A DNA stretch of 64,000 nucleotides from Spirochaetaceae bacterium (GTDB taxonomy: Bacteria; Spirochaetota; Spirochaetia; DSM-2461), in the NCBI GenBank assembly GCA_051531975.1, contig JAOPTT010000002.1, forward strand, positions 537,968 to 601,967, given 5' to 3'. Under the pieces are notes generated by a model, which saw only the letters and a list, made by a program, of their open reading frames with translations, did no database searches and was not told the DNA's origin. The translations under genes and the position numbers were made by a program. Position 1 is the stretch's first letter. Every line of letters starts with the position of its first letter. Positions 1 to 64,000 of the stretch are shown piece by piece.

Positions 1-627
1 GAATTCCCAAAACCATTTGGTGAATTTAATCCTGATATTAATCATAATAATATTAGACAAAATTATGCTGCTATGATGGAAAACATTGATAATAATGTTA
101 AAAAAATACTAGATCACCCAAGGATAAAGGATGAGTTAGATAATACTATAATTGTTTTCTCCTCTGATCATGGAGATATGTTAGGGGATCATGGTGTATA
201 TGAAAAACATCTGCCATATAATGGTTCTACCCATGTTCCTATGTTTATTTCCGGAAAAGATATTAGTAAAGGGCAAAATATCGAGGCTCCTATATCCATA
301 TTAGATCTACCTGGTACTTTTTTAGAGCTTTCAGGAACATCCAAGGAAGTCTTACATAATAGCTACTCTTTAATGCCTTTAATAAACTCAGGGAAAGTAA
401 ATAGAAAAATTATTAAATCCGCACTATTTGTCGATAATATTCCTAAAAGACAGTGGAGAATGTCTGTTAATGATAAATTTAAATATATTCAGTGGTTTGA
501 TGGAAGAGAAGCTCTTTATGCTTTAAATGACTACAAGGAATTAAATAATATTATCAATAACTTTCCAGAAGTTGCCTATGAGTTACAAAAATATATTGGC
601 GGATTTATAACAACAAATAATTCTTAG
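1..627 (+). CDS. Sulfatase family protein, C-terminal part (5' end lies outside the window)
   Basis: Frame is open from base 1 (EFPKPFGEF...NYAAMMENID). Sulfatase motifs VFSSDHGDMLGDHG, EKH, HVPMFISG, LDLPGT. Confidence 0.85.
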   Translation, partial: EFPKPFGEFNPDINHNNIRQNYAAMMENIDNNVKKILDHPRIKDELDNTIIVFSSDHGDMLGDHGVYEKHLPYNGSTHVPMFISGKDISKGQNIEAPISILDLPGTFLELSGTSKEVLHNSYSLMPLINSGKVNRKIIKSALFVDNIPKRQWRMSVNDKFKYIQWFDGREALYALNDYKELNNIINNFPEVAYELQKYIGGFITTNNS

Positions 628-658
628 GTTTGTTGTTATTATAGATCTGTATGGAGAA

Positions 659-2050
659 ATGAAAATGAAAAAAAATATTGTATTCTTTTTTACAGATGAT
701 CAACGTTTTGATACTATATCTGCTTTAGGTAATAAAGATGTTATAACCCCAAATATGGACAGGCTTGTTCATAATGGGACAACCTTTACTCATGCACATA
801 TCCCATGTGGAACGTCAGGTGCAGTTTGCATGCCTAGTAGAGCTATGTTACATACTGGAAGAACTCTTTTCCATCTTCAGGATGAAGGACAGGAAATTCC
901 TGAAGAACATATTACATTAGGCGAAACTTTACAGAAAGCAGGTTATGAGACTTTTGGTACAGGGAAATGGCATAATGGGACATCATCTTATGCTAGAAGT
1001 TTTACAGCTGGTGGAGAGATTTTTTTTGGTGGAATGTTTGATCATTGGAATGTCCCGGCATATAATTTTGATCCGACCGGGAAGTATGATAAAACTGTAC
1101 CATATGCTACTGCTGCATTTAGTTCCAGAAAATTAAATATTATGAACACTGATCATATCACCCCAGGTAAACACTCCTCGGAACTGTTTGGTGAAGTATC
1201 AGCAGAGTGGATTAAAAATTATAGTTCCGATAAACCATTTTTCAGTTATATCTCATTTATGGCTCCCCACGATCCAAGAACTATGCCTGAAAAATTTAAA
1301 AATATGTACAATGCAAAAGATATTCCACTACCGGAAAATTATCTGCCGGAACACCCATTTGATTTTGGTATAAGGGATTTAAGGGATGAAGTCTTGGCTC
1401 CATATCCAAGACAACCCCAGGAAGTTAAAGAACACATTGCAGAATATTATGGTATGATTACACATCTGGATAACGAGATGGGTAAAGTTATTAAAGCTGT
1501 TGAAGATAGAGGAGAGCTTGAATATACACTATTCATTTTTGCAGGTGATAACGGTTTAGCTTTAGGGCAACATGGACTTTTTGGTAAACAGAATCACTAT
1601 GAACACAGTATACGGGTACCTCTTATATTCTCTGGCCCCGGTATTCCTAAAGGTGAATTAAGGGATTCTTATGCCTATCTGTTAGACATATATCCAACAA
1701 TTTGTGAATATCTTAAGTTAGATAAGCCCGGAACAGTAGAAGGCAAAAGTCTAATTCCTCTTATAGATAATGTTAAAGCTATAAATAGGGAAACTCTGTA
1801 TTTTGCCTATACTGATATTATGAGGGGTGTGAAAGATGATAGGTATAAACTTATTGAATATGCGACACACTGCTGTAGAAAAACCCAACTTTTTGATTTG
1901 AAAAATGATCCTAACGAGATGAATGACCTATCAGATGACTTAACATATCTGGGCATAAAAAATAATCTAAGAAGTCAGATGTATATTTTAAGAGATGAGT
2001 GGGATGATAAAGAACATCCATTAGGCAAGAAGTTCTGGGAAAGATATTAG
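659..2050 (+). CDS. Formylglycine-dependent (Cys-type) sulfatase, choline-sulfatase-like
   Basis: FTDDQ, CMPSRAMLHTGR (CxPxR), GKWH, APHDP, GDNG...GKQN motifs; GGAG RBS upstream. Confidence 0.92.
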   Translation: MKMKKNIVFFFTDDQRFDTISALGNKDVITPNMDRLVHNGTTFTHAHIPCGTSGAVCMPSRAMLHTGRTLFHLQDEGQEIPEEHITLGETLQKAGYETFGTGKWHNGTSSYARSFTAGGEIFFGGMFDHWNVPAYNFDPTGKYDKTVPYATAAFSSRKLNIMNTDHITPGKHSSELFGEVSAEWIKNYSSDKPFFSYISFMAPHDPRTMPEKFKNMYNAKDIPLPENYLPEHPFDFGIRDLRDEVLAPYPRQPQEVKEHIAEYYGMITHLDNEMGKVIKAVEDRGELEYTLFIFAGDNGLALGQHGLFGKQNHYEHSIRVPLIFSGPGIPKGELRDSYAYLLDIYPTICEYLKLDKPGTVEGKSLIPLIDNVKAINRETLYFAYTDIMRGVKDDRYKLIEYATHCCRKTQLFDLKNDPNEMNDLSDDLTYLGIKNNLRSQMYILRDEWDDKEHPLGKKFWERY

Positions 2051-2070
2051 GAGCATAGTTTGTTTTAATG

Positions 2071-2095
2071 ATATAGAGCCCTAAGGGCCCTATAT
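2071..2095. terminator. Probable bidirectional intrinsic terminator
   Basis: ATATAGAGCCC-TAA-GGGCCCTATAT stem (1 mismatch) between convergent genes. Confidence 0.6.
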
Positions 2096-2100
2096 ATTAA

Positions 2101-3315
2101 CTATTGAACCCGTTCAACATGTTTAGACATCTCTTTGTTAATACCACCAAGAGATTCAATATTATCAGCCATAACTGTAAGTTGTTCCCTTTTATATGTA
2201 TCAAGAATATCAAATGCTTCAACACTATTATTAAATGAGATCTTAAGTGCATCAATAAGACTTGTTAGGTCATTTGCGCTCTTAATTATATCAACACCCT
2301 GAGTTTTAGCTTTCTCAGATGTACTCTTCATTGTTTCTGCAATAAATTCGTTTGTTGCATCAATAGCTTTCTTCTGACGTTTTTGGTGCATTAAAGCAAT
2401 TTCCATTGCCGCTGCAGATTCAAGTGCAATTTTAGCTAGATTTAATGTTCTATCAGTTGCTCTAATTAGCTCATCATTACCTCTAATAATAATGTCAGCA
2501 ACCATTATAGCCTGATTTGCTGCACCTAACGATAGCTGCATATCCTGAGTCTCTTGTCTTAAGCTATATAAAATATCCTCTTCAACAAAAGCGATATCTG
2601 TAAGTTCTCCAGAATCTACTAGTTTCACAATCTCAGAATCAAATAACATTGTTTCTTGTATTTTATCAGCTAGAGTAAAAACTATTTTAATAAGGCTATT
2701 TTTATCCGCTCTAAGGCTAATATTATCTTTTTGTAGAACTTCCTTACCTCTTTCTAGATTAACATATATATCATCAATAACCCTTGATACTGTTTGGTAC
2801 TGGCTCCACCACGCTTCTAATTTACTTCCAACACCTGGTATTTTGCTAAATAGTTTTCTAAGTCCACCATCAGTTAAACTCCGACTATTAGGGTTAATAG
2901 ACTCCATCTTTCCTCTTAATGTTAAAAGACCTGTAGATATATCTCCACCTTCTTTGTTTTTTTCCATTAAGTCTTTCATTGGAGCACTTAAAAGTTCACT
3001 TCTGTGGGAAATTCCTTTTCTTATCTCTAGACCAATTGATTTAGTTTTATCAGAAAATGCAGTTTTTGCATCAATATCTCTTTTACCAAACCCTTTAATC
3101 TCTACAACAAGTTTTGCAACACTATTTTTTACTTCTTCTGGAATTTCTTCTTCTAAAATATTCTCAGGAGAAACACTTCCAGCTTTTACTGCAATCTCTT
3201 TACTGTTTAAGTTCTTTACTGAATCTCCAGCATTTTCAATTACCTTTGCATGCTTTAACTCTTCTTTTATCTCTGTAGACTTATTTGCATTTTCTAATAT
3301 TTGTGTTGTTGACAT
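2101..3315 (-). CDS. telA: Toxic anion resistance protein (TelA family)
   Basis: Helical coiled-coil protein with TelA-like pattern (LLTLRGKMESINP, KLFSKIPGVG, QYQTVSRVIDDI, L.KDN..L, IIRGNDELIR.TDR); last gene of a vWA operon. Confidence 0.8.
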   Translation of the reverse strand: MSTTQILENANKSTEIKEELKHAKVIENAGDSVKNLNSKEIAVKAGSVSPENILEEEIPEEVKNSVAKLVVEIKGFGKRDIDAKTAFSDKTKSIGLEIRKGISHRSELLSAPMKDLMEKNKEGGDISTGLLTLRGKMESINPNSRSLTDGGLRKLFSKIPGVGSKLEAWWSQYQTVSRVIDDIYVNLERGKEVLQKDNISLRADKNSLIKIVFTLADKIQETMLFDSEIVKLVDSGELTDIAFVEEDILYSLRQETQDMQLSLGAANQAIMVADIIIRGNDELIRATDRTLNLAKIALESAAAMEIALMHQKRQKKAIDATNEFIAETMKSTSEKAKTQGVDIIKSANDLTSLIDALKISFNNSVEAFDILDTYKREQLTVMADNIESLGGINKEMSKHVERVQ

Positions 3316-3323
3316 TTTAACTC

Positions 3324-3710
3324 CTATTTTTCTATTTTAATTATATTCCAATTTTTTGCTTTTATATCTGTAAAACTTAACAAATATCTAAGATCATAAT
3401 CACCTTTAGGATATAGCTTATCTAATCTAGAAACATCCATAGTTCCAAACGAAACCCTGAAAAGACTATCTAAATTAGCATCTTTTCCTAAGTAAGTTTT
3501 ATCGGTACCATAGTGAAAGTTTTTGTATCTTGAATCTTCTTTAAGAATCTCAATCTCTTTAACTATATCGTTCCGATGTGTAGTTAAACCATAAGATGTT
3601 TCAACTACAACAGCAACTTCTTTAGGGTTTTGTGTAAAGTAAATATGACCAGCTAAAATCATACCTAACTGTAGTACTATTATTATAATTATAGATACTA
3701 ACTTACCCAT
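3324..3710 (-). CDS. Small membrane-anchored hypothetical protein, possible degenerate vWA-like fold
   Basis: N-terminal TM, then VAVVVETSYGL resembling a degenerate DxSxS strand; RBS; operonic. Confidence 0.6.
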   Translation of the reverse strand: MGKLVSIIIIIVLQLGMILAGHIYFTQNPKEVAVVVETSYGLTTHRNDIVKEIEILKEDSRYKNFHYGTDKTYLGKDANLDSLFRVSFGTMDVSRLDKLYPKGDYDLRYLLSFTDIKAKNWNIIKIEK

Positions 3711-3720
3711 TAAAACTCTC

Positions 3721-5394
3721 CTACATCTGTGCGTTTAACAGATTTCCAATATTATACGATGCTGAATCGGTTGATGACTCTGTGTATGATGCTTCAACTA
3801 AACTAGCAATATCTTTTAACTCACTTAATCCCATACCGTAAGCAATTGCATGTACTGGAATACCTATAGCTTTTATAACATTTTTAACCTTGGAAATATC
3901 GTATCCAGCAGTGGTTTGTCCATCAGATAAAATAAAACACATTAGTTTATGGTCAGGATTACTTTCTCCAAATGTTCTAAGCTCATCTAATGCAACTAAT
4001 ATAGCATCGTTAGTAGCAGTACCACCACCAGCATCTAGATCCTCAACTGCACCTATAAACTGTGCTTTATGTTGAATTCCAAACGTTCTAATTGGTAAAT
4101 CTACATTTACTGTATTACTATATGATACAAGTCCAATAGAGTTATTTGTTGATATAAATGATGAAGCACTATCTAATGCTTCTTTTAGTGCGTTTATATT
4201 TGGACCATCCATACTACCAGACACATCAGCAACAAATACAGCTGCAATTGGCTTACCACCAGATTTTTTGTCTTTCCAAATTTTCTGTGCTTGGCTAATA
4301 ACAACTCCATCTTTTATGCTATATGTATCTTTATGAGAAGGACCTTTACCAAAACCAAACTTACTTGTCTCAGCTTTATTTGATTCTATGAACTTTGCAA
4401 ACAACTTTAATACTTCAATTTCATTAACATCAGCCTCTTCAGTTGAATATAGAGGAGAGTTATGTTTCACACCAAATGGTATAAACTCATAACCACCTAG
4501 ACCTTTTGCTTCTACAAAAGTTTGATGTTCAAGAACAAATGCATCTAATACACCACTATTTAATGTAGCATCTCTCATTTGAAGTGTATTTTGTGCAACA
4601 AATGGAACACCCATTTGAAAAGCCTCAAAAGCGGAAGCTACTTCAGGATTAAGCATATTAGCTTCATCGCCCTGGGCAAATGCATCTAGTATAGTTAATA
4701 AAAAGTTTAATCCAGTTGAAGATTGAAATGGGTTTGTATATCCCATTGCAAAATTCCCACTAGTTACTTCTGTTAATAATTTTTGAATATCTAATTTACC
4801 ATTAGTTGTTATTAAATCAACTTTATCACTCTTAATTATAATTCCTGCTGTATTCTCTGCAGTTTTTTCTGCAATTGTAATTAAATTACCACCTTGAGCA
4901 TTTATCATTTTGCCCCATAAGGCATTACTTGGTGAGTAAGCATCAGGTGTATTAACACCTGCTAATATGAAAGATGCACCAGCACCAGATGCGATTTTTC
5001 TTATACCAATTTTTGCAACTTTACCATTTGAGATGTTATATGCTTGTTTATTAAATGCTTGTGCCATTTTAACATATAATCCATCAGTACCCTCACCAGC
5101 TTTTTCAGATGACGTAAATATTTGTGCAACTTCTACAGTAGAAGAATCAGAAACATCTAATGTTATTGGATACTCATTAATATCTGGTAACAACTCTAAA
5201 AGGTTTGTTGATGTTAATGAAATATTTGCTTTTCTCGTACTTTCAAAATACGATGGATCTATTTTTTTTAATAATTTATCAAGTTTTGCAATTTCATTTT
5301 CATCTCCAACTTGAACACCACTACCCCTATTTGAAATTTCTTCACAGCTAAATAGTAGAAATACCATAGCCAATAAAATTAAAATCTTTTTCAT
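3721..5394 (-). CDS. Lipoprotein with solute-binding-protein domain and C-terminal vWA domain
   Basis: Lipobox FLLFSC; SBP-like TNPFQSSTG; vWA MIDAS DVSGSM, GGT, LSDG. Confidence 0.85.
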   Translation of the reverse strand: MKKILILLAMVFLLFSCEEISNRGSGVQVGDENEIAKLDKLLKKIDPSYFESTRKANISLTSTNLLELLPDINEYPITLDVSDSSTVEVAQIFTSSEKAGEGTDGLYVKMAQAFNKQAYNISNGKVAKIGIRKIASGAGASFILAGVNTPDAYSPSNALWGKMINAQGGNLITIAEKTAENTAGIIIKSDKVDLITTNGKLDIQKLLTEVTSGNFAMGYTNPFQSSTGLNFLLTILDAFAQGDEANMLNPEVASAFEAFQMGVPFVAQNTLQMRDATLNSGVLDAFVLEHQTFVEAKGLGGYEFIPFGVKHNSPLYSTEEADVNEIEVLKLFAKFIESNKAETSKFGFGKGPSHKDTYSIKDGVVISQAQKIWKDKKSGGKPIAAVFVADVSGSMDGPNINALKEALDSASSFISTNNSIGLVSYSNTVNVDLPIRTFGIQHKAQFIGAVEDLDAGGGTATNDAILVALDELRTFGESNPDHKLMCFILSDGQTTAGYDISKVKNVIKAIGIPVHAIAYGMGLSELKDIASLVEASYTESSTDSASYNIGNLLNAQM

Positions 5395-5403
5395 AAACTC
5401 TCC

Positions 5404-6096
5404 TTATTTTTTACTGTACTGTTTAGCTCTCTCAGTCAACTCTTTAAGTCTATTAAGAGATTCATCATATTCAAATGACCCAATATCTTTAATATTTGCG
5501 ACTTCTACAGAGATAACATTAAGTGCTTTTAGTAACTCTTTATTACTTTCTATAATATTTAATATGTATTTCCTCTGTTTCTCTACTATATCTAGATCAT
5601 CTTCAGGAATATTTGAACCATATCTCTCTTCTACTGTTTCAATACTAATATCTGCAATTAATATATCTTTTAAGTTTTGTCTAACAAGATTAAAAACTCT
5701 CTCAGATTCTGTAATATAACTGCTATGAGTAATTGTTGAACTACCTAACTTCTCTTTAACAACTCTTCGAAAGTCATTTAATAACAAAAGTAACTTTTCA
5801 GATTGTTCCGATGCTACAGGTTGATCTGCTATTAGAAGATCTTTTTTAAGTTTTGATATCTCATCGAATAGTTCTTCTTCATCTTTTAATATTGAATCCT
5901 TAATTTCTTTTTCTTTATCAGCTTTTAAATTACCAGATAGAATATAAACTAACACACCTATAATTGAACAAACTAATGTTCCTACAAAAAATAAGATGAA
6001 AGTTACAATATTTAAATCGAATAAAACTTTAGCGAATAACGATATTAAAAAACCACTTATTAATGAAATTATAAATATTTTCTTAATTTTAACCAC
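5404..6096 (-). CDS. Two-TM membrane protein with helical cytoplasmic domain (XpaC-like position upstream of telA)
   Basis: Two N-terminal hydrophobic helices and a coiled-coil C-terminus; first gene of the operon; start codon uncertain. Confidence 0.6.
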   Translation of the reverse strand: MVKIKKIFIISLISGFLISLFAKVLFDLNIVTFILFFVGTLVCSIIGVLVYILSGNLKADKEKEIKDSILKDEEELFDEISKLKKDLLIADQPVASEQSEKLLLLLNDFRRVVKEKLGSSTITHSSYITESERVFNLVRQNLKDILIADISIETVEERYGSNIPEDDLDIVEKQRKYILNIIESNKELLKALNVISVEVANIKDIGSFEYDESLNRLKELTERAKQYSKK

Positions 6097-6395
6097 CCCC
6101 GAAATTTTTAATTATGATAAACATATTAAATTATTTACATACAATATATTAATTGTAAGTAATTATAGATTATTTTTTACTTAAATGTACAATTGATTTA
6201 TAAAAAAATACAAATATAATAAGTCATAAATTATTAAATCGTTATCATTATAAATAATATAGTACCAAAATTAATAATCCTTAATGAAAATAAGTTCTAT
6301 AATAAAACCTAAAGTATACACATAATTGCTTTGTAGAGGGTTTTACTCCAGGTTAGTAGACATCATTATGTATAATTGTCTATATTCGTATACAT

Positions 6396-7130
6396 ATGAA
6401 ACATATAAATTTAATAATTATTTCAATCCTAATTTTCCTTAATATATCTAGTATATATTCTCAGAGTAGTACAAGTTTTAATTCTTTAAACCAGACTCTT
6501 TCTTCTAATGATAAAAGTGAAAGTCGTATCTCTTCTGGAATGTTGTTATGGACTGATAGCCCATCATCAAGAGCTATTTATGAAGAACTAGAATCTCATG
6601 TAAACTTTTTATCTATGAATATTAGGAATAACAGTGATCTAATTTCTTATTACAATAGTAGAGAAGCATACCTAGAAAACATAGGTGATACATTAAATAA
6701 TATCCGTGATTTGATACTTAAAAGATCCAATAGCTTTTATGGGCCTGATGAGTGGGAAATTATCGATTCTGAAATCTTTATACATTATTCTGGAATATTA
6801 AACGAATTAGCATGGGCTCAGTTTAATACTATTCCGATGTTTGGTTCCTGGATGGAAAACATTGATCTTAAAAACAGATTCAAAGAGGGCAATTTTTATA
6901 CTTTAAAAGGTATTGATCGGATATTACAAGCTGTAAGATCTGAAAGGTCCAGGATAGGTGCAATAACTAATACTCTTGGTTTTAGAGGGGATAGGTTGGC
7001 TACTGAAGAGGAGAATACAATGTCTTTTCAGAGTAGTGGTGATACGGATTTTGCTAAAGAATTAATTAATATGAAGAGAAACGAGATAATGTTCTTTTCA
7101 AATATTTTTTTGCTTAAGCAGCAGAAATAG
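6396..7130 (+). CDS. Miniature flagellin (FlaB-like) homologue with predicted N-terminal Sec signal peptide
   Basis: Flagellin_N pattern (SRISSG...IRN..D.IS....EAYL....DTLNNIRDL...SNSFY...EI...AQFN) and Flagellin_C pattern (IDRIL..VRSERSRIGAITNTL...EENT...DTDFAKEL...NEI), preceded by MKH + hydrophobic core + IYS/Q. Confidence 0.8.
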   Translation: MKHINLIIISILIFLNISSIYSQSSTSFNSLNQTLSSNDKSESRISSGMLLWTDSPSSRAIYEELESHVNFLSMNIRNNSDLISYYNSREAYLENIGDTLNNIRDLILKRSNSFYGPDEWEIIDSEIFIHYSGILNELAWAQFNTIPMFGSWMENIDLKNRFKEGNFYTLKGIDRILQAVRSERSRIGAITNTLGFRGDRLATEEENTMSFQSSGDTDFAKELINMKRNEIMFFSNIFLLKQQK

Positions 7131-7172
7131 CTGAGTTATTATGAAATGTGGGAAGAGTCTGTTTAGTTAGGC

Positions 7173-7308
7173 TTAGAGTATATTGTACGTTTTTCCATCA
7201 GTGGCAGTTGTCCCAAAAATTGCGACAACTGAATGCTTTATTTGAACTCTCGCAAAAATTGCGATAGTTCAATATTTTGTTAATTCACTTCGGTAAAATA
7301 TTATTAAT
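7173..7308 (-). pseudogene. Decayed RhuM-family (virulence RhuM / DNA-binding protein) fragment
   Basis: Minus strand reads INNI-(frameshift)-YRSELTKY*TIAIFARVQIKHSVVAIFGTTATDGKTYNIL*, matching the RhuM signature HINNIx.EGEL....VVAxFATTAxDGKxY as I recall it. Confidence 0.65.
7205..7272. repeat. Two tandem related imperfect palindromes
   Basis: CAGTTGTCcCAA-AAA-TTGcGACAACTG (7205-7231) and TTGAACTcTCGCAA-AAA-TTGCGAtAGTTCAA (7242-7272); shared core CAAAAATTGCGA. Confidence 0.9.
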
Positions 7309-7378
7309 AAATAGATCGATTAACTTATATAAATATTAAAATACGAATCAATGCACTAAATCATAAAATAGTTCCTCA

Positions 7379-7407
7379 TTGACCTGTCAGTATAAAGAAT
7401 ATAAAAT
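7379..7407 (+). promoter_or_regulatory. Sigma70-type promoter, probably leaderless transcript of the MNT gene
   Basis: TTGACC-17 nt-TAAAAT, ATG 6 nt downstream, no SD. Confidence 0.55.
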
Positions 7408-7413
7408 TGTTAT

Positions 7414-7713
7414 ATGAATCTTAATGAAGCACCATCAGAGTTCCAAGAAGACATTTCTAATCTAGTTAGTTACTTAAACTCTATTGGTCTAGAAGAGGTA
7501 TATCTTTTTGGATCTCTAGCTAGAAATGAAGCAACAGATGACTCTGATATTGATATTGCTGTTAGAGGAATAAAAGCTGAAGACTTTTTTCAGGTTTATG
7601 GTGAACTTATGATGAGAACAACACACTCTCTCGACTTTATAGACCTTAACCTTCAGGAATCATTTGGAAACCAGCTCAGTAATAGTGGTGAGTTAAAAAG
7701 AGTATTTTTATGA
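7414..7713 (+). CDS. Minimal nucleotidyltransferase (MNT) antitoxin
   Basis: YLFGSLARNEATDDSDIDIAV (GS-x10-DxD); overlaps the downstream HEPN gene (ATGA). Confidence 0.88.
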   Translation: MNLNEAPSEFQEDISNLVSYLNSIGLEEVYLFGSLARNEATDDSDIDIAVRGIKAEDFFQVYGELMMRTTHSLDFIDLNLQESFGNQLSNSGELKRVFL

Positions 7714-8126
7714 CTCTAGAAGAGAGAGTTGAAGCTGAAATAAAAAATATTAATAGAGAGCTAGAAATAGTAATATTACTAACTAAAAAGCTAAATACTA
7801 ATTTATCTTTAGATGATATAGAAGTTAGAGCTGCAGCGTTATCTCTAGTTTCCATATATAATGGTATTGAAAAAATCCTAGTAAGAATTATTAAAAAAAA
7901 ACATACATTTCAAGAAAATTCAAACTGGCATACTAAATTATTAAATATTTCTTTGGAGATGGATTTAATAAAAAAGGATACATACGATGGTCTTAAAGGT
8001 TATCTAGCATTTAGGCATTTTGTTAGACATGCTTATAGCTTTGAGATTAATAAAGATGCCATAACTTCTATTCTTAAAATGGTTCCAAGTCTGATTCAGA
8101 AATTTACTAACGATCTTCCTTATTAA
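7710..8126 (+). CDS. HEPN RNase toxin (HepT/DUF86-like)
   Basis: RHFVRHAY (R-x4-H-x-Y), YNGIEKIL, WH.KLL; coupled to MNT. Confidence 0.85.
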   Translation: MTLEERVEAEIKNINRELEIVILLTKKLNTNLSLDDIEVRAAALSLVSIYNGIEKILVRIIKKKHTFQENSNWHTKLLNISLEMDLIKKDTYDGLKGYLAFRHFVRHAYSFEINKDAITSILKMVPSLIQKFTNDLPY

Positions 8127-8231
8127 AAAAATATTACTACATTAATAATATTGTAATTCCTTATGTATTACCGAGTTCTTTATCTAAAGTAAAATACGAT
8201 CTAATCTATTATTCAGAATATTAAAATAAAT

Positions 8232-8257
8232 TGTTACTATTTCCAATATTCCTCGTT
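8232..8257 (+). promoter_or_regulatory. Candidate ECF-sigma autoregulatory promoter
   Basis: TGTTAC-16 nt-CGTT, resembling SigW/SigX-type TGxAAC-N16-CGT, directly upstream of the ECF gene. Confidence 0.5.
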
Positions 8258-8276
8258 TTATATATTAGAATAAGGA

Positions 8277-8876
8277 GTGGATAGATTGGAAATGACGGAT
8301 ATAGAGATACTTAAAAGTATTAGATCAGGGAATTCTACTGAGTTTGTAAAACTCTACCAAAAGTATTTTGATAAAATTTACAGATACATTTATACAAAAA
8401 CATACCATAAAGAGAGTGCTGAAGATATTTCCAGCATTACATTTATTAAGGCCCTAGAAAATATATCAAAGTTTAAAGGTGATGGATCAAAATTAATCAG
8501 CTGGATATATAGGATCGCAAGTAATCAGGTAATTGATTACTACAGAAAAAGTACAAATGATAAAAACATAGACGATTTATGGGATCTCTCATCTAAAGAC
8601 GATATAGAAGTAGATCTAATAAATAAAGATAGTTTTGACTCTCTATATAAATACCTACATCAATTAAATAAATTAGAAAGGGATATAATTACACTTCATT
8701 TATGGGAAGAAAATACATTTAAAGAGATAGGATTCATCCTAAAGTTATCTGAAGGTAAATGTAAAATGACTTATTATAGATCCTTAAAAAAAATGAGAAA
8801 TAGTATTAAAGACATTATTACTATTTTAACAGCTCTAAAACCACTCTTATTAACAGGAGAAAACCATGATAAATAA
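8277..8876 (+). CDS. ECF (sigma-70 group 4) RNA polymerase sigma factor
   Basis: Region 2 (IYRYIY...AEDI...F.KA...SWIYRIASNQVIDYYRK) and region 4 (LHLWEENTFKEIG...SEGKCK); true start may be TTG 8286 or ATG 8292. Confidence 0.9.
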   Translation: MDRLEMTDIEILKSIRSGNSTEFVKLYQKYFDKIYRYIYTKTYHKESAEDISSITFIKALENISKFKGDGSKLISWIYRIASNQVIDYYRKSTNDKNIDDLWDLSSKDDIEVDLINKDSFDSLYKYLHQLNKLERDIITLHLWEENTFKEIGFILKLSEGKCKMTYYRSLKKMRNSIKDIITILTALKPLLLTGENHDK

Positions 8877-10884
8877 ATTAAAAGATAATAAACCACAGAT
8901 AGATATAGATGATAAATTCAAAACAGAATTAAAAGATAACTTAATTTCTAAAGCTAGTAAAATGCATAAAAAGAGAAAAGTGATTGCTTTCCATCCAATA
9001 CCAGCATATTTCTCTGTAGGAATTGCAGCAGCTCTTGTAATATTTTTAACCTTTCCAGGTATTGAAAAAGAAGAAACTTTATTAAAGTCAGATTCAGAAA
9101 TTATATATGAATTTATGGAAGAGGCTCCTGTAATTAAAGAGATTGAAGCAATACCAGAGACAGAAACCGTATACCAATCTAAAGATGAATCTCCTGTAGA
9201 CAAAGAGATTAAATTAGTACTAGAGAAAACAATCGAATACGATCTAATAGATGAAGAAGAAGCACCAAGTTATGAAGATGTTGAACTGTTAAGTAGTATG
9301 GATGCAGAAGTTTCAAAGCTATATCAACCGGTATCAAAAAAAGAGATGGCAGAATTTAATAAAAGTGGATCGATACAACCATCAATTATGGGTAGTGCTG
9401 AAACAAAGTGGGGTTTTAGTTTAGATAACGTGAATCAGGGTGATTTAAGCTTAGGATACGTTAATAATGTTGAATCTAATACTGAGGAGTATACTAAGAT
9501 CGTGGAGAATAGGTTTTTATCTGCTATAGAGACTCCTCTATCAACATTCTCTATAGACGTAGATACAGCGTCCTATGCAAATGTTAGAAGATATATTAAC
9601 TCTAATAGTTTGCCACCAAAGGACTCTGTACGAATAGAGGAGATGATAAACTATTTTAACTACGACTACCCTGTTCCAACAAATGAGAAACCATTCTCTA
9701 TATATACTGAAATAAGTTCAGCACCCTGGAACAGTGAGAACCACCTAGTTCATATTGGTATCCAGGGAAAAGATATTCCAAAGGAAAGTTTACCGCCATC
9801 AAATATTGTATTTCTTATAGATGTTTCTGGATCTATGGCCAATGATAACAAATTAGGACTTCTAGTTAAATCTGTGGATCTAATGTTAGAGAATTTCACA
9901 AACAAGGATAGAATTGCAGTTGTAGCCTACGCTGGTGCAGCAGGTGTTGTACTACCATCAACTAGCGGAGACAGGTCAGAAGTAATTTTAGAGTCATTTC
10001 AGAGGCTATCAGCTGGAGGTTCTACAGCAGGAGCACAGGGAATTGAATTAGCATATAACATAGCAATGGAAAACTTTATTCCAGATGGAAATAACAGAGT
10101 AATAATTGCAACAGACGGTGATTTTAATGTTGGTAGTTCATCAACTGGTGATCTAACTAGACTAATAGAAGAGAAAAGAGATTCAGGTGTTTTTCTTACA
10201 GTATTAGGTTTTGGAATGGGAAATTACAAGGATAGTAGAATGGAATCTTTAGCCGATAGTGGAAATGGTAATTATGCTTATATAGATTCACTGTTAGAGG
10301 CTCAAAAAGTACTTGTTCAGGATATAAAAAAGACACTTTTTGTAATAGCTAAAGATGTTAAAATCCAAGTTGAATTTAACCCAGCTATAGTTTCAGAATA
10401 CAGACTAATTGGTTATGAGACCAGACTGCTAGAGGACAGGGATTTTACAGATGATAAAGTTGATGCTGGAGATATTGGATCTGGGCATACAGTTACAGCG
10501 CTATACGAAGTAAGTTTAGTAAAGGGTGATGATAAAACAGAAGACAATCTTAGATACCAGGATACGACAATAAATAGTACTGGTAAAACTAGTGGAGAAA
10601 TATTAACACTATCTATTAGATATAAAGAACCTAAAGAAGATATCAGTAATTTAATTAGGGTTCAGGTAGAATCAAAGATCAAAACATTAGAGAATAGTTC
10701 TAATAACTTCAAACTAAGTGCTGCAGTAGCAGGTTATGGACAACTTCTTAGAGGATCAGAGTATATTAAAAATTATGGTTACGACGATGTAATATCAATG
10801 ACTAAAGATACATTAGAAGATGATGAATTTGGATATAGATCAGAATTTTATACCTTACTAAGAAAAGTTAAGTTATTAAAATAA
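8866..10884 (+). CDS. Anti-sigma-like N-terminus + TM + YfbK-type vWA protein (vWF_A / vWA / DUF3520)
   Basis: DDKFKTELKDNL cytoplasmic segment and single TM; PLSTFSIDVDTASY, VRIEEMINYF, DVSGSM, ATDGDFNVG, AKDVKIQVEFNP, DAGDIGSGHTVTALYE. Confidence 0.88.
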   Translation: MINKLKDNKPQIDIDDKFKTELKDNLISKASKMHKKRKVIAFHPIPAYFSVGIAAALVIFLTFPGIEKEETLLKSDSEIIYEFMEEAPVIKEIEAIPETETVYQSKDESPVDKEIKLVLEKTIEYDLIDEEEAPSYEDVELLSSMDAEVSKLYQPVSKKEMAEFNKSGSIQPSIMGSAETKWGFSLDNVNQGDLSLGYVNNVESNTEEYTKIVENRFLSAIETPLSTFSIDVDTASYANVRRYINSNSLPPKDSVRIEEMINYFNYDYPVPTNEKPFSIYTEISSAPWNSENHLVHIGIQGKDIPKESLPPSNIVFLIDVSGSMANDNKLGLLVKSVDLMLENFTNKDRIAVVAYAGAAGVVLPSTSGDRSEVILESFQRLSAGGSTAGAQGIELAYNIAMENFIPDGNNRVIIATDGDFNVGSSSTGDLTRLIEEKRDSGVFLTVLGFGMGNYKDSRMESLADSGNGNYAYIDSLLEAQKVLVQDIKKTLFVIAKDVKIQVEFNPAIVSEYRLIGYETRLLEDRDFTDDKVDAGDIGSGHTVTALYEVSLVKGDDKTEDNLRYQDTTINSTGKTSGEILTLSIRYKEPKEDISNLIRVQVESKIKTLENSSNNFKLSAAVAGYGQLLRGSEYIKNYGYDDVISMTKDTLEDDEFGYRSEFYTLLRKVKLLK

Positions 10885-10898
10885 ACCGGATTGAAATA

Positions 10899-10930
10899 GA
10901 TAGATGAGTCCCAACCGGGGCTCATTTATC
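10899..10930 (+). terminator. Intrinsic terminator hairpin
   Basis: GATAGATGAGTCCC-AACC-GGGGCTCATTTATC after the vWA gene. Confidence 0.7.
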
Positions 10931-10989
10931 TTAGTTAGTAAATTATTAAATCTAGAGAAAGTATATTAATTCCGATACTATTAAAGTAT

Positions 10990-11889
10990 ATGAAACTTTA
11001 TTTTTTAATGTTTTTACTTATATTAAACTTCTTATCTATAAAACTTAATGCAATACAGCCAACTAATTTTATAAATTCCATACCAAAAATTATGAATTTT
11101 AATAACATATTAGAAAATCCCATTAAAAACTGGGATAATCCATCTTTTGAAATATACAGATATAAGTTAGTACCAGAAATTATAATTATCGATACCATAG
11201 ACTACTCCATGCAATCTGATTTGTTTAAACGGTTAGCTTTTTTTGTTGAGAAAAAGGGGTATGTTGGTAAGATTTATTCAATGGATGAACTAGGTAATAA
11301 ACGTGGTTGGAATGCCCATGACTATAATGCAAAGAATCTTTCCCAGTTTTTTAACAGAGCTAATTCAGATAACATACCTCTAACAGATGGGGAGCAGATC
11401 TTAAAAACCATATTATTAAATACAAAAGTAATAAATATAACAGAAGATGAATTTACTCCAGGAGTTGGAGCTATTATATCAATATCAAGAAGCTCAACAG
11501 CAAATTTTAGGTCTCTAATTTTAAGACACGAGATCATCCACGGGTTATATTTTACTTCTGGGGATCTAAGAAACTATGTTGATACTACCTGGGATGATCT
11601 AGAGAAAAACTCAAAAAAAATAATAACTATGTTCCTAGACTCCTTAACCTACGATGTTACAAATAAGGATCTTCTTAAAAATGAATTTCTAGCATATCTT
11701 TTACAAAGAGATGAAAATGAGACTTATAAATACTTTAATTCAACAGTATATAACAGGCTCATTTTACATTATCCTAAAGAACAACCTATGATAGATGAAT
11801 ATTTTAAAAGAAATAAAACTCCCTTTAGTTATCCCCTAAAAAAGTTAAATAACTATATTAAAAAGAATACTTCAGGGAGCATATTTTAA
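10990..11889 (+). CDS. Exported hypothetical protein with gluzincin-like zinc metallopeptidase motif
   Basis: Signal peptide; HEIIH followed ~40 aa later by NEFLAY. Confidence 0.6.
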   Translation: MKLYFLMFLLILNFLSIKLNAIQPTNFINSIPKIMNFNNILENPIKNWDNPSFEIYRYKLVPEIIIIDTIDYSMQSDLFKRLAFFVEKKGYVGKIYSMDELGNKRGWNAHDYNAKNLSQFFNRANSDNIPLTDGEQILKTILLNTKVINITEDEFTPGVGAIISISRSSTANFRSLILRHEIIHGLYFTSGDLRNYVDTTWDDLEKNSKKIITMFLDSLTYDVTNKDLLKNEFLAYLLQRDENETYKYFNSTVYNRLILHYPKEQPMIDEYFKRNKTPFSYPLKKLNNYIKKNTSGSIF

Positions 11890-12197
11890 TTGAGGGTAGA
11901 GTATATTGTAATACCGATACGATCTATATGGTCGATAAGTTCTCTATTTTTAAAGTCAGAGTAGTTTTGAACATCAATTAAGTAGACAATTTCCGACTCT
12001 TCTAATTCAGATATTAAACTCGAGAGTATAAACCTGTTTAGATTCTCTCCATATATGACAAGGTTAATATCACTTCTTTGTGTAAATGTACCTTTAGCTC
12101 TAGATCCGTAGAGTTTAACTCTCTTTATATCATTAAATTCAGTGAAGATTTTTGTTAAAGTAGTAATAATCGTTCTATCTAGACCAGTATTAATCAT
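11886..12197 (-). CDS. Minimal nucleotidyltransferase (MNT), DxD motif altered to DIN
   Basis: LYGSRAKG...RSDINL; C-terminal LIDHIDRIG. Confidence 0.85.
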   Translation of the reverse strand: MINTGLDRTIITTLTKIFTEFNDIKRVKLYGSRAKGTFTQRSDINLVIYGENLNRFILSSLISELEESEIVYLIDVQNYSDFKNRELIDHIDRIGITIYSTLN

Positions 12198-12612
12198 TCA
12201 TTATCTCTTCCAATAGCTGGGAGTACAAATTCTCAAGAACAACAAGGTAATCGTTTTGAATACTAATAAGTATGACTTCGAACTTTGAAAAGTCATATGT
12301 GTGGCTCATTAGATTTCTATCACCTATCATTTTAAACCACATATCAACATCGTTAATATATTTAGTTTCATAAGCCTTTCTAGCAACAGATTTAGGGGAA
12401 ATTCTATCTAAAATAATACCATCGAATTCTAACCGATCCTTTAGTACCTTCCAAGCTAATTCGAATGTATATTCAAATCTCTGAATTACACCCTCTTTTT
12501 CAAGCTGACTTAAACTATCTAAATCATTATCCATAGCTTCTCTTAATAGTAAGAAAGCACGTTTGAAATTAGAAAATCTCTGTTTCCATCTGATATCTGT
12601 ATTGTCACTCAT
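12190..12612 (-). CDS. HEPN protein, HI0074-family nucleotidyltransferase substrate-binding subunit
   Basis: DIRWKQRFSNF, EGVIQRFEYTFELAWK, DRNLMSHTYD. Confidence 0.9.
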   Translation of the reverse strand: MSDNTDIRWKQRFSNFKRAFLLLREAMDNDLDSLSQLEKEGVIQRFEYTFELAWKVLKDRLEFDGIILDRISPKSVARKAYETKYINDVDMWFKMIGDRNLMSHTYDFSKFEVILISIQNDYLVVLENLYSQLLEEIMND

Positions 12613-12719
12613 ATTCTCATTTTAACCTAAAGGGTAAAAATATAAAATAAGAATATAATTATGCATCGGATATAGTCTCTACATTGTATATTTACCCACA
12701 CGTGGCATCGTTTTAGTTT

Positions 12720-14393
12720 CTATTTATTATATACTTCGGTACAGTTTCGTCCTCTGCCTTTTGCCCTATATAGAGCCTCATCAGCTTTTTTTACTAAATC
12801 CTCTACACATGTAATATCTTCAGTCATTGTTGCTACTCCCAAACTAATGGACATAGTAATTACCTGATTGTTATATTCATGATTACTATTATTAACAGCA
12901 GACCGATACCTTTCTGCTGCAATAAGACCTAGTTCTCCATCGGTCTCAGGAAGGAGAACCGCAAACTCCTCCCCTCCAATTCTAAAAAGAAGATCGTGAC
13001 TACGAAAATATCGTCGTGCTAAATCTGCGAGATAACAGAGAACAGAATCACCTGCTGGATGACCGTATTCATCATTTGTTTTTTTAAAAAAATCCACATC
13101 AAAAGTTATTAATGTCAGGGCATGATTATTTCTTCTCGATCGACTAAATTCTTTCTCAATAAAGTCCTCAAAGTATCTTCTATTATAAAATCCTGTCATA
13201 GAATCTGTTACTGATTGTGCGTAAAGTTTCTCTTCTACTTTTTTTCTTGTGGTAATATCTACAATCGATACAAGATATCCATTCAAAGTTGCAGTAAAAG
13301 TCAATTCTGTAATATGTTTTGATCTATTCCGACCTATTAGTTCAACCTCTACTGGACCGAAGCTACCTGGTTCTTCTGGAGGTGGGAGTAATTCCTCAAG
13401 TTTATCTTTAAGGATAAAAATCCCAGAGTTTTCAATTTTTTTTCTTAAAGAATGTAAATTATCATTTTCTATTAATTCTTCCAGCTTATATCCAAAAGTC
13501 TCCTCTGCTATTCTATTTATATAAGTGATACGCAACTGTTTATCTATTAAAACAATACTGATCGGAGAATATTTTAAAATCCTAGAAAATCGTTCCTCAC
13601 CTCTGCGTATTTTTTCAGTTCGTAATTTTAATTCGACTTCTAGTTCTTCTTGATGCTCTATAAGTTTAGTCATATATAAATTACGCTCGGTCGTAGTTTT
13701 ATCAAGTTGGGTTTTAATTAGTGTTAGTGCATCAAAAATAGGAAGAAGTGGATGATCATCATTAATATTATATCCACTTGATTTAGGTTTTCCTGAGGTC
13801 CAATCAATACTATTAAGGTATTCCAGCAGATCCCGAATCGGTTTATTATAAGACTCCCTATTTCTGTACCTGAATCGATTTATCAGACCTGAAAATAGTG
13901 AAACTCTTACTTTAGGTATTTTCCCTAGTTGTTCAAACCGTAACCCAATCATAGCTGCTTCATTATATGTTTTACAAATTCTAATCTCTTTATTTAGAAT
14001 ACCTAATTTCTGACCAAGTAATACACTTATTTCCTGGCTTGGAGTTCCATTACAGAAAATAATTCCATTTAAAGCAGAATCAGTAACGATTGATTGTATA
14101 AAAGCATTTCGAGCCTTACCAGAAGAGTTTTTATATTCCCCCCAATCTTGTATCATAAGATACTCTGAACCCATATATGTTTTGACTATCTCATCTCCAA
14201 ATGCAATTGCCAAAGTTTCAGCTTCTAAGTCGGCATAACCTCTACCCTTAATGACTATAGTTTTATCTCCAAGAATTTTATATTCACAACTAAAAGATTG
14301 GCTAAAAATAACATTTGACCATTCTTCATGTTGTCTTATTAAGAGCCCAGTTATTAAACATTTTTTTTGGGGTAATCGGGGGTTTTTAATCAT
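12720..14393 (-). CDS. Diguanylate cyclase (unknown N-terminal domain, PAS, GGDEF)
   Basis: TDSMTGFYNRR, DVDFFK..ND.YGH..GD, RIGGEEF, ADEALYRAK; PAS ending DITTRK. Confidence 0.9.
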   Translation of the reverse strand: MIKNPRLPQKKCLITGLLIRQHEEWSNVIFSQSFSCEYKILGDKTIVIKGRGYADLEAETLAIAFGDEIVKTYMGSEYLMIQDWGEYKNSSGKARNAFIQSIVTDSALNGIIFCNGTPSQEISVLLGQKLGILNKEIRICKTYNEAAMIGLRFEQLGKIPKVRVSLFSGLINRFRYRNRESYNKPIRDLLEYLNSIDWTSGKPKSSGYNINDDHPLLPIFDALTLIKTQLDKTTTERNLYMTKLIEHQEELEVELKLRTEKIRRGEERFSRILKYSPISIVLIDKQLRITYINRIAEETFGYKLEELIENDNLHSLRKKIENSGIFILKDKLEELLPPPEEPGSFGPVEVELIGRNRSKHITELTFTATLNGYLVSIVDITTRKKVEEKLYAQSVTDSMTGFYNRRYFEDFIEKEFSRSRRNNHALTLITFDVDFFKKTNDEYGHPAGDSVLCYLADLARRYFRSHDLLFRIGGEEFAVLLPETDGELGLIAAERYRSAVNNSNHEYNNQVITMSISLGVATMTEDITCVEDLVKKADEALYRAKGRGRNCTEVYNK

Positions 14394-14530
14394 GTAATAA
14401 TCATTATCTTATAGCCTAAAGTTGTCAATATAGATTTATTAACATACACATAAGTTTACTCTAAATTTTATCTGTTTAAACTACTGTTTTCTGCTTTTAA
14501 TAAACTCTGTATTACACTAAAATTACTTAT

Positions 14531-15301
14531 ATGATCAAAATATATAATACAGAAAACCTAACTGGAATAACTATAAAGGGTGACTATAACGATTTTAAGC
14601 AGTTAGTAGATGCTTTCTACGAAATAACTATCGATGAAGATGATAAGAGCCATAAACCTTACTACGATATGTCCACTAGGGTTTTATCACTTTGTTACGA
14701 TATAAGACATGCTCTACAGGGTGATAGAGAACTTCACTTAGAAAATAATGGTGTTACAAAAGAAACAATGAATATTCACTCTATTATGGCACCTAAATAC
14801 AATGCTTATTTTTCATGTAATTATCTATATCCAGAAATGTTATTTGTGACTTTAGCTTTAAATAATCTAATAGAAATAAGAATGAAATTTATTCAGAAAC
14901 CTAAAAGTAGCCATGCTGATGCTCTAAATAAAATGGTTATATGGGATACAACAATTAATACTCTTAGGAACTTACAATCTGCTTTCTGCAAGTGTATAGA
15001 ACAGACTTTAACTCCAGCTTCATTTAGTAGATGGATAGGGATAATGAATAAAGATTATGCTGATATTGTTAATATAAACAGGTACTTTATAGATTTACAA
15101 AATCTTGAATATTTAGATATGACTAAAGAGATCAGATTAAAAAAAATTACTTCCATATCTAAAAAGCTTGTAGAATATAGGTTTAATGAAGATCATGAAA
15201 ATATTGTTGAATCAGTTAAAATGGGAGCTCAGAAACTAGGCTGCCCCCGAGAATCAGTTGCTTTAAAAGGCTTTGAATACCCACAAAACATTAAGTGGTA
15301 A
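14531..15301 (+). CDS. Conserved hypothetical protein (possibly DUF6904-like)
   Basis: 256-aa ORF; motifs GITIKGDYNDF and LCYDIRHA.QGDRE recalled from that family, not verified. Confidence 0.55.
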   Translation: MIKIYNTENLTGITIKGDYNDFKQLVDAFYEITIDEDDKSHKPYYDMSTRVLSLCYDIRHALQGDRELHLENNGVTKETMNIHSIMAPKYNAYFSCNYLYPEMLFVTLALNNLIEIRMKFIQKPKSSHADALNKMVIWDTTINTLRNLQSAFCKCIEQTLTPASFSRWIGIMNKDYADIVNINRYFIDLQNLEYLDMTKEIRLKKITSISKKLVEYRFNEDHENIVESVKMGAQKLGCPRESVALKGFEYPQNIKW

Positions 15302-15328
15302 AACTTCAACCTCTGTATATTTTAGACA

Positions 15329-15357
15329 TTGACATTAAATAACACCTGTTATATAAA
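15329..15357 (+). promoter_or_regulatory. Promoter with embedded TetR operator
   Basis: TTGACA-17 nt-TATAAA; palindrome TAACA-CC-TGTTA (15340-15351) in the spacer. Confidence 0.65.
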
Positions 15358-15362
15358 TAAGT

Positions 15363-15962
15363 ATGCCACCAAAAGTTCAGTTTACAAAAGAACAAATTCT
15401 CGATGCTGCGTTAGAACTTGTAATTAGCGATGGAGTTGATTCTCTATCAGCAAGAAACCTTGCTAAAAAGTTAAACTCATCTGTTGCTCCAATATATGCT
15501 AATTATAAAAATACAAAAGAACTATTTGATGATGTATTAGAAAAAATAAAAATAATGACATGGGAATACTCTACTAAACCATATACACCCCACGGATTTT
15601 TTAATATTGGTATTGGTCAGCTTCTTATTGCAAATGATTTTCCAAATCTATTTATGGATCTTTTATATAAAAGTTCTATAGCTACTGAGATGGACTGCGA
15701 CACTGAAAATATGATGATAGATATTATGGTAAAGGATGAGAAACTTAAAGGTTTAAGTAGAAGTCAATGTGGAAGAGTATTAGAAAAAATGGCTATTTTT
15801 ACATCAGGTTTAGCAATAGCTGTTGCAAATGAGAGTCAGAAGTTACCTATAAACAGAGCTTTAGAGATTATGGAAGAGAGCGCAAACCAGATAATTTATG
15901 CAGAGAGGGATGGTAATTATGATCGTAACTTAGAGAAAATTGACTTTGATAATATAATTTAA
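15363..15962 (+). CDS. TetR/AcrR family transcriptional regulator
   Basis: MPPKVQFTKEQILDAA...LSARNLAKKLNSSVAPIY HTH. Confidence 0.9.
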   Translation: MPPKVQFTKEQILDAALELVISDGVDSLSARNLAKKLNSSVAPIYANYKNTKELFDDVLEKIKIMTWEYSTKPYTPHGFFNIGIGQLLIANDFPNLFMDLLYKSSIATEMDCDTENMMIDIMVKDEKLKGLSRSQCGRVLEKMAIFTSGLAIAVANESQKLPINRALEIMEESANQIIYAERDGNYDRNLEKIDFDNII

Positions 15963-15981
15963 TTTTTTTTACACTGATAAG

Positions 15982-16007
15982 TAACACGCGTTACATAATA
16001 GGTGTTA
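15982..16007. promoter_or_regulatory. Two further copies of the TetR operator
   Basis: TAACACGCGTTA and TAATAGGTGTTA (reverse complement TAACACCTATTA) in tandem upstream of the flavodoxin gene. Confidence 0.65.
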
Positions 16008-16046
16008 TATAAATATAGCTACTAGACTAGCTTAAAAGGAGAAAAA

Positions 16047-16607
16047 ATGAATATAACAATGGTAAATGGAAATAACTATGACCCTAAGTGGGATTTACAT
16101 GAAGAGGAAATTATTCAAATAAAAGGTGAGTTACAAAAAAAAGGTCATACCGTAGAATACTTTCCAGTTCAGAAAATGAATTTAGCCTACTGTCAGGGAT
16201 GCTGGGATTGTTGGACAAAAACTCCTGGGGTGTGTAGGTTAAAAGATGATGGAGAGCAGTACACTAAAGCATTAAGTAATTCAGATGTAGTACTCTATAT
16301 TTCTCCAGTTTCAGCTGGTTTTATTACAACAGAGACTAAAAAAGCTTTAGATAGATTCATACCAAATGCCCTACCCTATATAACTATCTACGAGGAGGAG
16401 TGTCATCACCTACAAAGATATCCAGATAACAGGGCTGATATAGGAATTATTCTTTTTGATGATGAAAATTTATCATCAAAAAGTTGCAATATTATATATA
16501 AAAACTTTGACCGGATACAAAAGAACATGAGAAGTAAAAGAGTAATAAAGTATAGATTAACCACAACAAACAGTAAGGAGCTAGTAAATGAAATTATCGG
16601 TAATTAA
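16047..16607 (+). CDS. Flavodoxin family / iron-sulfur flavoprotein-like protein
   Basis: CQGCWDCW.KTPGVC..KDD motif; SPV; KKALDR. Confidence 0.8.
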   Translation: MNITMVNGNNYDPKWDLHEEEIIQIKGELQKKGHTVEYFPVQKMNLAYCQGCWDCWTKTPGVCRLKDDGEQYTKALSNSDVVLYISPVSAGFITTETKKALDRFIPNALPYITIYEEECHHLQRYPDNRADIGIILFDDENLSSKSCNIIYKNFDRIQKNMRSKRVIKYRLTTTNSKELVNEIIGN

Positions 16608-17226
16608 TGGATCCCCTAGAGGAGAAAGTTCAAACTCAACTAAGATATTAAAATGGATTAGTAAAGAAGATGTTCACTATATAAAGCAAATAAGCAGACA
16701 GAATGAGGTTATAGAAACCTGCGCCGATAGCGATGCTTATCTCATTTGTTTTCCCTTATACGTAGATAGTATGCCAGCCCAGCAGAAGAAGTTCTTTGAA
16801 CTAATGGAAGAGAATAGAGACCTATTTACTGGTAAAAGTATTACATTTATAATTCATAGTGGTTTTCCTGAAATGGTACAAAGCATGGTATTAAAAGAAT
16901 ATTTAGAACTATTCTGTGCAGAAATAATGGGAATGAATCTTTTAGGAGTTATTATTATTGGTGGATCAGAAGCATTGCAAATGGCACCGGATAATATGTT
17001 CAGTCGTCAAATTAAAGTAATTGAAGGCTTAGCTAAAAATATTGAAAACCAAGAGAAGTTTCCAGAAGACATTAATATTAAGATTAATAGAAAACTTCGT
17101 TTAACACGCTTAGAGAGGTTTATATTCAGTATGAACCCATTAAAGAATTTCTACTGGAATTATAGAGCTTCAAGACATACTCATAAAGTTAATTTAAAGG
17201 CTAAGCCCCATAGAGTTACGACTTAA
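16588..17226 (+). CDS. NAD(P)H-dependent FMN-binding oxidoreductase (flavodoxin-like fold)
   Basis: INGSPRG..SNS, FPLYVDSMP, HSGFPE. Confidence 0.8.
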   Translation: MKLSVINGSPRGESSNSTKILKWISKEDVHYIKQISRQNEVIETCADSDAYLICFPLYVDSMPAQQKKFFELMEENRDLFTGKSITFIIHSGFPEMVQSMVLKEYLELFCAEIMGMNLLGVIIIGGSEALQMAPDNMFSRQIKVIEGLAKNIENQEKFPEDINIKINRKLRLTRLERFIFSMNPLKNFYWNYRASRHTHKVNLKAKPHRVTT

Positions 17227-17388
17227 ATTAACAAAACTGATGTTCTTGGTGCCATACACCGCTAATTATATGGGATCTACTTAAAGTGAGAATAGAAATC
17301 AGATATACCTTGGATCATATCTGTGGTATATTTTAACTGATTCTTATCTATATTCCTTTGTTGGATATATATTTTTCAAGGGAGTTAT

Positions 17389-19473
17389 ATGAAAAGAAAT
17401 TTCATTGCAATAATATTTGCAATTGTATCCGTCGGTAATTTGTTTTCAGAAATGACTGTAAATACAGATCAATTATCAAATACAGGTATTATTAAACTAG
17501 ATGGGAAATGGGACTTTTATTGGAATAGATTGCTATCTCCAGAAGAAGTTAAACTTCCTGGTGTAGAACCAGATAACAAATTTGAAATGACATTTTGGAA
17601 TGATAAGGGATATTCACCCTATGGTGTCGCAACATACCAACTAATCCTTAACTTGGAAGGAGATAATACTCCCTCGACATTAGGTTTAGAGATGTACTCT
17701 ATATATTCCGCCTACCGGCTTTATATTAATGGAAAACTAATAGCCAGCGAAGGAGAATTAGGGCTTTCAGCAGATACTGAAAAGAGTAGATCTCCTAGAA
17801 CATCAGTCTTTTTTGGCCATGATCAGGACAGATTAGATATAATTTTCCAAGTATCTAACCATCATTATATATATTGTGGAGGAGTTGGTGGCCCTCCTGT
17901 TCTAGGATCAGCAAAAACCATATCAAATCGTAAAATTATTAAGACAGGTAGCAACCTTTTCATGGTTGCGGCATTCCTATTTATGGGCCTCTATCATATA
18001 GCACTGTTTCTTTTCAGATCCAAAGATAGAGCATCATTATATCTAGGGCTCTTCTCTCTGACTCTTTGTTTTAGAAGCTTCTTAATTACTGGGGAAAAGG
18101 TCGCCTTCGACTTGCTACCTTGGCTAAATGTACCCATATTCAACAGTCTTCAAAATCTAGGAATATTTCCACTATTACCTCTATTTATGCTTTATATAAC
18201 CCACCTTTTCAAAAAAGAGAAAAAACAGATTCTCAATACAGTTTTTATTGGGGCTTCCATAATCCTTCTTATTGTTAGTTATATAAAGCTCGGTTACAAC
18301 TTAGATTTAGAATCCGGTAAAACTGCCCTAACCTTCGACATATTGAAGATCTATAACCCAATTATAATATGTGGGCTTTTATATATATTTTATGTTCTAG
18401 TAAAAGCGATCTCCCATAAACGACATGAGAGTTCGTTAATTGCAGCTGGATTTGGATTTATTTTTCTTGTTAGCTTAAATGACATTTTATTTAATCTAAA
18501 TGTAATTAATACTAACTATTATTTAGGTATTGGATTTTTAGTCTTTCTCTTTATCCAAACTCTTATTTTAGCTCGTCGTTTTTCTAGGGCTTTCTCTAAA
18601 GTTGAAAGTCAGTCTAGGACCCTAAAACAACAACAAAAACAAATTGAAGAAATGAATCAGGATCTTGAGCAGAAGATTCAAAAGAGAACAAACGAACTAG
18701 AAGAGAGAAATAGTAACATTTTATACAGCACCCAATATGCCAAAATCATTCAAACGTCAATTCTTCCTAAACCCGAAGTTCTATCTTTGTATTTAAAGAA
18801 ACAATTTGTAATATGGAAGCCACGGGATATTGTAGGTGGGGATTTTTACTGGTTTGAACCCCTAGATAATGGATTTCTTTTAGCTGTTATTGACTGTACA
18901 GGCCATGGTGTCCCAGGCGCCCTAATGACAATGTCTGCGACAACGGTATTAAGGCAGGTAGTTTCATATGTAGATAAAGATGATCCAGGACAGATTTTAG
19001 ATGAATCAAATAAAATTCTTCGTAATCTTCTAAATCAGCAGAGTAGAGATGCTAAATCAAATGACGGGTTTGACATTGGACTTTGTTATTACAATTTTTC
19101 TGAAAGATCTCTTACTTTTGCTGGAGCAAATATCCCTTTGATTATTCTAAGAAATGGAATTTGCAATAGGATTAAAGCAGACCGCCAAGGTATAGGTTTT
19201 CCCCGATCCAAGGAGGATTACAGATACACAAACAATTCTGTACATCTGGAATCCGGAGATACTTTATATCTAAGTTCTAATGGTTTTGTTAATCAGCTTG
19301 GAGGTGAACATGGCTATTCCTTGGGCTGGACAAAGTTTTTTAAAATACTAGAAAAGATGGATGGAGTACCACTAGATGAGCAAAAAGATTTAATTATTCA
19401 AGATTTTACTAAATATCAAAACGGAGAACCTCAAATCGATGACATTACACTACTTGGGTTCAAAATCGAATAA
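17389..19473 (+). CDS. 7TM-DISM receptor with SpoIIE/PP2C phosphatase output (a metal-binding Asp is substituted)
   Basis: Signal peptide, LDGKWDFYW sugar-binding-type domain, 7 TM, coiled coil, VGGDFYW, DCTGHGVPGA, DDIT; SSNG in place of TDG/SDG. Confidence 0.85.
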   Translation: MKRNFIAIIFAIVSVGNLFSEMTVNTDQLSNTGIIKLDGKWDFYWNRLLSPEEVKLPGVEPDNKFEMTFWNDKGYSPYGVATYQLILNLEGDNTPSTLGLEMYSIYSAYRLYINGKLIASEGELGLSADTEKSRSPRTSVFFGHDQDRLDIIFQVSNHHYIYCGGVGGPPVLGSAKTISNRKIIKTGSNLFMVAAFLFMGLYHIALFLFRSKDRASLYLGLFSLTLCFRSFLITGEKVAFDLLPWLNVPIFNSLQNLGIFPLLPLFMLYITHLFKKEKKQILNTVFIGASIILLIVSYIKLGYNLDLESGKTALTFDILKIYNPIIICGLLYIFYVLVKAISHKRHESSLIAAGFGFIFLVSLNDILFNLNVINTNYYLGIGFLVFLFIQTLILARRFSRAFSKVESQSRTLKQQQKQIEEMNQDLEQKIQKRTNELEERNSNILYSTQYAKIIQTSILPKPEVLSLYLKKQFVIWKPRDIVGGDFYWFEPLDNGFLLAVIDCTGHGVPGALMTMSATTVLRQVVSYVDKDDPGQILDESNKILRNLLNQQSRDAKSNDGFDIGLCYYNFSERSLTFAGANIPLIILRNGICNRIKADRQGIGFPRSKEDYRYTNNSVHLESGDTLYLSSNGFVNQLGGEHGYSLGWTKFFKILEKMDGVPLDEQKDLIIQDFTKYQNGEPQIDDITLLGFKIE

Positions 19474-19512
19474 TTGTAAATGAAAATCTGAAGTTTAAAG
19501 ACAGATCACCTG

Positions 19513-22500
19513 TTATTTTAAGTCATCTAAAATAGTATTAATTATTGGTATTGCTTGTTTCATTTTATAACTACCTAGTAGCTTTTTAACCTCTTTTATC
19601 TGAAGTAGTATACTATTTTCTATCTTAGTTAATATTAGTTCTTCTAGAATTAGCATAGCTGGTTTAGGTTTCCTAGAATTTAAGGATTTAAGAGCTTCAG
19701 TTAATTGTAATTCTAACTCTTGTTTAGATATCTCTTTTTTATCTATATTTACATCTTCATTATTTAGAATTCCTGAACTATTTATATCTAATATTAATTC
19801 ATTAATACTCTTTTGAATAAAACTAATTATATCTTTAACGTCTATATCAGATTTCAGATTTAACTCCAAATTGCCTAATAGATCTTTTAAAGAATCAGCC
19901 CCAAGGTTACCAGAGACACCTTTTACAGTATGAGCTAACCTAATAGCTTCATCTTTTTTATTATTAGAAAGAAGTAGATTCATCTGAATGTCAAAATCAC
20001 TGTAGTTATCTATAAATTTTTGAAATAAAGAGATTAAAACCTTACTGTTTCCTCCAACTCTTTTCAGTGCATCCTTAATATTTATATTTCTAATTTTTGG
20101 TAGTTCTTTTTTAGAAACGTCTGTCTTATTAAAATACTCAGATGGAATATCTCTATTTCCTGTTTTTATCCATTTTGAGAGAGTTAACCATAACTTATCA
20201 GTATCAATAGGTTTGCTTAAATAGTCATTCATACCAGACTCTAAAACACTATCTCTTATTCCAACCATAGCATCTGCTGTCATGGCAACTATTGGTAATT
20301 CATTAACTTTAAAAGTCTCTCTTATTTTTACAGTTGAACCATAACCGTCAAGATTTGGCATTTGTAGATCCATTAAAATTAGGTCATACGCTTTATTTTG
20401 AGCCATTTTCCAAGCTTCAATACCATCATTTGCAACATCTACAAAAAATCCTTCACTCTCTAATAACTCAACTGCAACTTGTTGGTTTATCTCATTATCT
20501 TCTGCTAATAATAGTTTAGCTCCTCTTTTTCCATCTAAACTAACTTTATTATCTGAACTAGTAGATCTATAATCCTTTATTCTCTGCATTCCATAAATAT
20601 TTAATATAGCATTAAACAGTTCAGACTGGCTTATAGGTTTTGATATCTGGGTTCTGTTTTCCCAGTCATCAGGAATTGTACCAATAACTCCTTCTTTTAG
20701 ATCTTTTAATATAATAAATTCATATTTTTCTCTACTTAATATTATTAGGTCATAATGATCTGAGGAGTAACTATTAGGCTCATGTTGTAGTGCTGTAACA
20801 GAAAAGTTAAAGGATTCAAGATACTCTGTTAGTACTTTTAGGCTTGTTAGGTTATTATCTACAACCATTATTTTTAGAGAATCAAGTTTATCTATTGTAT
20901 AACTTTGCTGAATATTGTTTTGGATTTTTAAAGGCAGAGTAAAATAAAAATTAGAACCTTTACCAGAAGTACTTTCAACTCCGATCTCTCCACCCATAAT
21001 CTCAACCAAGCTTTTACTAATAGAGAGACCAAGACCTGTTCCTCCGTACTTTCTAGTGGTTGAACTATCAGCCTGAGAAAAGGACTGAAACAATTTCCCT
21101 ATCTGCTCTCTTGTTAAACCAATTCCAGTATCTTTTACTTCAAATAGCAGAGACAATTCAGATATTTTTTTTGTAGAAACTTTAACAGAGACCTCAACTT
21201 CCCCTTCTTTTGTAAACTTAATTGCGTTATTAGAAAGATTAAGAAGTATTTGTCCAAGTCTAAGAGGGTCTCCAATTAATAAATGAGGAATAACAGGTTC
21301 TATATAAAAAACCAATTCAAGATTTTTTTCTTTAGTTTTAGAAGATAGAACACTGCTTAAATTATTAAAAACATCTTGAATATTAAAATCTATATACTCT
21401 ACATTTAATTTCCCAGCTTCAATTTTAGAAAAATCTAGAATATCATTAATAATTCCTAAAAGGTTTTTTGCTGATCCATATATTTTGTCAGTGTAATCTA
21501 ATTGTTTAGAATTTAACTCAGTTTTTTGCATTAGATGAGAAAGACCCAAGATAGCATTCATTGGAGTTCTTATCTCGTGACTCATATTTGCTAAAAAGTC
21601 ACTTTTAGCTTTTGTTGCGGCTTCCGCTTCATCCCTTGCTCTTTCTAGGTTCTGAGTCATGGATACCAATTCTGTAATATCTCTAGCTACCCATAAAATA
21701 TGTATGTTCCCATCTACTATAACCTGAGCTAAACGAGCCTCGAAGTATTGTGGTATATTGTTATTATCAGTTAAATTATATTCTATAACCCTAACTTCAT
21801 CTGATTTTAAGACATCTTTTATATTTTGAATAATTTTTAAAACTATATCTTTATCAAATATTTCACTTATTGATTTTCCAATAATAAAATCTAAGTCATT
21901 ATTATTAAGTTCATTTTTTGAGATGGATTCAACAAAAAGTCCATTGGTATCTAATAAGTATGTTATATCCGGCATTGCATTTAATAAAGATCTCATCCGG
22001 GCTTCTCTCTCTTCTATAGTTGCCATAGAGTCTTCCAATTGTTCATGAATCTCTGACCTAGACCGAAGCATTTTATTTGCCATTTCAGATAAATCTTTAA
22101 ATTCTTTATAATTTATTTTGTTAGAATCAATATAGACATTACTACTGCTTGCGTTATTAAAAAAGTTTGAAAAGAGTTTAAAATTCTTTTTTACTGATAT
22201 TGCATAATAAATAAAGATACCAACACCTATTAATACTGCAAAAAATACAAGTATTATAAGCTCCCTAATATTCTCAAGTATATCTTCTTCTAATAATATT
22301 TTTCTTTTTTCTATTATTTCATCAACTTGATGTAAATATAGACCAGAACCAATTATCCAATCCCAATCTGGATAATATTTTGCATAGGCCATTTTAGGTA
22401 GATCCTCTCCAATACCTCTATGTGTCCAGTCATAATAAACAAAAAGTGGTTCTTCGCTGGATGCCGATTCTAAAATGGTAGAAAATAGATTAACTTCACT

Positions 22501-23325
22501 TTCAATACCAGATTCATAAGAATTTATACCTTCCCGATCAGGATAGATTGGATGCATAACGGTTGTAGATTTACTATTATATATAAATAGATAACCTTCA
22601 TCATTTTCATAACGAATCTCCCTAATCCTTTTAATGGTCTCAGCTTGAATACTTTCCTTAATTTCGTTCCTATATTCACCTGTACCAATGATCCAATTAA
22701 ATGGCTCAAAAACCTTATTATACGAGATTTTAGGTTCTACTTTATCTGTATCAGCTCTATAAAAGCTATATTGAGTAAAGGAGTCACCATCTTGTTTTAC
22801 TGTATTAATTATATCTTGTATTGGATAATTCCCTAACTCATCACTAGAATTATAAGCCTCTAATGAACCTTCTAGCCAGGGTTTATCAGGGTATAAAAAG
22901 CATAATCCATCTAGCCCATAGATAAAATAATAACCTCTGTTATTATTAAAACGTAACCTACGAAAATACTCTACAATACGTTCCTGTATCTGTTTGTCTG
23001 ACTCAAGACCTTTATACTGATTATAAATTGATAAAATAATAGAATAAGCTTCCTCAACTTTTTCTATTAGCTCATACTCAAGTCTCTCTTGAACAAGTTC
23101 TTGTTGATACTCAATAAATTTGATAGCATCATCTACTTCTAACTTAATTAGACTCTGTTTCTCTTTTATATAATCATCACGTATTTCAATTATGGTTTCA
23201 TTAAAGTTATCACGTTTATGATCTATGAAATTCAGAAGAATGATAAAACAGGTAGTGACAAGAATCACTAATGCAATTATCAAATTTATAGTAGTTAATC
23301 GGTAGGAGATACTTTTCTTCATCAC
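19513..23325 (-). CDS. Hybrid sensor histidine kinase (2x single Cache, PAS, HisKA, HATPase, degenerate REC, REC, HPt)
   Basis: [51 protein letters not shown]; two GY.FIY...W.WIIG.G Cache repeats. Confidence 0.93.
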
Positions 23326-23372
23326 AGTAATAATAATTCAATTTTTATTTTAATACTATCTTATAAAAATAT

Positions 23373-24383
23373 TTAATATCCCAAATTATCAACGAGTTGT
23401 GACCACTTATTTATGTTATAATCTTTATTTTTAGCTGCCTCTGCAAAATTATAAGGAATAGTTTTTATATCACTAATTTTTGGAAGAGAAGCAGATACTG
23501 CGCCATCTATTCGTACCGAACGTCTTCCCATAATTTCAACTAGAAAATCTTGAATTTCTTTTGATAATACCCAGTTAATAAACTGTTTTCCTGCGTCGGG
23601 ATTAGGTCCATTTTTTACAAGGGCAATTCCATCTGGAGCAACGGTAGTACCGTCTTCAGGATAAATTATTTTTACTGGTCCACCTGCTTCAAAATATCTA
23701 AAAGCACTATCTTCTAATGTAATTCCAATAGCTGCCTCACCGCTATTTACCAGTTTGGGTACTGCTGAAGAGCTACCTGATAATTCCATATTTTTTAATA
23801 TATTATTATATACTCTCCAACCATCGTCACCATAACTATTTAAAATAGTTACAAGCTGAGTATAGGAAGATCCTGATTTATCTGCTCTTGCACTTGAGAT
23901 TTTATTCCTAAATTTTGATGATGTTAGATCTTCCCAACTTTTTGGTAATTCATCAGGGGTTAGAAGTTCAGTATTAGCTAACAGAACCATTATTATACCT
24001 GTATAAGGGAGCCATTTAGTTCCAACTTTATATACAGGATCTATAATATCCCATTCTGATGGGGTAAAATCTTCTAAAAGTTCATTGTTTGCCTCAAGCT
24101 GTTCTCCAGATACACTCCAGATAACATCACATTTAGGTTTACCACTCTCTACCCTCACTCTTGTAAGAATATCAGCTGACCCCATTCTAACGACATTAGC
24201 CTTGATACCACTTACGAGTTCAAATCTCTCCACAAGAATATTTATAGTCTCTTGGCTATGAGCTGAGTATAATGTAACAGATTCCGCTAATACTTGTTGT
24301 TCTTCCTCTACTCCAGTTTTAGAATAAGCTGAAATACTAATACAAAATATTAATAACACTAAAAATAACCTGTTCATAGACAC
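23373..24383 (-). CDS. Extracellular solute-binding protein (Fe3+/phosphonate/polyamine-type cluster), no ABC partners nearby
   Basis: Signal peptide; PKSWEDL, SGSSY, IYPEDGT...PDGIALVK..PNP..GKQFINW. Confidence 0.85.
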   Translation of the reverse strand: MSMNRLFLVLLIFCISISAYSKTGVEEEQQVLAESVTLYSAHSQETINILVERFELVSGIKANVVRMGSADILTRVRVESGKPKCDVIWSVSGEQLEANNELLEDFTPSEWDIIDPVYKVGTKWLPYTGIIMVLLANTELLTPDELPKSWEDLTSSKFRNKISSARADKSGSSYTQLVTILNSYGDDGWRVYNNILKNMELSGSSSAVPKLVNSGEAAIGITLEDSAFRYFEAGGPVKIIYPEDGTTVAPDGIALVKNGPNPDAGKQFINWVLSKEIQDFLVEIMGRRSVRIDGAVSASLPKISDIKTIPYNFAEAAKNKDYNINKWSQLVDNLGY

Positions 24384-24527
24384 ACTCCAATAAAAACATT
24401 CATCTAATTTTAATATTTCTGTATGTTATTTGCAAACAAAATTAATAAATCCACTGATTCTAAAATATTATATTGAATTGTAGTATAATAAAAAGAGCCA
24501 ATAGATTAGTTGGATTTTTATGAAATT

Positions 24528-26402
24528 TTACATGTGGATTGTAAAGAAGTTCCAGTTATATAATTCAGCTAACATCATTAAGTTAAGGATAATATGGATA
24601 ATATCCATAACTCTTTGCTTTGTTGTTAATTTGAACTTCTTCTGAAGAATATATGACATGATAATAAAGACAGATGTTAAACAGAGATAGGCATAATTTA
24701 ACAGAAGTAGAGATTTGACTTCAGAGAAGGACATAAACCTTTTGGTCAGAAATATACTTATTGCCATGAGATTTGTAATTAACATACAGCACCCCAAAAG
24801 TCTGAATCCCAATTGCAACCAGTTGTATCTTTTATAGCTTAGTTCCTGTTTTTTACTTTGAATTATCATTACCAGAGTTACAATAAACCCAGTAATTCCA
24901 CTTAAAATAAAAAGTATCAAGGTAGCTAAACTTCTTAATGTAGACTTCATTGGCTGTAAGTCTAATCCCCGACCTGCAGTAATCTGAATAACTTCAGTTC
25001 CCTCTACTTCAAACTTTAACTCGGGGTACATAATATTAAATAATGGCCCTGTCCCATTCGCTATTTCATAATAGTATGGAGAAGTCTGGATATACTTTTG
25101 ATTATAGATAGAAAGGTTTAATGTTATTTCATTTTCACCTGTCTTTTGTATAACAGATGGATTTAAATAGCTTAATAACTCTAAATAACTTCCTTCTGGT
25201 CTTCTAAAAGGCAGGTATTTCCCTGAAACTAAACTGGAATCAGGAAGGTCTTTACCTGAATTATCGATTATATTACCGGATTTCCCTGTTAATAGTTCCT
25301 GAATCCCAAATGCTAAATCCATTTCTCCCTGTACATTTGTCAGCGTGATAACAGCGAAGTTCTCAGCTGGGACAATAATAAACTGACTTGTAAAAGCTAT
25401 TCCATTTCCACCGTGACCATATCCCTTTTTTGCACCACTAAACTCAAAGAAACCATGAGCTGTATTAAAATAAGAAGTAGTAAACATTCGATTTATAGTT
25501 TTATTTGATTCAAATATTGCTGTTTTACTCTGTTTTGGCATTAAAGCGATGGCAAACCTAGCTAAATCTCCAATTGTACCATTTAATGAACCTGCAGGGG
25601 CATTGTTTGTATATGTCCAGGGACCTTCTAAAAACCCACCTTTTCCATCTGGAATATAACCCATAGCCTTATTATATCTGATTTGTGCCGAAACATTAAA
25701 ATAGGGATCAGATGTACTTTTAGTCATATTTAGGGGGGTTAAAAAGTTCTGTTCCAGATATTCAGAATAAGTCATACCTGTCACATTTTCAATAATAAGT
25801 CCGGCAAGTGCTGCACCATGATTACTGTAAGCACTGGTCTTCCCTACTTCCATAAACTGTTCAGGATGACTTTTAAGAAAACCCTGGGTAAGATTATAAT
25901 TTTCGACAGGTGTAGGAAACACTAAATCAAAACCATAATCACCAAAACCTGTTGTGTGGTTCATTAAGTCCAATAGAGTAATTGGCTTGGCATCTTTTAA
26001 TGCTTCTACAACTTCTTTAGGTAGATAACTTCTTATATCCTCATTTAGTTTTACAAGGCCTCTCTCCTCAAGCTGCATAAGACTACTCCATGTAAAAAGT
26101 TTTGTAATTGAAGCCCACTCAAATATAGTAGATTCACTATTTATCTTTTCTCCAGTTTTAATATTCTTAAATCCGTAACCCTTTGAGAAAATAATTTCTC
26201 CATCTTTTATTACAGCTATGGCAGCACCTGGTGTGGATTTACCAATATATTCCTGTGCATATTCATCAATGATATTTTCCAATTTGTTAAAAGGGATGCC
26301 TGAAGGCGTCGTACCATTAACTGTATCCACAGATAACTGCATAGGGAAAGTTACCCCTGTAATAATTAGTAAAATAATAACCGCTAATAATTGCCTGTTC
26401 AT
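24528..26402 (-). CDS. Serine hydrolase (beta-lactamase/AmpC-like family) with C-terminal membrane anchor
   Basis: WASITK (SxxK), LMNHTTG, YSN, GHGG; 4 C-terminal TM helices. Confidence 0.88.
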   Translation of the reverse strand: MNRQLLAVIILLIITGVTFPMQLSVDTVNGTTPSGIPFNKLENIIDEYAQEYIGKSTPGAAIAVIKDGEIIFSKGYGFKNIKTGEKINSESTIFEWASITKLFTWSSLMQLEERGLVKLNEDIRSYLPKEVVEALKDAKPITLLDLMNHTTGFGDYGFDLVFPTPVENYNLTQGFLKSHPEQFMEVGKTSAYSNHGAALAGLIIENVTGMTYSEYLEQNFLTPLNMTKSTSDPYFNVSAQIRYNKAMGYIPDGKGGFLEGPWTYTNNAPAGSLNGTIGDLARFAIALMPKQSKTAIFESNKTINRMFTTSYFNTAHGFFEFSGAKKGYGHGGNGIAFTSQFIIVPAENFAVITLTNVQGEMDLAFGIQELLTGKSGNIIDNSGKDLPDSSLVSGKYLPFRRPEGSYLELLSYLNPSVIQKTGENEITLNLSIYNQKYIQTSPYYYEIANGTGPLFNIMYPELKFEVEGTEVIQITAGRGLDLQPMKSTLRSLATLILFILSGITGFIVTLVMIIQSKKQELSYKRYNWLQLGFRLLGCCMLITNLMAISIFLTKRFMSFSEVKSLLLLNYAYLCLTSVFIIMSYILQKKFKLTTKQRVMDIIHIILNLMMLAELYNWNFFTIHM

Positions 26403-26421
26403 TTTTTCTCCTTTTTCCGTG

Positions 26422-26438
26422 ACTGACAGAGTGTCAGT
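26422..26438. promoter_or_regulatory. TetR operator (copy 1)
   Basis: Perfect palindrome ACTGACA-GAG-TGTCAGT just upstream of the hydrolase RBS. Confidence 0.75.
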
Positions 26439-26481
26439 ATTATTTTAAAAAAAATCCAATAAGTATTTACTGAACAATATG

Positions 26482-27117
26482 TTAATAATAAAAGGGCTTT
26501 AACCCTAATGTTTTATAAATTAGTTCTTTGAATCCATTAAACAGCAACATCTGCCCTTCAATGGTATTTCCATGATAATGGGGATCGTTTAATACAAAAG
26601 TTAAACCAGTCATTAAAAAAGACGCAGTAGCATATGGGTAATCTACTTTAAAGTTACCCTCTTTAACTCCCTGTAAAATTATTCTTTCAAATACACCTGT
26701 AGCTTTATAGGATATTTTATGACTTATCTGATCCAGCATATAGTTATTCTCTTTAAGTTGGATAGTATCCTGAAGTGATTTAAGCTGTTCTATCTGCTTT
26801 TTAGTTAAATCGTTATTTTCCGGGTCTACAGTTATTGTAGCCTCAATGAATGCCCTTACCTTTTCTGGTGCTGTCATTACCGAATTATTTACAATATTAT
26901 CAAACTTACTGATTAACCCTCGGGTTCTATTTTCCACTATGTGCCACAAGATATCCTCTTTTGATTCAAAGTGGTAATAGAGCAATCCCCTGGATATACC
27001 AAGAGCTTTAATTATGTCATTTGTAGTAGTAGGAATATAACCCTTTTCAAAAAATAGTCGTTCAGACATTGTCAAAATATCTTCTTTCCTCTCTTCAGGA
27101 TTTTTTACTTCTCTCAT
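26482..27117 (-). CDS. TetR/AcrR family transcriptional regulator
   Basis: MREVKNPEERK...LFFEKGY...ISRGLLYYHFESKE; start reassigned to ATG 27117 (GAGG RBS). Confidence 0.9.
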   Translation of the reverse strand: MREVKNPEERKEDILTMSERLFFEKGYIPTTTNDIIKALGISRGLLYYHFESKEDILWHIVENRTRGLISKFDNIVNNSVMTAPEKVRAFIEATITVDPENNDLTKKQIEQLKSLQDTIQLKENNYMLDQISHKISYKATGVFERIILQGVKEGNFKVDYPYATASFLMTGLTFVLNDPHYHGNTIEGQMLLFNGFKELIYKTLGLKPFYY

Positions 27118-27139
27118 ATGATACTTACCCTCTAAGGAT

Positions 27140-27168
27140 ATCTTAGATCTAAACTGACAGAGTGTCAA
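27140..27168 (-). promoter_or_regulatory. tetR promoter with operator copy 2 over the -35 box
   Basis: TTGACA-17 nt-TAAGAT on the minus strand; ACTGACAGAGTGTCA at 27153-27167, identical to copy 1. Confidence 0.75.
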
Positions 27169-27180
27169 TCAAACTAAATT

Positions 27181-28047
27181 TTAAGGAATATCATCTGCAC
27201 CCATTGGTCCGTAATAACTTTCCCAAAGTTTCTTTACACTGCCATCTGAGATGAGAGCTTTAAGGCTAGTGTTATATCGATCTAACAATGACTTATCAAG
27301 TATTTTTGAAAAGCCAGTTGTTATATTTTGACTAATTATTGGTTTCCCTACGAATTTAATTTTCCAGTTATTAATTTTGGAGTAATAAATTCCTATTCTT
27401 TTTACATCTGGAACTGCGTCTAATAAACCATTATTAAGATCCTCTAATGCTTTTGTCGTAGTAGGATATTGAATTAAATTAATCTCTTTTATATCTCTTA
27501 ATACCTGATATATATGACCCTGAGTTTGAACACCAACTTTTTTACCATAAAGGCTTTTTATTGTTTCATCTTTTGTAGAACCCAAAATATCAGTATTACC
27601 TTCACTAACAAATGTTATAAAATGAAGTATCTCATATGGAACCGATAAATTAAAAATCTCACGGTAATCTGGAAGATCTGGAACAGATAATCCAATATGG
27701 TGAGTCCCTGTTTTTAAGCCTTGAATTACTGGCCCCACATCACTATATGGTACAAATTTATATGATTGATTCATATGATTCATTATTAGAGTTTCCAGAT
27801 CAACATAAAAACCATGAACATCCCCATCGTCACCTAGATACATCCCAGGAGCACCATCTTGTCTAACAAATATTAAAATTGTATCTGTAGATGAAATTAC
27901 TGTTAGAGGTTTTCTATCACTACTAATAACTTCGTTCTTAGCGACTGTATAAGAGGAACTACTGTTATCATCATCAATTATAAGTTTATCCTTAGAACAT
28001 GCAAGCATAAGCATTATAAATATAAACATTGCTATTTTTCTGATCAT
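27181..28047 (-). CDS. Family 3 (amino-acid-type) solute-binding lipoprotein, no ABC partners nearby
   Basis: Lipobox LMLAC; GFYVDL, LYGKKVGVQ, ALEDLNNGLLDA, DGSVKKLWESYYG; start reassigned to ATG 28047. Confidence 0.82.
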   Translation of the reverse strand: MIRKIAMFIFIMLMLACSKDKLIIDDDNSSSSYTVAKNEVISSDRKPLTVISSTDTILIFVRQDGAPGMYLGDDGDVHGFYVDLETLIMNHMNQSYKFVPYSDVGPVIQGLKTGTHHIGLSVPDLPDYREIFNLSVPYEILHFITFVSEGNTDILGSTKDETIKSLYGKKVGVQTQGHIYQVLRDIKEINLIQYPTTTKALEDLNNGLLDAVPDVKRIGIYYSKINNWKIKFVGKPIISQNITTGFSKILDKSLLDRYNTSLKALISDGSVKKLWESYYGPMGADDIP

Positions 28048-28141
28048 AACTATAACTATATGAAAATGTAATGAAAAAAACAAATTAAATTATCTTTGTT
28101 TTACAATAAATTATGCTAAAATAATAAAAGAGGTAAAGACT

Positions 28142-31138
28142 TTGAAGATTCAACTGCGATTAATGCTTGTAATTGTACCTGTAATAATTTCTATTTTTTC
28201 AATAATATCAATAAGTACAAATATCATCTCAACTTCTGCACTAGAGGAGCAATCAAGGAAAAATGCCAAATTACTTAGTTATAGTTATTCCGAACAGTTA
28301 AACTCAACAATTGAGCAGTATCAATTTATAGCCAGGGATCTAAGTAGTGCAACATTAACTGCAATAAATGTAGAGGATACATTACAAGAGATAAGAAAAC
28401 GATATCCACAGTTGATTCAGGTATTTTATACATCCAATAAAGGTAAAGTTTTAGATATGGCTCCCTACAATTCTGAATATTTAAATGATAGTTTAAATGA
28501 AATTAGCGCCTGGAAAAAAGCTCATGATACTAAATCCACAGCAATATCAGAACCTGGTTATTATTTTGATAACAGGTCGGTAATTATTTTTTCACCAGTT
28601 ATTTTATCGTATGTGGAACATCAGGAATCAACTGTAGAAGGTATGGTTGCATTGGTGTTACCACTTGATGAGATATTTATAAAATTAACAGACCTATCTA
28701 TCGCAGAATCAGGCTCTGTATTTGTTTTAGACAGTCATGGAACTATTATTCACCATAAAAACAGAGATCATATATTCAAAAATATATTAAAAGTTTTTCC
28801 AAATTCTAATGCACTAATTAATATTTCAAGTGCTATGGTTGATCAGAAAATTGGTTTTGCAACTTATGTAGATGTTAATGAGAGAAAATACATATCTTTT
28901 TCACCTATACCAACTATGCGTTGGTCTTTAGGAATTGATGGTTCATACAATGAAATTAATTCTAATATAAAAAATATAACCCTTATAAATTTTATTCTAG
29001 TCTCAGTAGGAATTATTTTAGGAATAATAATTCTCTATTTTGTAGTACATACAGTTGTTTCTCCTATAGAAAAACTTACAATTATGACAAAAGAGATTGG
29101 AAAAGGGGATTTCCAATATAGAATACCCATTGATATAAACAGAGGTAAATCAAAAAATGAGGTTTTAAATCTTACCCATGCTTTTAATAAAATGTCTGAG
29201 GAATTAAACAATAATTTTATCAATTTAAACAATGAGATTTTAGAGAGAAATAAAGCTGAAATATCTCTCTCTAAAGCCCAAAACTACTTAAGTAACATTG
29301 TGGATTCTATGCCTTCTGTTTTGGTGGGTGTGGATATCTGTGGAAAAGTAACACACTGGAATATAGCAGCAGTAGATTATACGGGTATTACTGATAAAGA
29401 GGCCCATCAGAAGTTATTATCCGACTTATTACCTGTGATCGATAATGACATGAATATAATTTTCTCAAGTATTAAAAATAGAGAAGTTATACATATACAG
29501 GAGAAATCTAAACAAACTGACGATGGTTTAAAATACGAAGATATTACAATATATCCACTTGTTGCAAATGGAATTGAAGGAGCTGTAATTCGTTTAGATG
29601 ATGTAACAGACCGGAGACTTGTTGAAGATGAATTAAAAAAATACAAAATACATTTGGAAGATCTCGTTGATAAAAGAACATCGCAGTTAAAAGAAGCTAG
29701 AGTAGAAGCAGATGTTGCAAATAGGGCAAAGAGTGTATTTTTAGCAAATATGAGCCACGAGATAAGAACTCCACTGAATGCAGTTTTAGGATTTAGTGAA
29801 CTTTTATCTTCTATAGTTCAAAGTAAGAAAGAAAAAAGTTATTTAAAAGCCATTAGAACAGCAGGGAAATCACTATTCACTTTAATCAATGATATTCTAG
29901 ATCTTTCAAAAATTGAGGCTGGGAAGATTGAAATTAATAAATCTCCGGTGGATTTACGTGGACTTATACAGGAAATCAGTCATGTCTTTCTACTACAGAT
30001 TGAAAAGAAGAATGTGAAATTAACAATGGATATCGATAATAATATTCCAACAATTGTCATCCTGGATGAAACACGAATAAGACAAATCTTAATTAATATA
30101 ATTGGTAATGCCGTAAAATTTACAGATGAAGGCTCTATAGAAATAATCGTAAAATGTATTAATAAGGATACTGAAAAAAGCACGTTGGATGTTAATATTG
30201 AAATTAAGGATACAGGTATAGGTATTGATCTAGAAAATATCGAAACAATATTTGAGTCCTTTAAACAACAGGATGGACAAAATATAACAAAGTTTGGCGG
30301 AACAGGTCTTGGTCTATCAATTTGTAAAAAGCTTTTAGATCTCATGAATGGCAACATCTCAGCAGTTAGTAAAATAAACAGAGGCAGTTCATTTATTATA
30401 AATCTTTTTGATCTTAACTATTCAACAAATAGTAAAATTGTAAAAGAGCAATTAGAACCAACAGTATCCGCTCAATTTCAGGAAGGAAATATTTTAGTTG
30501 TAGATGATATTAAATCAAATAGAGATCTATTATATGAGGTTCTTACTAATATGAATTTACATGTGGATACAGCTGTAAATGGTGAAGAAGGCGTAACTAA
30601 AGCTATTCAAAATCCACCAGATATTATACTTATGGATATTAGAATGCCGGTTATGGATGGTATTGAAGCAACAAAAAAGATCAAAAACAATGAACTTACA
30701 AAAAATATACCTGTTATAGCAGTAACAGCATCATCTTATGCTTTAAATAGAGATGCTATTATGACTAAAGGATTTGACGGTTTTATTGCTAAACCCATAA
30801 ATACAATTAATCTTATTGATGAGTTATCTTTATATCTAAAAAACATAGTTATTGATGGTAATAAAACATTGGAAATTGATGTTGCAGAAAAATTACCCGA
30901 AGTTCAAAAAATATTAACTGAAGACTTTATTCCAAGATGGAAAATGTTTCAAACAAAACAACCAATTAAAGATGTAAAATTATTTTCGGCTGATTTAAAA
31001 GAGTTAGGTTTAAAGTATAAATCAACCTATTTAGAGGAATATGCAGAAAATATATTATTAAGTCTCGATAATTTTGATATCAGTTCTATGAAAGAGGCTC
31101 TGGATAACTTCCAGAATGTTATTAAAAAAATTGGGTGA
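28142..31138 (+). CDS. Hybrid sensor histidine kinase (dCache, HAMP, PAS, HisKA, HATPase, REC)
   Basis: Two TMs flanking Cache; [37 protein letters not shown] start with GAGG RBS. Confidence 0.92.
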
Positions 31139-31155
31139 TTTATAGGAGATTAATA

Positions 31156-32124
31156 ATGGAAAGAGTATTCCGAATTTTAATAGTAGATGATGAACCAAAA
31201 AATATACAACTTCTTGGATCTATATTAAGTAAATACCATTTCGAGGTAGAGTTTGCTATCGATGGTAATTCATGTTTAGACTGGGTTTCCAGTAGCCATT
31301 TTGATCTGATTTTATTGGATGTCATGATGCCCGATTTAGATGGTTACACTGTTTGTAGAAAAATTAAATCAGACTCTAACAACAAAGATATACCTATAAT
31401 TTTTCTTACTGCAAAGGTCGAATCTGATGAAATCATACAAGGTTTTGATGCTGGTGGAGTGGACTATATTATAAAACCATTTAAAACCTCAGAACTAATG
31501 GCAAGGATAAATGCACAATTACAAATAGTTGAAATGAAAGAAGCTCTATTAGAAAAGAATATTTTATTAGCTAATTTAAATAAAGAATTGAATATTGCAA
31601 ATGAAAAACTAGACAATCTTTCTAAGACTGATCCTCTAACTGGGATTGCTAATAGAAGATATATGGATGAAGTTTTAAACAAGGAATGGAAAAGAGCAGT
31701 TAGAAATAATTCATCCCTATCTTTTATAATTTTAGATATTGATTTCTTTAAGTTATTTAATGACAATTATGGGCACATCAAAGGTGATGAATGTTTAAAA
31801 TTAGTAGCTAATCAGCTAGACCGTGAAATTAAGCGTTCTACAGATTTAGTAGCACGATTTGGAGGAGAGGAGTTTGCAATTATTCTTCCAGAAACTGAAG
31901 ACGTATTAGAAACTGCAGAGAACTGTCGAAAAGCTATAGAAAATCTTCAAATTCCTCATGAATTTTCTGAAAGTTTAAATGTCGTTACCATTAGCGTCGG
32001 GGTAAGTACTGTAATCCCAACTAAAGATATGAATGTACATAAATTGATGGACTCAGCGGACAAAGGCCTTTATCGTGCTAAAGAGAGTGGTAGAAATAAA
32101 GTTGAGAGTCAAAATATTAAATAA
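31156..32124 (+). CDS. Response-regulator diguanylate cyclase (REC-GGDEF)
   Basis: ILIVDD, LLDVMMP, KPF; DPLTGIANRR, RSTD I-site, RFGGEEF; start at ATG 31156 with AGGAG RBS. Confidence 0.92.
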   Translation: MERVFRILIVDDEPKNIQLLGSILSKYHFEVEFAIDGNSCLDWVSSSHFDLILLDVMMPDLDGYTVCRKIKSDSNNKDIPIIFLTAKVESDEIIQGFDAGGVDYIIKPFKTSELMARINAQLQIVEMKEALLEKNILLANLNKELNIANEKLDNLSKTDPLTGIANRRYMDEVLNKEWKRAVRNNSSLSFIILDIDFFKLFNDNYGHIKGDECLKLVANQLDREIKRSTDLVARFGGEEFAIILPETEDVLETAENCRKAIENLQIPHEFSESLNVVTISVGVSTVIPTKDMNVHKLMDSADKGLYRAKESGRNKVESQNIK

Positions 32125-32215
32125 TTGACAATTATTTCCAAAGTGATATCCTTATGTATATATCTCAATACTATTCTGCAAGATATTACTAAAACATCGA
32201 CAGTAAGGAAAGATC

Positions 32216-34870
32216 ATGAAAAGCACAATTCCAGATTCTGAAACAACTGAAAAACTAAATCTTAAAAACAATGATCGCTTGGAGAATGTACTTCGTTGCT
32301 TAGAAACAGGTGCTTGGGAAATGGATTTAGAATCAAATCTGGTATGGCGTTCATTGCAACTCGACAAAATATTTGGGTATACCGAACCTATAAAAGAGTG
32401 GACTTTCAACATATTTATTGGGCATGTTGTCGACGAAGATAGAGACATGGTAAATAAAATATTTAGAAAATCTATTTCAGAAATAACAGATTGTAAATTC
32501 GAATGCAGAATTAATAAAGTAGATGGAAATATTTGTTGGATATTGGTAAAGGGAAGTCATGAGGTAATCAAAAATAAAAAACCAAATAAGATGTTTGGTA
32601 TCGTCCAGGATATCACCGAAAAAAAGATTACAGAAGAGAAAACACAAGCTACAGAGGCCAATTTAAAGAGTACTTTTGATCTATCCCCAAGTATTATTTG
32701 CAAAGCAAATTTAAAGACTGGATATTTTGTTGAAGCAAATCAAGCAGTAACCAGAATTCTTGGTTATTCTGTGGAAGAATTTACATCTAGGCCATTTATT
32801 GAATTTATTCATCCAGAGGATCAACAAAAATCAACTGATGAAAAGATTGAACAAATAAATGGTAAGGAAGTTACTTTCTTTGAAAATCGCTATTTATGTA
32901 CTAATGGCTCTTATACTTGGATGGCATGGCATGGTACAAAAGCAGATAAAAATGGGATTGTAAATGCTATTGGAACTGAAATTACCGACCGAAAACACTT
33001 CGAAGAAGCTTTAAAAGAGAGTGAAGAGCGGTTCAGGACCATTTCTGAAAATGCACCTGGGTTAATAAACTCATTCGATGCAGATGGTAAATGTCTGTTT
33101 TGGAATAAACAATGTCAAAAAACCTTTGGGTGGACTTTAGAGGAGATTAACCAACATGATTCTGCAATGCCACTATTCTATCCAGACCCTACCATTTGTG
33201 AAGAGGTATTAAACAGTTTTATTAATGAAAAAGACGGAATTTTTAAGGAGTGGCATCCGGTTACGAAAGATGGAAATATACTCAGTATAATGTGGGCAAA
33301 CTTCAGTCTACCTAACGGTCAAGTATTTAGTATGGGACATGACATCACAGAGCGTAAACAGACAGAAGAGTCCCTAATTAAATTAAAAACTGCAATTGAA
33401 ATATCAGAAGTTAACGTAATAATTACAAATAATGAGGGTCTCATTGAATATGCCAATCCATATTTCACAAAATTAACAGGTTATTCCCTTTCAGAAGTTA
33501 TAGGGAAAAATCCTCGGATATTAAATTCTGGTTTTCATCCTAAGGAGTTTTATGAAGATATGTGGAGTACTGTTAATTCAGGACAAACTTGGGAAGGAGA
33601 ATTTCGTAATCGGAAAAAGAATGGGGATTTATATTGGGAGAAAGCTATTATTTCCCCAATTCAAAATGAGACTAAGATTATAACTAATTATGTAGCAATT
33701 AAAACAGATATTTCAGAAGACAAGAAGATAGAAGAACAATTAAGACAATCTCAGAAAATGGAAGCTATAGGACAGCTTGCTGGAGGCATTGCCCATGATT
33801 TTAATAATATGTTAACAGGAATAATGGGTTGTGCCGAAATAATTTCTACACAAGTAGCTGATGATCAAGAATTAAGCAAATTTGTAGATTTAATAATGGA
33901 TACATCAATGCAAGCTGCAGAGTTAACTAAAAAATTATTATCATTTTCTAGAAATGTAACACCAGTTAATAAGATTTTTGATATTCATGAAGCTATAGCA
34001 AAAACATCCTCTATGTTAGAAAGAAGTATAGATAAATCAATTTTAATAAAATCTAAATTAAATGCAAATAACTCTATGATAAATGGAGATCAATCTTTAA
34101 TAGAAACTTCACTTCTGAATTTAGGGATTAACGCCAGAGATGTAATGCCTAAAGGTGGAGAGTTAACATTTGTAACAAAGGATATTAGTTTTAATGAATC
34201 AAATAAAAGTCCAGACTTGAACATCGTTAATGGTGAATACATAGAAATTGATGTACAAGATACAGGTCTTGGAATGACAAAAGAAGTTCAAGAACGTATA
34301 TTTGAACCATTTTATACAACAAAAAAAATAGGTAAAGGAACTGGGTTAGGCCTTTCCATTGTATATAATACAATAAAAGAAAACAGTGGTTTTATTCATA
34401 TTTACAGTGAAATTGGATATGGATCAATGTTTAAAATATATTTTCCTGTAATAAAAGATGATTCTATAATTAAAGAAAGTCAGAGTCAAAAAATATTACA
34501 TGGAAGTGGCACAGTCTTAGTAGTCGATGATGAAAATATAGTAAGACTGGTTAGTTCTCAGATGTTAAGTGAATTAGGATACGATGTCTTAGTTGCAGCC
34601 GAAGGTGAAGAGTGTATCGATATATATAAAGAAAAAGAATCAAGTATAGATCTTGTTATTCTTGATATGATAATGCCAAAGATGAATGGTAAGGATGTCT
34701 TTTATAAACTAAAATCGATAAATCCGGAGGTTAAGATAATAATTTGCTCTGGATTTTCCATGGATATCAGCATAGAAAAACTTTTTGATGATGGTCTAGC
34801 AGGTTTTATACAAAAGCCTTATAAGAAACTCGATCTTTCTAGGACGGTTTCAGAAATACTAAACAGATAA
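32216..34870 (+). CDS. Cytoplasmic hybrid histidine kinase (4 PAS, HisKA, HATPase, REC)
   Basis: Repeated PAS/PAC segments ending (D/E)I(T/S); LAGGIAHDFNN, NARD, GKGTGLGL, LDMIMP. Confidence 0.92.
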   Translation: MKSTIPDSETTEKLNLKNNDRLENVLRCLETGAWEMDLESNLVWRSLQLDKIFGYTEPIKEWTFNIFIGHVVDEDRDMVNKIFRKSISEITDCKFECRINKVDGNICWILVKGSHEVIKNKKPNKMFGIVQDITEKKITEEKTQATEANLKSTFDLSPSIICKANLKTGYFVEANQAVTRILGYSVEEFTSRPFIEFIHPEDQQKSTDEKIEQINGKEVTFFENRYLCTNGSYTWMAWHGTKADKNGIVNAIGTEITDRKHFEEALKESEERFRTISENAPGLINSFDADGKCLFWNKQCQKTFGWTLEEINQHDSAMPLFYPDPTICEEVLNSFINEKDGIFKEWHPVTKDGNILSIMWANFSLPNGQVFSMGHDITERKQTEESLIKLKTAIEISEVNVIITNNEGLIEYANPYFTKLTGYSLSEVIGKNPRILNSGFHPKEFYEDMWSTVNSGQTWEGEFRNRKKNGDLYWEKAIISPIQNETKIITNYVAIKTDISEDKKIEEQLRQSQKMEAIGQLAGGIAHDFNNMLTGIMGCAEIISTQVADDQELSKFVDLIMDTSMQAAELTKKLLSFSRNVTPVNKIFDIHEAIAKTSSMLERSIDKSILIKSKLNANNSMINGDQSLIETSLLNLGINARDVMPKGGELTFVTKDISFNESNKSPDLNIVNGEYIEIDVQDTGLGMTKEVQERIFEPFYTTKKIGKGTGLGLSIVYNTIKENSGFIHIYSEIGYGSMFKIYFPVIKDDSIIKESQSQKILHGSGTVLVVDDENIVRLVSSQMLSELGYDVLVAAEGEECIDIYKEKESSIDLVILDMIMPKMNGKDVFYKLKSINPEVKIIICSGFSMDISIEKLFDDGLAGFIQKPYKKLDLSRTVSEILNR

Positions 34871-34913
34871 TAAACAATGTTCTAATGATGTTGCTTATCT
34901 TTTAAAGAACTAA

Positions 34914-35678
34914 TTACATCTTTTTGAATTTATTAAATAGTGAGTTTACTACAATTTTTTTTATCTCATCTGTAATTGTTAATTTTTCATACTCTTCATT
35001 TAGGTTAAGGTTATTTACTAATTCAATTAACTCATCTTTTGTAATAATGTTATTATCCCCTAACATATAAAGGGAACTAAAGACATTTATTAAAGAATCT
35101 GCGTCTATAAATAAAAAATTACTATAATAGTTTTTAAGAAATATTATTCTACGTAATTTACGATCTTCCTCACTGATTATTTGTTTATCATACATAAGAT
35201 CTAGCCTATTGATATGTGGTGTTACCATATCAATTACAATTTCAGGGTTTTTCAACTCCATCCTATTTGCCTTAAATACTTTTTTATTTTTTTTACAAAA
35301 AGAACCAATTTTTTGATCTTCATCTAATATATGGGTATTTAACCAAGTAAAAAGTAGGTCATGGAACTCAATAACTGTATAATTTTGATCATTTTTTATT
35401 TTTATTAAAACAGTTTGTAATTGTTTAATAAAATTTTTATGACTCTTCCTTTGGTTATCTAATCCAGGGTAAGAAATTTCATTCATTAATGCCTCTTCTG
35501 CATCAAAATGAAAACTTGTGTAGTTAATTAAATATTTTAATATATATCCAAATTCCTTAATTGTGTTAATTTTTTTATCAGAAATTGTAGTATTAAATGT
35601 ATCAATCATCTCAACTAAAACTTTATGTTGATTATCTATCTCTTCAACACCTATTTCATACTCATCTTTCCATTTCAT
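34914..35678 (-). CDS. Bacteriohemerythrin with C-terminal extension
   Basis: W...YEIGVEEIDNQH, HFDAEEALM, YPGL...H, WL..HILDED; start ATG 35678. Confidence 0.85.
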   Translation of the reverse strand: MKWKDEYEIGVEEIDNQHKVLVEMIDTFNTTISDKKINTIKEFGYILKYLINYTSFHFDAEEALMNEISYPGLDNQRKSHKNFIKQLQTVLIKIKNDQNYTVIEFHDLLFTWLNTHILDEDQKIGSFCKKNKKVFKANRMELKNPEIVIDMVTPHINRLDLMYDKQIISEEDRKLRRIIFLKNYYSNFLFIDADSLINVFSSLYMLGDNNIITKDELIELVNNLNLNEEYEKLTITDEIKKIVVNSLFNKFKKM

Positions 35679-35713
35679 AAGAACCTCTATACACAATTAG
35701 TAACATATTAAAA

Positions 35714-38305
35714 TCAATTATTCATAACCTCTACCAGTAACTGACTCAATTCATAATTTTTAAATGGTTTAGAAAGAAATCCTAAGACTCCTGATTTTTT
35801 TAGTTCGCTAATATGTTCATTTTTTGTGAAACCTGACGAGATTATGACATTACAGCTTGTATCAATCTCTTTCATCTTATAGAAGGCTTCCCTACCATTA
35901 ACTTCAGGCATAATCATATCCATAATAACAAGATCTATTTTAGCGTATTGTCTTTGGAAAATATCTATAGCGATCTGGCCATTTTCTGCTAAAATAACAT
36001 CATAACCTAACTCTTTTAGCATCTCTTTACATGTGATTCTTATTAGTTCCTCATCGTCCACTAATAGTATTGTTCCTTTTCCAGTAAATATAATTTCCGG
36101 TTTCTTTATAGGTTCAATGTTATAATGTGAACATGGAATCATAATATGAAATGATGTACCTAAATCTATCTCAGTAACAACAGTTATAGCACCACGATGA
36201 TCCTGTACAGTTCCATAAACAGCCGATAAACCCAGTCCTGACCCTTTGCCCTGTTCTTTAGTAGTAAAAAACGGTTCATATATTTTGTCTAGATACTCTA
36301 GAGGAATTCCGGTACCATTATCATTAATTTCAATTTCGCAATATTCCCCAGGTTCAATATCAAAAGAGCTGGTTTTACAGTAATTTTGATCTAGGGTAAT
36401 ATTATTAGTTGTGATCCGGATATCTCCCCCATTTGGAAGAGCATGGCTTGAATTGATACATAAATTTAAAATAGCATTTTGTAATGCTGAACTATCACCA
36501 ATAATATTGCTTCTATCTGATCTATTTTCAACAATAATATTAATTTTTTTATCAATAGTACTTTTAAGGATTTCTGTTGTTTCGTCAATTATATTATGAA
36601 GGTCCACAGCTGTTGAAGCAATATGACCTTTTCTTCCAAATATAAGAAGTTTAGATATTAAGTCAGCTGCTCGGATTGAGGCCTGTATAATAATATCTAC
36701 AAATTTAAGTCCTCTTTCATCTAGATTTCTTTTAGGGGATTTAAGGACCTCTGCCGAATTAACAATGCCTCCCAATACATTGTTAAAATCATGAGCCATT
36801 CCTCCAGCAAGTTGCCCTATAGCATCCATTCGATTTTTATGATTTAACTGTTCCTGAATCTCAAGCTTTTTTGTTACATCAAGAATCTGTATTACAGCTC
36901 CTTCTTCACCTCCCTTAAAAAGAGGATAAATAAGTATATCAAAGTATTTTGTTTTATTTTCGAGCTCAATAGATTTACTATTTTCTCTAATGACAATATG
37001 TGTTTTTATACTATCAATTATTTTATCTAAGTCTAATTTCATAAATGGAATTGCATATTTTAGAGATTTACCTTTAACTTCCTCTGCTAACTTAGATGTA
37101 ATAGTTTCTGCTGTCTGGTTCCACTGGGTTATCCTACCGTGTTTATCCACTCCTATTAAAATTGAGGGCATTGAATTAATTATACTTTGGATATATATTT
37201 GCAACTTTTTTTCATCGACCATACTCATTTCTAGGGAATGGTAGAGGCTTATGATCTTATCTTCTCTTTTTTTAATATTGTTAACCATTAATTGAAAGTT
37301 TTCGGCCAGAAGGTTAAATTCAGTGAAACGTTCAGATCTAAAAGACATTTTATAATTACCTGAAGAGACTACTTCGGTTAGTTTTATGAACTGTGTTAAT
37401 TCAGAAAATATAGATTTAAGTCTTAACTGAAAGATCAAAACTCCCAATAATAGTAGGATAAGTACAACTATTATTGCAATCACATTAATTCTGATTATTG
37501 GAGAATATATTAAACTCATAGGATAGTAAATGATTATTTTCCACCCCGTCTCTCTTATATTATTAACTGTAACTAGATATTCTTTTCCAAGAAGTTCTTT
37601 CTGTGCGGTTACTGGATTATTACTGGTTATACTCGATAGATATTTGTAGTTCTTATCATATTCCCTTCGTAAAACTCTCTGATTATCAGAATGTGCTATA
37701 AATGTCCCATTGTTATCAATTATCTCAATTTCAGCAGTTTCATCAAGCTCTAAATTTCTTATTAAATCATTAAAAGTTGAATATACTATGGTACAGGATA
37801 GAACTCCATTATGTATTGGTAATGATAAATCAACAGTAGGTAGATATATCTGCTCAGAAAGATATACGTTTGACCAGTAGGATTTTCCTGTTTCATTTGG
37901 AATTTTAAATTGTGGCTTATTTGCAAGGCTATTCCCTAATAAATTGTTATTTATAGGGGAGACTATCTTTATGCTGGAATCATTATTAATTATCATAACC
38001 TGATTAAAAATCTCATAACTTGAAACCAGGTTATCTAATTTTATTTGGATGGCCTGGTTTGAAAGATCCTTTTCAGTTTCTAAAACCTTTTTTGTATATA
38101 GTAGATTCTCAATTGTATTATCTAATGTTTCTTCAATTTTAGATGACAATATTTTAGATATTATTTCATTATGTTTTATCGCATCTTTTTTTAGATAGTC
38201 TGAATAATATAAAAGAGAGAATAATTCTAAGATGATTACAGGAATCATGACAGCAAGTGTAAAGCTGACCATGAATTCCTTTTTAAGTTCTTTATGTCTC
38301 CGCAT
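35714..38305 (-). CDS. Hybrid sensor histidine kinase (dCache, HAMP, PAS, HisKA, HATPase, REC)
   Basis: Two TMs; [25 protein letters not shown]. Confidence 0.92.
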
Positions 38306-38326
38306 AAATTATGATAACACATAAAA

Positions 38327-39424
38327 TCATCTGAATTCACCATCAATAATACTGTAAATATCATTTTCTATGATAATGTCTCCATAATTATTAAATCGTA
38401 GATCTCTTTCCAACCCAAAGAAGAGTTCTTTCTCTAATATAGTATCTTTAACTGATTCAGGATTTTGCTTATCACTGTTCTCTAGACCACTAATTAGGAT
38501 CTGAACTGCATCATATGCTAGTGAACCAAGAAATGAAGGATCTATATTAAACATATTATGATACTCTGATTTAAAAGTTTTAAAGGACTTACTTACTTCT
38601 TTACGTTTTTTTTCTAGAACTATATATAAACCTTCAACAGCTTCCCCACCATTTATAATTAGATCATTTGACATAGCCCAAGTGCCACAGTAATAATCTA
38701 TGTCAGGGTTCAGTTTCCAAATAAGTTGAGCTAATGAGGCTGTATCTATAGCATTGGTTGCAAAAAGTACTCCATCAGCTCCAGACTGTACTATCTGCTC
38801 TGATATCTTTTCAAATGAAAGAGATGAGTCTTCACCAATAGTAAGTGCAACACCTACTGTTCCACCTAAACTACTAAATTCTTCAGAAAAATATTGATAA
38901 AGAGTTTCCGTATAACTTTTATTTCCCATATCATATACCACTGCAATATTTTTTTTACCCTGGGAGCTAGCCATTTTTGCAAGAGAATTTGCTTGCCCTC
39001 TATTAGTTGGGACACCTCTTAGGAAGTTATCATCTCTATCGCTTAAATAGGTTGTACTCATTGATGGTGAAATCATTAATACATCTTTATCTTTAATAGT
39101 TTCCAAGGCTGTCTCTGCCAGACTGCTCATTAATGGACCTATAATAAAATGAACATCATCTGCTAATAATTCATTAATAACTGCTTCGGCTTTTTTAGGG
39201 TCATTTGCATCATCTTTAATTATCAGTTCAACATCTTTACCGTTTAAACCTCCACTTGAATTTAATTGTTCAATTGCAAGTTCTACAGCATTTCTAGCAT
39301 CAATACCAAGCTCAGATCTACCACCAGTTAAGGTTCCCACATAACCAACCTTCACAGGTTTGGACCCATTACAGGATAAAAAAGTTAAAAGAACTAAAGT
39401 GAATATAATAATATAATTTTTCAT
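38327..39424 (-). CDS. LivJ-like (type I periplasmic-binding fold) solute-binding lipoprotein, no ABC partners nearby
   Basis: Lipobox TFLSC; VKVGYVGTLTG, GGLNGKDVELIIKDD, IIGPLMSS, AYDA. Confidence 0.88.
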   Translation of the reverse strand: MKNYIIIFTLVLLTFLSCNGSKPVKVGYVGTLTGGRSELGIDARNAVELAIEQLNSSGGLNGKDVELIIKDDANDPKKAEAVINELLADDVHFIIGPLMSSLAETALETIKDKDVLMISPSMSTTYLSDRDDNFLRGVPTNRGQANSLAKMASSQGKKNIAVVYDMGNKSYTETLYQYFSEEFSSLGGTVGVALTIGEDSSLSFEKISEQIVQSGADGVLFATNAIDTASLAQLIWKLNPDIDYYCGTWAMSNDLIINGGEAVEGLYIVLEKKRKEVSKSFKTFKSEYHNMFNIDPSFLGSLAYDAVQILISGLENSDKQNPESVKDTILEKELFFGLERDLRFNNYGDIIIENDIYSIIDGEFR

Positions 39425-39460
39425 AAAATGCTCCTTAAATTAAAGCATAGTTCTACTAGT

Positions 39461-39504
39461 CATACAGTGCAAATTAAAGTCGCTAATTTAATTTGCATTG
39501 TATG
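39461..39504 (-). terminator. Intrinsic terminator-like hairpin after the DUF6326 gene
   Basis: CATACAGTGCAAATTAAA...TTTAATTTGCATTGTATG inverted repeat. Confidence 0.65.
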
Positions 39505-39510
39505 ATATTA

Positions 39511-39936
39511 TTAATTATTTGAAGTTTTATCATTTTCTATTTTTGGCCAGTTCCATGCAAAATAAATAATCAACAAAGCAAGAATAAGCTCCACGACGCC
39601 ATAAAAAATGTAATAGGCCCATGTCTCTCCTATCATATTTCCTATATTAACCAACGCGTATAAAGCTCCAAAAATAATGTTCAACAATCTATTGATATTT
39701 GATTTTAAGATAATTGATAACAATACCATTAACCCTGGAATCATCATTAATAAAGAAGCAATAAAAAGAGAAGTCTGAGTCACGGGGAAGGGTCCCATAA
39801 AACCATCTATAATTGATTCTAAATGTCCTGGTCGCATAAAGCTAAAAATATCACAATAAATATATAACAGCATCATAGATCCCCAGATTGCCGCTAACTG
39901 CACTTTAATATTAATTTTTGTATTCTCTCGTTTCAT
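39511..39936 (-). CDS. Four-TM membrane protein (DUF6326-like)
   Basis: LAAIW...M.LYIYCDIF.F..PG; NR.LNII.G; W.WP. Confidence 0.7.
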   Translation of the reverse strand: MKRENTKINIKVQLAAIWGSMMLLYIYCDIFSFMRPGHLESIIDGFMGPFPVTQTSLFIASLLMMIPGLMVLLSIILKSNINRLLNIIFGALYALVNIGNMIGETWAYYIFYGVVELILALLIIYFAWNWPKIENDKTSNN

Positions 39937-39962
39937 TTTACACCTCAATTGTTTTTAATTTT

Positions 39963-40598
39963 TCAAATTTTTGCTAAAGAGACTATTTGCCTCACTATCT
40001 CTGCAGGAACTTCCGGGAAAGACATTTTAATTAACCAGTTTGGAACGTTAACAACTGGAGAAATCAGAGCTGAAACTATAATCTCAACTAGTCCATCTTC
40101 CAATTCTTTGAACTCAAAACTTGTTTTATACCTTGTTAACCTTACTTCCTGACTAGTTTCATAATCATAGGAGATAGAACTTAATTTAATTATAGCTCTA
40201 CCTTCGCTAATATTCTCATCTATTTCCATTTTTAATACACAGTCTGTACTTGGAAAAGGCCATTCAGCATCGGAAGAATAATATACTACCCACTCTGTAT
40301 TAGAAACAATATCTAAAACTTTACTTTCATCTTCCTGCATTAACAATTTATGATTATTAACATCTTTTATAACACTAATACAATCTTCGAAGTCTACTTC
40401 TACTGTAGTCGTTATTACATATTCTATTAGTTGAATAACTTCTCCTTCACTGTTTTTCTCTTTACTAACTGAACTTTTTACAATAATTCCATCTTTTTTG
40501 GTTTTTTGGAGTTTCCAATTACCAGTTTCTCCTATTAAATTTCCATTTATTACAACAAAAACTATAAGAAGAAACACAATACGTATTTTACATTTCAT
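39963..40598 (-). CDS. Exported START/SRPBCC-like lipid-binding protein
   Basis: Signal peptide; WKL.K.K.DGI.V, WPF...DCV, VPNWLI. Confidence 0.6.
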   Translation of the reverse strand: MKCKIRIVFLLIVFVVINGNLIGETGNWKLQKTKKDGIIVKSSVSKEKNSEGEVIQLIEYVITTTVEVDFEDCISVIKDVNNHKLLMQEDESKVLDIVSNTEWVVYYSSDAEWPFPSTDCVLKMEIDENISEGRAIIKLSSISYDYETSQEVRLTRYKTSFEFKELEDGLVEIIVSALISPVVNVPNWLIKMSFPEVPAEIVRQIVSLAKI

Positions 40599-40815
40599 TC
40601 CTTTCTACTCCTTCCTCATTAATTTTTAAAGAAATTAAAGTTATTCCTAAATCACGAATCTTAGTAAGAATCCCAAAAAGCGCCGCCTGATCAACCATGG
40701 GGGTTCTAAGTAACGAGATCCCTGATCTCTTTAACTCAATTTTTTGAACTATGTCATTAGCTATTCCCTGGGATAAATGACCTTTAATCGTGATTTCATA
40801 TACCTTTTCTTCCAC
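40588..40815 (-). CDS. Small conserved protein associated with MalT-like regulators (copy 1)
   Basis: YEITIKGHL...DQAALFGIL.KIRDLG..LISL; paralog at 48682-48900; AAGGAG RBS. Confidence 0.75.
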   Translation of the reverse strand: MEEKVYEITIKGHLSQGIANDIVQKIELKRSGISLLRTPMVDQAALFGILTKIRDLGITLISLKINEEGVERNEM

Positions 40816-40890
40816 GTTATCTCCTTATCTAGCAATTGGTATTGCTGATGAAAGTTAAGTAGAGTTTGGAATATTGAAGATTAATCTCAT

Positions 40891-40909
40891 AGGTACTAAA
40901 GTACTGTTT
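40891..40909. promoter_or_regulatory. Candidate operator of MalT-like regulator 1
   Basis: AG-GTACT-AA-AGTAC-TGTTT; counterpart in the paralogous intergenic region at 48954. Confidence 0.55.
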
Positions 40910-40931
40910 TACATTTTTTATATAATTAACT

Positions 40932-43499
40932 TTAAATTAGTTTTAATTTTTTAGCCTTCGCAACCGCTTCTGTTCTTCTTTTAACTTGTAATTTGTCAAA
41001 GATCCGAGAGTTATGGCCTTTTATAGTACTAAGTGCTACACAGATTTGTTCACATATATCTTTGTTTGATAATCCTTCTGCTATTAATTTAAGTACTTCA
41101 ATTTCTCTTTCAGATAACTCATCTATAATAGTAATAGCTGATTCATCTTTTTCACCTAATATTTTCTTAATATATTCAGAATAGCGACCCTTACGTTGTA
41201 CTTCTAATAACATATCATTAAGTCTATTCTCTTGTAAAAAAACAGTTATATAAGATGATGGTTCACCTAGTAAAAGAGCTTTTTCTAAAAATGTAATTGC
41301 ATTAGTTTTATCATCCGTTAAATTTGAAATAATCGATAATAGAATGTAAGATTCCAGTTGCTCAAATTTCAAATCTTTTAGTAAATATATCTTAAGTAGT
41401 TCTTCTAAGGTCTGCTTAGATTCCTTATATTTTCCATAGGCCATCATAACTTTGACAGAGGATAAAGATTTCTCACTAGGAGCTAGCGAGTTCTTTGCTT
41501 CTTCAATTCTACCTTCTTTGATAAGTCCTGTAATTAATCCATTTGTAGCTTTAGCAGATAAAATATTAAAACCATTACTTTTAACCTGTTGCCTAATTGT
41601 TCTAAATTTTGAAATTGTTTCTTCATATAACCCATCTGCTTGTAAAATAAATAGATTTGTCATTTTACAAGTAATAATACTGTCTAATCTTCCAAGTATT
41701 AGAGCAAGTCCAGTACTTTTTTGGGCATATAATTTTGCTTTTGAAAAACTATTTTGATGATAATAAATTCTAGACAATCCGCTATAAACTTCACATGCCA
41801 TAGGTGGTGAAGTACCATTTAGCAGTGATATAATTCTCTTATATGTTCTCTTAGCTTCAACTAAATCACATTCAGCTTCCTGAAAAATTCCCAAGGACGT
41901 AGAAGCTAAAACATTAACTACGATATTACCTGTATCAGTACAGTTTTTTATAGTTCTTTCCATGTATAGTTGAGCAGTTTTTAAATCTCCAAGAAATTGA
42001 TGTGCTATACCCATAAACCAATTTACAGAACCTTTTGATGATAAGTTATCTTCACTGATTAATTCTAAAGCCTCTACAGCATATTTTATGATATTAGGGA
42101 CATCATGGTGACTTAGGGCTAAATACGCTCGAAGTGAGGCGATCTGCCCCCTTAGATCTTTATAAGTAACATCCTTAGGGTTGATATACTTTTCAGCAGT
42201 GCTCAGCTTTTCTTCTATACCATCGATCTTCCCACTTAGTGCTAATGCTGAAGCATAATGAACCAACAAGGCTGGCCTATTCTTAAAATCATCATTTGAT
42301 AATCTAGAAAACCAGGTTATAACTTGGGAAAGTCCTCCCCTATGGATTAAGTTAATACCACGGCTCTTTAATAACCTAAAAGAAAGATCTATATCCCCAG
42401 CTTTTGTAGCATGAATAAAAGCTTCAAGTTGTCGATCATGATCTTCATACCATCTGCTTGCCACTAAATGAAGTGATGCTGTGTTTTTAGTTTGCCGAGA
42501 TTTAATCAGATCAGCAAAAAGATGATGATACCGAAACCATTTTCTCTCTTCATCTAAGGGTATAATAAATAGATTTATCTGCTGTAGATACTCTAAGGTT
42601 TTTTGTCCTGATCCTTGTACACTATCTAGTAGGGCATCGCAAATAGAACCACAAAATCGATCTAATATGGAGGTTTTTAAAAGGAACTCCTGAATAGAAG
42701 GGTCTTGTTTAGTAAGAACTTCCTCAAGAAGATAATCCATAATATAAAAGTGATTCCCAGTGAAATGTTCAACAAAATGGTTTAAGTCTTTTTGAGTTTT
42801 CATAGTAATAGCTGTTAACTGTAGACCAGCTATCCAACCTTCTGTACGTATATCTAGAGCATCGATACTACTATCTGATAGCATCAGATTCATTTTTATC
42901 TTCAGAAACTCCGATGTTTCTTCTTTATTAAAACGTAGGTCATTTACCCGAATTTCAGTCAGTTCATCCCTTGCCCGTAAACGTGATAAAGGAAGATCTG
43001 GGTCCTCACGGGTTATTATTACTAGTTTCATGTTAGGAGGTAGATGTCCTAAAAAGAAATTGATTCCCTCAATTAACTCTTTTGACCGTATCAGGTGAAA
43101 ATCATCCAGAATTAACATTATATCTTCTTCTGATGCTGTAATTTCATTAATTAAGTTTGTAAATATAACATTTATATTAAAATCTCCAGGAGAGTGAATC
43201 ATTGTAAGAATGTTCTCCCCAATTGCACTGTTAACAGTTTGAAGAGTTGCAATCATGTAGGTTAAAAATTGTTTTGGATCATTATCAGACAGATCTAATG
43301 AGTACCAGCAGTAAAATCCTTTTATTTTTTGTAGCCACTCTGTAATAAGAGTTGTTTTACCAAATCCAGCAGAAGCAGACACTAAAATTAAATTATGTTG
43401 ATTGTTTTGTTCTAAAACATCCAATAATCGATGTCGTTTTATTAAATTAGATCCCGCCTTGGGAGAGTTCAGCTTTGTTTTTATTATTAAATCAGTCAT
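40932..43499 (-). CDS. MalT-like STAND ATPase / LuxR transcriptional regulator (copy 1)
   Basis: TKL..P, ASAGFGKTT, LDDFH, TEGWIAGLQL, WFRYHHLFAD, TPR region, LSEREIEVL LuxR HTH. Confidence 0.92.
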   Translation of the reverse strand: MTDLIIKTKLNSPKAGSNLIKRHRLLDVLEQNNQHNLILVSASAGFGKTTLITEWLQKIKGFYCWYSLDLSDNDPKQFLTYMIATLQTVNSAIGENILTMIHSPGDFNINVIFTNLINEITASEEDIMLILDDFHLIRSKELIEGINFFLGHLPPNMKLVIITREDPDLPLSRLRARDELTEIRVNDLRFNKEETSEFLKIKMNLMLSDSSIDALDIRTEGWIAGLQLTAITMKTQKDLNHFVEHFTGNHFYIMDYLLEEVLTKQDPSIQEFLLKTSILDRFCGSICDALLDSVQGSGQKTLEYLQQINLFIIPLDEERKWFRYHHLFADLIKSRQTKNTASLHLVASRWYEDHDRQLEAFIHATKAGDIDLSFRLLKSRGINLIHRGGLSQVITWFSRLSNDDFKNRPALLVHYASALALSGKIDGIEEKLSTAEKYINPKDVTYKDLRGQIASLRAYLALSHHDVPNIIKYAVEALELISEDNLSSKGSVNWFMGIAHQFLGDLKTAQLYMERTIKNCTDTGNIVVNVLASTSLGIFQEAECDLVEAKRTYKRIISLLNGTSPPMACEVYSGLSRIYYHQNSFSKAKLYAQKSTGLALILGRLDSIITCKMTNLFILQADGLYEETISKFRTIRQQVKSNGFNILSAKATNGLITGLIKEGRIEEAKNSLAPSEKSLSSVKVMMAYGKYKESKQTLEELLKIYLLKDLKFEQLESYILLSIISNLTDDKTNAITFLEKALLLGEPSSYITVFLQENRLNDMLLEVQRKGRYSEYIKKILGEKDESAITIIDELSEREIEVLKLIAEGLSNKDICEQICVALSTIKGHNSRIFDKLQVKRRTEAVAKAKKLKLI

Positions 43500-43669
43500 C
43501 TATGGATATTATAACATGATTTTATATTTTGATGTTTAAGCTTTATAAAATATTATTATCTATAAGTAAATATAACAAAACCTTATTTTTGACACAATTT
43601 GAACACACTTTAGAAATATTTTTCTATTAGATTAGAAATAGATTACTTCTAAAGGAGCTTGATATCTAT

Positions 43670-44176
43670 ATGAAATACATTGCAGTGATTATATTTGGTG
43701 TTTTAAAGTTATTTTATATTAATGCAAATAACAGAACGTTGTTGTTTATGTTAACACCAATTAATAAAATAGTTTGTTTAGTGACAAATACACAGGCCAC
43801 AGTAGGTACAGAAGGTTACTTAAACAACAGTCTGAATATTATAATTAACAAATCCTGCTCAGGTTTTAATTTTTTCCTAGTAATTTTTGTAATGACCTTT
43901 GTTATGTCTTTTAAATATATTAATAGTACATTTCAGAAAACAGTTATAATTCCATGTCTTCTTATGACATCGTATTTAGTCACAATATTTGTTAACTCTT
44001 CAAGAATACTAATATCCCTGAAAACAAGTTATTTATTAACGAATCAAAATATAACACTACCCTGGCTTCATTATGTCGAAGGAATATTTATCTATCTATT
44101 TTTTCTAATTTTAATCTACACAATACTTGATAAAAGTATTACAAAAAGGATGTATCAAAATGAACAATTTAACTAA
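43670..44176 (+). CDS. xrtK: Exosortase K
   Basis: Multi-TM; catalytic Cys (KSCSGFNF), Arg (NSSRI), His (WLHY); adjacent MSEP-CTERM substrate. Confidence 0.85.
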   Translation: MKYIAVIIFGVLKLFYINANNRTLLFMLTPINKIVCLVTNTQATVGTEGYLNNSLNIIINKSCSGFNFFLVIFVMTFVMSFKYINSTFQKTVIIPCLLMTSYLVTIFVNSSRILISLKTSYLLTNQNITLPWLHYVEGIFIYLFFLILIYTILDKSITKRMYQNEQFN

Positions 44177-46958
44177 ACCATACTGGATTTTTTTAATAAA
44201 TACCCTGCCCTTAATTATTCTCTTTATTATATTAAGAAGAGACTATGTTATTATTAAATCACTATTAACCCCTGATAATATAACCCTATGGAAAAGTTTT
44301 ACAACTGCATTAATTATCTATGGAATTTCTAATCTGGTATATGGGGTAATTCTTAAAATAAAAAATAGAGAGATAGATGTTATTTACACTTGTGTAACAC
44401 TGGTTATTTCTATATCAATAATCTACTTCTATATATATAACTTAGATGAAATAATTCCATTTAACATACCTCAGTGGATGGTCCCAGGTGAAAGGTTGGT
44501 TTATGTAGGTACATTTTTAATGCCTACAATACTATTTTTAATATTTATATTAGTATTTAAATTAACATCCGTTAATAAAAAGTTTAATGCATTTATATCC
44601 TTTGGAATTTCAGTTCTAATACCAGTATGTTGGTACATTATCTTAACTTTAGGGCTTCCTTCTATGTTATCACTACCCTCAAGATATAAGGATCATATTA
44701 ATGTTGTTCTCCTAATTACAGGGATAGTCCTATTTATATTCTTTCTATTTAGGGGTTGTTATATCCTTATACAAAGAAGATCTGAAAGACTTAGAAGAAG
44801 AGAAATATTCTGGAGAATCCCCTTAGCACTACTGTTACCAATTGGAGGCTTATTATTACATCTAAAATTTCCTATTTTTGGTAATTTCAACTCTAGATGG
44901 TTCTTTATTATTGGGTGTATTAATGGAATATTACTCTGCTTACCTAATTTAAATAATAAAACTTACAGACTATATCTATTTATTGGTCGGAGTATAACCT
45001 ATATGTTTAGTATTTATTTCTTAATTGTCTTTATCCCCTATTTACCAGTATCCGTAGTGGCTATTTTGGCATATGGGTCAGGATTATTAATGTTATGTCC
45101 TATAACACTATTTATGATTCATACCCAAACTTTGACCCATGATTGGAACTACTTAAAATCATATTTTAATAAAAAAATATTAGGTGTAATTATTTTATCA
45201 TCTGTTTTAATTATACCCTTTGGCTTATCAATCTCAATTTTAAGGGATAAAGGGACATTAAATAGTACCTTAAACTATCTTTATAGTCCTGATTATTCTA
45301 AGGAGTATAAAATCAATAGGAAATCTTTAAAAAATACCCTAGAAAACATAACATCATTACAAAAGAGTCGAATAGATTTTTTAGAGTTTAACGATAACTA
45401 CATACCATATTTATCTGGAATATATAACAAAATGGTATTTAATGGTTTAACAATATCAAAGAGTAAAATTAACGAAATAGAACAGATTTTTTTTGATAAA
45501 GATAAAAATTATAATACCCCAAACAGATTTGAAAATGAAAGTATTGAAATTACAGAGTTAGATGTAGAAAGCAGATACGATGTTGATCAGGATGTTTGGA
45601 TAAGTACTCTAAATATAAAACTAACCAATACTACCGATTTCTTTGGACAAGAGTATGTAACGACCCTAGATTTACCAAATGGTTGTTGGATTAGCGATTA
45701 TTATCTTTATGTTAATGGGATAAAAGAACATGGACTATTAGCAGAGAAAAAGTCAGCTATGTGGATTTATAATCAGATTAGGTACAGAGAGAGAAGAGAT
45801 CCAGGAATACTATATTATTTATCAGGAAACAAGGTAGAGTTTAAAGTCTTTCCATTTGCTGGTAATGAGGTAAGAGAAACAGGTATAGAGTTTATACACA
45901 AGGAGCCTTTCTCTTTAAAAATTGATTATAGAGAAATAATGTTAGGAGACTATAAAGATCAGATAAAGAGCAATCATGTTGGAAACAGTAATAATGATGT
46001 AATTTATATTTCTGAATCTGAGAAAAAGGAATTAGATATACTAGAGCGTAAACCATATTATCATTTTATTGTGGATACCTCACAAAACCAGGATATTAAT
46101 AAAAATAGTAATATTCAAATGATTAACTCCTTACTTAAAAGACAACATATCAAAAATATTGGAAGTAAAATATCTTTTACTAATAGCACAGTTATTACTT
46201 ACGATTTAAATAACAATCTAGAGGAACTATATGACAAACAAACATTTCATGGGGGATTTTATACTGACAGAGCAATAAAAAAAGCTCTATATGATAGTTA
46301 TGTAAATCTTTCTAAAACATATCCTATTATTATTATAGTTACTGATAATATCTATAATGGTGTATTAGTAAATAATTTCTCTGATCTTAAAATAACTTAT
46401 CCAGATAGTTCTTTATTTTATCTGCTAAAAGAAGATGGAGAGTTGGAAACTCACAACCTAGAATCTAATCCTTTAAAGGTAGTTCAAGAACAGCCTAAGT
46501 TTAATAATACAGTTTATGCCTACCCTAATAGATTAAATCCTGTGGTTTACCTTCCTAAACAAAATGGTGGTGAAGTTATATTGTTAAATAAAGAATTTAA
46601 ACTTAATAGAAAGCTAATTAAAGACAAAAACTGGGAAAGTGGACTTCTGCAACAAGGATTATGGATACAACATAAACTTTACCCGGATAAAGATGGTAAA
46701 AGATGGCAGCAGCAGATTAGATCAAGTTTTGAATCAAAAATAATGAGTCCAGTTACTTCATACCTAGTAGTTGAAAACGATGCACAAAGAGCTATGTTAA
46801 AAAGAAAACAGGAGCGTGTATTAAATGGTAAAGAATCTTTTGATATACAAGAAGAACCGGTACAGATGTCAGAACCAGGGTTTGTGATATTGGCATTAAT
46901 ATTACTTACAACATTATATCTAAAAAAAAGGAAAAACGAATTCGGAGTTAAAATTTAA
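44160..46958 (+). CDS. MSEP-CTERM sorting-domain protein (multi-TM N-terminus, VIT-like domain)
   Basis: C-terminal MSEP + TM + KKRK; ~11 N-terminal TMs; LPNGCWISDYYLYV...RDPG; start ATG 44160 with AAGGA RBS. Confidence 0.88.
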   Translation: MNNLTKPYWIFLINTLPLIILFIILRRDYVIIKSLLTPDNITLWKSFTTALIIYGISNLVYGVILKIKNREIDVIYTCVTLVISISIIYFYIYNLDEIIPFNIPQWMVPGERLVYVGTFLMPTILFLIFILVFKLTSVNKKFNAFISFGISVLIPVCWYIILTLGLPSMLSLPSRYKDHINVVLLITGIVLFIFFLFRGCYILIQRRSERLRRREIFWRIPLALLLPIGGLLLHLKFPIFGNFNSRWFFIIGCINGILLCLPNLNNKTYRLYLFIGRSITYMFSIYFLIVFIPYLPVSVVAILAYGSGLLMLCPITLFMIHTQTLTHDWNYLKSYFNKKILGVIILSSVLIIPFGLSISILRDKGTLNSTLNYLYSPDYSKEYKINRKSLKNTLENITSLQKSRIDFLEFNDNYIPYLSGIYNKMVFNGLTISKSKINEIEQIFFDKDKNYNTPNRFENESIEITELDVESRYDVDQDVWISTLNIKLTNTTDFFGQEYVTTLDLPNGCWISDYYLYVNGIKEHGLLAEKKSAMWIYNQIRYRERRDPGILYYLSGNKVEFKVFPFAGNEVRETGIEFIHKEPFSLKIDYREIMLGDYKDQIKSNHVGNSNNDVIYISESEKKELDILERKPYYHFIVDTSQNQDINKNSNIQMINSLLKRQHIKNIGSKISFTNSTVITYDLNNNLEELYDKQTFHGGFYTDRAIKKALYDSYVNLSKTYPIIIIVTDNIYNGVLVNNFSDLKITYPDSSLFYLLKEDGELETHNLESNPLKVVQEQPKFNNTVYAYPNRLNPVVYLPKQNGGEVILLNKEFKLNRKLIKDKNWESGLLQQGLWIQHKLYPDKDGKRWQQQIRSSFESKIMSPVTSYLVVENDAQRAMLKRKQERVLNGKESFDIQEEPVQMSEPGFVILALILLTTLYLKKRKNEFGVKI

Positions 46959-46959
46959 A

Positions 46960-46994
46960 AATAATGGAAGTGCATGTTTTTCACTTCCATTATT
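46960..46994. terminator. Bidirectional intrinsic terminator
   Basis: AATAATGGAAGTG...CACTTCCATTATT perfect 13-bp stem between convergent genes. Confidence 0.75.
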
Positions 46995-47004
46995 CCTACA
47001 ATCT

Positions 47005-47718
47005 TTATTTACTGTTGTTTTTAATTTCCTGTTTTTTCCATAAATCTACATTTACACCTTTAATTGTTAACCATAATGCAAATGATAATTCTGCTGGGAT
47101 TGTAGATAAAACTATCATGGTATATATCGCGTCAAATTGTGGTAAAATGATATATCCAACACTATCAACAAAATATCCAAATGCAGCAAATAGGAATAAA
47201 AAACCTAAAACTTTTGGAAAAAATGTAGATTTTATTATCAACATACCAATTATTAGCAAGTGAAGACTAAAGAAAATACCCCAAATAAGGCTGGTTGTAG
47301 AGTAGGCATTTAGAAATAGAAGAACAAGAGCATTTATCTGATCTGGGTTAAAAACAGAGAGATAAGCCTGTCCACTTAACAACTCTAATACAATCAGTTT
47401 ATTTATAATATTCATTCCAATCATTGTAGTCATCGCCAATCTTGCAAAAGCTGCAATAGCTGACTTAGTTTTATTAACCGGTTTAAATATATTAAAGATC
47501 AGAACTGTTATTACTATTTCAAGCAGGAAGACAAATGAATCTGCTACTGCTCCCAAACGGAACATAGATTCAGAATCCAAAATACTCTTGGCTGTAGCAT
47601 TAGCATCTCCTGGAACTATTAGACTCTCAAATCCTCCAAAAAATCCAAATCCCCCACATACTGCTATTAGTAGATATATAACTCCTGCAATCTTAGCAGT
47701 TTTATTTATCGATTTCAT
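47005..47718 (-). CDS. DUF4386-like membrane protein
   Basis: AKIAGVIYL, LIVPGDA.ATA..I, FKPVNK, E.SFALWL.IKGV. Confidence 0.75.
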   Translation of the reverse strand: MKSINKTAKIAGVIYLLIAVCGGFGFFGGFESLIVPGDANATAKSILDSESMFRLGAVADSFVFLLEIVITVLIFNIFKPVNKTKSAIAAFARLAMTTMIGMNIINKLIVLELLSGQAYLSVFNPDQINALVLLFLNAYSTTSLIWGIFFSLHLLIIGMLIIKSTFFPKVLGFLFLFAAFGYFVDSVGYIILPQFDAIYTMIVLSTIPAELSFALWLTIKGVNVDLWKKQEIKNNSK

Positions 47719-48685
47719 CTTTGTTCTCCTCTCTTATTGTTATTACTAAATTACCTTTTTTATGTCCCTGTTCAACATATCTATGAGCTTCTGGAATATC
47801 GGCTAAAACATATGTTCTATCGATAACACATTTTATCTGTCCTGATTCTATTAACCCTTTAAAGAAAACAAGATCCTCTGCAGTTTCCTTCATTACACCG
47901 GAAACTACACTTTTACTACTTGTTATTGTTGACCATATTCCTCTAAACGTTTGTGATACACTTGCTGCTGCTAAAACTAATGAACCTCGTTTATTTAAGG
48001 ATTTTATACTCCATCCATAGGAACTTTTACCAACTGTATCAAAAATAAGATCGTACTTCTCTGTTCTATCTGTTATGTCCTCTTTTGTATAATCAATAAC
48101 ATCATCAGCTCCAAGGGATCTAACTAAATCTATATTTGATGTACTACAAACCCCAGTTACATTGGCTCCAAAGTATTTTGCAAGTTGTATTGCGGCTGTT
48201 CCTAATGCTCCAGAGGCTCCATATATAAGGACATTTTGCCCCTGTTTAATATTACCTTTTCTTAGGTAATGCAACGCTGTATTTCCTCCAAATGGAATAG
48301 ATACTGCTTCTTCATAAGTCATATTTGTGGGTTTAATAGATACCACGGCATCTTCGGGTATACTTAAATACTCTGCATAAGCACCAAAAGCCATACCTGT
48401 TGTTCCGTATACTTTATCGCCTTGTTTGAATTTTGTTACATCTTTTCCAACAGATTCTATCTCACCTGCAAAAACAAAGCCGAGAATACTGTTTTTTGGT
48501 TTTGTGAGTCCAAAAAACAGTCTAATTACAAATGGATCCGCTTTTCTTAGATGCCAGTCCCCTGATGATACAGATGTTGCATAATTTTTAATTAATATCT
48601 CTTTATCATTTGGAATGGGCTTTTCTACTTCTTCTAATTTTAAAACATCAGGTGAGCCATACTCTTTAAATATAATTGCTTTCAC
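47702..48685 (-). CDS. NAD(P)-dependent alcohol dehydrogenase / quinone-reductase-like MDR (zinc-free)
   Basis: YGSPDVL, GAYAEY, IYGASGALGTAAIQLAK, VIDRTY, GHKKGN. Confidence 0.9.
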   Translation of the reverse strand: MKAIIFKEYGSPDVLKLEEVEKPIPNDKEILIKNYATSVSSGDWHLRKADPFVIRLFFGLTKPKNSILGFVFAGEIESVGKDVTKFKQGDKVYGTTGMAFGAYAEYLSIPEDAVVSIKPTNMTYEEAVSIPFGGNTALHYLRKGNIKQGQNVLIYGASGALGTAAIQLAKYFGANVTGVCSTSNIDLVRSLGADDVIDYTKEDITDRTEKYDLIFDTVGKSSYGWSIKSLNKRGSLVLAAASVSQTFRGIWSTITSSKSVVSGVMKETAEDLVFFKGLIESGQIKCVIDRTYVLADIPEAHRYVEQGHKKGNLVITIREENKDEIDK

Positions 48686-48900
48686 TTTTTTACTCCTTGG
48701 TTTACTGAAATTAATGGTATTCCTAAATCCCGGACTCTTTTTAGCAGTCCATGTAAAGCTGCCTGGTCTTGGACCATTCCGGTAATTAAAGTATCTCCAT
48801 TATCTTCAAGGGAAATAGTCATGCTTCCAAACCAGTCTGACCATTTTATATCTAGGTGTCCCTCGACTCTGATCTGATAATTTTTTGCACTGTTTAACAT
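48682..48900 (-). CDS. Small conserved protein associated with MalT-like regulators (copy 2)
   Basis: YQIRVEGHL...WSDWF...DQAALHGLL.RVRDLG.PLISV. Confidence 0.8.
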   Translation of the reverse strand: MLNSAKNYQIRVEGHLDIKWSDWFGSMTISLEDNGDTLITGMVQDQAALHGLLKRVRDLGIPLISVNQGVKK

Positions 48901-48953
48901 CTCAATTTCTCCCTGTATACTAAAAATATACTCTAGGATGAGTTGCCTAACAA

Positions 48954-48983
48954 AGACACTAAAGTGTTGTTTGGAGTGTTGTT
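48954..48983. promoter_or_regulatory. Candidate operator of MalT-like regulator 2
   Basis: AG-ACACT-AA-AGTGT-TGTTT, plus a direct repeat of AGTGTTGTT (48963-48971 and 48975-48983). Confidence 0.55.
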
Positions 48984-49005
48984 CTGAATTTAAGACTCAG
49001 GATAT

Positions 49006-51606
49006 TTAAAGTTTAATGATATTTAGAGATCTGGCTTTTTGTATAGCCATTGTTCGATTTTTTACATTTAGTTTACTAAATATTTTTCTGTTATGACCTT
49101 TGACTGTATCCAGCGCAAGGAAGAGTTTTTCACAAATGTCATTATTGGACAGACCCTGGGCTATTAGCTCAAGTACTTCAATCTCCCTTAAACTTAATGG
49201 ATGAATTAAAGGTTGTTGCAACTCTTTATTACCACTATTTTTAAAAGCTGTTATAATCCTAAAAACATACTCAGATGATAATCCATCAGAAGATATATCT
49301 GAAATCATATTAAACATCGATTTACCTTCGTCTACAAAGATACGTATATAGTTACCATTTTCAGCTAATGTTATTAGTTCTTTAAAAACTCTATTTGTAT
49401 TATCTCTTTCTCCTAGACCATAAAAAGAGAATGCTTGTAGTATAAGAAGATTAAGTTTCTCAAAATACCATTTTTTACTATCAATATCTTTTAATAATCT
49501 GTTAATAATATCTAAAGCCTCATTATATTTACCCTGGTCGATTAACAGACGTATACTGCTAACTGGGATATCATACATTTTTATCTCTGTTTCAGCCTGT
49601 GGTATATCCCCTCTACTTATATGAAATAGAACTCTGGCCTCGACAATATCATTCATGCGGAATTGAAGATTATGACTTAAAACATACTGTTCAGCTTCAT
49701 TCAATAAACTTAAAGCTGCGACAGTATCCTTCTGCACAAGTTTTAATTTTGCCAGTAGTATAAGGCAGGATATTGGTGTGTCGATGTTTTCCAACTGCAG
49801 CGCCAGGGTTAGGCTCTCTTCCCCATATTTTTTAGCTTTTTCTAGGTCATTCCACCAGTAATAAATACGAGCCAAACCTAAAAAAGCCTCACAAGTTGAT
49901 GGCCATGGTGGAGTTCCAATATCTTTTATAATACTTTTAAAAACCTCTTCTGCCTGTAATAATCGGTTCTGAGATTCAAGAACCTGACCAAGACACGTTG
50001 ATGCCGCTATAGTAGACATGACATTTCCCGTAGATTTACTAATTGGAATTACACCTCTATATTCATCTATTGCTAACTCTCTCTGCCCAAGATTCTGATA
50101 TGCAAATCCTAATGTCCATTTAGCCAAGGGTCGTACAGCAAAATTATCAGGGTCTAGGTTTTCAAGTGCTATTTTTGATTGTGTAAGAATTTTTTTTGCA
50201 TCGTGTACTGGGATAGCAAGCATAGCTCGGATAGCTGCAATTTGTCCTACTAGATCTTTATACTTATCTATTTCATCTGTTTTTTTTATCATCTCTTCAG
50301 CTAAAGATAATTTTGAAACTATCCCACTTGCTTTTCCAAGAAATGTGAGAACTAGAGCATGAATGATAACCAAGGATGGTCTGTTTATAAATACGGATTC
50401 AGGTAAAGATTCCAACCAATTGTAGACTGGAACCATCTCTCCTCTAAAAATAAAAGGCATTCCATTACCTTCTATTAGTTTCTCAGCACGATCTATATCA
50501 TTCGCGGCAATAGCATGTTTAAAAGCTTCCATTTCTAGATCATTATTCTCAAACCAGACACTGGCCTTTTTATGTAATTCTGAAATATCAACAGATTCAC
50601 TTCTGTTAAGTCTTTGTCTTAGTAGGTCTGCAAAAAGATGGTGGTAACGAAACCATTTTCTCTGATCATCTAGAGGAATAATAAAGAGATTAGAATGTTC
50701 TATTAATTCAAGAGTTTCCTGACCTGAGACTTTATCATTCTGAAAAACTGAATCACATAGTGAACCACAAAATCTATCCATAATTGATGTCTGAAGCAGA
50801 AAGTTCTGAATATCTTCAGTTTGCTGCCTTAAAACTTCTTCAACTAGATAATCAAGGATGTACCGATGACTTCCAGAAAATGTATTAATGAACTCATGGG
50901 TATCATGATGTCCCTTTATAGAAATCGCTGCTAACTGTAATCCTGCAATCCAACCCTCTGTTCGGGATTCAAGTATGACTAAATCATCCTCTTTTAGATT
51001 AAGTTTCATCACTTTGTTTAAAAAAGAAGTAATTTCAGATAACGTGAAACGCAGATCTTTTGATCTAATTTCATTTAATTGTCCACGAACACGATACCGT
51101 GGCAGAGGAAGTACCGGGTCTTCCCGTGTGGCAATAACGAGGTGTAATTGTTCAGGAATATTTTCTATAAGAAAGTTTAGGATATTATCAACATCAGTGG
51201 AATCTACCAGATGATAGTCGTCTAAAATAAGGATTGTTTTATCTTCTAAAACAGTTAATTCATTGATTATAGAAATAAGTATTGATTCAGGTGATGGTGG
51301 CTGAGGTGACCTAAGCATTGCCATCATTCCAACTGCAAAGTCCGGGTATAACGTCTGGATTGCTGCAATTAAGTAGATAAGAAAATGTGAAACATCACTA
51401 TGCTCTTCATCTAATGAAATCCAAGCAACAGGTCTCTTACATACTGTTATCCACTGACTAAGTATTGTTGTTTTTCCAAAACCTGCCGAGGCTGATAAAA
51501 GTGTCAATTTTACATTTAAACCATCATTCAACTTATCTATTATATGTTTTCTTAGAATCACTTTTGACATTGTTTGAGGAATGTGTAATTTTGTAGATAA
51601 AATCAT
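49006..51606 (-). CDS. MalT-like STAND ATPase / LuxR transcriptional regulator (copy 2)
   Basis: ASAGFGKTT, LDDYH, TEGWIAGLQL, WFRYHHLFAD, LSLREIEVL HTH. Confidence 0.92.
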   Translation of the reverse strand: MILSTKLHIPQTMSKVILRKHIIDKLNDGLNVKLTLLSASAGFGKTTILSQWITVCKRPVAWISLDEEHSDVSHFLIYLIAAIQTLYPDFAVGMMAMLRSPQPPSPESILISIINELTVLEDKTILILDDYHLVDSTDVDNILNFLIENIPEQLHLVIATREDPVLPLPRYRVRGQLNEIRSKDLRFTLSEITSFLNKVMKLNLKEDDLVILESRTEGWIAGLQLAAISIKGHHDTHEFINTFSGSHRYILDYLVEEVLRQQTEDIQNFLLQTSIMDRFCGSLCDSVFQNDKVSGQETLELIEHSNLFIIPLDDQRKWFRYHHLFADLLRQRLNRSESVDISELHKKASVWFENNDLEMEAFKHAIAANDIDRAEKLIEGNGMPFIFRGEMVPVYNWLESLPESVFINRPSLVIIHALVLTFLGKASGIVSKLSLAEEMIKKTDEIDKYKDLVGQIAAIRAMLAIPVHDAKKILTQSKIALENLDPDNFAVRPLAKWTLGFAYQNLGQRELAIDEYRGVIPISKSTGNVMSTIAASTCLGQVLESQNRLLQAEEVFKSIIKDIGTPPWPSTCEAFLGLARIYYWWNDLEKAKKYGEESLTLALQLENIDTPISCLILLAKLKLVQKDTVAALSLLNEAEQYVLSHNLQFRMNDIVEARVLFHISRGDIPQAETEIKMYDIPVSSIRLLIDQGKYNEALDIINRLLKDIDSKKWYFEKLNLLILQAFSFYGLGERDNTNRVFKELITLAENGNYIRIFVDEGKSMFNMISDISSDGLSSEYVFRIITAFKNSGNKELQQPLIHPLSLREIEVLELIAQGLSNNDICEKLFLALDTVKGHNRKIFSKLNVKNRTMAIQKARSLNIIKL

Positions 51607-51721
51607 GTTTAACCTTTACCCCTCTTCTTTGTAATTTTCAAAACAGGACAATAAACAATTAATATATAATACTTCATAATATGTAAAACTTATATAATTT
51701 AACGTAATATAAATAACTCTT

Positions 51722-52063
51722 CTAATAAACTTCAATACTATCTATACCATTAAGATCTACTGTTGAAGTATATATACTATTGCAAGTGACTCTTATATCA
51801 ATTTTTCCACTTATCTCTTCTTTATATAACTGCTTTAAAGATTTAAATTGTTCTATATATAGTGCCTGTAATTCAATATCGGTTCCTGGGTCAAAGTTAA
51901 TTTTAACTATATCATTAACCTTAAACAGTTCTGGGGCTCTGTATATTTCCTTGTTTTTATTTAATAGATATTTTAAAAAACTTTGTCTCTTTAATAACTC
52001 TTTTGCCAATATTTTTTTGTTTATTATTAATAAACCACTTATTAACTCATAAAATATGTCCAT
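51722..52063 (-). CDS. Hypothetical protein, third gene of the AAA/vWA operon
   Basis: AGGAG RBS, 8 nt after the upstream stop; no recognisable motif. Confidence 0.6.
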   Translation of the reverse strand: MDIFYELISGLLIINKKILAKELLKRQSFLKYLLNKNKEIYRAPELFKVNDIVKINFDPGTDIELQALYIEQFKSLKQLYKEEISGKIDIRVTCNSIYTSTVDLNGIDSIEVY

Positions 52064-52071
52064 ATTTTCTC

Positions 52072-53178
52072 CTAGTTTGTAAAAAACATAACTTCCCCAA
52101 AACTAGAGGGGTTTTCCCCATCTTTAGTTAATAACCATAAAACTTTTTGATTAACACTATCTGGGCATAATCCTTTTCCATCAGTAAAAATTACAACTAA
52201 GGGTATTTTCATCTCATCTGCAAGTTTAAAGATAGGATTAAAGTCTGTACTTCCACGTCTATGTCTACCTCTTTCCTGAATATATTGTTTTAGTGGGATA
52301 GGTGTTGAACATTGGGAATCAAACCTAACTATTTGTATTTTTACACCTGTTATCTTATTAATTTCTATTAACTCTTTTATATATATTTGTATTAAGTGAT
52401 CTGGCATAGAACCTGACTCGTCTAGAGCTATTAAAGCCACAACCCCTTTGTTATAGATATTACCTGGATAATGTTCATACCTTCTGGAAACTTTTTTATA
52501 TGATTTCCTCTTATCTCTTCTTCCTTTCCCAGATAAAAACCTTTTAAGAACAGCTCTCCAATTTATTATATAATCACTATATAGTTCAGTTATATTTTCT
52601 AAATCTAATCCACTGTCTATAATACTTTTTGAAACAACTGTTTTTAATAGAGAAAGCTCTTCGTGGGATGGTTCATTATCAGAAATAATATCAGCTTTGT
52701 ATTCCCGGTTATTTAAGGTGATTAAAGCCTGCCCGGAACTAGCTTTACCTTTAATATTAATATTTAACTTATCTAAAATGTTATAATAATATTCACAACT
52801 TTGCCCATATCGGATTTTCACATTAAACTCAAAAGCTATTATTTCGATATTTATCCAATTATCATCTATATAAATTTCATCAATATATTGATTAACAGCC
52901 ATGTCACAAGCCACTGCCCACAAATGTGCAGACTTTTTCCCAATCCTTATATTGTGTTGTAAAATAACATGCAATAACTCATGTAAGATGTATCCATATT
53001 TAAGGTTGTCTTCTAAGTCATGAAACCACTGGGGATTATAGGACATTACAAACCTAGGATAGGCTTGTATATTAATTTTTTTTGTACTTGAACTCTTTTT
53101 TATCTGTAATTTTGACGCTACATGACCATAAAATGGTTCCTTTATAAGAAGCTTTAGTAGTGTCTGCTGGATATCCAT
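52072..53178 (-). CDS. HEXXH metallopeptidase + vWA protein (DUF2201-like)
   Basis: EPFYG, ILHELLH...H, ACD.AVN, INWR..L..F, MIDAS DESGSM, GSTDF, FTDG. Confidence 0.85.
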   Translation of the reverse strand: MDIQQTLLKLLIKEPFYGHVASKLQIKKSSSTKKINIQAYPRFVMSYNPQWFHDLEDNLKYGYILHELLHVILQHNIRIGKKSAHLWAVACDMAVNQYIDEIYIDDNWINIEIIAFEFNVKIRYGQSCEYYYNILDKLNINIKGKASSGQALITLNNREYKADIISDNEPSHEELSLLKTVVSKSIIDSGLDLENITELYSDYIINWRAVLKRFLSGKGRRDKRKSYKKVSRRYEHYPGNIYNKGVVALIALDESGSMPDHLIQIYIKELIEINKITGVKIQIVRFDSQCSTPIPLKQYIQERGRHRRGSTDFNPIFKLADEMKIPLVVIFTDGKGLCPDSVNQKVLWLLTKDGENPSSFGEVMFFTN

Positions 53179-53186
53179 TGTTACTC

Positions 53187-54257
53187 CTAATTAGTCATCA
53201 GATCTATAATTACATCACTAATTGAATCAAATGAATCCATAGAATCTGATATTTGGCTTAGAAGGTTTTCATCTTTTGTAATTAGCTCTTTATAAAATAC
53301 AATTTGAAGTTCCTGGGGTAATATATTTAAGAATCTATTTAAATGTGTTAAATCCATGGAATTTTCGACGTCAATTTTTGAGACTGTAGATTTTATTATC
53401 TGATTTAAAAGATCTATATTATTATTATTAATAAGTCTAACTATCTGGTTTTCTACACTGTTATAATTTGTAAGAATATCGCTAGCATCAGGTAGTTCTT
53501 TATCTCTTAATTGTATAAAACCTAAAAAGGACGCAGCGGCTTCTGATCCAACTATTCCGGCTATAGTTTCCTGGAGTATGTCTTCTGAAATATTGCATAT
53601 TTCTAATATCTCTTGTATTTTTGACCAGCCTCTAGGAGTTGGTGATTTTTGTAGTGCTGAAGAATTTTTTCTTACAACTAATAACATTTCTGGATAGGAC
53701 TTAAGGTAAGATAAAACCTTATTATTTGAAAAAGACAACCTACTATATTTTATATAATCATCAATGTTAGGTTCAATCCAGATGGCGATAAATCTATCAA
53801 TTATTGCATCGTCTAAAGTATTTACCATATAATTCATATTATCTGGATTCATTGTTACAGCAATTCTCCAACCATCCGCTAAAATATGATCATTTAGTTT
53901 CCTCTCAAGTAGCAGTGGGTAGAGTACAGATACAGTATCTGGAGACACCCGATTAATCTCTTCTAGGACTAAAATACCTGATGTTGGATGAATACCACTT
54001 TTTACTGATTGGATTGTTGGTAAAAACCTAGGTGGTAAATATGTAGTTACTTCATCAGTTCTATTTTTATCTGGTAAACCCATAAAATCAGGACCTTCTA
54101 AAGCTGCGGCATATAGATCAATATAACCTATACCCATCTCCTCTGTGCACTGTTTATATATTGATGTTTTACCAACACCTCTTTCACTTATAAGTGCAGT
54201 AACACTATGTGTTTTATATAGCTCTTTAATAACATCTTTTGCTTTATTTAATCTCAT
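53187..54257 (-). CDS. MoxR-like AAA+ ATPase
   Basis: Walker A SERGVGKTS, D..GLP, Walker B VLEEINR, TMNP, LD.A..DRF, PTPRGW. Confidence 0.85.
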   Translation of the reverse strand: MRLNKAKDVIKELYKTHSVTALISERGVGKTSIYKQCTEEMGIGYIDLYAAALEGPDFMGLPDKNRTDEVTTYLPPRFLPTIQSVKSGIHPTSGILVLEEINRVSPDTVSVLYPLLLERKLNDHILADGWRIAVTMNPDNMNYMVNTLDDAIIDRFIAIWIEPNIDDYIKYSRLSFSNNKVLSYLKSYPEMLLVVRKNSSALQKSPTPRGWSKIQEILEICNISEDILQETIAGIVGSEAAASFLGFIQLRDKELPDASDILTNYNSVENQIVRLINNNNIDLLNQIIKSTVSKIDVENSMDLTHLNRFLNILPQELQIVFYKELITKDENLLSQISDSMDSFDSISDVIIDLMTN

Positions 54258-54406
54258 AAAAACCTCTAACTAGTAATAATTACTATTTAGATTAACATTA
54301 TATTAAAATATGATCTACTAAGTCTCGACAGCTAAATAAAACTTATATAGAGATATTAAATTATAAATACCCTATAATTTACTATATAAAATATATTGGG
54401 GGATTT

Positions 54407-55021
54407 ATGAAAAACTTAGATTCGATTAATAATACAGTAGACATGGTTAAACATAAAAAGATATTTAATAGTATATCCCCTATTTATAACCTCTTTTTTA
54501 ACAGTCAGGTTAAAAAATATAGCCAGATTTATATAGATTTAGAATCTGGACTGAATTTAACAAATAATTCTACAATTCTTGACATAGGTTGTGGGACTGG
54601 AGCATTCTCAAAAACTTTCTCATTGGCAGGTCACCTTTTAACAGGTGTAGATATATCAGAAAAGATGCTCAAATATGCTCAAAATCGGGGTATTAATGCT
54701 ATTTATGGTAACATTCTTGATGGTTTAGAATTTGAAAATAAAACATTTGATCATGTTATCTCAGCCTATGTAAGCCACGGCCTTGATAAAGAGAAAAGAG
54801 TAAAAATGTTATTAGAGGCGTCAAGATTATCCAAAGGAGTTGTAATTTTACACGATTATAGTCAAAACAGTAATGCTATGATAAAATTTGTAGAATATCT
54901 GGAAGATGGTGATTACTTTAATTTTATTAAAACTGGAATAAGCGATATGCAAGAGGTATTTTCAAATGTACAGATACTGCCTGTGAATAAATATAATAAT
55001 TGGTATATCTGTACACCTTAA
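54407..55021 (+). CDS. Class I SAM-dependent methyltransferase
   Basis: ILDIGCGTG, GVDISEKML, FDHV. Confidence 0.85.
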   Translation: MKNLDSINNTVDMVKHKKIFNSISPIYNLFFNSQVKKYSQIYIDLESGLNLTNNSTILDIGCGTGAFSKTFSLAGHLLTGVDISEKMLKYAQNRGINAIYGNILDGLEFENKTFDHVISAYVSHGLDKEKRVKMLLEASRLSKGVVILHDYSQNSNAMIKFVEYLEDGDYFNFIKTGISDMQEVFSNVQILPVNKYNNWYICTP

Positions 55022-55099
55022 TCTGTTTTCATCAACTATTTAAAAGTATCTAACTATATATATACAAATAATGAACCTCTGATTATAATTGATTTAGAT

Positions 55100-57124
55100 A
55101 TGGACGAGAGTGATTTATTAAATTTCAAACTGAATCGAATAAAAAGGACTTCAAAACTTAAAAAACCAGGAGAATGGATAGACCCTGATACTATTATTGA
55201 AATAGATGGAAAAGAGATTATTGGTGGATTCTTCTATACTGGGAACTTTCTAAAGGGTCTAGATGCTTTTAGTAATGAACCCTCTTTAATAGATCCTGAT
55301 TTAACTGTTAACTTTAATAATCCAAATATATCAGGAAGCGGTATGGGTTACTGGCCTACATATAGCTTAATATCTCCAGAAAGTAGAGCTGCATATTTAA
55401 ACTGGTTAAGAGGTTCAAGAGATAATACAGAGGACTATATTGGTTTTGTATTTTTATATCTTTATGGATTAGAACGTAGGTTACTTCTAGATAATAGAAA
55501 AAACAAACTTGAGCCACAGGAATTACAGGATATATATACGGAACTATATCGCCTAAAAGATATTTATAATATTAACCACTCATTTGAAATTCATATAAAC
55601 TCTCTTTTATCATATTTAATGGCTATTCAGGCAGACATTGTAGATTTAGAAGATATCCCCAATGATCTAATTCTAAGCAAAAATAAATTTAATAATGGTT
55701 TTAAATATTTAATGGGATACAGTGTTAGAAACTCTATACCTATAACATCAGAACTAGCATATGCATGGGTATATAATCATCCGGAATATAATTTAAGGAC
55801 TCCAGCTGTTCGTTGTGACACAGAATTCAAGAAACTCTTTTCTAAGCGTTTTTCAGAAGAATTTCCTAGTGGAATGATAATTAAAGAGAATAAAAAAAAA
55901 TTAGTTCTCCACTATATACCTGTAAATGTAACCTTAAGAAATTATATTCCACCAAATATTGATCTACCTGATCCATGCAGATTAAAAAAGCACTTTTCTA
56001 TGGTACAGGAAATAGCAGATTTAGTTATTAAGGAACTTGAGCCCTTAAGCCGCTATATGGCTGGTGATGGGCACTCAAAAAAGGATCTAAATTATGTAGC
56101 TTTAATACCAGTTGATCTACTTGATGGTATAAAAAACACCGGACTTGAAAATATTAGAAGTGAATTAACTCAGCTATCAAAAAGTGATACCGAAACTATT
56201 GATGTGGAATTAATTATGAGTTTATTGGATATCAATCCTCATCAGAAATTAGACAAAAAAATTGCACAGTTTATCATTAAAATATTAGGGGCTGTAGGTT
56301 ATGGTGTAGCGCCAGACTTAAGGTACCACCATACGACCTTTAAATTAACAGAGCAGATAGTTCTATTCAAAACTAGTAGGTTTATAAACTTTGAACCATC
56401 CCACGAGTTTAACTTAACTGGGGCAATTATTAGATTAGCAGATCTGATTCCTAATATTTCGGAACAATTATTAATAAACCATATTAATGGTAATAGCTCT
56501 TTAACAGATATGGAGAAATTATCCCTAAGAGCATACCTTAAATGGAGACTATTACATCAAAAAGATTCAGTGGGACTAAAGCTACTATTAAGTTTGCTAA
56601 ATTTAAACCAGAAAGAGGTTATTGGGAACATATTAATTGACCTTAGTATAATAGACGGGAAAGTAGACAGTATAAAAACAGATGCTCTAAAAAAAGTATT
56701 TAATGTTTTAGATCTAGAAGACAATTTGGTAAAAGAAAAAATAGATTTAAAGAGGAAGGACAGTTTTGCTCTGGATCATGATCTATTAAAGATTCACGAA
56801 GAAGAGACTAAGGATGTTCAGGAAATTTTAGAAAATATATTTGCCATAGATGAAATAATTATAGAAAATAAACCACAGGTTCCAAGGACCCAACTGGATA
56901 AAAATCACCTAAACCTTTATAATAAATTAATAAAACAGGAAGAATGGGAATACTCTGAGGTAGAAAAGATATGTAGTTCTTTGAACCTTATGGTATCTGG
57001 GGCAATAGAAGTTATTAATGACTGGGCTTATGATCTAGTTGATGCTCCACTAATTGAAGATGAAAATCCACTATATATAGATGACGAGATAAAACAGGAG
57101 ATTGAATGTATACTAAAAAACTAA
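55100..57124 (+). CDS. sngA: TerB-N / TerB-C domain protein, Shango SngA-like
   Basis: EPSLIDP, YWPTYS.ISP..RAAYL.WL, IGFVFLYLYGLERR, LRTPA.RC; C-terminal GAIEVINDWAYD..DAPLIE. Confidence 0.8.
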   Translation: MDESDLLNFKLNRIKRTSKLKKPGEWIDPDTIIEIDGKEIIGGFFYTGNFLKGLDAFSNEPSLIDPDLTVNFNNPNISGSGMGYWPTYSLISPESRAAYLNWLRGSRDNTEDYIGFVFLYLYGLERRLLLDNRKNKLEPQELQDIYTELYRLKDIYNINHSFEIHINSLLSYLMAIQADIVDLEDIPNDLILSKNKFNNGFKYLMGYSVRNSIPITSELAYAWVYNHPEYNLRTPAVRCDTEFKKLFSKRFSEEFPSGMIIKENKKKLVLHYIPVNVTLRNYIPPNIDLPDPCRLKKHFSMVQEIADLVIKELEPLSRYMAGDGHSKKDLNYVALIPVDLLDGIKNTGLENIRSELTQLSKSDTETIDVELIMSLLDINPHQKLDKKIAQFIIKILGAVGYGVAPDLRYHHTTFKLTEQIVLFKTSRFINFEPSHEFNLTGAIIRLADLIPNISEQLLINHINGNSSLTDMEKLSLRAYLKWRLLHQKDSVGLKLLLSLLNLNQKEVIGNILIDLSIIDGKVDSIKTDALKKVFNVLDLEDNLVKEKIDLKRKDSFALDHDLLKIHEEETKDVQEILENIFAIDEIIIENKPQVPRTQLDKNHLNLYNKLIKQEEWEYSEVEKICSSLNLMVSGAIEVINDWAYDLVDAPLIEDENPLYIDDEIKQEIECILKN

Positions 57125-58386
57125 GAGCTAAAGAGAGAGATTCTATAATTCAATCATTAAAAGCCGGTGTAACTCCACGAACTGGTATACAGCATATTCA
57201 GGTCGGTAGAGTAAAAGAAGTAAAAGCACTTATAAAAGATATAGATAGAGTTGCAGAAGGTGGTTCAGCTTTTAAACTAATTATTGGTGAGTTTGGATCG
57301 GGAAAGACATTCTTTTTATCTGTTATTAAATCTATAGCTCTAGAAAAAAAACTTGTTGTTATAAATGCAGATCTATCCCCAGATAGAAGAATACATGCAT
57401 CTAGTGGACAGGCAAGAAATCTATATTCAGAACTTATGAAGAACCTCTCTACAAGAAACAAACCAGATGGAAATGGACTAACAAGTGTTGTTGAGAAGTT
57501 TATAAGTTCTGCCCGCCAGGAAGCTGATAGTTCAGATTATTCTGTATCAGAAGTTATTAAAAATAGACTATCTTCTATGCATGATTATGTTGGAGGATAT
57601 GACTTTGCCCAGGTAATAAACAAGTATTGGGAAGGCTATGAAAGTTCTAATGATGAACTTAAAAACAGCGCGATAAGGTGGCTAAGAGCTGAATATACAA
57701 CTAAAACTGATGCCAAAAAGGCATTGGGGATTAGAACTATAATATCCGATACATCATTTTATGATAACCTAAAATTAATGAGCCTATTTGTAAAACAGGC
57801 TGGATATACTGGTCTTTTAGTAAACCTAGATGAGATGGTAAATCTCTACAAACTACACAATAGGCAGGCTAGGCTGTCTAACTATGAGCAAATTTTAAGG
57901 ATTTTAAACGACTGCCTACAAGGAAGTGCAAACAGTATAGGTTTTCTACTTGGTGGAACCCCTGAGTTCCTTTCTGATACTAGGCGCGGACTGTTTAGTT
58001 ATGACGCTCTACAAACCAGGCTTGCAGAGAACAGTTTTGCAAAAGATGCTGGAGTCGTAGACTATACCTCACCTACGTTACAACTTAATAATCTAACACC
58101 GGAGGAGTTATATATACTCTTAAAAAATCTCAGATGGGTTTATGCATCAGGGGATGAATCAGAATATCTTGTATCTGATGAAGCGCTATCAGCATTTTTG
58201 AATCACTGCAGTAATAAAATTGGGGATGCTTATTTTAGGACACCAAGAAATACTATAAAAGCATTTGTAGATATGCTTGCCGTTTTAGAGCAGAACAGAG
58301 ACTTAAAGTGGGAAGATCTTATAGATTCTGTGGAATTAACAGATGCAGATAGTTTAGATAACGAGCTAACAGGTTTTGAACTCTGA
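57106..58386 (+). CDS. sngB: DUF2791 (BrxD-like) P-loop ATPase, Shango SngB-like
   Basis: SLKAGVTPR.G, GEFGSGKTF, LDEMVNLYK, YDALQTRL, TPRNTIKAF. Confidence 0.83.
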   Translation: MYTKKLRAKERDSIIQSLKAGVTPRTGIQHIQVGRVKEVKALIKDIDRVAEGGSAFKLIIGEFGSGKTFFLSVIKSIALEKKLVVINADLSPDRRIHASSGQARNLYSELMKNLSTRNKPDGNGLTSVVEKFISSARQEADSSDYSVSEVIKNRLSSMHDYVGGYDFAQVINKYWEGYESSNDELKNSAIRWLRAEYTTKTDAKKALGIRTIISDTSFYDNLKLMSLFVKQAGYTGLLVNLDEMVNLYKLHNRQARLSNYEQILRILNDCLQGSANSIGFLLGGTPEFLSDTRRGLFSYDALQTRLAENSFAKDAGVVDYTSPTLQLNNLTPEELYILLKNLRWVYASGDESEYLVSDEALSAFLNHCSNKIGDAYFRTPRNTIKAFVDMLAVLEQNRDLKWEDLIDSVELTDADSLDNELTGFEL

Positions 58387-58387
58387 T

Positions 58388-60631
58388 ATGGCAACCCAAT
58401 ATAATAAATTAGATAGTAGAGTTCAGAAGTGGATTTATAAACAGGGCTGGAAAGATTTAAGAGAGGTTCAAAAACTATCAATTGATCCTATATTAAAGGC
58501 AAATTGTGACATAGTAATAAGTGCTGCAACTGCGGCAGGAAAAACTGAAGCTGCATTTATGCCTGCTTTAACAACAACTGCGGACATTCAAACAGGTTTT
58601 GGTATTTTATATATTAGTCCACTTAAAGCACTAATAAATGATCAACATCGCAGGTTAGAACCGCTGGCAGAGACAATGGATTTAAAGGTTACCGCATGGC
58701 ATGGAGATAGTTCTGTCACAAAAAAGAAACAGGTAATATTAAAACCAAATGGAGTTATATTAATAACTCCAGAATCTTTAGAATCCATGTTAATTCTTAG
58801 AGCTGGTTGGGTTAAAAAATCATTTGAGAATATAAAGTATATAATAATTGATGAGTATCATGCTTTTTTAGGCAGTGAGAGAGGTACACAGCTTCAGTCA
58901 CTAATGCATCGATTAGAAGATATTCTGGAATTAGATAGAAAGATCCCTCGAATAGCTTTAAGTGCAACTTTAGGGGATATGGATAGTGTATTAAAATCCC
59001 TTAGACCAGATAATTCATTTCCATCTATATTAATTGAACCAACTGACCCAAATGAAGTTAAATCATCTATGTTGATGCAGGTTAGAGGTTATATAGAGAA
59101 GATTGTTAAAGTTGAAGAAGCTATTGAAAACCCAGAGGAGTATGTAGAAAAAACAGTATCCTCTGATGATCAGATTGCAGCAGATCTTTTTACACTACTT
59201 CGAGGGGATAGTCATCTTGTTTTTGCTAATAGTAGAAAAAGAACTGAGAATTTTTCTGCTTTGTTAAGTGATCTTTGTAGGGACAATGGTGTGCCTAACG
59301 AGTTTTTCCCACACCACGGCTCACTCTCAAAAGAGATAAGGTTTGACCTAGAATCCAGACTTCAGAGAGACAGCCTACCTACAACCGCGGTTTGTACTAT
59401 GACCCTAGAGTTAGGTATAGATATAGGCAAAGTAAAATCTGTATCCCAGGTAACTGCACCTCTTTCTGTATCTAGTTTGCGGCAACGTTTAGGACGTTCT
59501 GGTCGGAGAGGAGATAACCCGGTATTAAGAATGTTTATTAGTGAGAATGAACTTATGGTAAATTCATCTATTGTTGATAAACTTAGACTAGAACTGCTCC
59601 AGAGTATAGCTGTGTTACGACTCCTAATTATAGAAAAGTGGTATGAACCTGCTGATACGGATCTATACCATTTTTCAACTCTAATACATCAAATTTTAGC
59701 AGTTATTTCCCAGTGGGGTGGAGTAAGAGCTGATAGGATATGGCAGCTTTTATGTAAATCAGGATCATTCAATAAAATAACAGTGGATCAGTTCTCCCAG
59801 CTACTTACTTTTATGGGTGATAAAAATCTAATATCACAATTATCAAGTGGAGAATTAACAATCGGTGAATCTGGAGAGAGACTTGTTAATCACTACACAT
59901 TTTATGCTGTATTTAATACACCAGAAGAGTACAGGGTGATTGTTAAAGGTAGAACTATAGGTTCTATTCCTTTAGACAGCTTTGTAGTTAATCAGCAATA
60001 TATAATTTTCAGTGGTAGAAGATGGAAAGTTATTGATATTGATAACGATAAAAAAGTAATTACACTAGAGGCATCAGAAGGAGGGAAACCTCCAAAGTTT
60101 AGTAACGGAAGCCTGATTATACATGACAAAATAAGACAGGAGATGTTAAAGGTATATACATTAGCTGACCATAGAATAGACATTGGTAGTAGAAAGATTG
60201 AATTTATGGATGATACTGCTATAAATCTATTTAATGAGGGTGTTAAACTATTTCAGGAGTTAGAACTATCAAAAAATAGACTAACTAGTCATGGCAGACA
60301 TGTATATCTGATTCCATGGATGGGGGATAAAGTTGTAAATACTCTTTCTATACTACTTATTACTGCCGGATATAAATTAAGTAACTTTGCTGGGGTTATA
60401 GAAATTGAGAACAGTGATATAGAGGACGTAAGAGAGTCCTTAATTCTATTCAGTTTAGATAATAAATTTACCAATGCAGATCTTGCAAAATATGTGGAAA
60501 ACAAAGAGCTAGAAAAATTTGATAAACTCCTGCCAGAGAATCTACTTGAAATAGAATATGGTGCTAAGGCCTTTAATATATCAAGGACAATTATTTGGCT
60601 TAAAAATGAAATTTCTAATAAATGTATATAA
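58388..60631 (+). CDS. sngC: Lhr-like DEAD/DEAH-box helicase, Shango SngC-like
   Basis: TAAGKTEAA, SPLKALINDQ, ITPESLE, DEYH, LSAT, HHGSLS, TLELGIDIG, QRLGRSGRR; start ATG 58388 just after the sngB stop. Confidence 0.85.
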   Translation: MATQYNKLDSRVQKWIYKQGWKDLREVQKLSIDPILKANCDIVISAATAAGKTEAAFMPALTTTADIQTGFGILYISPLKALINDQHRRLEPLAETMDLKVTAWHGDSSVTKKKQVILKPNGVILITPESLESMLILRAGWVKKSFENIKYIIIDEYHAFLGSERGTQLQSLMHRLEDILELDRKIPRIALSATLGDMDSVLKSLRPDNSFPSILIEPTDPNEVKSSMLMQVRGYIEKIVKVEEAIENPEEYVEKTVSSDDQIAADLFTLLRGDSHLVFANSRKRTENFSALLSDLCRDNGVPNEFFPHHGSLSKEIRFDLESRLQRDSLPTTAVCTMTLELGIDIGKVKSVSQVTAPLSVSSLRQRLGRSGRRGDNPVLRMFISENELMVNSSIVDKLRLELLQSIAVLRLLIIEKWYEPADTDLYHFSTLIHQILAVISQWGGVRADRIWQLLCKSGSFNKITVDQFSQLLTFMGDKNLISQLSSGELTIGESGERLVNHYTFYAVFNTPEEYRVIVKGRTIGSIPLDSFVVNQQYIIFSGRRWKVIDIDNDKKVITLEASEGGKPPKFSNGSLIIHDKIRQEMLKVYTLADHRIDIGSRKIEFMDDTAINLFNEGVKLFQELELSKNRLTSHGRHVYLIPWMGDKVVNTLSILLITAGYKLSNFAGVIEIENSDIEDVRESLILFSLDNKFTNADLAKYVENKELEKFDKLLPENLLEIEYGAKAFNISRTIIWLKNEISNKCI

Positions 60632-60842
60632 CATTACATAAAAAAATAAATCAGAGAAAATAGAAATATTGTATACAAAATATATTTGTGAAAATAATTT
60701 ACCACGACTTTAAAAAACCGTGCTAAACTCTTGATTAATGAACTTCTTAATTTAATAGGATTGAAATTTACTGCTCATTTAATGAAACAGAGAAACCTAT
60801 TTACTACTAAAGATTAAGAAATCATAATTAAAAGGAGAAAAA

Positions 60843-62360
60843 ATGGATTTTTCAAGTTTCAACCAGTTATTAATTGCATTTATTTTATTAATTCCAATAG
60901 TAATTCTATCTAGAACAGTAGTGGCTGGGACAAAATACTCACCTATTCTTATTATTGTTATCTTCGGATTATTAATGGGATTCCTTCTTGGAGAAAGTGG
61001 TATGGCCACTGCAGGATTACAGGAATTCACAATGGTAGGATTTATGAGTAAAGTAACTGTTGTTGTTTTAATTGTAACATTCTTTGTTGGAGGGCAAGAG
61101 CTCAAAAAACTTTCTAAAAAAGCACCTTTGGATATTGAAGACCTAATAACACCTTCAGAAGAAGAGATTATTCTAGGGACAAAACGTACCGAACTTTTCT
61201 TTATTGTACGTTCATTCTTTATTTTGTTAGCAATACAGGGAACATTTACAATTATTAAAGGTGTCGCTGGAAATGATCCAATAGGATCTGCATACCCTCT
61301 ATTAACATATCTTGGAATTATTGGTGCTTTAATACTAATTGATTCAAAGGCAAAAATTAAAAATAAGTCTCTATATCTTGGTAAAGGTTTTCTAGAGATG
61401 TGTATGATACTAATTTTATTACTTATTTCTTATGGTATCTCTATCTGGGTAAAACCTTTAATCGCCCTACCTCAAATATTCTTTGCTATGTTACTTTCTG
61501 CTGGTTTAGGTTATATATTTTCTAATTGGAGATTTGGACCAACAATGAAATCTCTTCTATTTGCTGGAATACCAGTTGTACTTGCTGCTAACTTCCTAGT
61601 TGGTGGATCAAGAATAGTAGAAGCATTTAAAATTGATGAAATGGCTAAAGTTATGGGTTATGGGTTTTTTGGTCAACTTCTATGGATGTTTGGTGGAATC
61701 CTAATTCTTATTAAACTTGGTAAGGCTAATCATGTAAGAAATCTTGCACCTGGTATGGCTGGTTCTTTATCGCATTCAGGTCTAACTGGAGCATGTACTG
61801 CCGGAGACTTAGGACATATAGCTGCTGCCCGTGCACCAATTATGATAAATATCCCATTTTTTGGTCACATTTTTGTATTTACCATATTGGCTATTAGTGC
61901 AAAACAGGGAGTACTTATGGCGATCCCAGCTTCTTTAGTAGTTCTTTGTGGAATAGTATTAACATACTTTGCTTTAAAAAACCTTAGAAATGCTAATGGA
62001 GAAGATGCAAAAGAGGTTCGTGGTCTAATGTTATTTAGCTTTGGTTGGCAGTTAATGGCAGTATTTGGAAGCTTTTTACTACTACATCTAAGTGGAATAA
62101 CACTATGGAATGCCTCGATGGCAACAAGTTCAGCAATCAGTCACTTTGGTCTGTTTGCAGCTGTTCAGGGTGGAATGTTTGGTCATGGAACAGATACTCT
62201 AATCCCATTTATTTTTGCAATGCCATTTTTAGTTCACCCAGTTGTATTTGGAATGTTTGGTAAAGCAATGAAAAACAATGGAGTAATGTCTGTTAAACCG
62301 GTAATAATCTTTGTAATTCTTGGTTTAATTGGAGTAATATATTCACTGTTTATTATGTAA
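60843..62360 (+). CDS. Polytopic membrane protein, putative secondary transporter with internal repeat
   Basis: About 13-15 hydrophobic segments; duplicated Q...FG / SH.GL / GH / PF..H unit; AAGGAG RBS. Confidence 0.7.
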   Translation: MDFSSFNQLLIAFILLIPIVILSRTVVAGTKYSPILIIVIFGLLMGFLLGESGMATAGLQEFTMVGFMSKVTVVVLIVTFFVGGQELKKLSKKAPLDIEDLITPSEEEIILGTKRTELFFIVRSFFILLAIQGTFTIIKGVAGNDPIGSAYPLLTYLGIIGALILIDSKAKIKNKSLYLGKGFLEMCMILILLLISYGISIWVKPLIALPQIFFAMLLSAGLGYIFSNWRFGPTMKSLLFAGIPVVLAANFLVGGSRIVEAFKIDEMAKVMGYGFFGQLLWMFGGILILIKLGKANHVRNLAPGMAGSLSHSGLTGACTAGDLGHIAAARAPIMINIPFFGHIFVFTILAISAKQGVLMAIPASLVVLCGIVLTYFALKNLRNANGEDAKEVRGLMLFSFGWQLMAVFGSFLLLHLSGITLWNASMATSSAISHFGLFAAVQGGMFGHGTDTLIPFIFAMPFLVHPVVFGMFGKAMKNNGVMSVKPVIIFVILGLIGVIYSLFIM

Positions 62361-62372
62361 TATATTAAAATA

Positions 62373-62402
62373 GCTAAAGCCTGTGTTAAAACAGGCTTTA
62401 GT
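62373..62402. terminator. Bidirectional intrinsic terminator
   Basis: CTAAAGCCTGT-GTTAAA-ACAGGCTTTAG stem between convergent genes. Confidence 0.75.
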
Positions 62403-62416
62403 ATTAAATCACTTAT

Positions 62417-62878
62417 TTATATATTTTTTAGAAGGTTTGCCATCTCAATAGCACCTAATGCAGAATCAAAACCTTTATTCCCAGCTTTAGTTCCTGCACG
62501 TTCCACAGCTTGTTCTATAGTATCTGTAGTTAATATACCAAACATTACAGGTATTTCCTGATTTAAAGATACCTGGGATATACCCTTTACTGCTTCGTTA
62601 CATACATAGTCGTAGTGTGTTGTAGCTCCACGAATAACAGAACCTAAACATATTATTGCATCGTACTTATTTGATTTTGCTAGTTTTTGGGCAACTAGAG
62701 GTATCTCAAAAGCTCCCGGAACCCTAATAATCTCAATATTAGACTCATCTCCACCGTGTCTTGTAATACAGTCTATGGAACCTTCTAATAATCGTTCTGT
62801 AATAAAACTATTAAATCTAGCTACAATAATTCCAAACTTCAGACCTTCTGCTATTAAATTCCCATTTATCTCTTTCAT
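62417..62878 (-). CDS. ribH: 6,7-dimethyl-8-ribityllumazine synthase
   Basis: [41 protein letters not shown]. Confidence 0.97.
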
Positions 62879-62879
62879 G

Positions 62880-64000
62880 TTATCTCCTTTCTGACAGAAT
62901 GTGTCCCATTCTATCTTTTTTTGTCTCTAAATATTTAGCATTATTACTATGATATCTGCCCTCTAAAGATATTCTCTTTACTACCCTTATACCTTCTTTT
63001 TCAAGGCCATTAACCTTAAGTGGGTTATTAGTAAGAAGGTTTACACTAAGAATATCTTTCTCTTTTAATAGACTTGCTGCTAAGGAATATTCTCGTAAGT
63101 CAGCTTTAAATCCAAGTTTTAAGTTGGCATCCATGGTATCAAATCCCTGATCCTGAAGATTATAAGTTCTAAGTTTATTAATTAGACCTATGCCCCTGCC
63201 CTCTTGCCTAAGATATAAAATAGCCCCACCGTTTTTATTTATATAACGTAATGAATCTGTTAATTGGTCCCCACAGTCACATCTTAATGAACCTAATAGA
63301 TCCCCGGTTAAACACTCTGAATGCATTCTTAAATTAAGAGGGGATGTTAATTCTCCTTTATGTATAAAAAGGTGGGGCATCTCCTTACTTTTAGGGTTAT
63401 CAATTGTCTCTATTAAAAAAGTGCCTATATCTGTTGGAATAGAAATAGGCTTCTTTTGGAACAGATAGTGTTTATACTCTTTTAACTCTTTTATTGTGAT
63501 CCTATTTAGATTATGAGTAGCCTGAAATTTATCAAGTTCTTCTGCTCTAGCCATCGTTCCATCATCATTAATAATTTCACAAATTACCCCACATGGAGTA
63601 AGTCCAGACAAAACTGCCATATCTACAGCGGCTTCTGTATGACCTTCCCGTTCTAATACTCCACCATTTTTTGCAATGAGTGGAAAGATATGACCTGGTC
63701 TGTGAAAATCACCTTTTTGTGAAGTTGGGTTCGATATCGCTTTAATAGTTTTTGATCTGTCACTTGCTGATATTCCTGTAGTTGTTCCAGCCTTAACATC
63801 ACAACTAACCGTAAATGCAGTTCCTTGTTTATCCTGCTCTGTTGTCATTAGTTCTAGACCTAAACGTTTTGCATAATCTTCACTAATAGGACAACAAATT
63901 AGACCTTTACCATAGTTGGCCATAAAACTAATATCTTCCGGGGTTATTAACTCTCCAGCCATTATTAGATCACCTTCATTTTCCCGGTCTTCATTGTCAG
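62880..64000 (-). CDS. ribBA: Bifunctional DHBP synthase / GTP cyclohydrolase II (5' end outside the window)
   Basis: Frame open to the window end ([11 protein letters not shown]); [23 protein letters not shown]...[19 protein letters not shown]. Confidence 0.95.

Follow-up and report, generated by a model that had tools for sequence, protein, structure and literature searches.

A gene at positions 6396..7130 of the window – the whole 64,000-nucleotide stretch of Spirochaetaceae DNA analyzed here – encodes a small flagellin homologue, the mini-flagellin, with a predicted Sec-type signal peptide. It represents a conserved, hitherto undescribed group of flagellin-fold proteins with a predicted Sec signal, scattered in spirochaetes. 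The standard textbook example of a flagellar type III export substrate is flagellin, and the flagellar filaments of spirochaetes are periplasmic. On balance we favor the reading that the mini-flagellin is a periplasm-targeted, low-abundance flagellin derivative whose export route has been switched, and not a type III filament subunit. Our literature searches turned up no flagellin described as carrying a Sec signal peptide; the relevant terms occur together in PMC7911332, in unrelated passages.

The ORF starts with ATG, and the open frame holds no earlier start codon. The gene and its parts are as follows:

6396..7130, + strand: whole gene, stop codon included, for the signal-peptide mini-flagellin pre-protein of 244 aa (ORF list, both Pfam flagellin models, homologues)
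6396..6461, + strand: predicted Sec-type signal peptide, residues 1-22, MKHINLIIISILIFLNISSIYS, with a putative SPase I site after Ser22 (conservation, our own rules)
6462..6554, + strand: N-terminal D0 segment, residues 23-53 (SLNQTL ... RISSGMLLW), matching FlaB residues about 4-36 (family-wide alignment A3)
6555..6842, + strand: N-terminal D1 helices, residues 54-149, including the LNNIRDL (LQRIREL) and AQFN motifs (Pfam Flagellin_N, predicted model)
6843..6902, + strand: short family-specific linker, residues 150-169 (SWMENIDLKNRFKEGNFYTL), in place of the ~45-60-residue beta-hairpin region of FlaB (alignments)
6903..7127, + strand: C-terminal D1 and a shortened, more hydrophobic C-terminal D0, residues 170-244, ending LLKQQK (Pfam Flagellin_C, alignment)
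6097..6395, + strand: upstream intergenic region, without a sigma-28 motif and without a Shine-Dalgarno sequence (pattern scan)

A flagellin core with a reduced middle and tail

The initial annotation had matched both conserved flagellin blocks by eye, and HMMER aligns the same blocks. Both Pfam models exceed their cut-offs: Flagellin_N (PF00669) at E 7e-9 (36.3 bits, cut-off 26.6; residues 24-149 on profile positions 7-134 of 139) and Flagellin_C (PF00700) barely, at E 9.4e-5 (23.1 bits, cut-off 23; residues 170-240 on positions 1-72 of 86). These two families were the only matches when the protein was scanned against Pfam at E<=10; the FlaA domain (PF04620) was not found. The NCBIfam FlgL model TIGR02550 stays well under its threshold (34.8 bits vs. 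a cut-off of 127.2), and NCBIfam flagellin models score higher (51.1 bits), yet far below their own cut-offs. A phmmer search of the PDB returned 58 sequences at E<=10, led by spirochaete flagellins (Leptospira FlaB1, 6pwb, 2.4e-11).

The predicted structure points the same way. Its pLDDT is 70.9 overall and 78-89 in the N-terminal D1 helices; the D0 parts are of low confidence (40-61), and because the N-terminal D0 segment falls below 50 its fold is not confident. All of the best 38 matches listed by Foldseek belong to the flagellin family (best E 5.2e-5); one of these structures is a hook-filament junction complex. VIA-align lists 50 entries (Z 13.8-11.8), of which 49 are flagellin structures and the remaining one (9go6) is a Salmonella hook-filament junction complex; the best, 8cvi_I, superimposes with Z 13.8 and an rmsd of 2.3 A over 157 residues. 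The D0/D1 helical fold is present in the model, the D0 part at low confidence. Taken with the sequence matches, the mini-flagellin is a true flagellin homologue with a D0/D1 helical core, far above chance.

The protein differs from FlaB in what has been removed. Over the same columns (A3 and a joint alignment) the middle comprises 28-31 residues in the family vs. 64-95 in FlaB, which bears out the minimal middle first noticed in the window protein: the FlaB beta-hairpin segment (..GAN.DQ..) is deleted, and in the linker residues F162, E164, F167 and Y168 are invariant (alignment A1). The early C-terminal stop, also remarked on at the outset, extends to the family as a whole. After the aligned 'ML' its members continue for a mean of 4 residues vs. 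15 in FlaB (29/29 FlaB), most of the last ~15 residues of the C-terminal D0 (...QAN..PQ.VL.LL.) being absent, and the Flagellin_C match ends at profile position 70-72 of 86 in three genomes (the window protein and two orthologues). Over 12 aligned residues, the C-terminal D0 has a mean Kyte-Doolittle value of 1.50 in the family vs. 0.53 in FlaB.

Flagellin homology over the whole length, with a nearly complete N-terminal D0, would suit a protein that still leaves by the flagellar type III route – a minor or specialized flagellin of the filament, with an odd N-terminus that the export gate tolerates. We consider this very improbable. The C-terminal D0 tail is missing, though every FlaB compared retains it; a comparable hydrophobic N-terminus occurs in just 2 of 167 ordinary flagellins; and, as described below, the family is a separate clade whose genes lack the sigma-28 motif and seldom have the Shine-Dalgarno sequence found in all FlaB rows.

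The N-terminal presequence

The N-terminus, MKHINLIIISILIFLNISSIYS followed by Q, has a basic n-region, 12 hydrophobic residues and I-x-S ahead of the Q: the Sec/SPase I layout is MKH, then INLIIISILIFL, then NISSIYS before Q. The call rests on our own n/h/c, hydrophobicity and -3/-1 rules together with conservation, a heuristic scoring. By these rules the Sec-type signal peptide proposed in the initial annotation is upheld across the family: a hydrophobic N-terminal stretch is present in 74/77 members vs. 2/167 ordinary flagellins, and small residues occupy -3/-1 of the aligned site in 25/27 homologues, while the sequence of the hydrophobic core varies freely. Members with a complete 5' end have ~20 extra N-terminal residues of Sec n/h/c build; where the call begins at a conserved MK, the presequence measures 17-22 residues. 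It is kept in carrier genomes of 31-69% GC. GC-rich members have textbook A-x-A sites, as in MYKRTRTVLACLAALSLGSAAA before QD (...LSLGSAAA then QD), and these homologues rule out AT bias as an artefactual source of the hydrophobic stretch. FlaA proteins of the window's own genome carry similar-looking signals (MKRLLALLGFTLLLLSNSVFA before E; MRQKGLCLLVLFIIMPITVFA before D).

Two other kinds of signal were rejected. A lipoprotein is ruled out, the presequence of the window protein containing no Cys and the few Cys-bearing members no lipobox; a Tat signal is ruled out as well, no twin-arginine motif being seen.

It had been cautioned earlier that the signal might have been built on the normal flagellin N-terminus. 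Alignment A3 decides otherwise: FlaB 'NHNMSAM..NR.L' faces 'QSSTSFNSLNQTL' of the mini-flagellin, and because of this register the signal is read as an add-on ahead of an almost complete N-terminal D0, not as a rebuilt flagellin N-terminus. The HMMER local alignment (PDB phmmer) gave the other of these two registers. Most family members keep the FlaB spacing from N-R-x-L to R-L-S-S-G; in the window protein 4 residues are deleted.

An uncleaved signal anchor, tethering the flagellin domain to the inner membrane on its periplasmic side, has some points in its favor: residues 2-20 of the model form a single helix and, because 2/27 aligned sites have Pro at -1, a residue that SPase I disfavors there, the cleavage point may differ or be missing in some members. 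We nevertheless rate an anchor as quite improbable, given the mere 17-22 residues of the presequence where the call begins at the conserved MK, its polar c-region (N, S, T, P) with small -3/-1 residues in 25/27, the textbook A-x-A sites of GC-rich members and a hydrophobic run (~12 residues) that is short for a membrane span. As predicted from these features, Sec targeting of the mini-flagellin is highly probable, and cleavage at or near Ser22 probable.

Distribution and evolution of the family

The protein had been described as an orphan; it is not. There are 35 close homologues of 240-251 aa, and at E<=1e-30 among 1.84 billion representatives the family comprises at least 42 clusters at 50% identity, of ~240-255 aa, from several spirochaete lineages. 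Its limits are sharp: family members score at least 228 bits vs. 145 for the best ordinary flagellin. Named records place the family in Spirochaetota only. It was found in 12/401 sampled Spirochaetota genomes (6 candidates scored per genome) and in 4/38 genomes of the window's own taxonomic family, and it was absent from the three congeners searched (71%, 81% and 96% complete). The distribution is sparse, and the function of the mini-flagellin is dispensable.

Carriers include Spirochaeta isovalerica (orthologue P0024), and because this is a named, described species bench tests should be possible. Some sources name relatives 'flagellin-like hook-associated protein FlgL'; public labels of 'flagellin' or 'FlgL' on family members inflate the filament-gene counts of carrier genomes.

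In a flagellin tree (a quick method, rooted on one FlgL and including long branches) the 41 family rows form one clade with an SH-aLRT of 99 and a stem of 0.75, outside the branch that holds 20 FlaB rows. Descent from spirochaete FlaB in particular, implied by the first description, is not supported, the tree keeping the family apart from the FlaB clade sampled. The dN/dS check that had been proposed for neutral decay gives 0.11 at dS 0.20 (L022 vs. L024) and again 0.11 for the window vs. L023. The family forms one old clade and evolves under purifying selection.

A short, divergent and isolated gene with a weak ribosome-binding site might suggest a flagellin gene in decay or an ORF called by mistake. 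Both are refuted by the data on selection and conservation, to the point that we give them almost no weight: because dN/dS is 0.11 the mini-flagellin is not a pseudogene, a length of 240-255 aa is conserved over 42 clusters, and 11/12 full-length genome matches have no internal stop in the match. The one exception (G177) shows a TAA, and the same locus (L029) still yields an intact ORF of 242 aa.

All five carriers checked have 1-3 full FlaB genes, and four of the five have a weaker Flagellin_C match in a frame of ~415-425 aa, FlgL-like by size alone. The window's own genome contains two FlaB, FlgK/FlgL and three FlaA matches; its FlaB, FlgK/FlgL and FlaA genes are on other contigs.

Genomic context and expression signals

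That no flagellar genes lie nearby, as first reported, holds for the window: no flagellar or chemotaxis Pfam family was detected among the 10 ORFs at 659-11886 or the 36 ORFs at 12-64 kb. An all-against-all comparison of ORFs from 17 loci revealed no neighbors conserved across clades; those shared within a single genus (5 loci) are all metabolic or signaling genes.

Expression signals differ from those of FlaB genes. The sigma-28 motif, sought with a loosened regular expression, is present in 0/15 family upstream regions vs. 5/10 FlaB control rows, and a Shine-Dalgarno sequence in 3/15 vs. 10/10 FlaB rows. Sigma-70-like hexamers at 6357-6386 do not exceed chance expectation (13 sites found vs. 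10.1 +/- 3.3 expected). The terminator scan 3' of the gene was negative, and Rfam returned for 5900-7500 one sub-threshold chance match only (rliI, 16.5 bits vs. 45). In one small metatranscriptome from the same sample nothing mapped onto the gene, a result that bears on expression in neither direction. Weak ribosome-binding sites, together with the missing sigma-28 motif, suggest low abundance; these predicted signals also argue against an abundant sheath protein.

The same context bears on the possibility that the protein does a non-flagellar job in the periplasm or envelope, its flagellin bundle having been turned into a scaffold, a ligand binder or a coiled coil that self-assembles (compare Sphingomonas sp. 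A1). Flagellar context, conserved synteny and a sigma-28 motif are all missing, a conserved family-specific linker (RFKE..FY.L) takes the place of the outward-facing hairpin of FlaB, the C-terminal D0 is more hydrophobic (1.50 vs. 0.53, above), and two structures of a 'bacterial cell-surface flagellin' (PDB 3k8v and 3k8w) are among the structural matches (Z 13.3 and 13.2). Against it, the universal flagellin D1 motifs are kept across the family at 25-30% identity, named records are confined to Spirochaetota, whose filaments are periplasmic, and 5/5 checked carriers are flagellated by gene content. We regard a non-flagellar job as unlikely, although it deserves real weight. If the mini-flagellin does not bind filaments, it would be a clear reuse of the flagellin fold for another periplasmic job.

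A proposed route to the periplasm

Under the reading that we prefer – a flagellin derivative switched to another export route – the pre-protein would pass the inner membrane via Sec and be cleaved after Ser22, releasing a mature protein of ~222 aa into the periplasm, the compartment of the spirochaete flagellar filaments. Exported in this way, it would have the growing filament tip out of reach via the type III channel, and because it lacks that route it would not be an ordinary filament subunit. Recruited instead from the periplasm, like the Sec-exported filament proteins FlaA, FcpA/B and FlaL1/2, it might act as a minor accessory or quality-control factor by attaching to FlaB subunits, to the edges of the lattice or to ends without a cap. 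Flagellins contact one another through D1 motifs and, because these contact motifs are kept, action on the periplasmic flagellum from outside would be the likeliest mode. A predicted action on the filament is itself tentative, possible rather than probable, and the remainder of the weight goes to self-assembly or another periplasmic role. Complex prediction for the mature protein (residues 23-244) with FlaB of its own genome gave scores of 0.02 and 0.00 (mark 0.32), which speak neither for nor against binding.

A bolder version is that the Sec-delivered flagellin assembles in the periplasm without type III export, either into a polymer of its own or as a terminator or repair subunit on broken or uncapped filaments. 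We think this improbable; if true, a flagellin-fold protein would here, for the first time, assemble independently of flagellar type III export. If filament binding is true, it would constitute a new accessory class, the first homologous to the core, among the modular proteins that shape spirochaete flagella. That a flagellin core is joined to a Sec signal only in bacteria with periplasmic filaments suggests that periplasmic flagella opened a route closed to external flagella: the delivery of a flagellin copy sideways, not through the channel.

Comparison with known proteins

The closest known proteins by sequence are spirochaete FlaB proteins (Leptospira FlaB1, PDB 6pwb and 9lrz, and the two FlaB of the window's own genome), which provide the best sequence matches and share the Pfam domains, the D0/D1 fold and the motifs LSSG, DD.A, LQRIREL, FN, GA and D.D.A.E. 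Unlike the mini-flagellin, FlaB has no signal peptide (it starts MIINHN), possesses the ~45-60-residue beta-hairpin region and 15 further C-terminal residues, and is encoded by genes with a strong Shine-Dalgarno sequence and often a sigma-28 promoter. The mini-flagellin family also falls outside the sampled FlaB clade.

In its predicted signal the mini-flagellin resembles the Sec-exported sheath and lattice proteins FlaA, FcpA/FcpB, FlaAP and FlaL1/FlaL2, which have N-terminal Sec signals and enter the periplasm without using the type III channel. In the accessible parts of the sources, the sheath proteins are described as having Sec signals and a patchy, add-on distribution, which for FlaL at least is patchy and lineage-specific (bioRxiv 10.64898/2026.02.04.703737; PMC9254593). 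The folds are unrelated to the flagellin fold: according to the available part of the preprint, FlaA and FlaL2 are beta-sandwiches and FlaL1 is a HEAT repeat (bioRxiv 10.64898/2026.02.04.703737). Because these folds differ, identity of the mini-flagellin with Treponema denticola FlaL1/FlaL2 is rejected, as far as that part of the source describes them. Association with the filament is established for the sheath and lattice proteins, whereas for the mini-flagellin it is tentative.

Two further groups of proteins combine a flagellin fold with a place outside the main filament. Cell-surface flagellins of Sphingomonas sp. A1 (3k8v and 3k8w; sequence matches of 2.1e-6 and 0.0035, Z as above) have the fold outside the motility filament and keep larger outer domains than the mini-flagellin. 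Their role is in alginate binding and, to our knowledge, they have no signal peptide. For the FlaC-type secreted flagellin homologues of Campylobacterota the export route is the flagellar type III system, and we know of none with a Sec signal. An Atlas cluster named 'putative Flagellar secreted protein' (251 aa) has a score of 0.93, which serves as a lead only. Like the mini-flagellin, FlaC-type proteins are small, consist of D0/D1 alone and are not the main filament protein.

A family of short flagellins

The mini-flagellin is encoded by the following open reading frame:

6396-7130, + strand: mini-flagellin ORF (244 aa), beginning at the first start codon of the open frame

Both terminal flagellin domains score above their Pfam cut-offs: Flagellin_N (E = 7e-9; 36.3 bits, cut-off 26.6) aligns residues 24-149 with profile positions 7-134 of 139, and Flagellin_C (E = 9.4e-5; 23.1 bits, cut-off 23) aligns residues 170-240 with positions 1-72 of 86; no other Pfam family matches at E≤10. 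Since all 18 flagellin/FlgL models matched in NCBIfam (FlgL being hook-associated protein 3) fall far below cut-off (best 51.1 bits against 443), the protein is claimed by no curated family. Spirochaete flagellins head the 58 phmmer matches among PDB sequences at E≤10 (Leptospira FlaB1, 6pwb, 2.4e-11), and these alignments recover the flagellin blocks that the initial annotation had aligned by eye. An AlphaFold2 model with 27 homologues as input is all-helical, with a mean pLDDT of 70.9 (the D1 helices score 78-90 and the D0 parts 40-61). All 12 Foldseek matches at E≤0.001 are flagellin-family structures, as are the best 38 listed; of the 50 VIA-align entries listed, 49 are flagellins and one is a hook-filament junction complex (9go6), with Z from 13.8 to 11.8 – values of ~13 being easily reached by helical bundles – and 8cvi_I superposing at 2.3 Å over 157 residues. 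Fold match and sequence homology agree here.

The protein is not the orphan it was first taken to be. A word-indexed search gives 35 close relatives (47-79% identity; mostly 240-251 aa, with several shorter partials of 169-237 aa), followed by a gap and then by ordinary flagellins at ~1e-8. With a 27-sequence profile, 42 of 1.84 billion cluster representatives match at E≤1e-30, each in a single stretch (full-length ones are 228-280 aa); ordinary flagellins rank lower and are matched in two stretches. Of 36 sequences retrieved, 33 are family members and three are ordinary short flagellins. A profile of 37 family sequences (25-74% identity to the mini-flagellin) separates the two groups cleanly: no family member scores below 228 bits, and ordinary flagellins reach 145 bits at most. 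By a quick maximum-likelihood analysis of 87 rows (41 from the family, 20 FlaB, 25 other flagellins; rooted on one FlgL), the family is monophyletic (SH-aLRT 99, stem 0.75) and lies outside the sampled clade of FlaB, the spirochaete core flagellin; the rows closest to it are three flagellins of unknown origin on long branches, so that the tree points to no donor lineage.

Members are publicly annotated only as 'flagellin' or 'flagellin-like hook-associated protein FlgL'. All named records are Spirochaetota (Spirochaeta isovalerica, and MAGs of Spirochaetia, Spirochaetaceae, Spirochaetales and Brevinematales), which is also the commonest source of the nearest Atlas cluster (116 members).

A predicted signal peptide

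Among 27 aligned close homologues the putative cleavage site reads I/L/V/A-x-S/A/G, then Q or E: 25 combine a small -1 residue with an allowed -3 residue, while two have Pro at -1. The hydrophobic core varies freely, and the same build recurs in divergent members. As a simple measure, the 10-residue Kyte-Doolittle maximum before D0 reaches 2.2 or more in 74 of 77 family proteins vs 2 of 167 other flagellins (18 family and 20 other rows, being fragments or lacking the anchor motif, are left out of these counts). The three exceptions are a fragment and late-starting gene calls; for one public call with a late start (P0052), reading the full ORF recovers the signal. By these rules and by its conservation, we infer that the signal proposed in the initial annotation targets the family to Sec. 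The FlaA (Sec-exported sheath) proteins of the window genome carry similar signals.

An origin of the signal in AT-rich codons is ruled out by a homologue from a genome of 69% GC, whose N-terminus is M..KRTRTVLACLAALSLGSAAA|QD. Two public gene calls (among P0052, P0063 and P0068) begin 3' of the signal peptide and so hide it; in P0068 (275 aa) an unrelated N-terminal part of ~90 residues precedes the family core.

Distribution, selection and expression

Within the window genome's own family, 4 of 38 genomes have a full-length match (E≤1e-115), the remaining matches being ordinary FlaB aligned over the N-domain only; the gene was not found in the three congeners searched (71%, 81% and 96% complete). 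An even sample of the phylum, with six candidates scored per genome, places it in 12 of 401 genomes, 7 of 153 genera and at least two classes, invariably in single copy. All five carriers checked have one to three full FlaB genes, and in four of them a frame the size of FlgL is matched more weakly. The window genome has two FlaB, FlgK/FlgL and three FlaA matches on other contigs; its two FlaB genes are in tandem, near two FlaA-like genes. In four relatives (G012, G013, G016, G019), several FlaB-like matches carry a flag for a single in-frame TAA or TGA stop.

Neutral decay is not seen: dN/dS is 0.11 in an unsaturated pair of loci (L022 and L024; dS 0.20), and 0.11 and 0.08 in two near-saturated pairs. 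Crude pattern scans find a sigma-28-like motif upstream of none of 15 family genes vs 5 of the 10 control rows for FlaB, in which one gene occurs twice, and a Shine-Dalgarno core in 3 of 15 vs 10 of 10. These patterns suggest that the gene lies outside the late flagellar regulon and is weakly translated. The FlaB1 gene of the window genome (L001, contig C16) has a clear sigma-28-type promoter, TAAAG-N17-CCGATAT, ~111 nt upstream, and a GGAGG ribosome-binding site.

Genomic context

2101-6096, - strand: four-gene run directly upstream of the mini-flagellin
7414-8126: overlapping Polbeta-type nucleotidyltransferase (99 aa) and HepT-like protein (138 aa)
8277-10884: ECF sigma factor gene, overlapped by that of a VWA protein (672 aa; vWF_A, VWA and YfbK_C domains)
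11886-12612, - strand: second NTase-substrate-binding (HEPN-like) protein (140 aa), adjoining a 103-aa ORF
55100-60628: TerB_N/TerB_C protein, BrxC/BrxD-family ATPase (505 bits) and DEAD-box helicase, consecutively

The upstream neighbours, on the opposite strand, form a TelA/VWA-lipoprotein group: a TelA-family protein, a 128-aa ORF, a 557-aa VWA lipoprotein (lipobox LFSC) and a protein of 230 aa, membrane or coiled-coil in type, without Pfam match. Downstream lie an MNT/HEPN-type pair, the ECF sigma factor and the VWA protein, which occupies the position expected of an anti-sigma factor. The pair looks like an MNT/HEPN toxin-antitoxin module; in the intergenic region before it (7211-7281), CAAAAATTGCGA(C/T)A occurs twice, 39 nt apart, possibly as an operator. 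The HEPN-like protein at 11886-12612 and its adjoining ORF may be another such module, and the TerB, ATPase and helicase genes look like a defence-type trio. Elsewhere the window carries genes of signalling, regulatory and defence-like kinds; as first noted, flagellar genes are absent nearby (the 36 ORFs scanned there contain neither a flagellar nor a chemotaxis family). Over 17 loci no neighbour is conserved, save within one genus. A convergent gene for a ~215-aa SAM-dependent methyltransferase lies just downstream of the mini-flagellin gene in three relatives (L022, 8202-8858; L024, 1301-1951; L008, 1224-1865); the window, L023 and L007 lack it at the corresponding position.

Comparison with FlaB and possible role

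The family was aligned with FlaB, including jointly (37 members with 29 FlaB). Like FlaB it retains the N-terminal D0: S-L-x-F-L-N-R-I-L aligns with S-A-M-x-A-N-R-x-L, and the spacing from the N-R motif to R-L-S-S-G is identical (the window protein has a four-residue deletion between the D0 motif and R-L-S-S-G). Ahead of the position of FlaB residue 4, however, stand ~20 additional residues (mean 24.6 vs 5.2). The signal is therefore an add-on rather than, as had been suspected, a rebuilt flagellin N-terminus. The RIN.A loop is two residues shorter and reads LL(W/L)TDDP. In place of the beta-hairpin region, which holds the glycosylated segment of T. denticola FlaB1/2 according to a preprint (bioRxiv 10.64898/2026.02.04.703737), is a short conserved linker (28-31 vs 64-95 residues). 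The C-terminal D0 is more hydrophobic (mean Kyte-Doolittle 1.50 vs 0.53 over 12 aligned residues) and ends early, with a mean of 4 residues vs 15 in 29/29 FlaB. The minimal middle and missing D0 end reported initially thus characterize the family.

The flagellar filament of Spirochaetota is periplasmic and can be reached by a Sec-exported protein, and the D1 motifs common to flagellins serve folding and subunit contacts. The sequence evidence fits a flagellin derivative that would be sent via Sec to the periplasm and would have ceased to serve the filament as a type III subunit. Retention of the D1 motifs favours a putative action on FlaB from outside, in which the protein might assist in a minor way, bind filament ends or bind FlaB before assembly; a periplasmic role unrelated to flagella is a serious alternative. 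Its hydrophobic, shortened D0 speaks against its forming a hydrophilic export channel; either a small oligomer or a protein that docks onto an existing lattice would fit this.

Full-text literature searches turned up no description of a Sec-signal flagellin; more filament proteins may be listed in the mass-spectrometry table that supplements the T. denticola preprint. Sheath proteins are known to reach the periplasm by Sec and to be patchy, modular additions (bioRxiv 10.64898/2026.02.04.703737; PMC9254593). The family is a variation on the flagellin fold, trimmed in architecture and apparently exported by another route.
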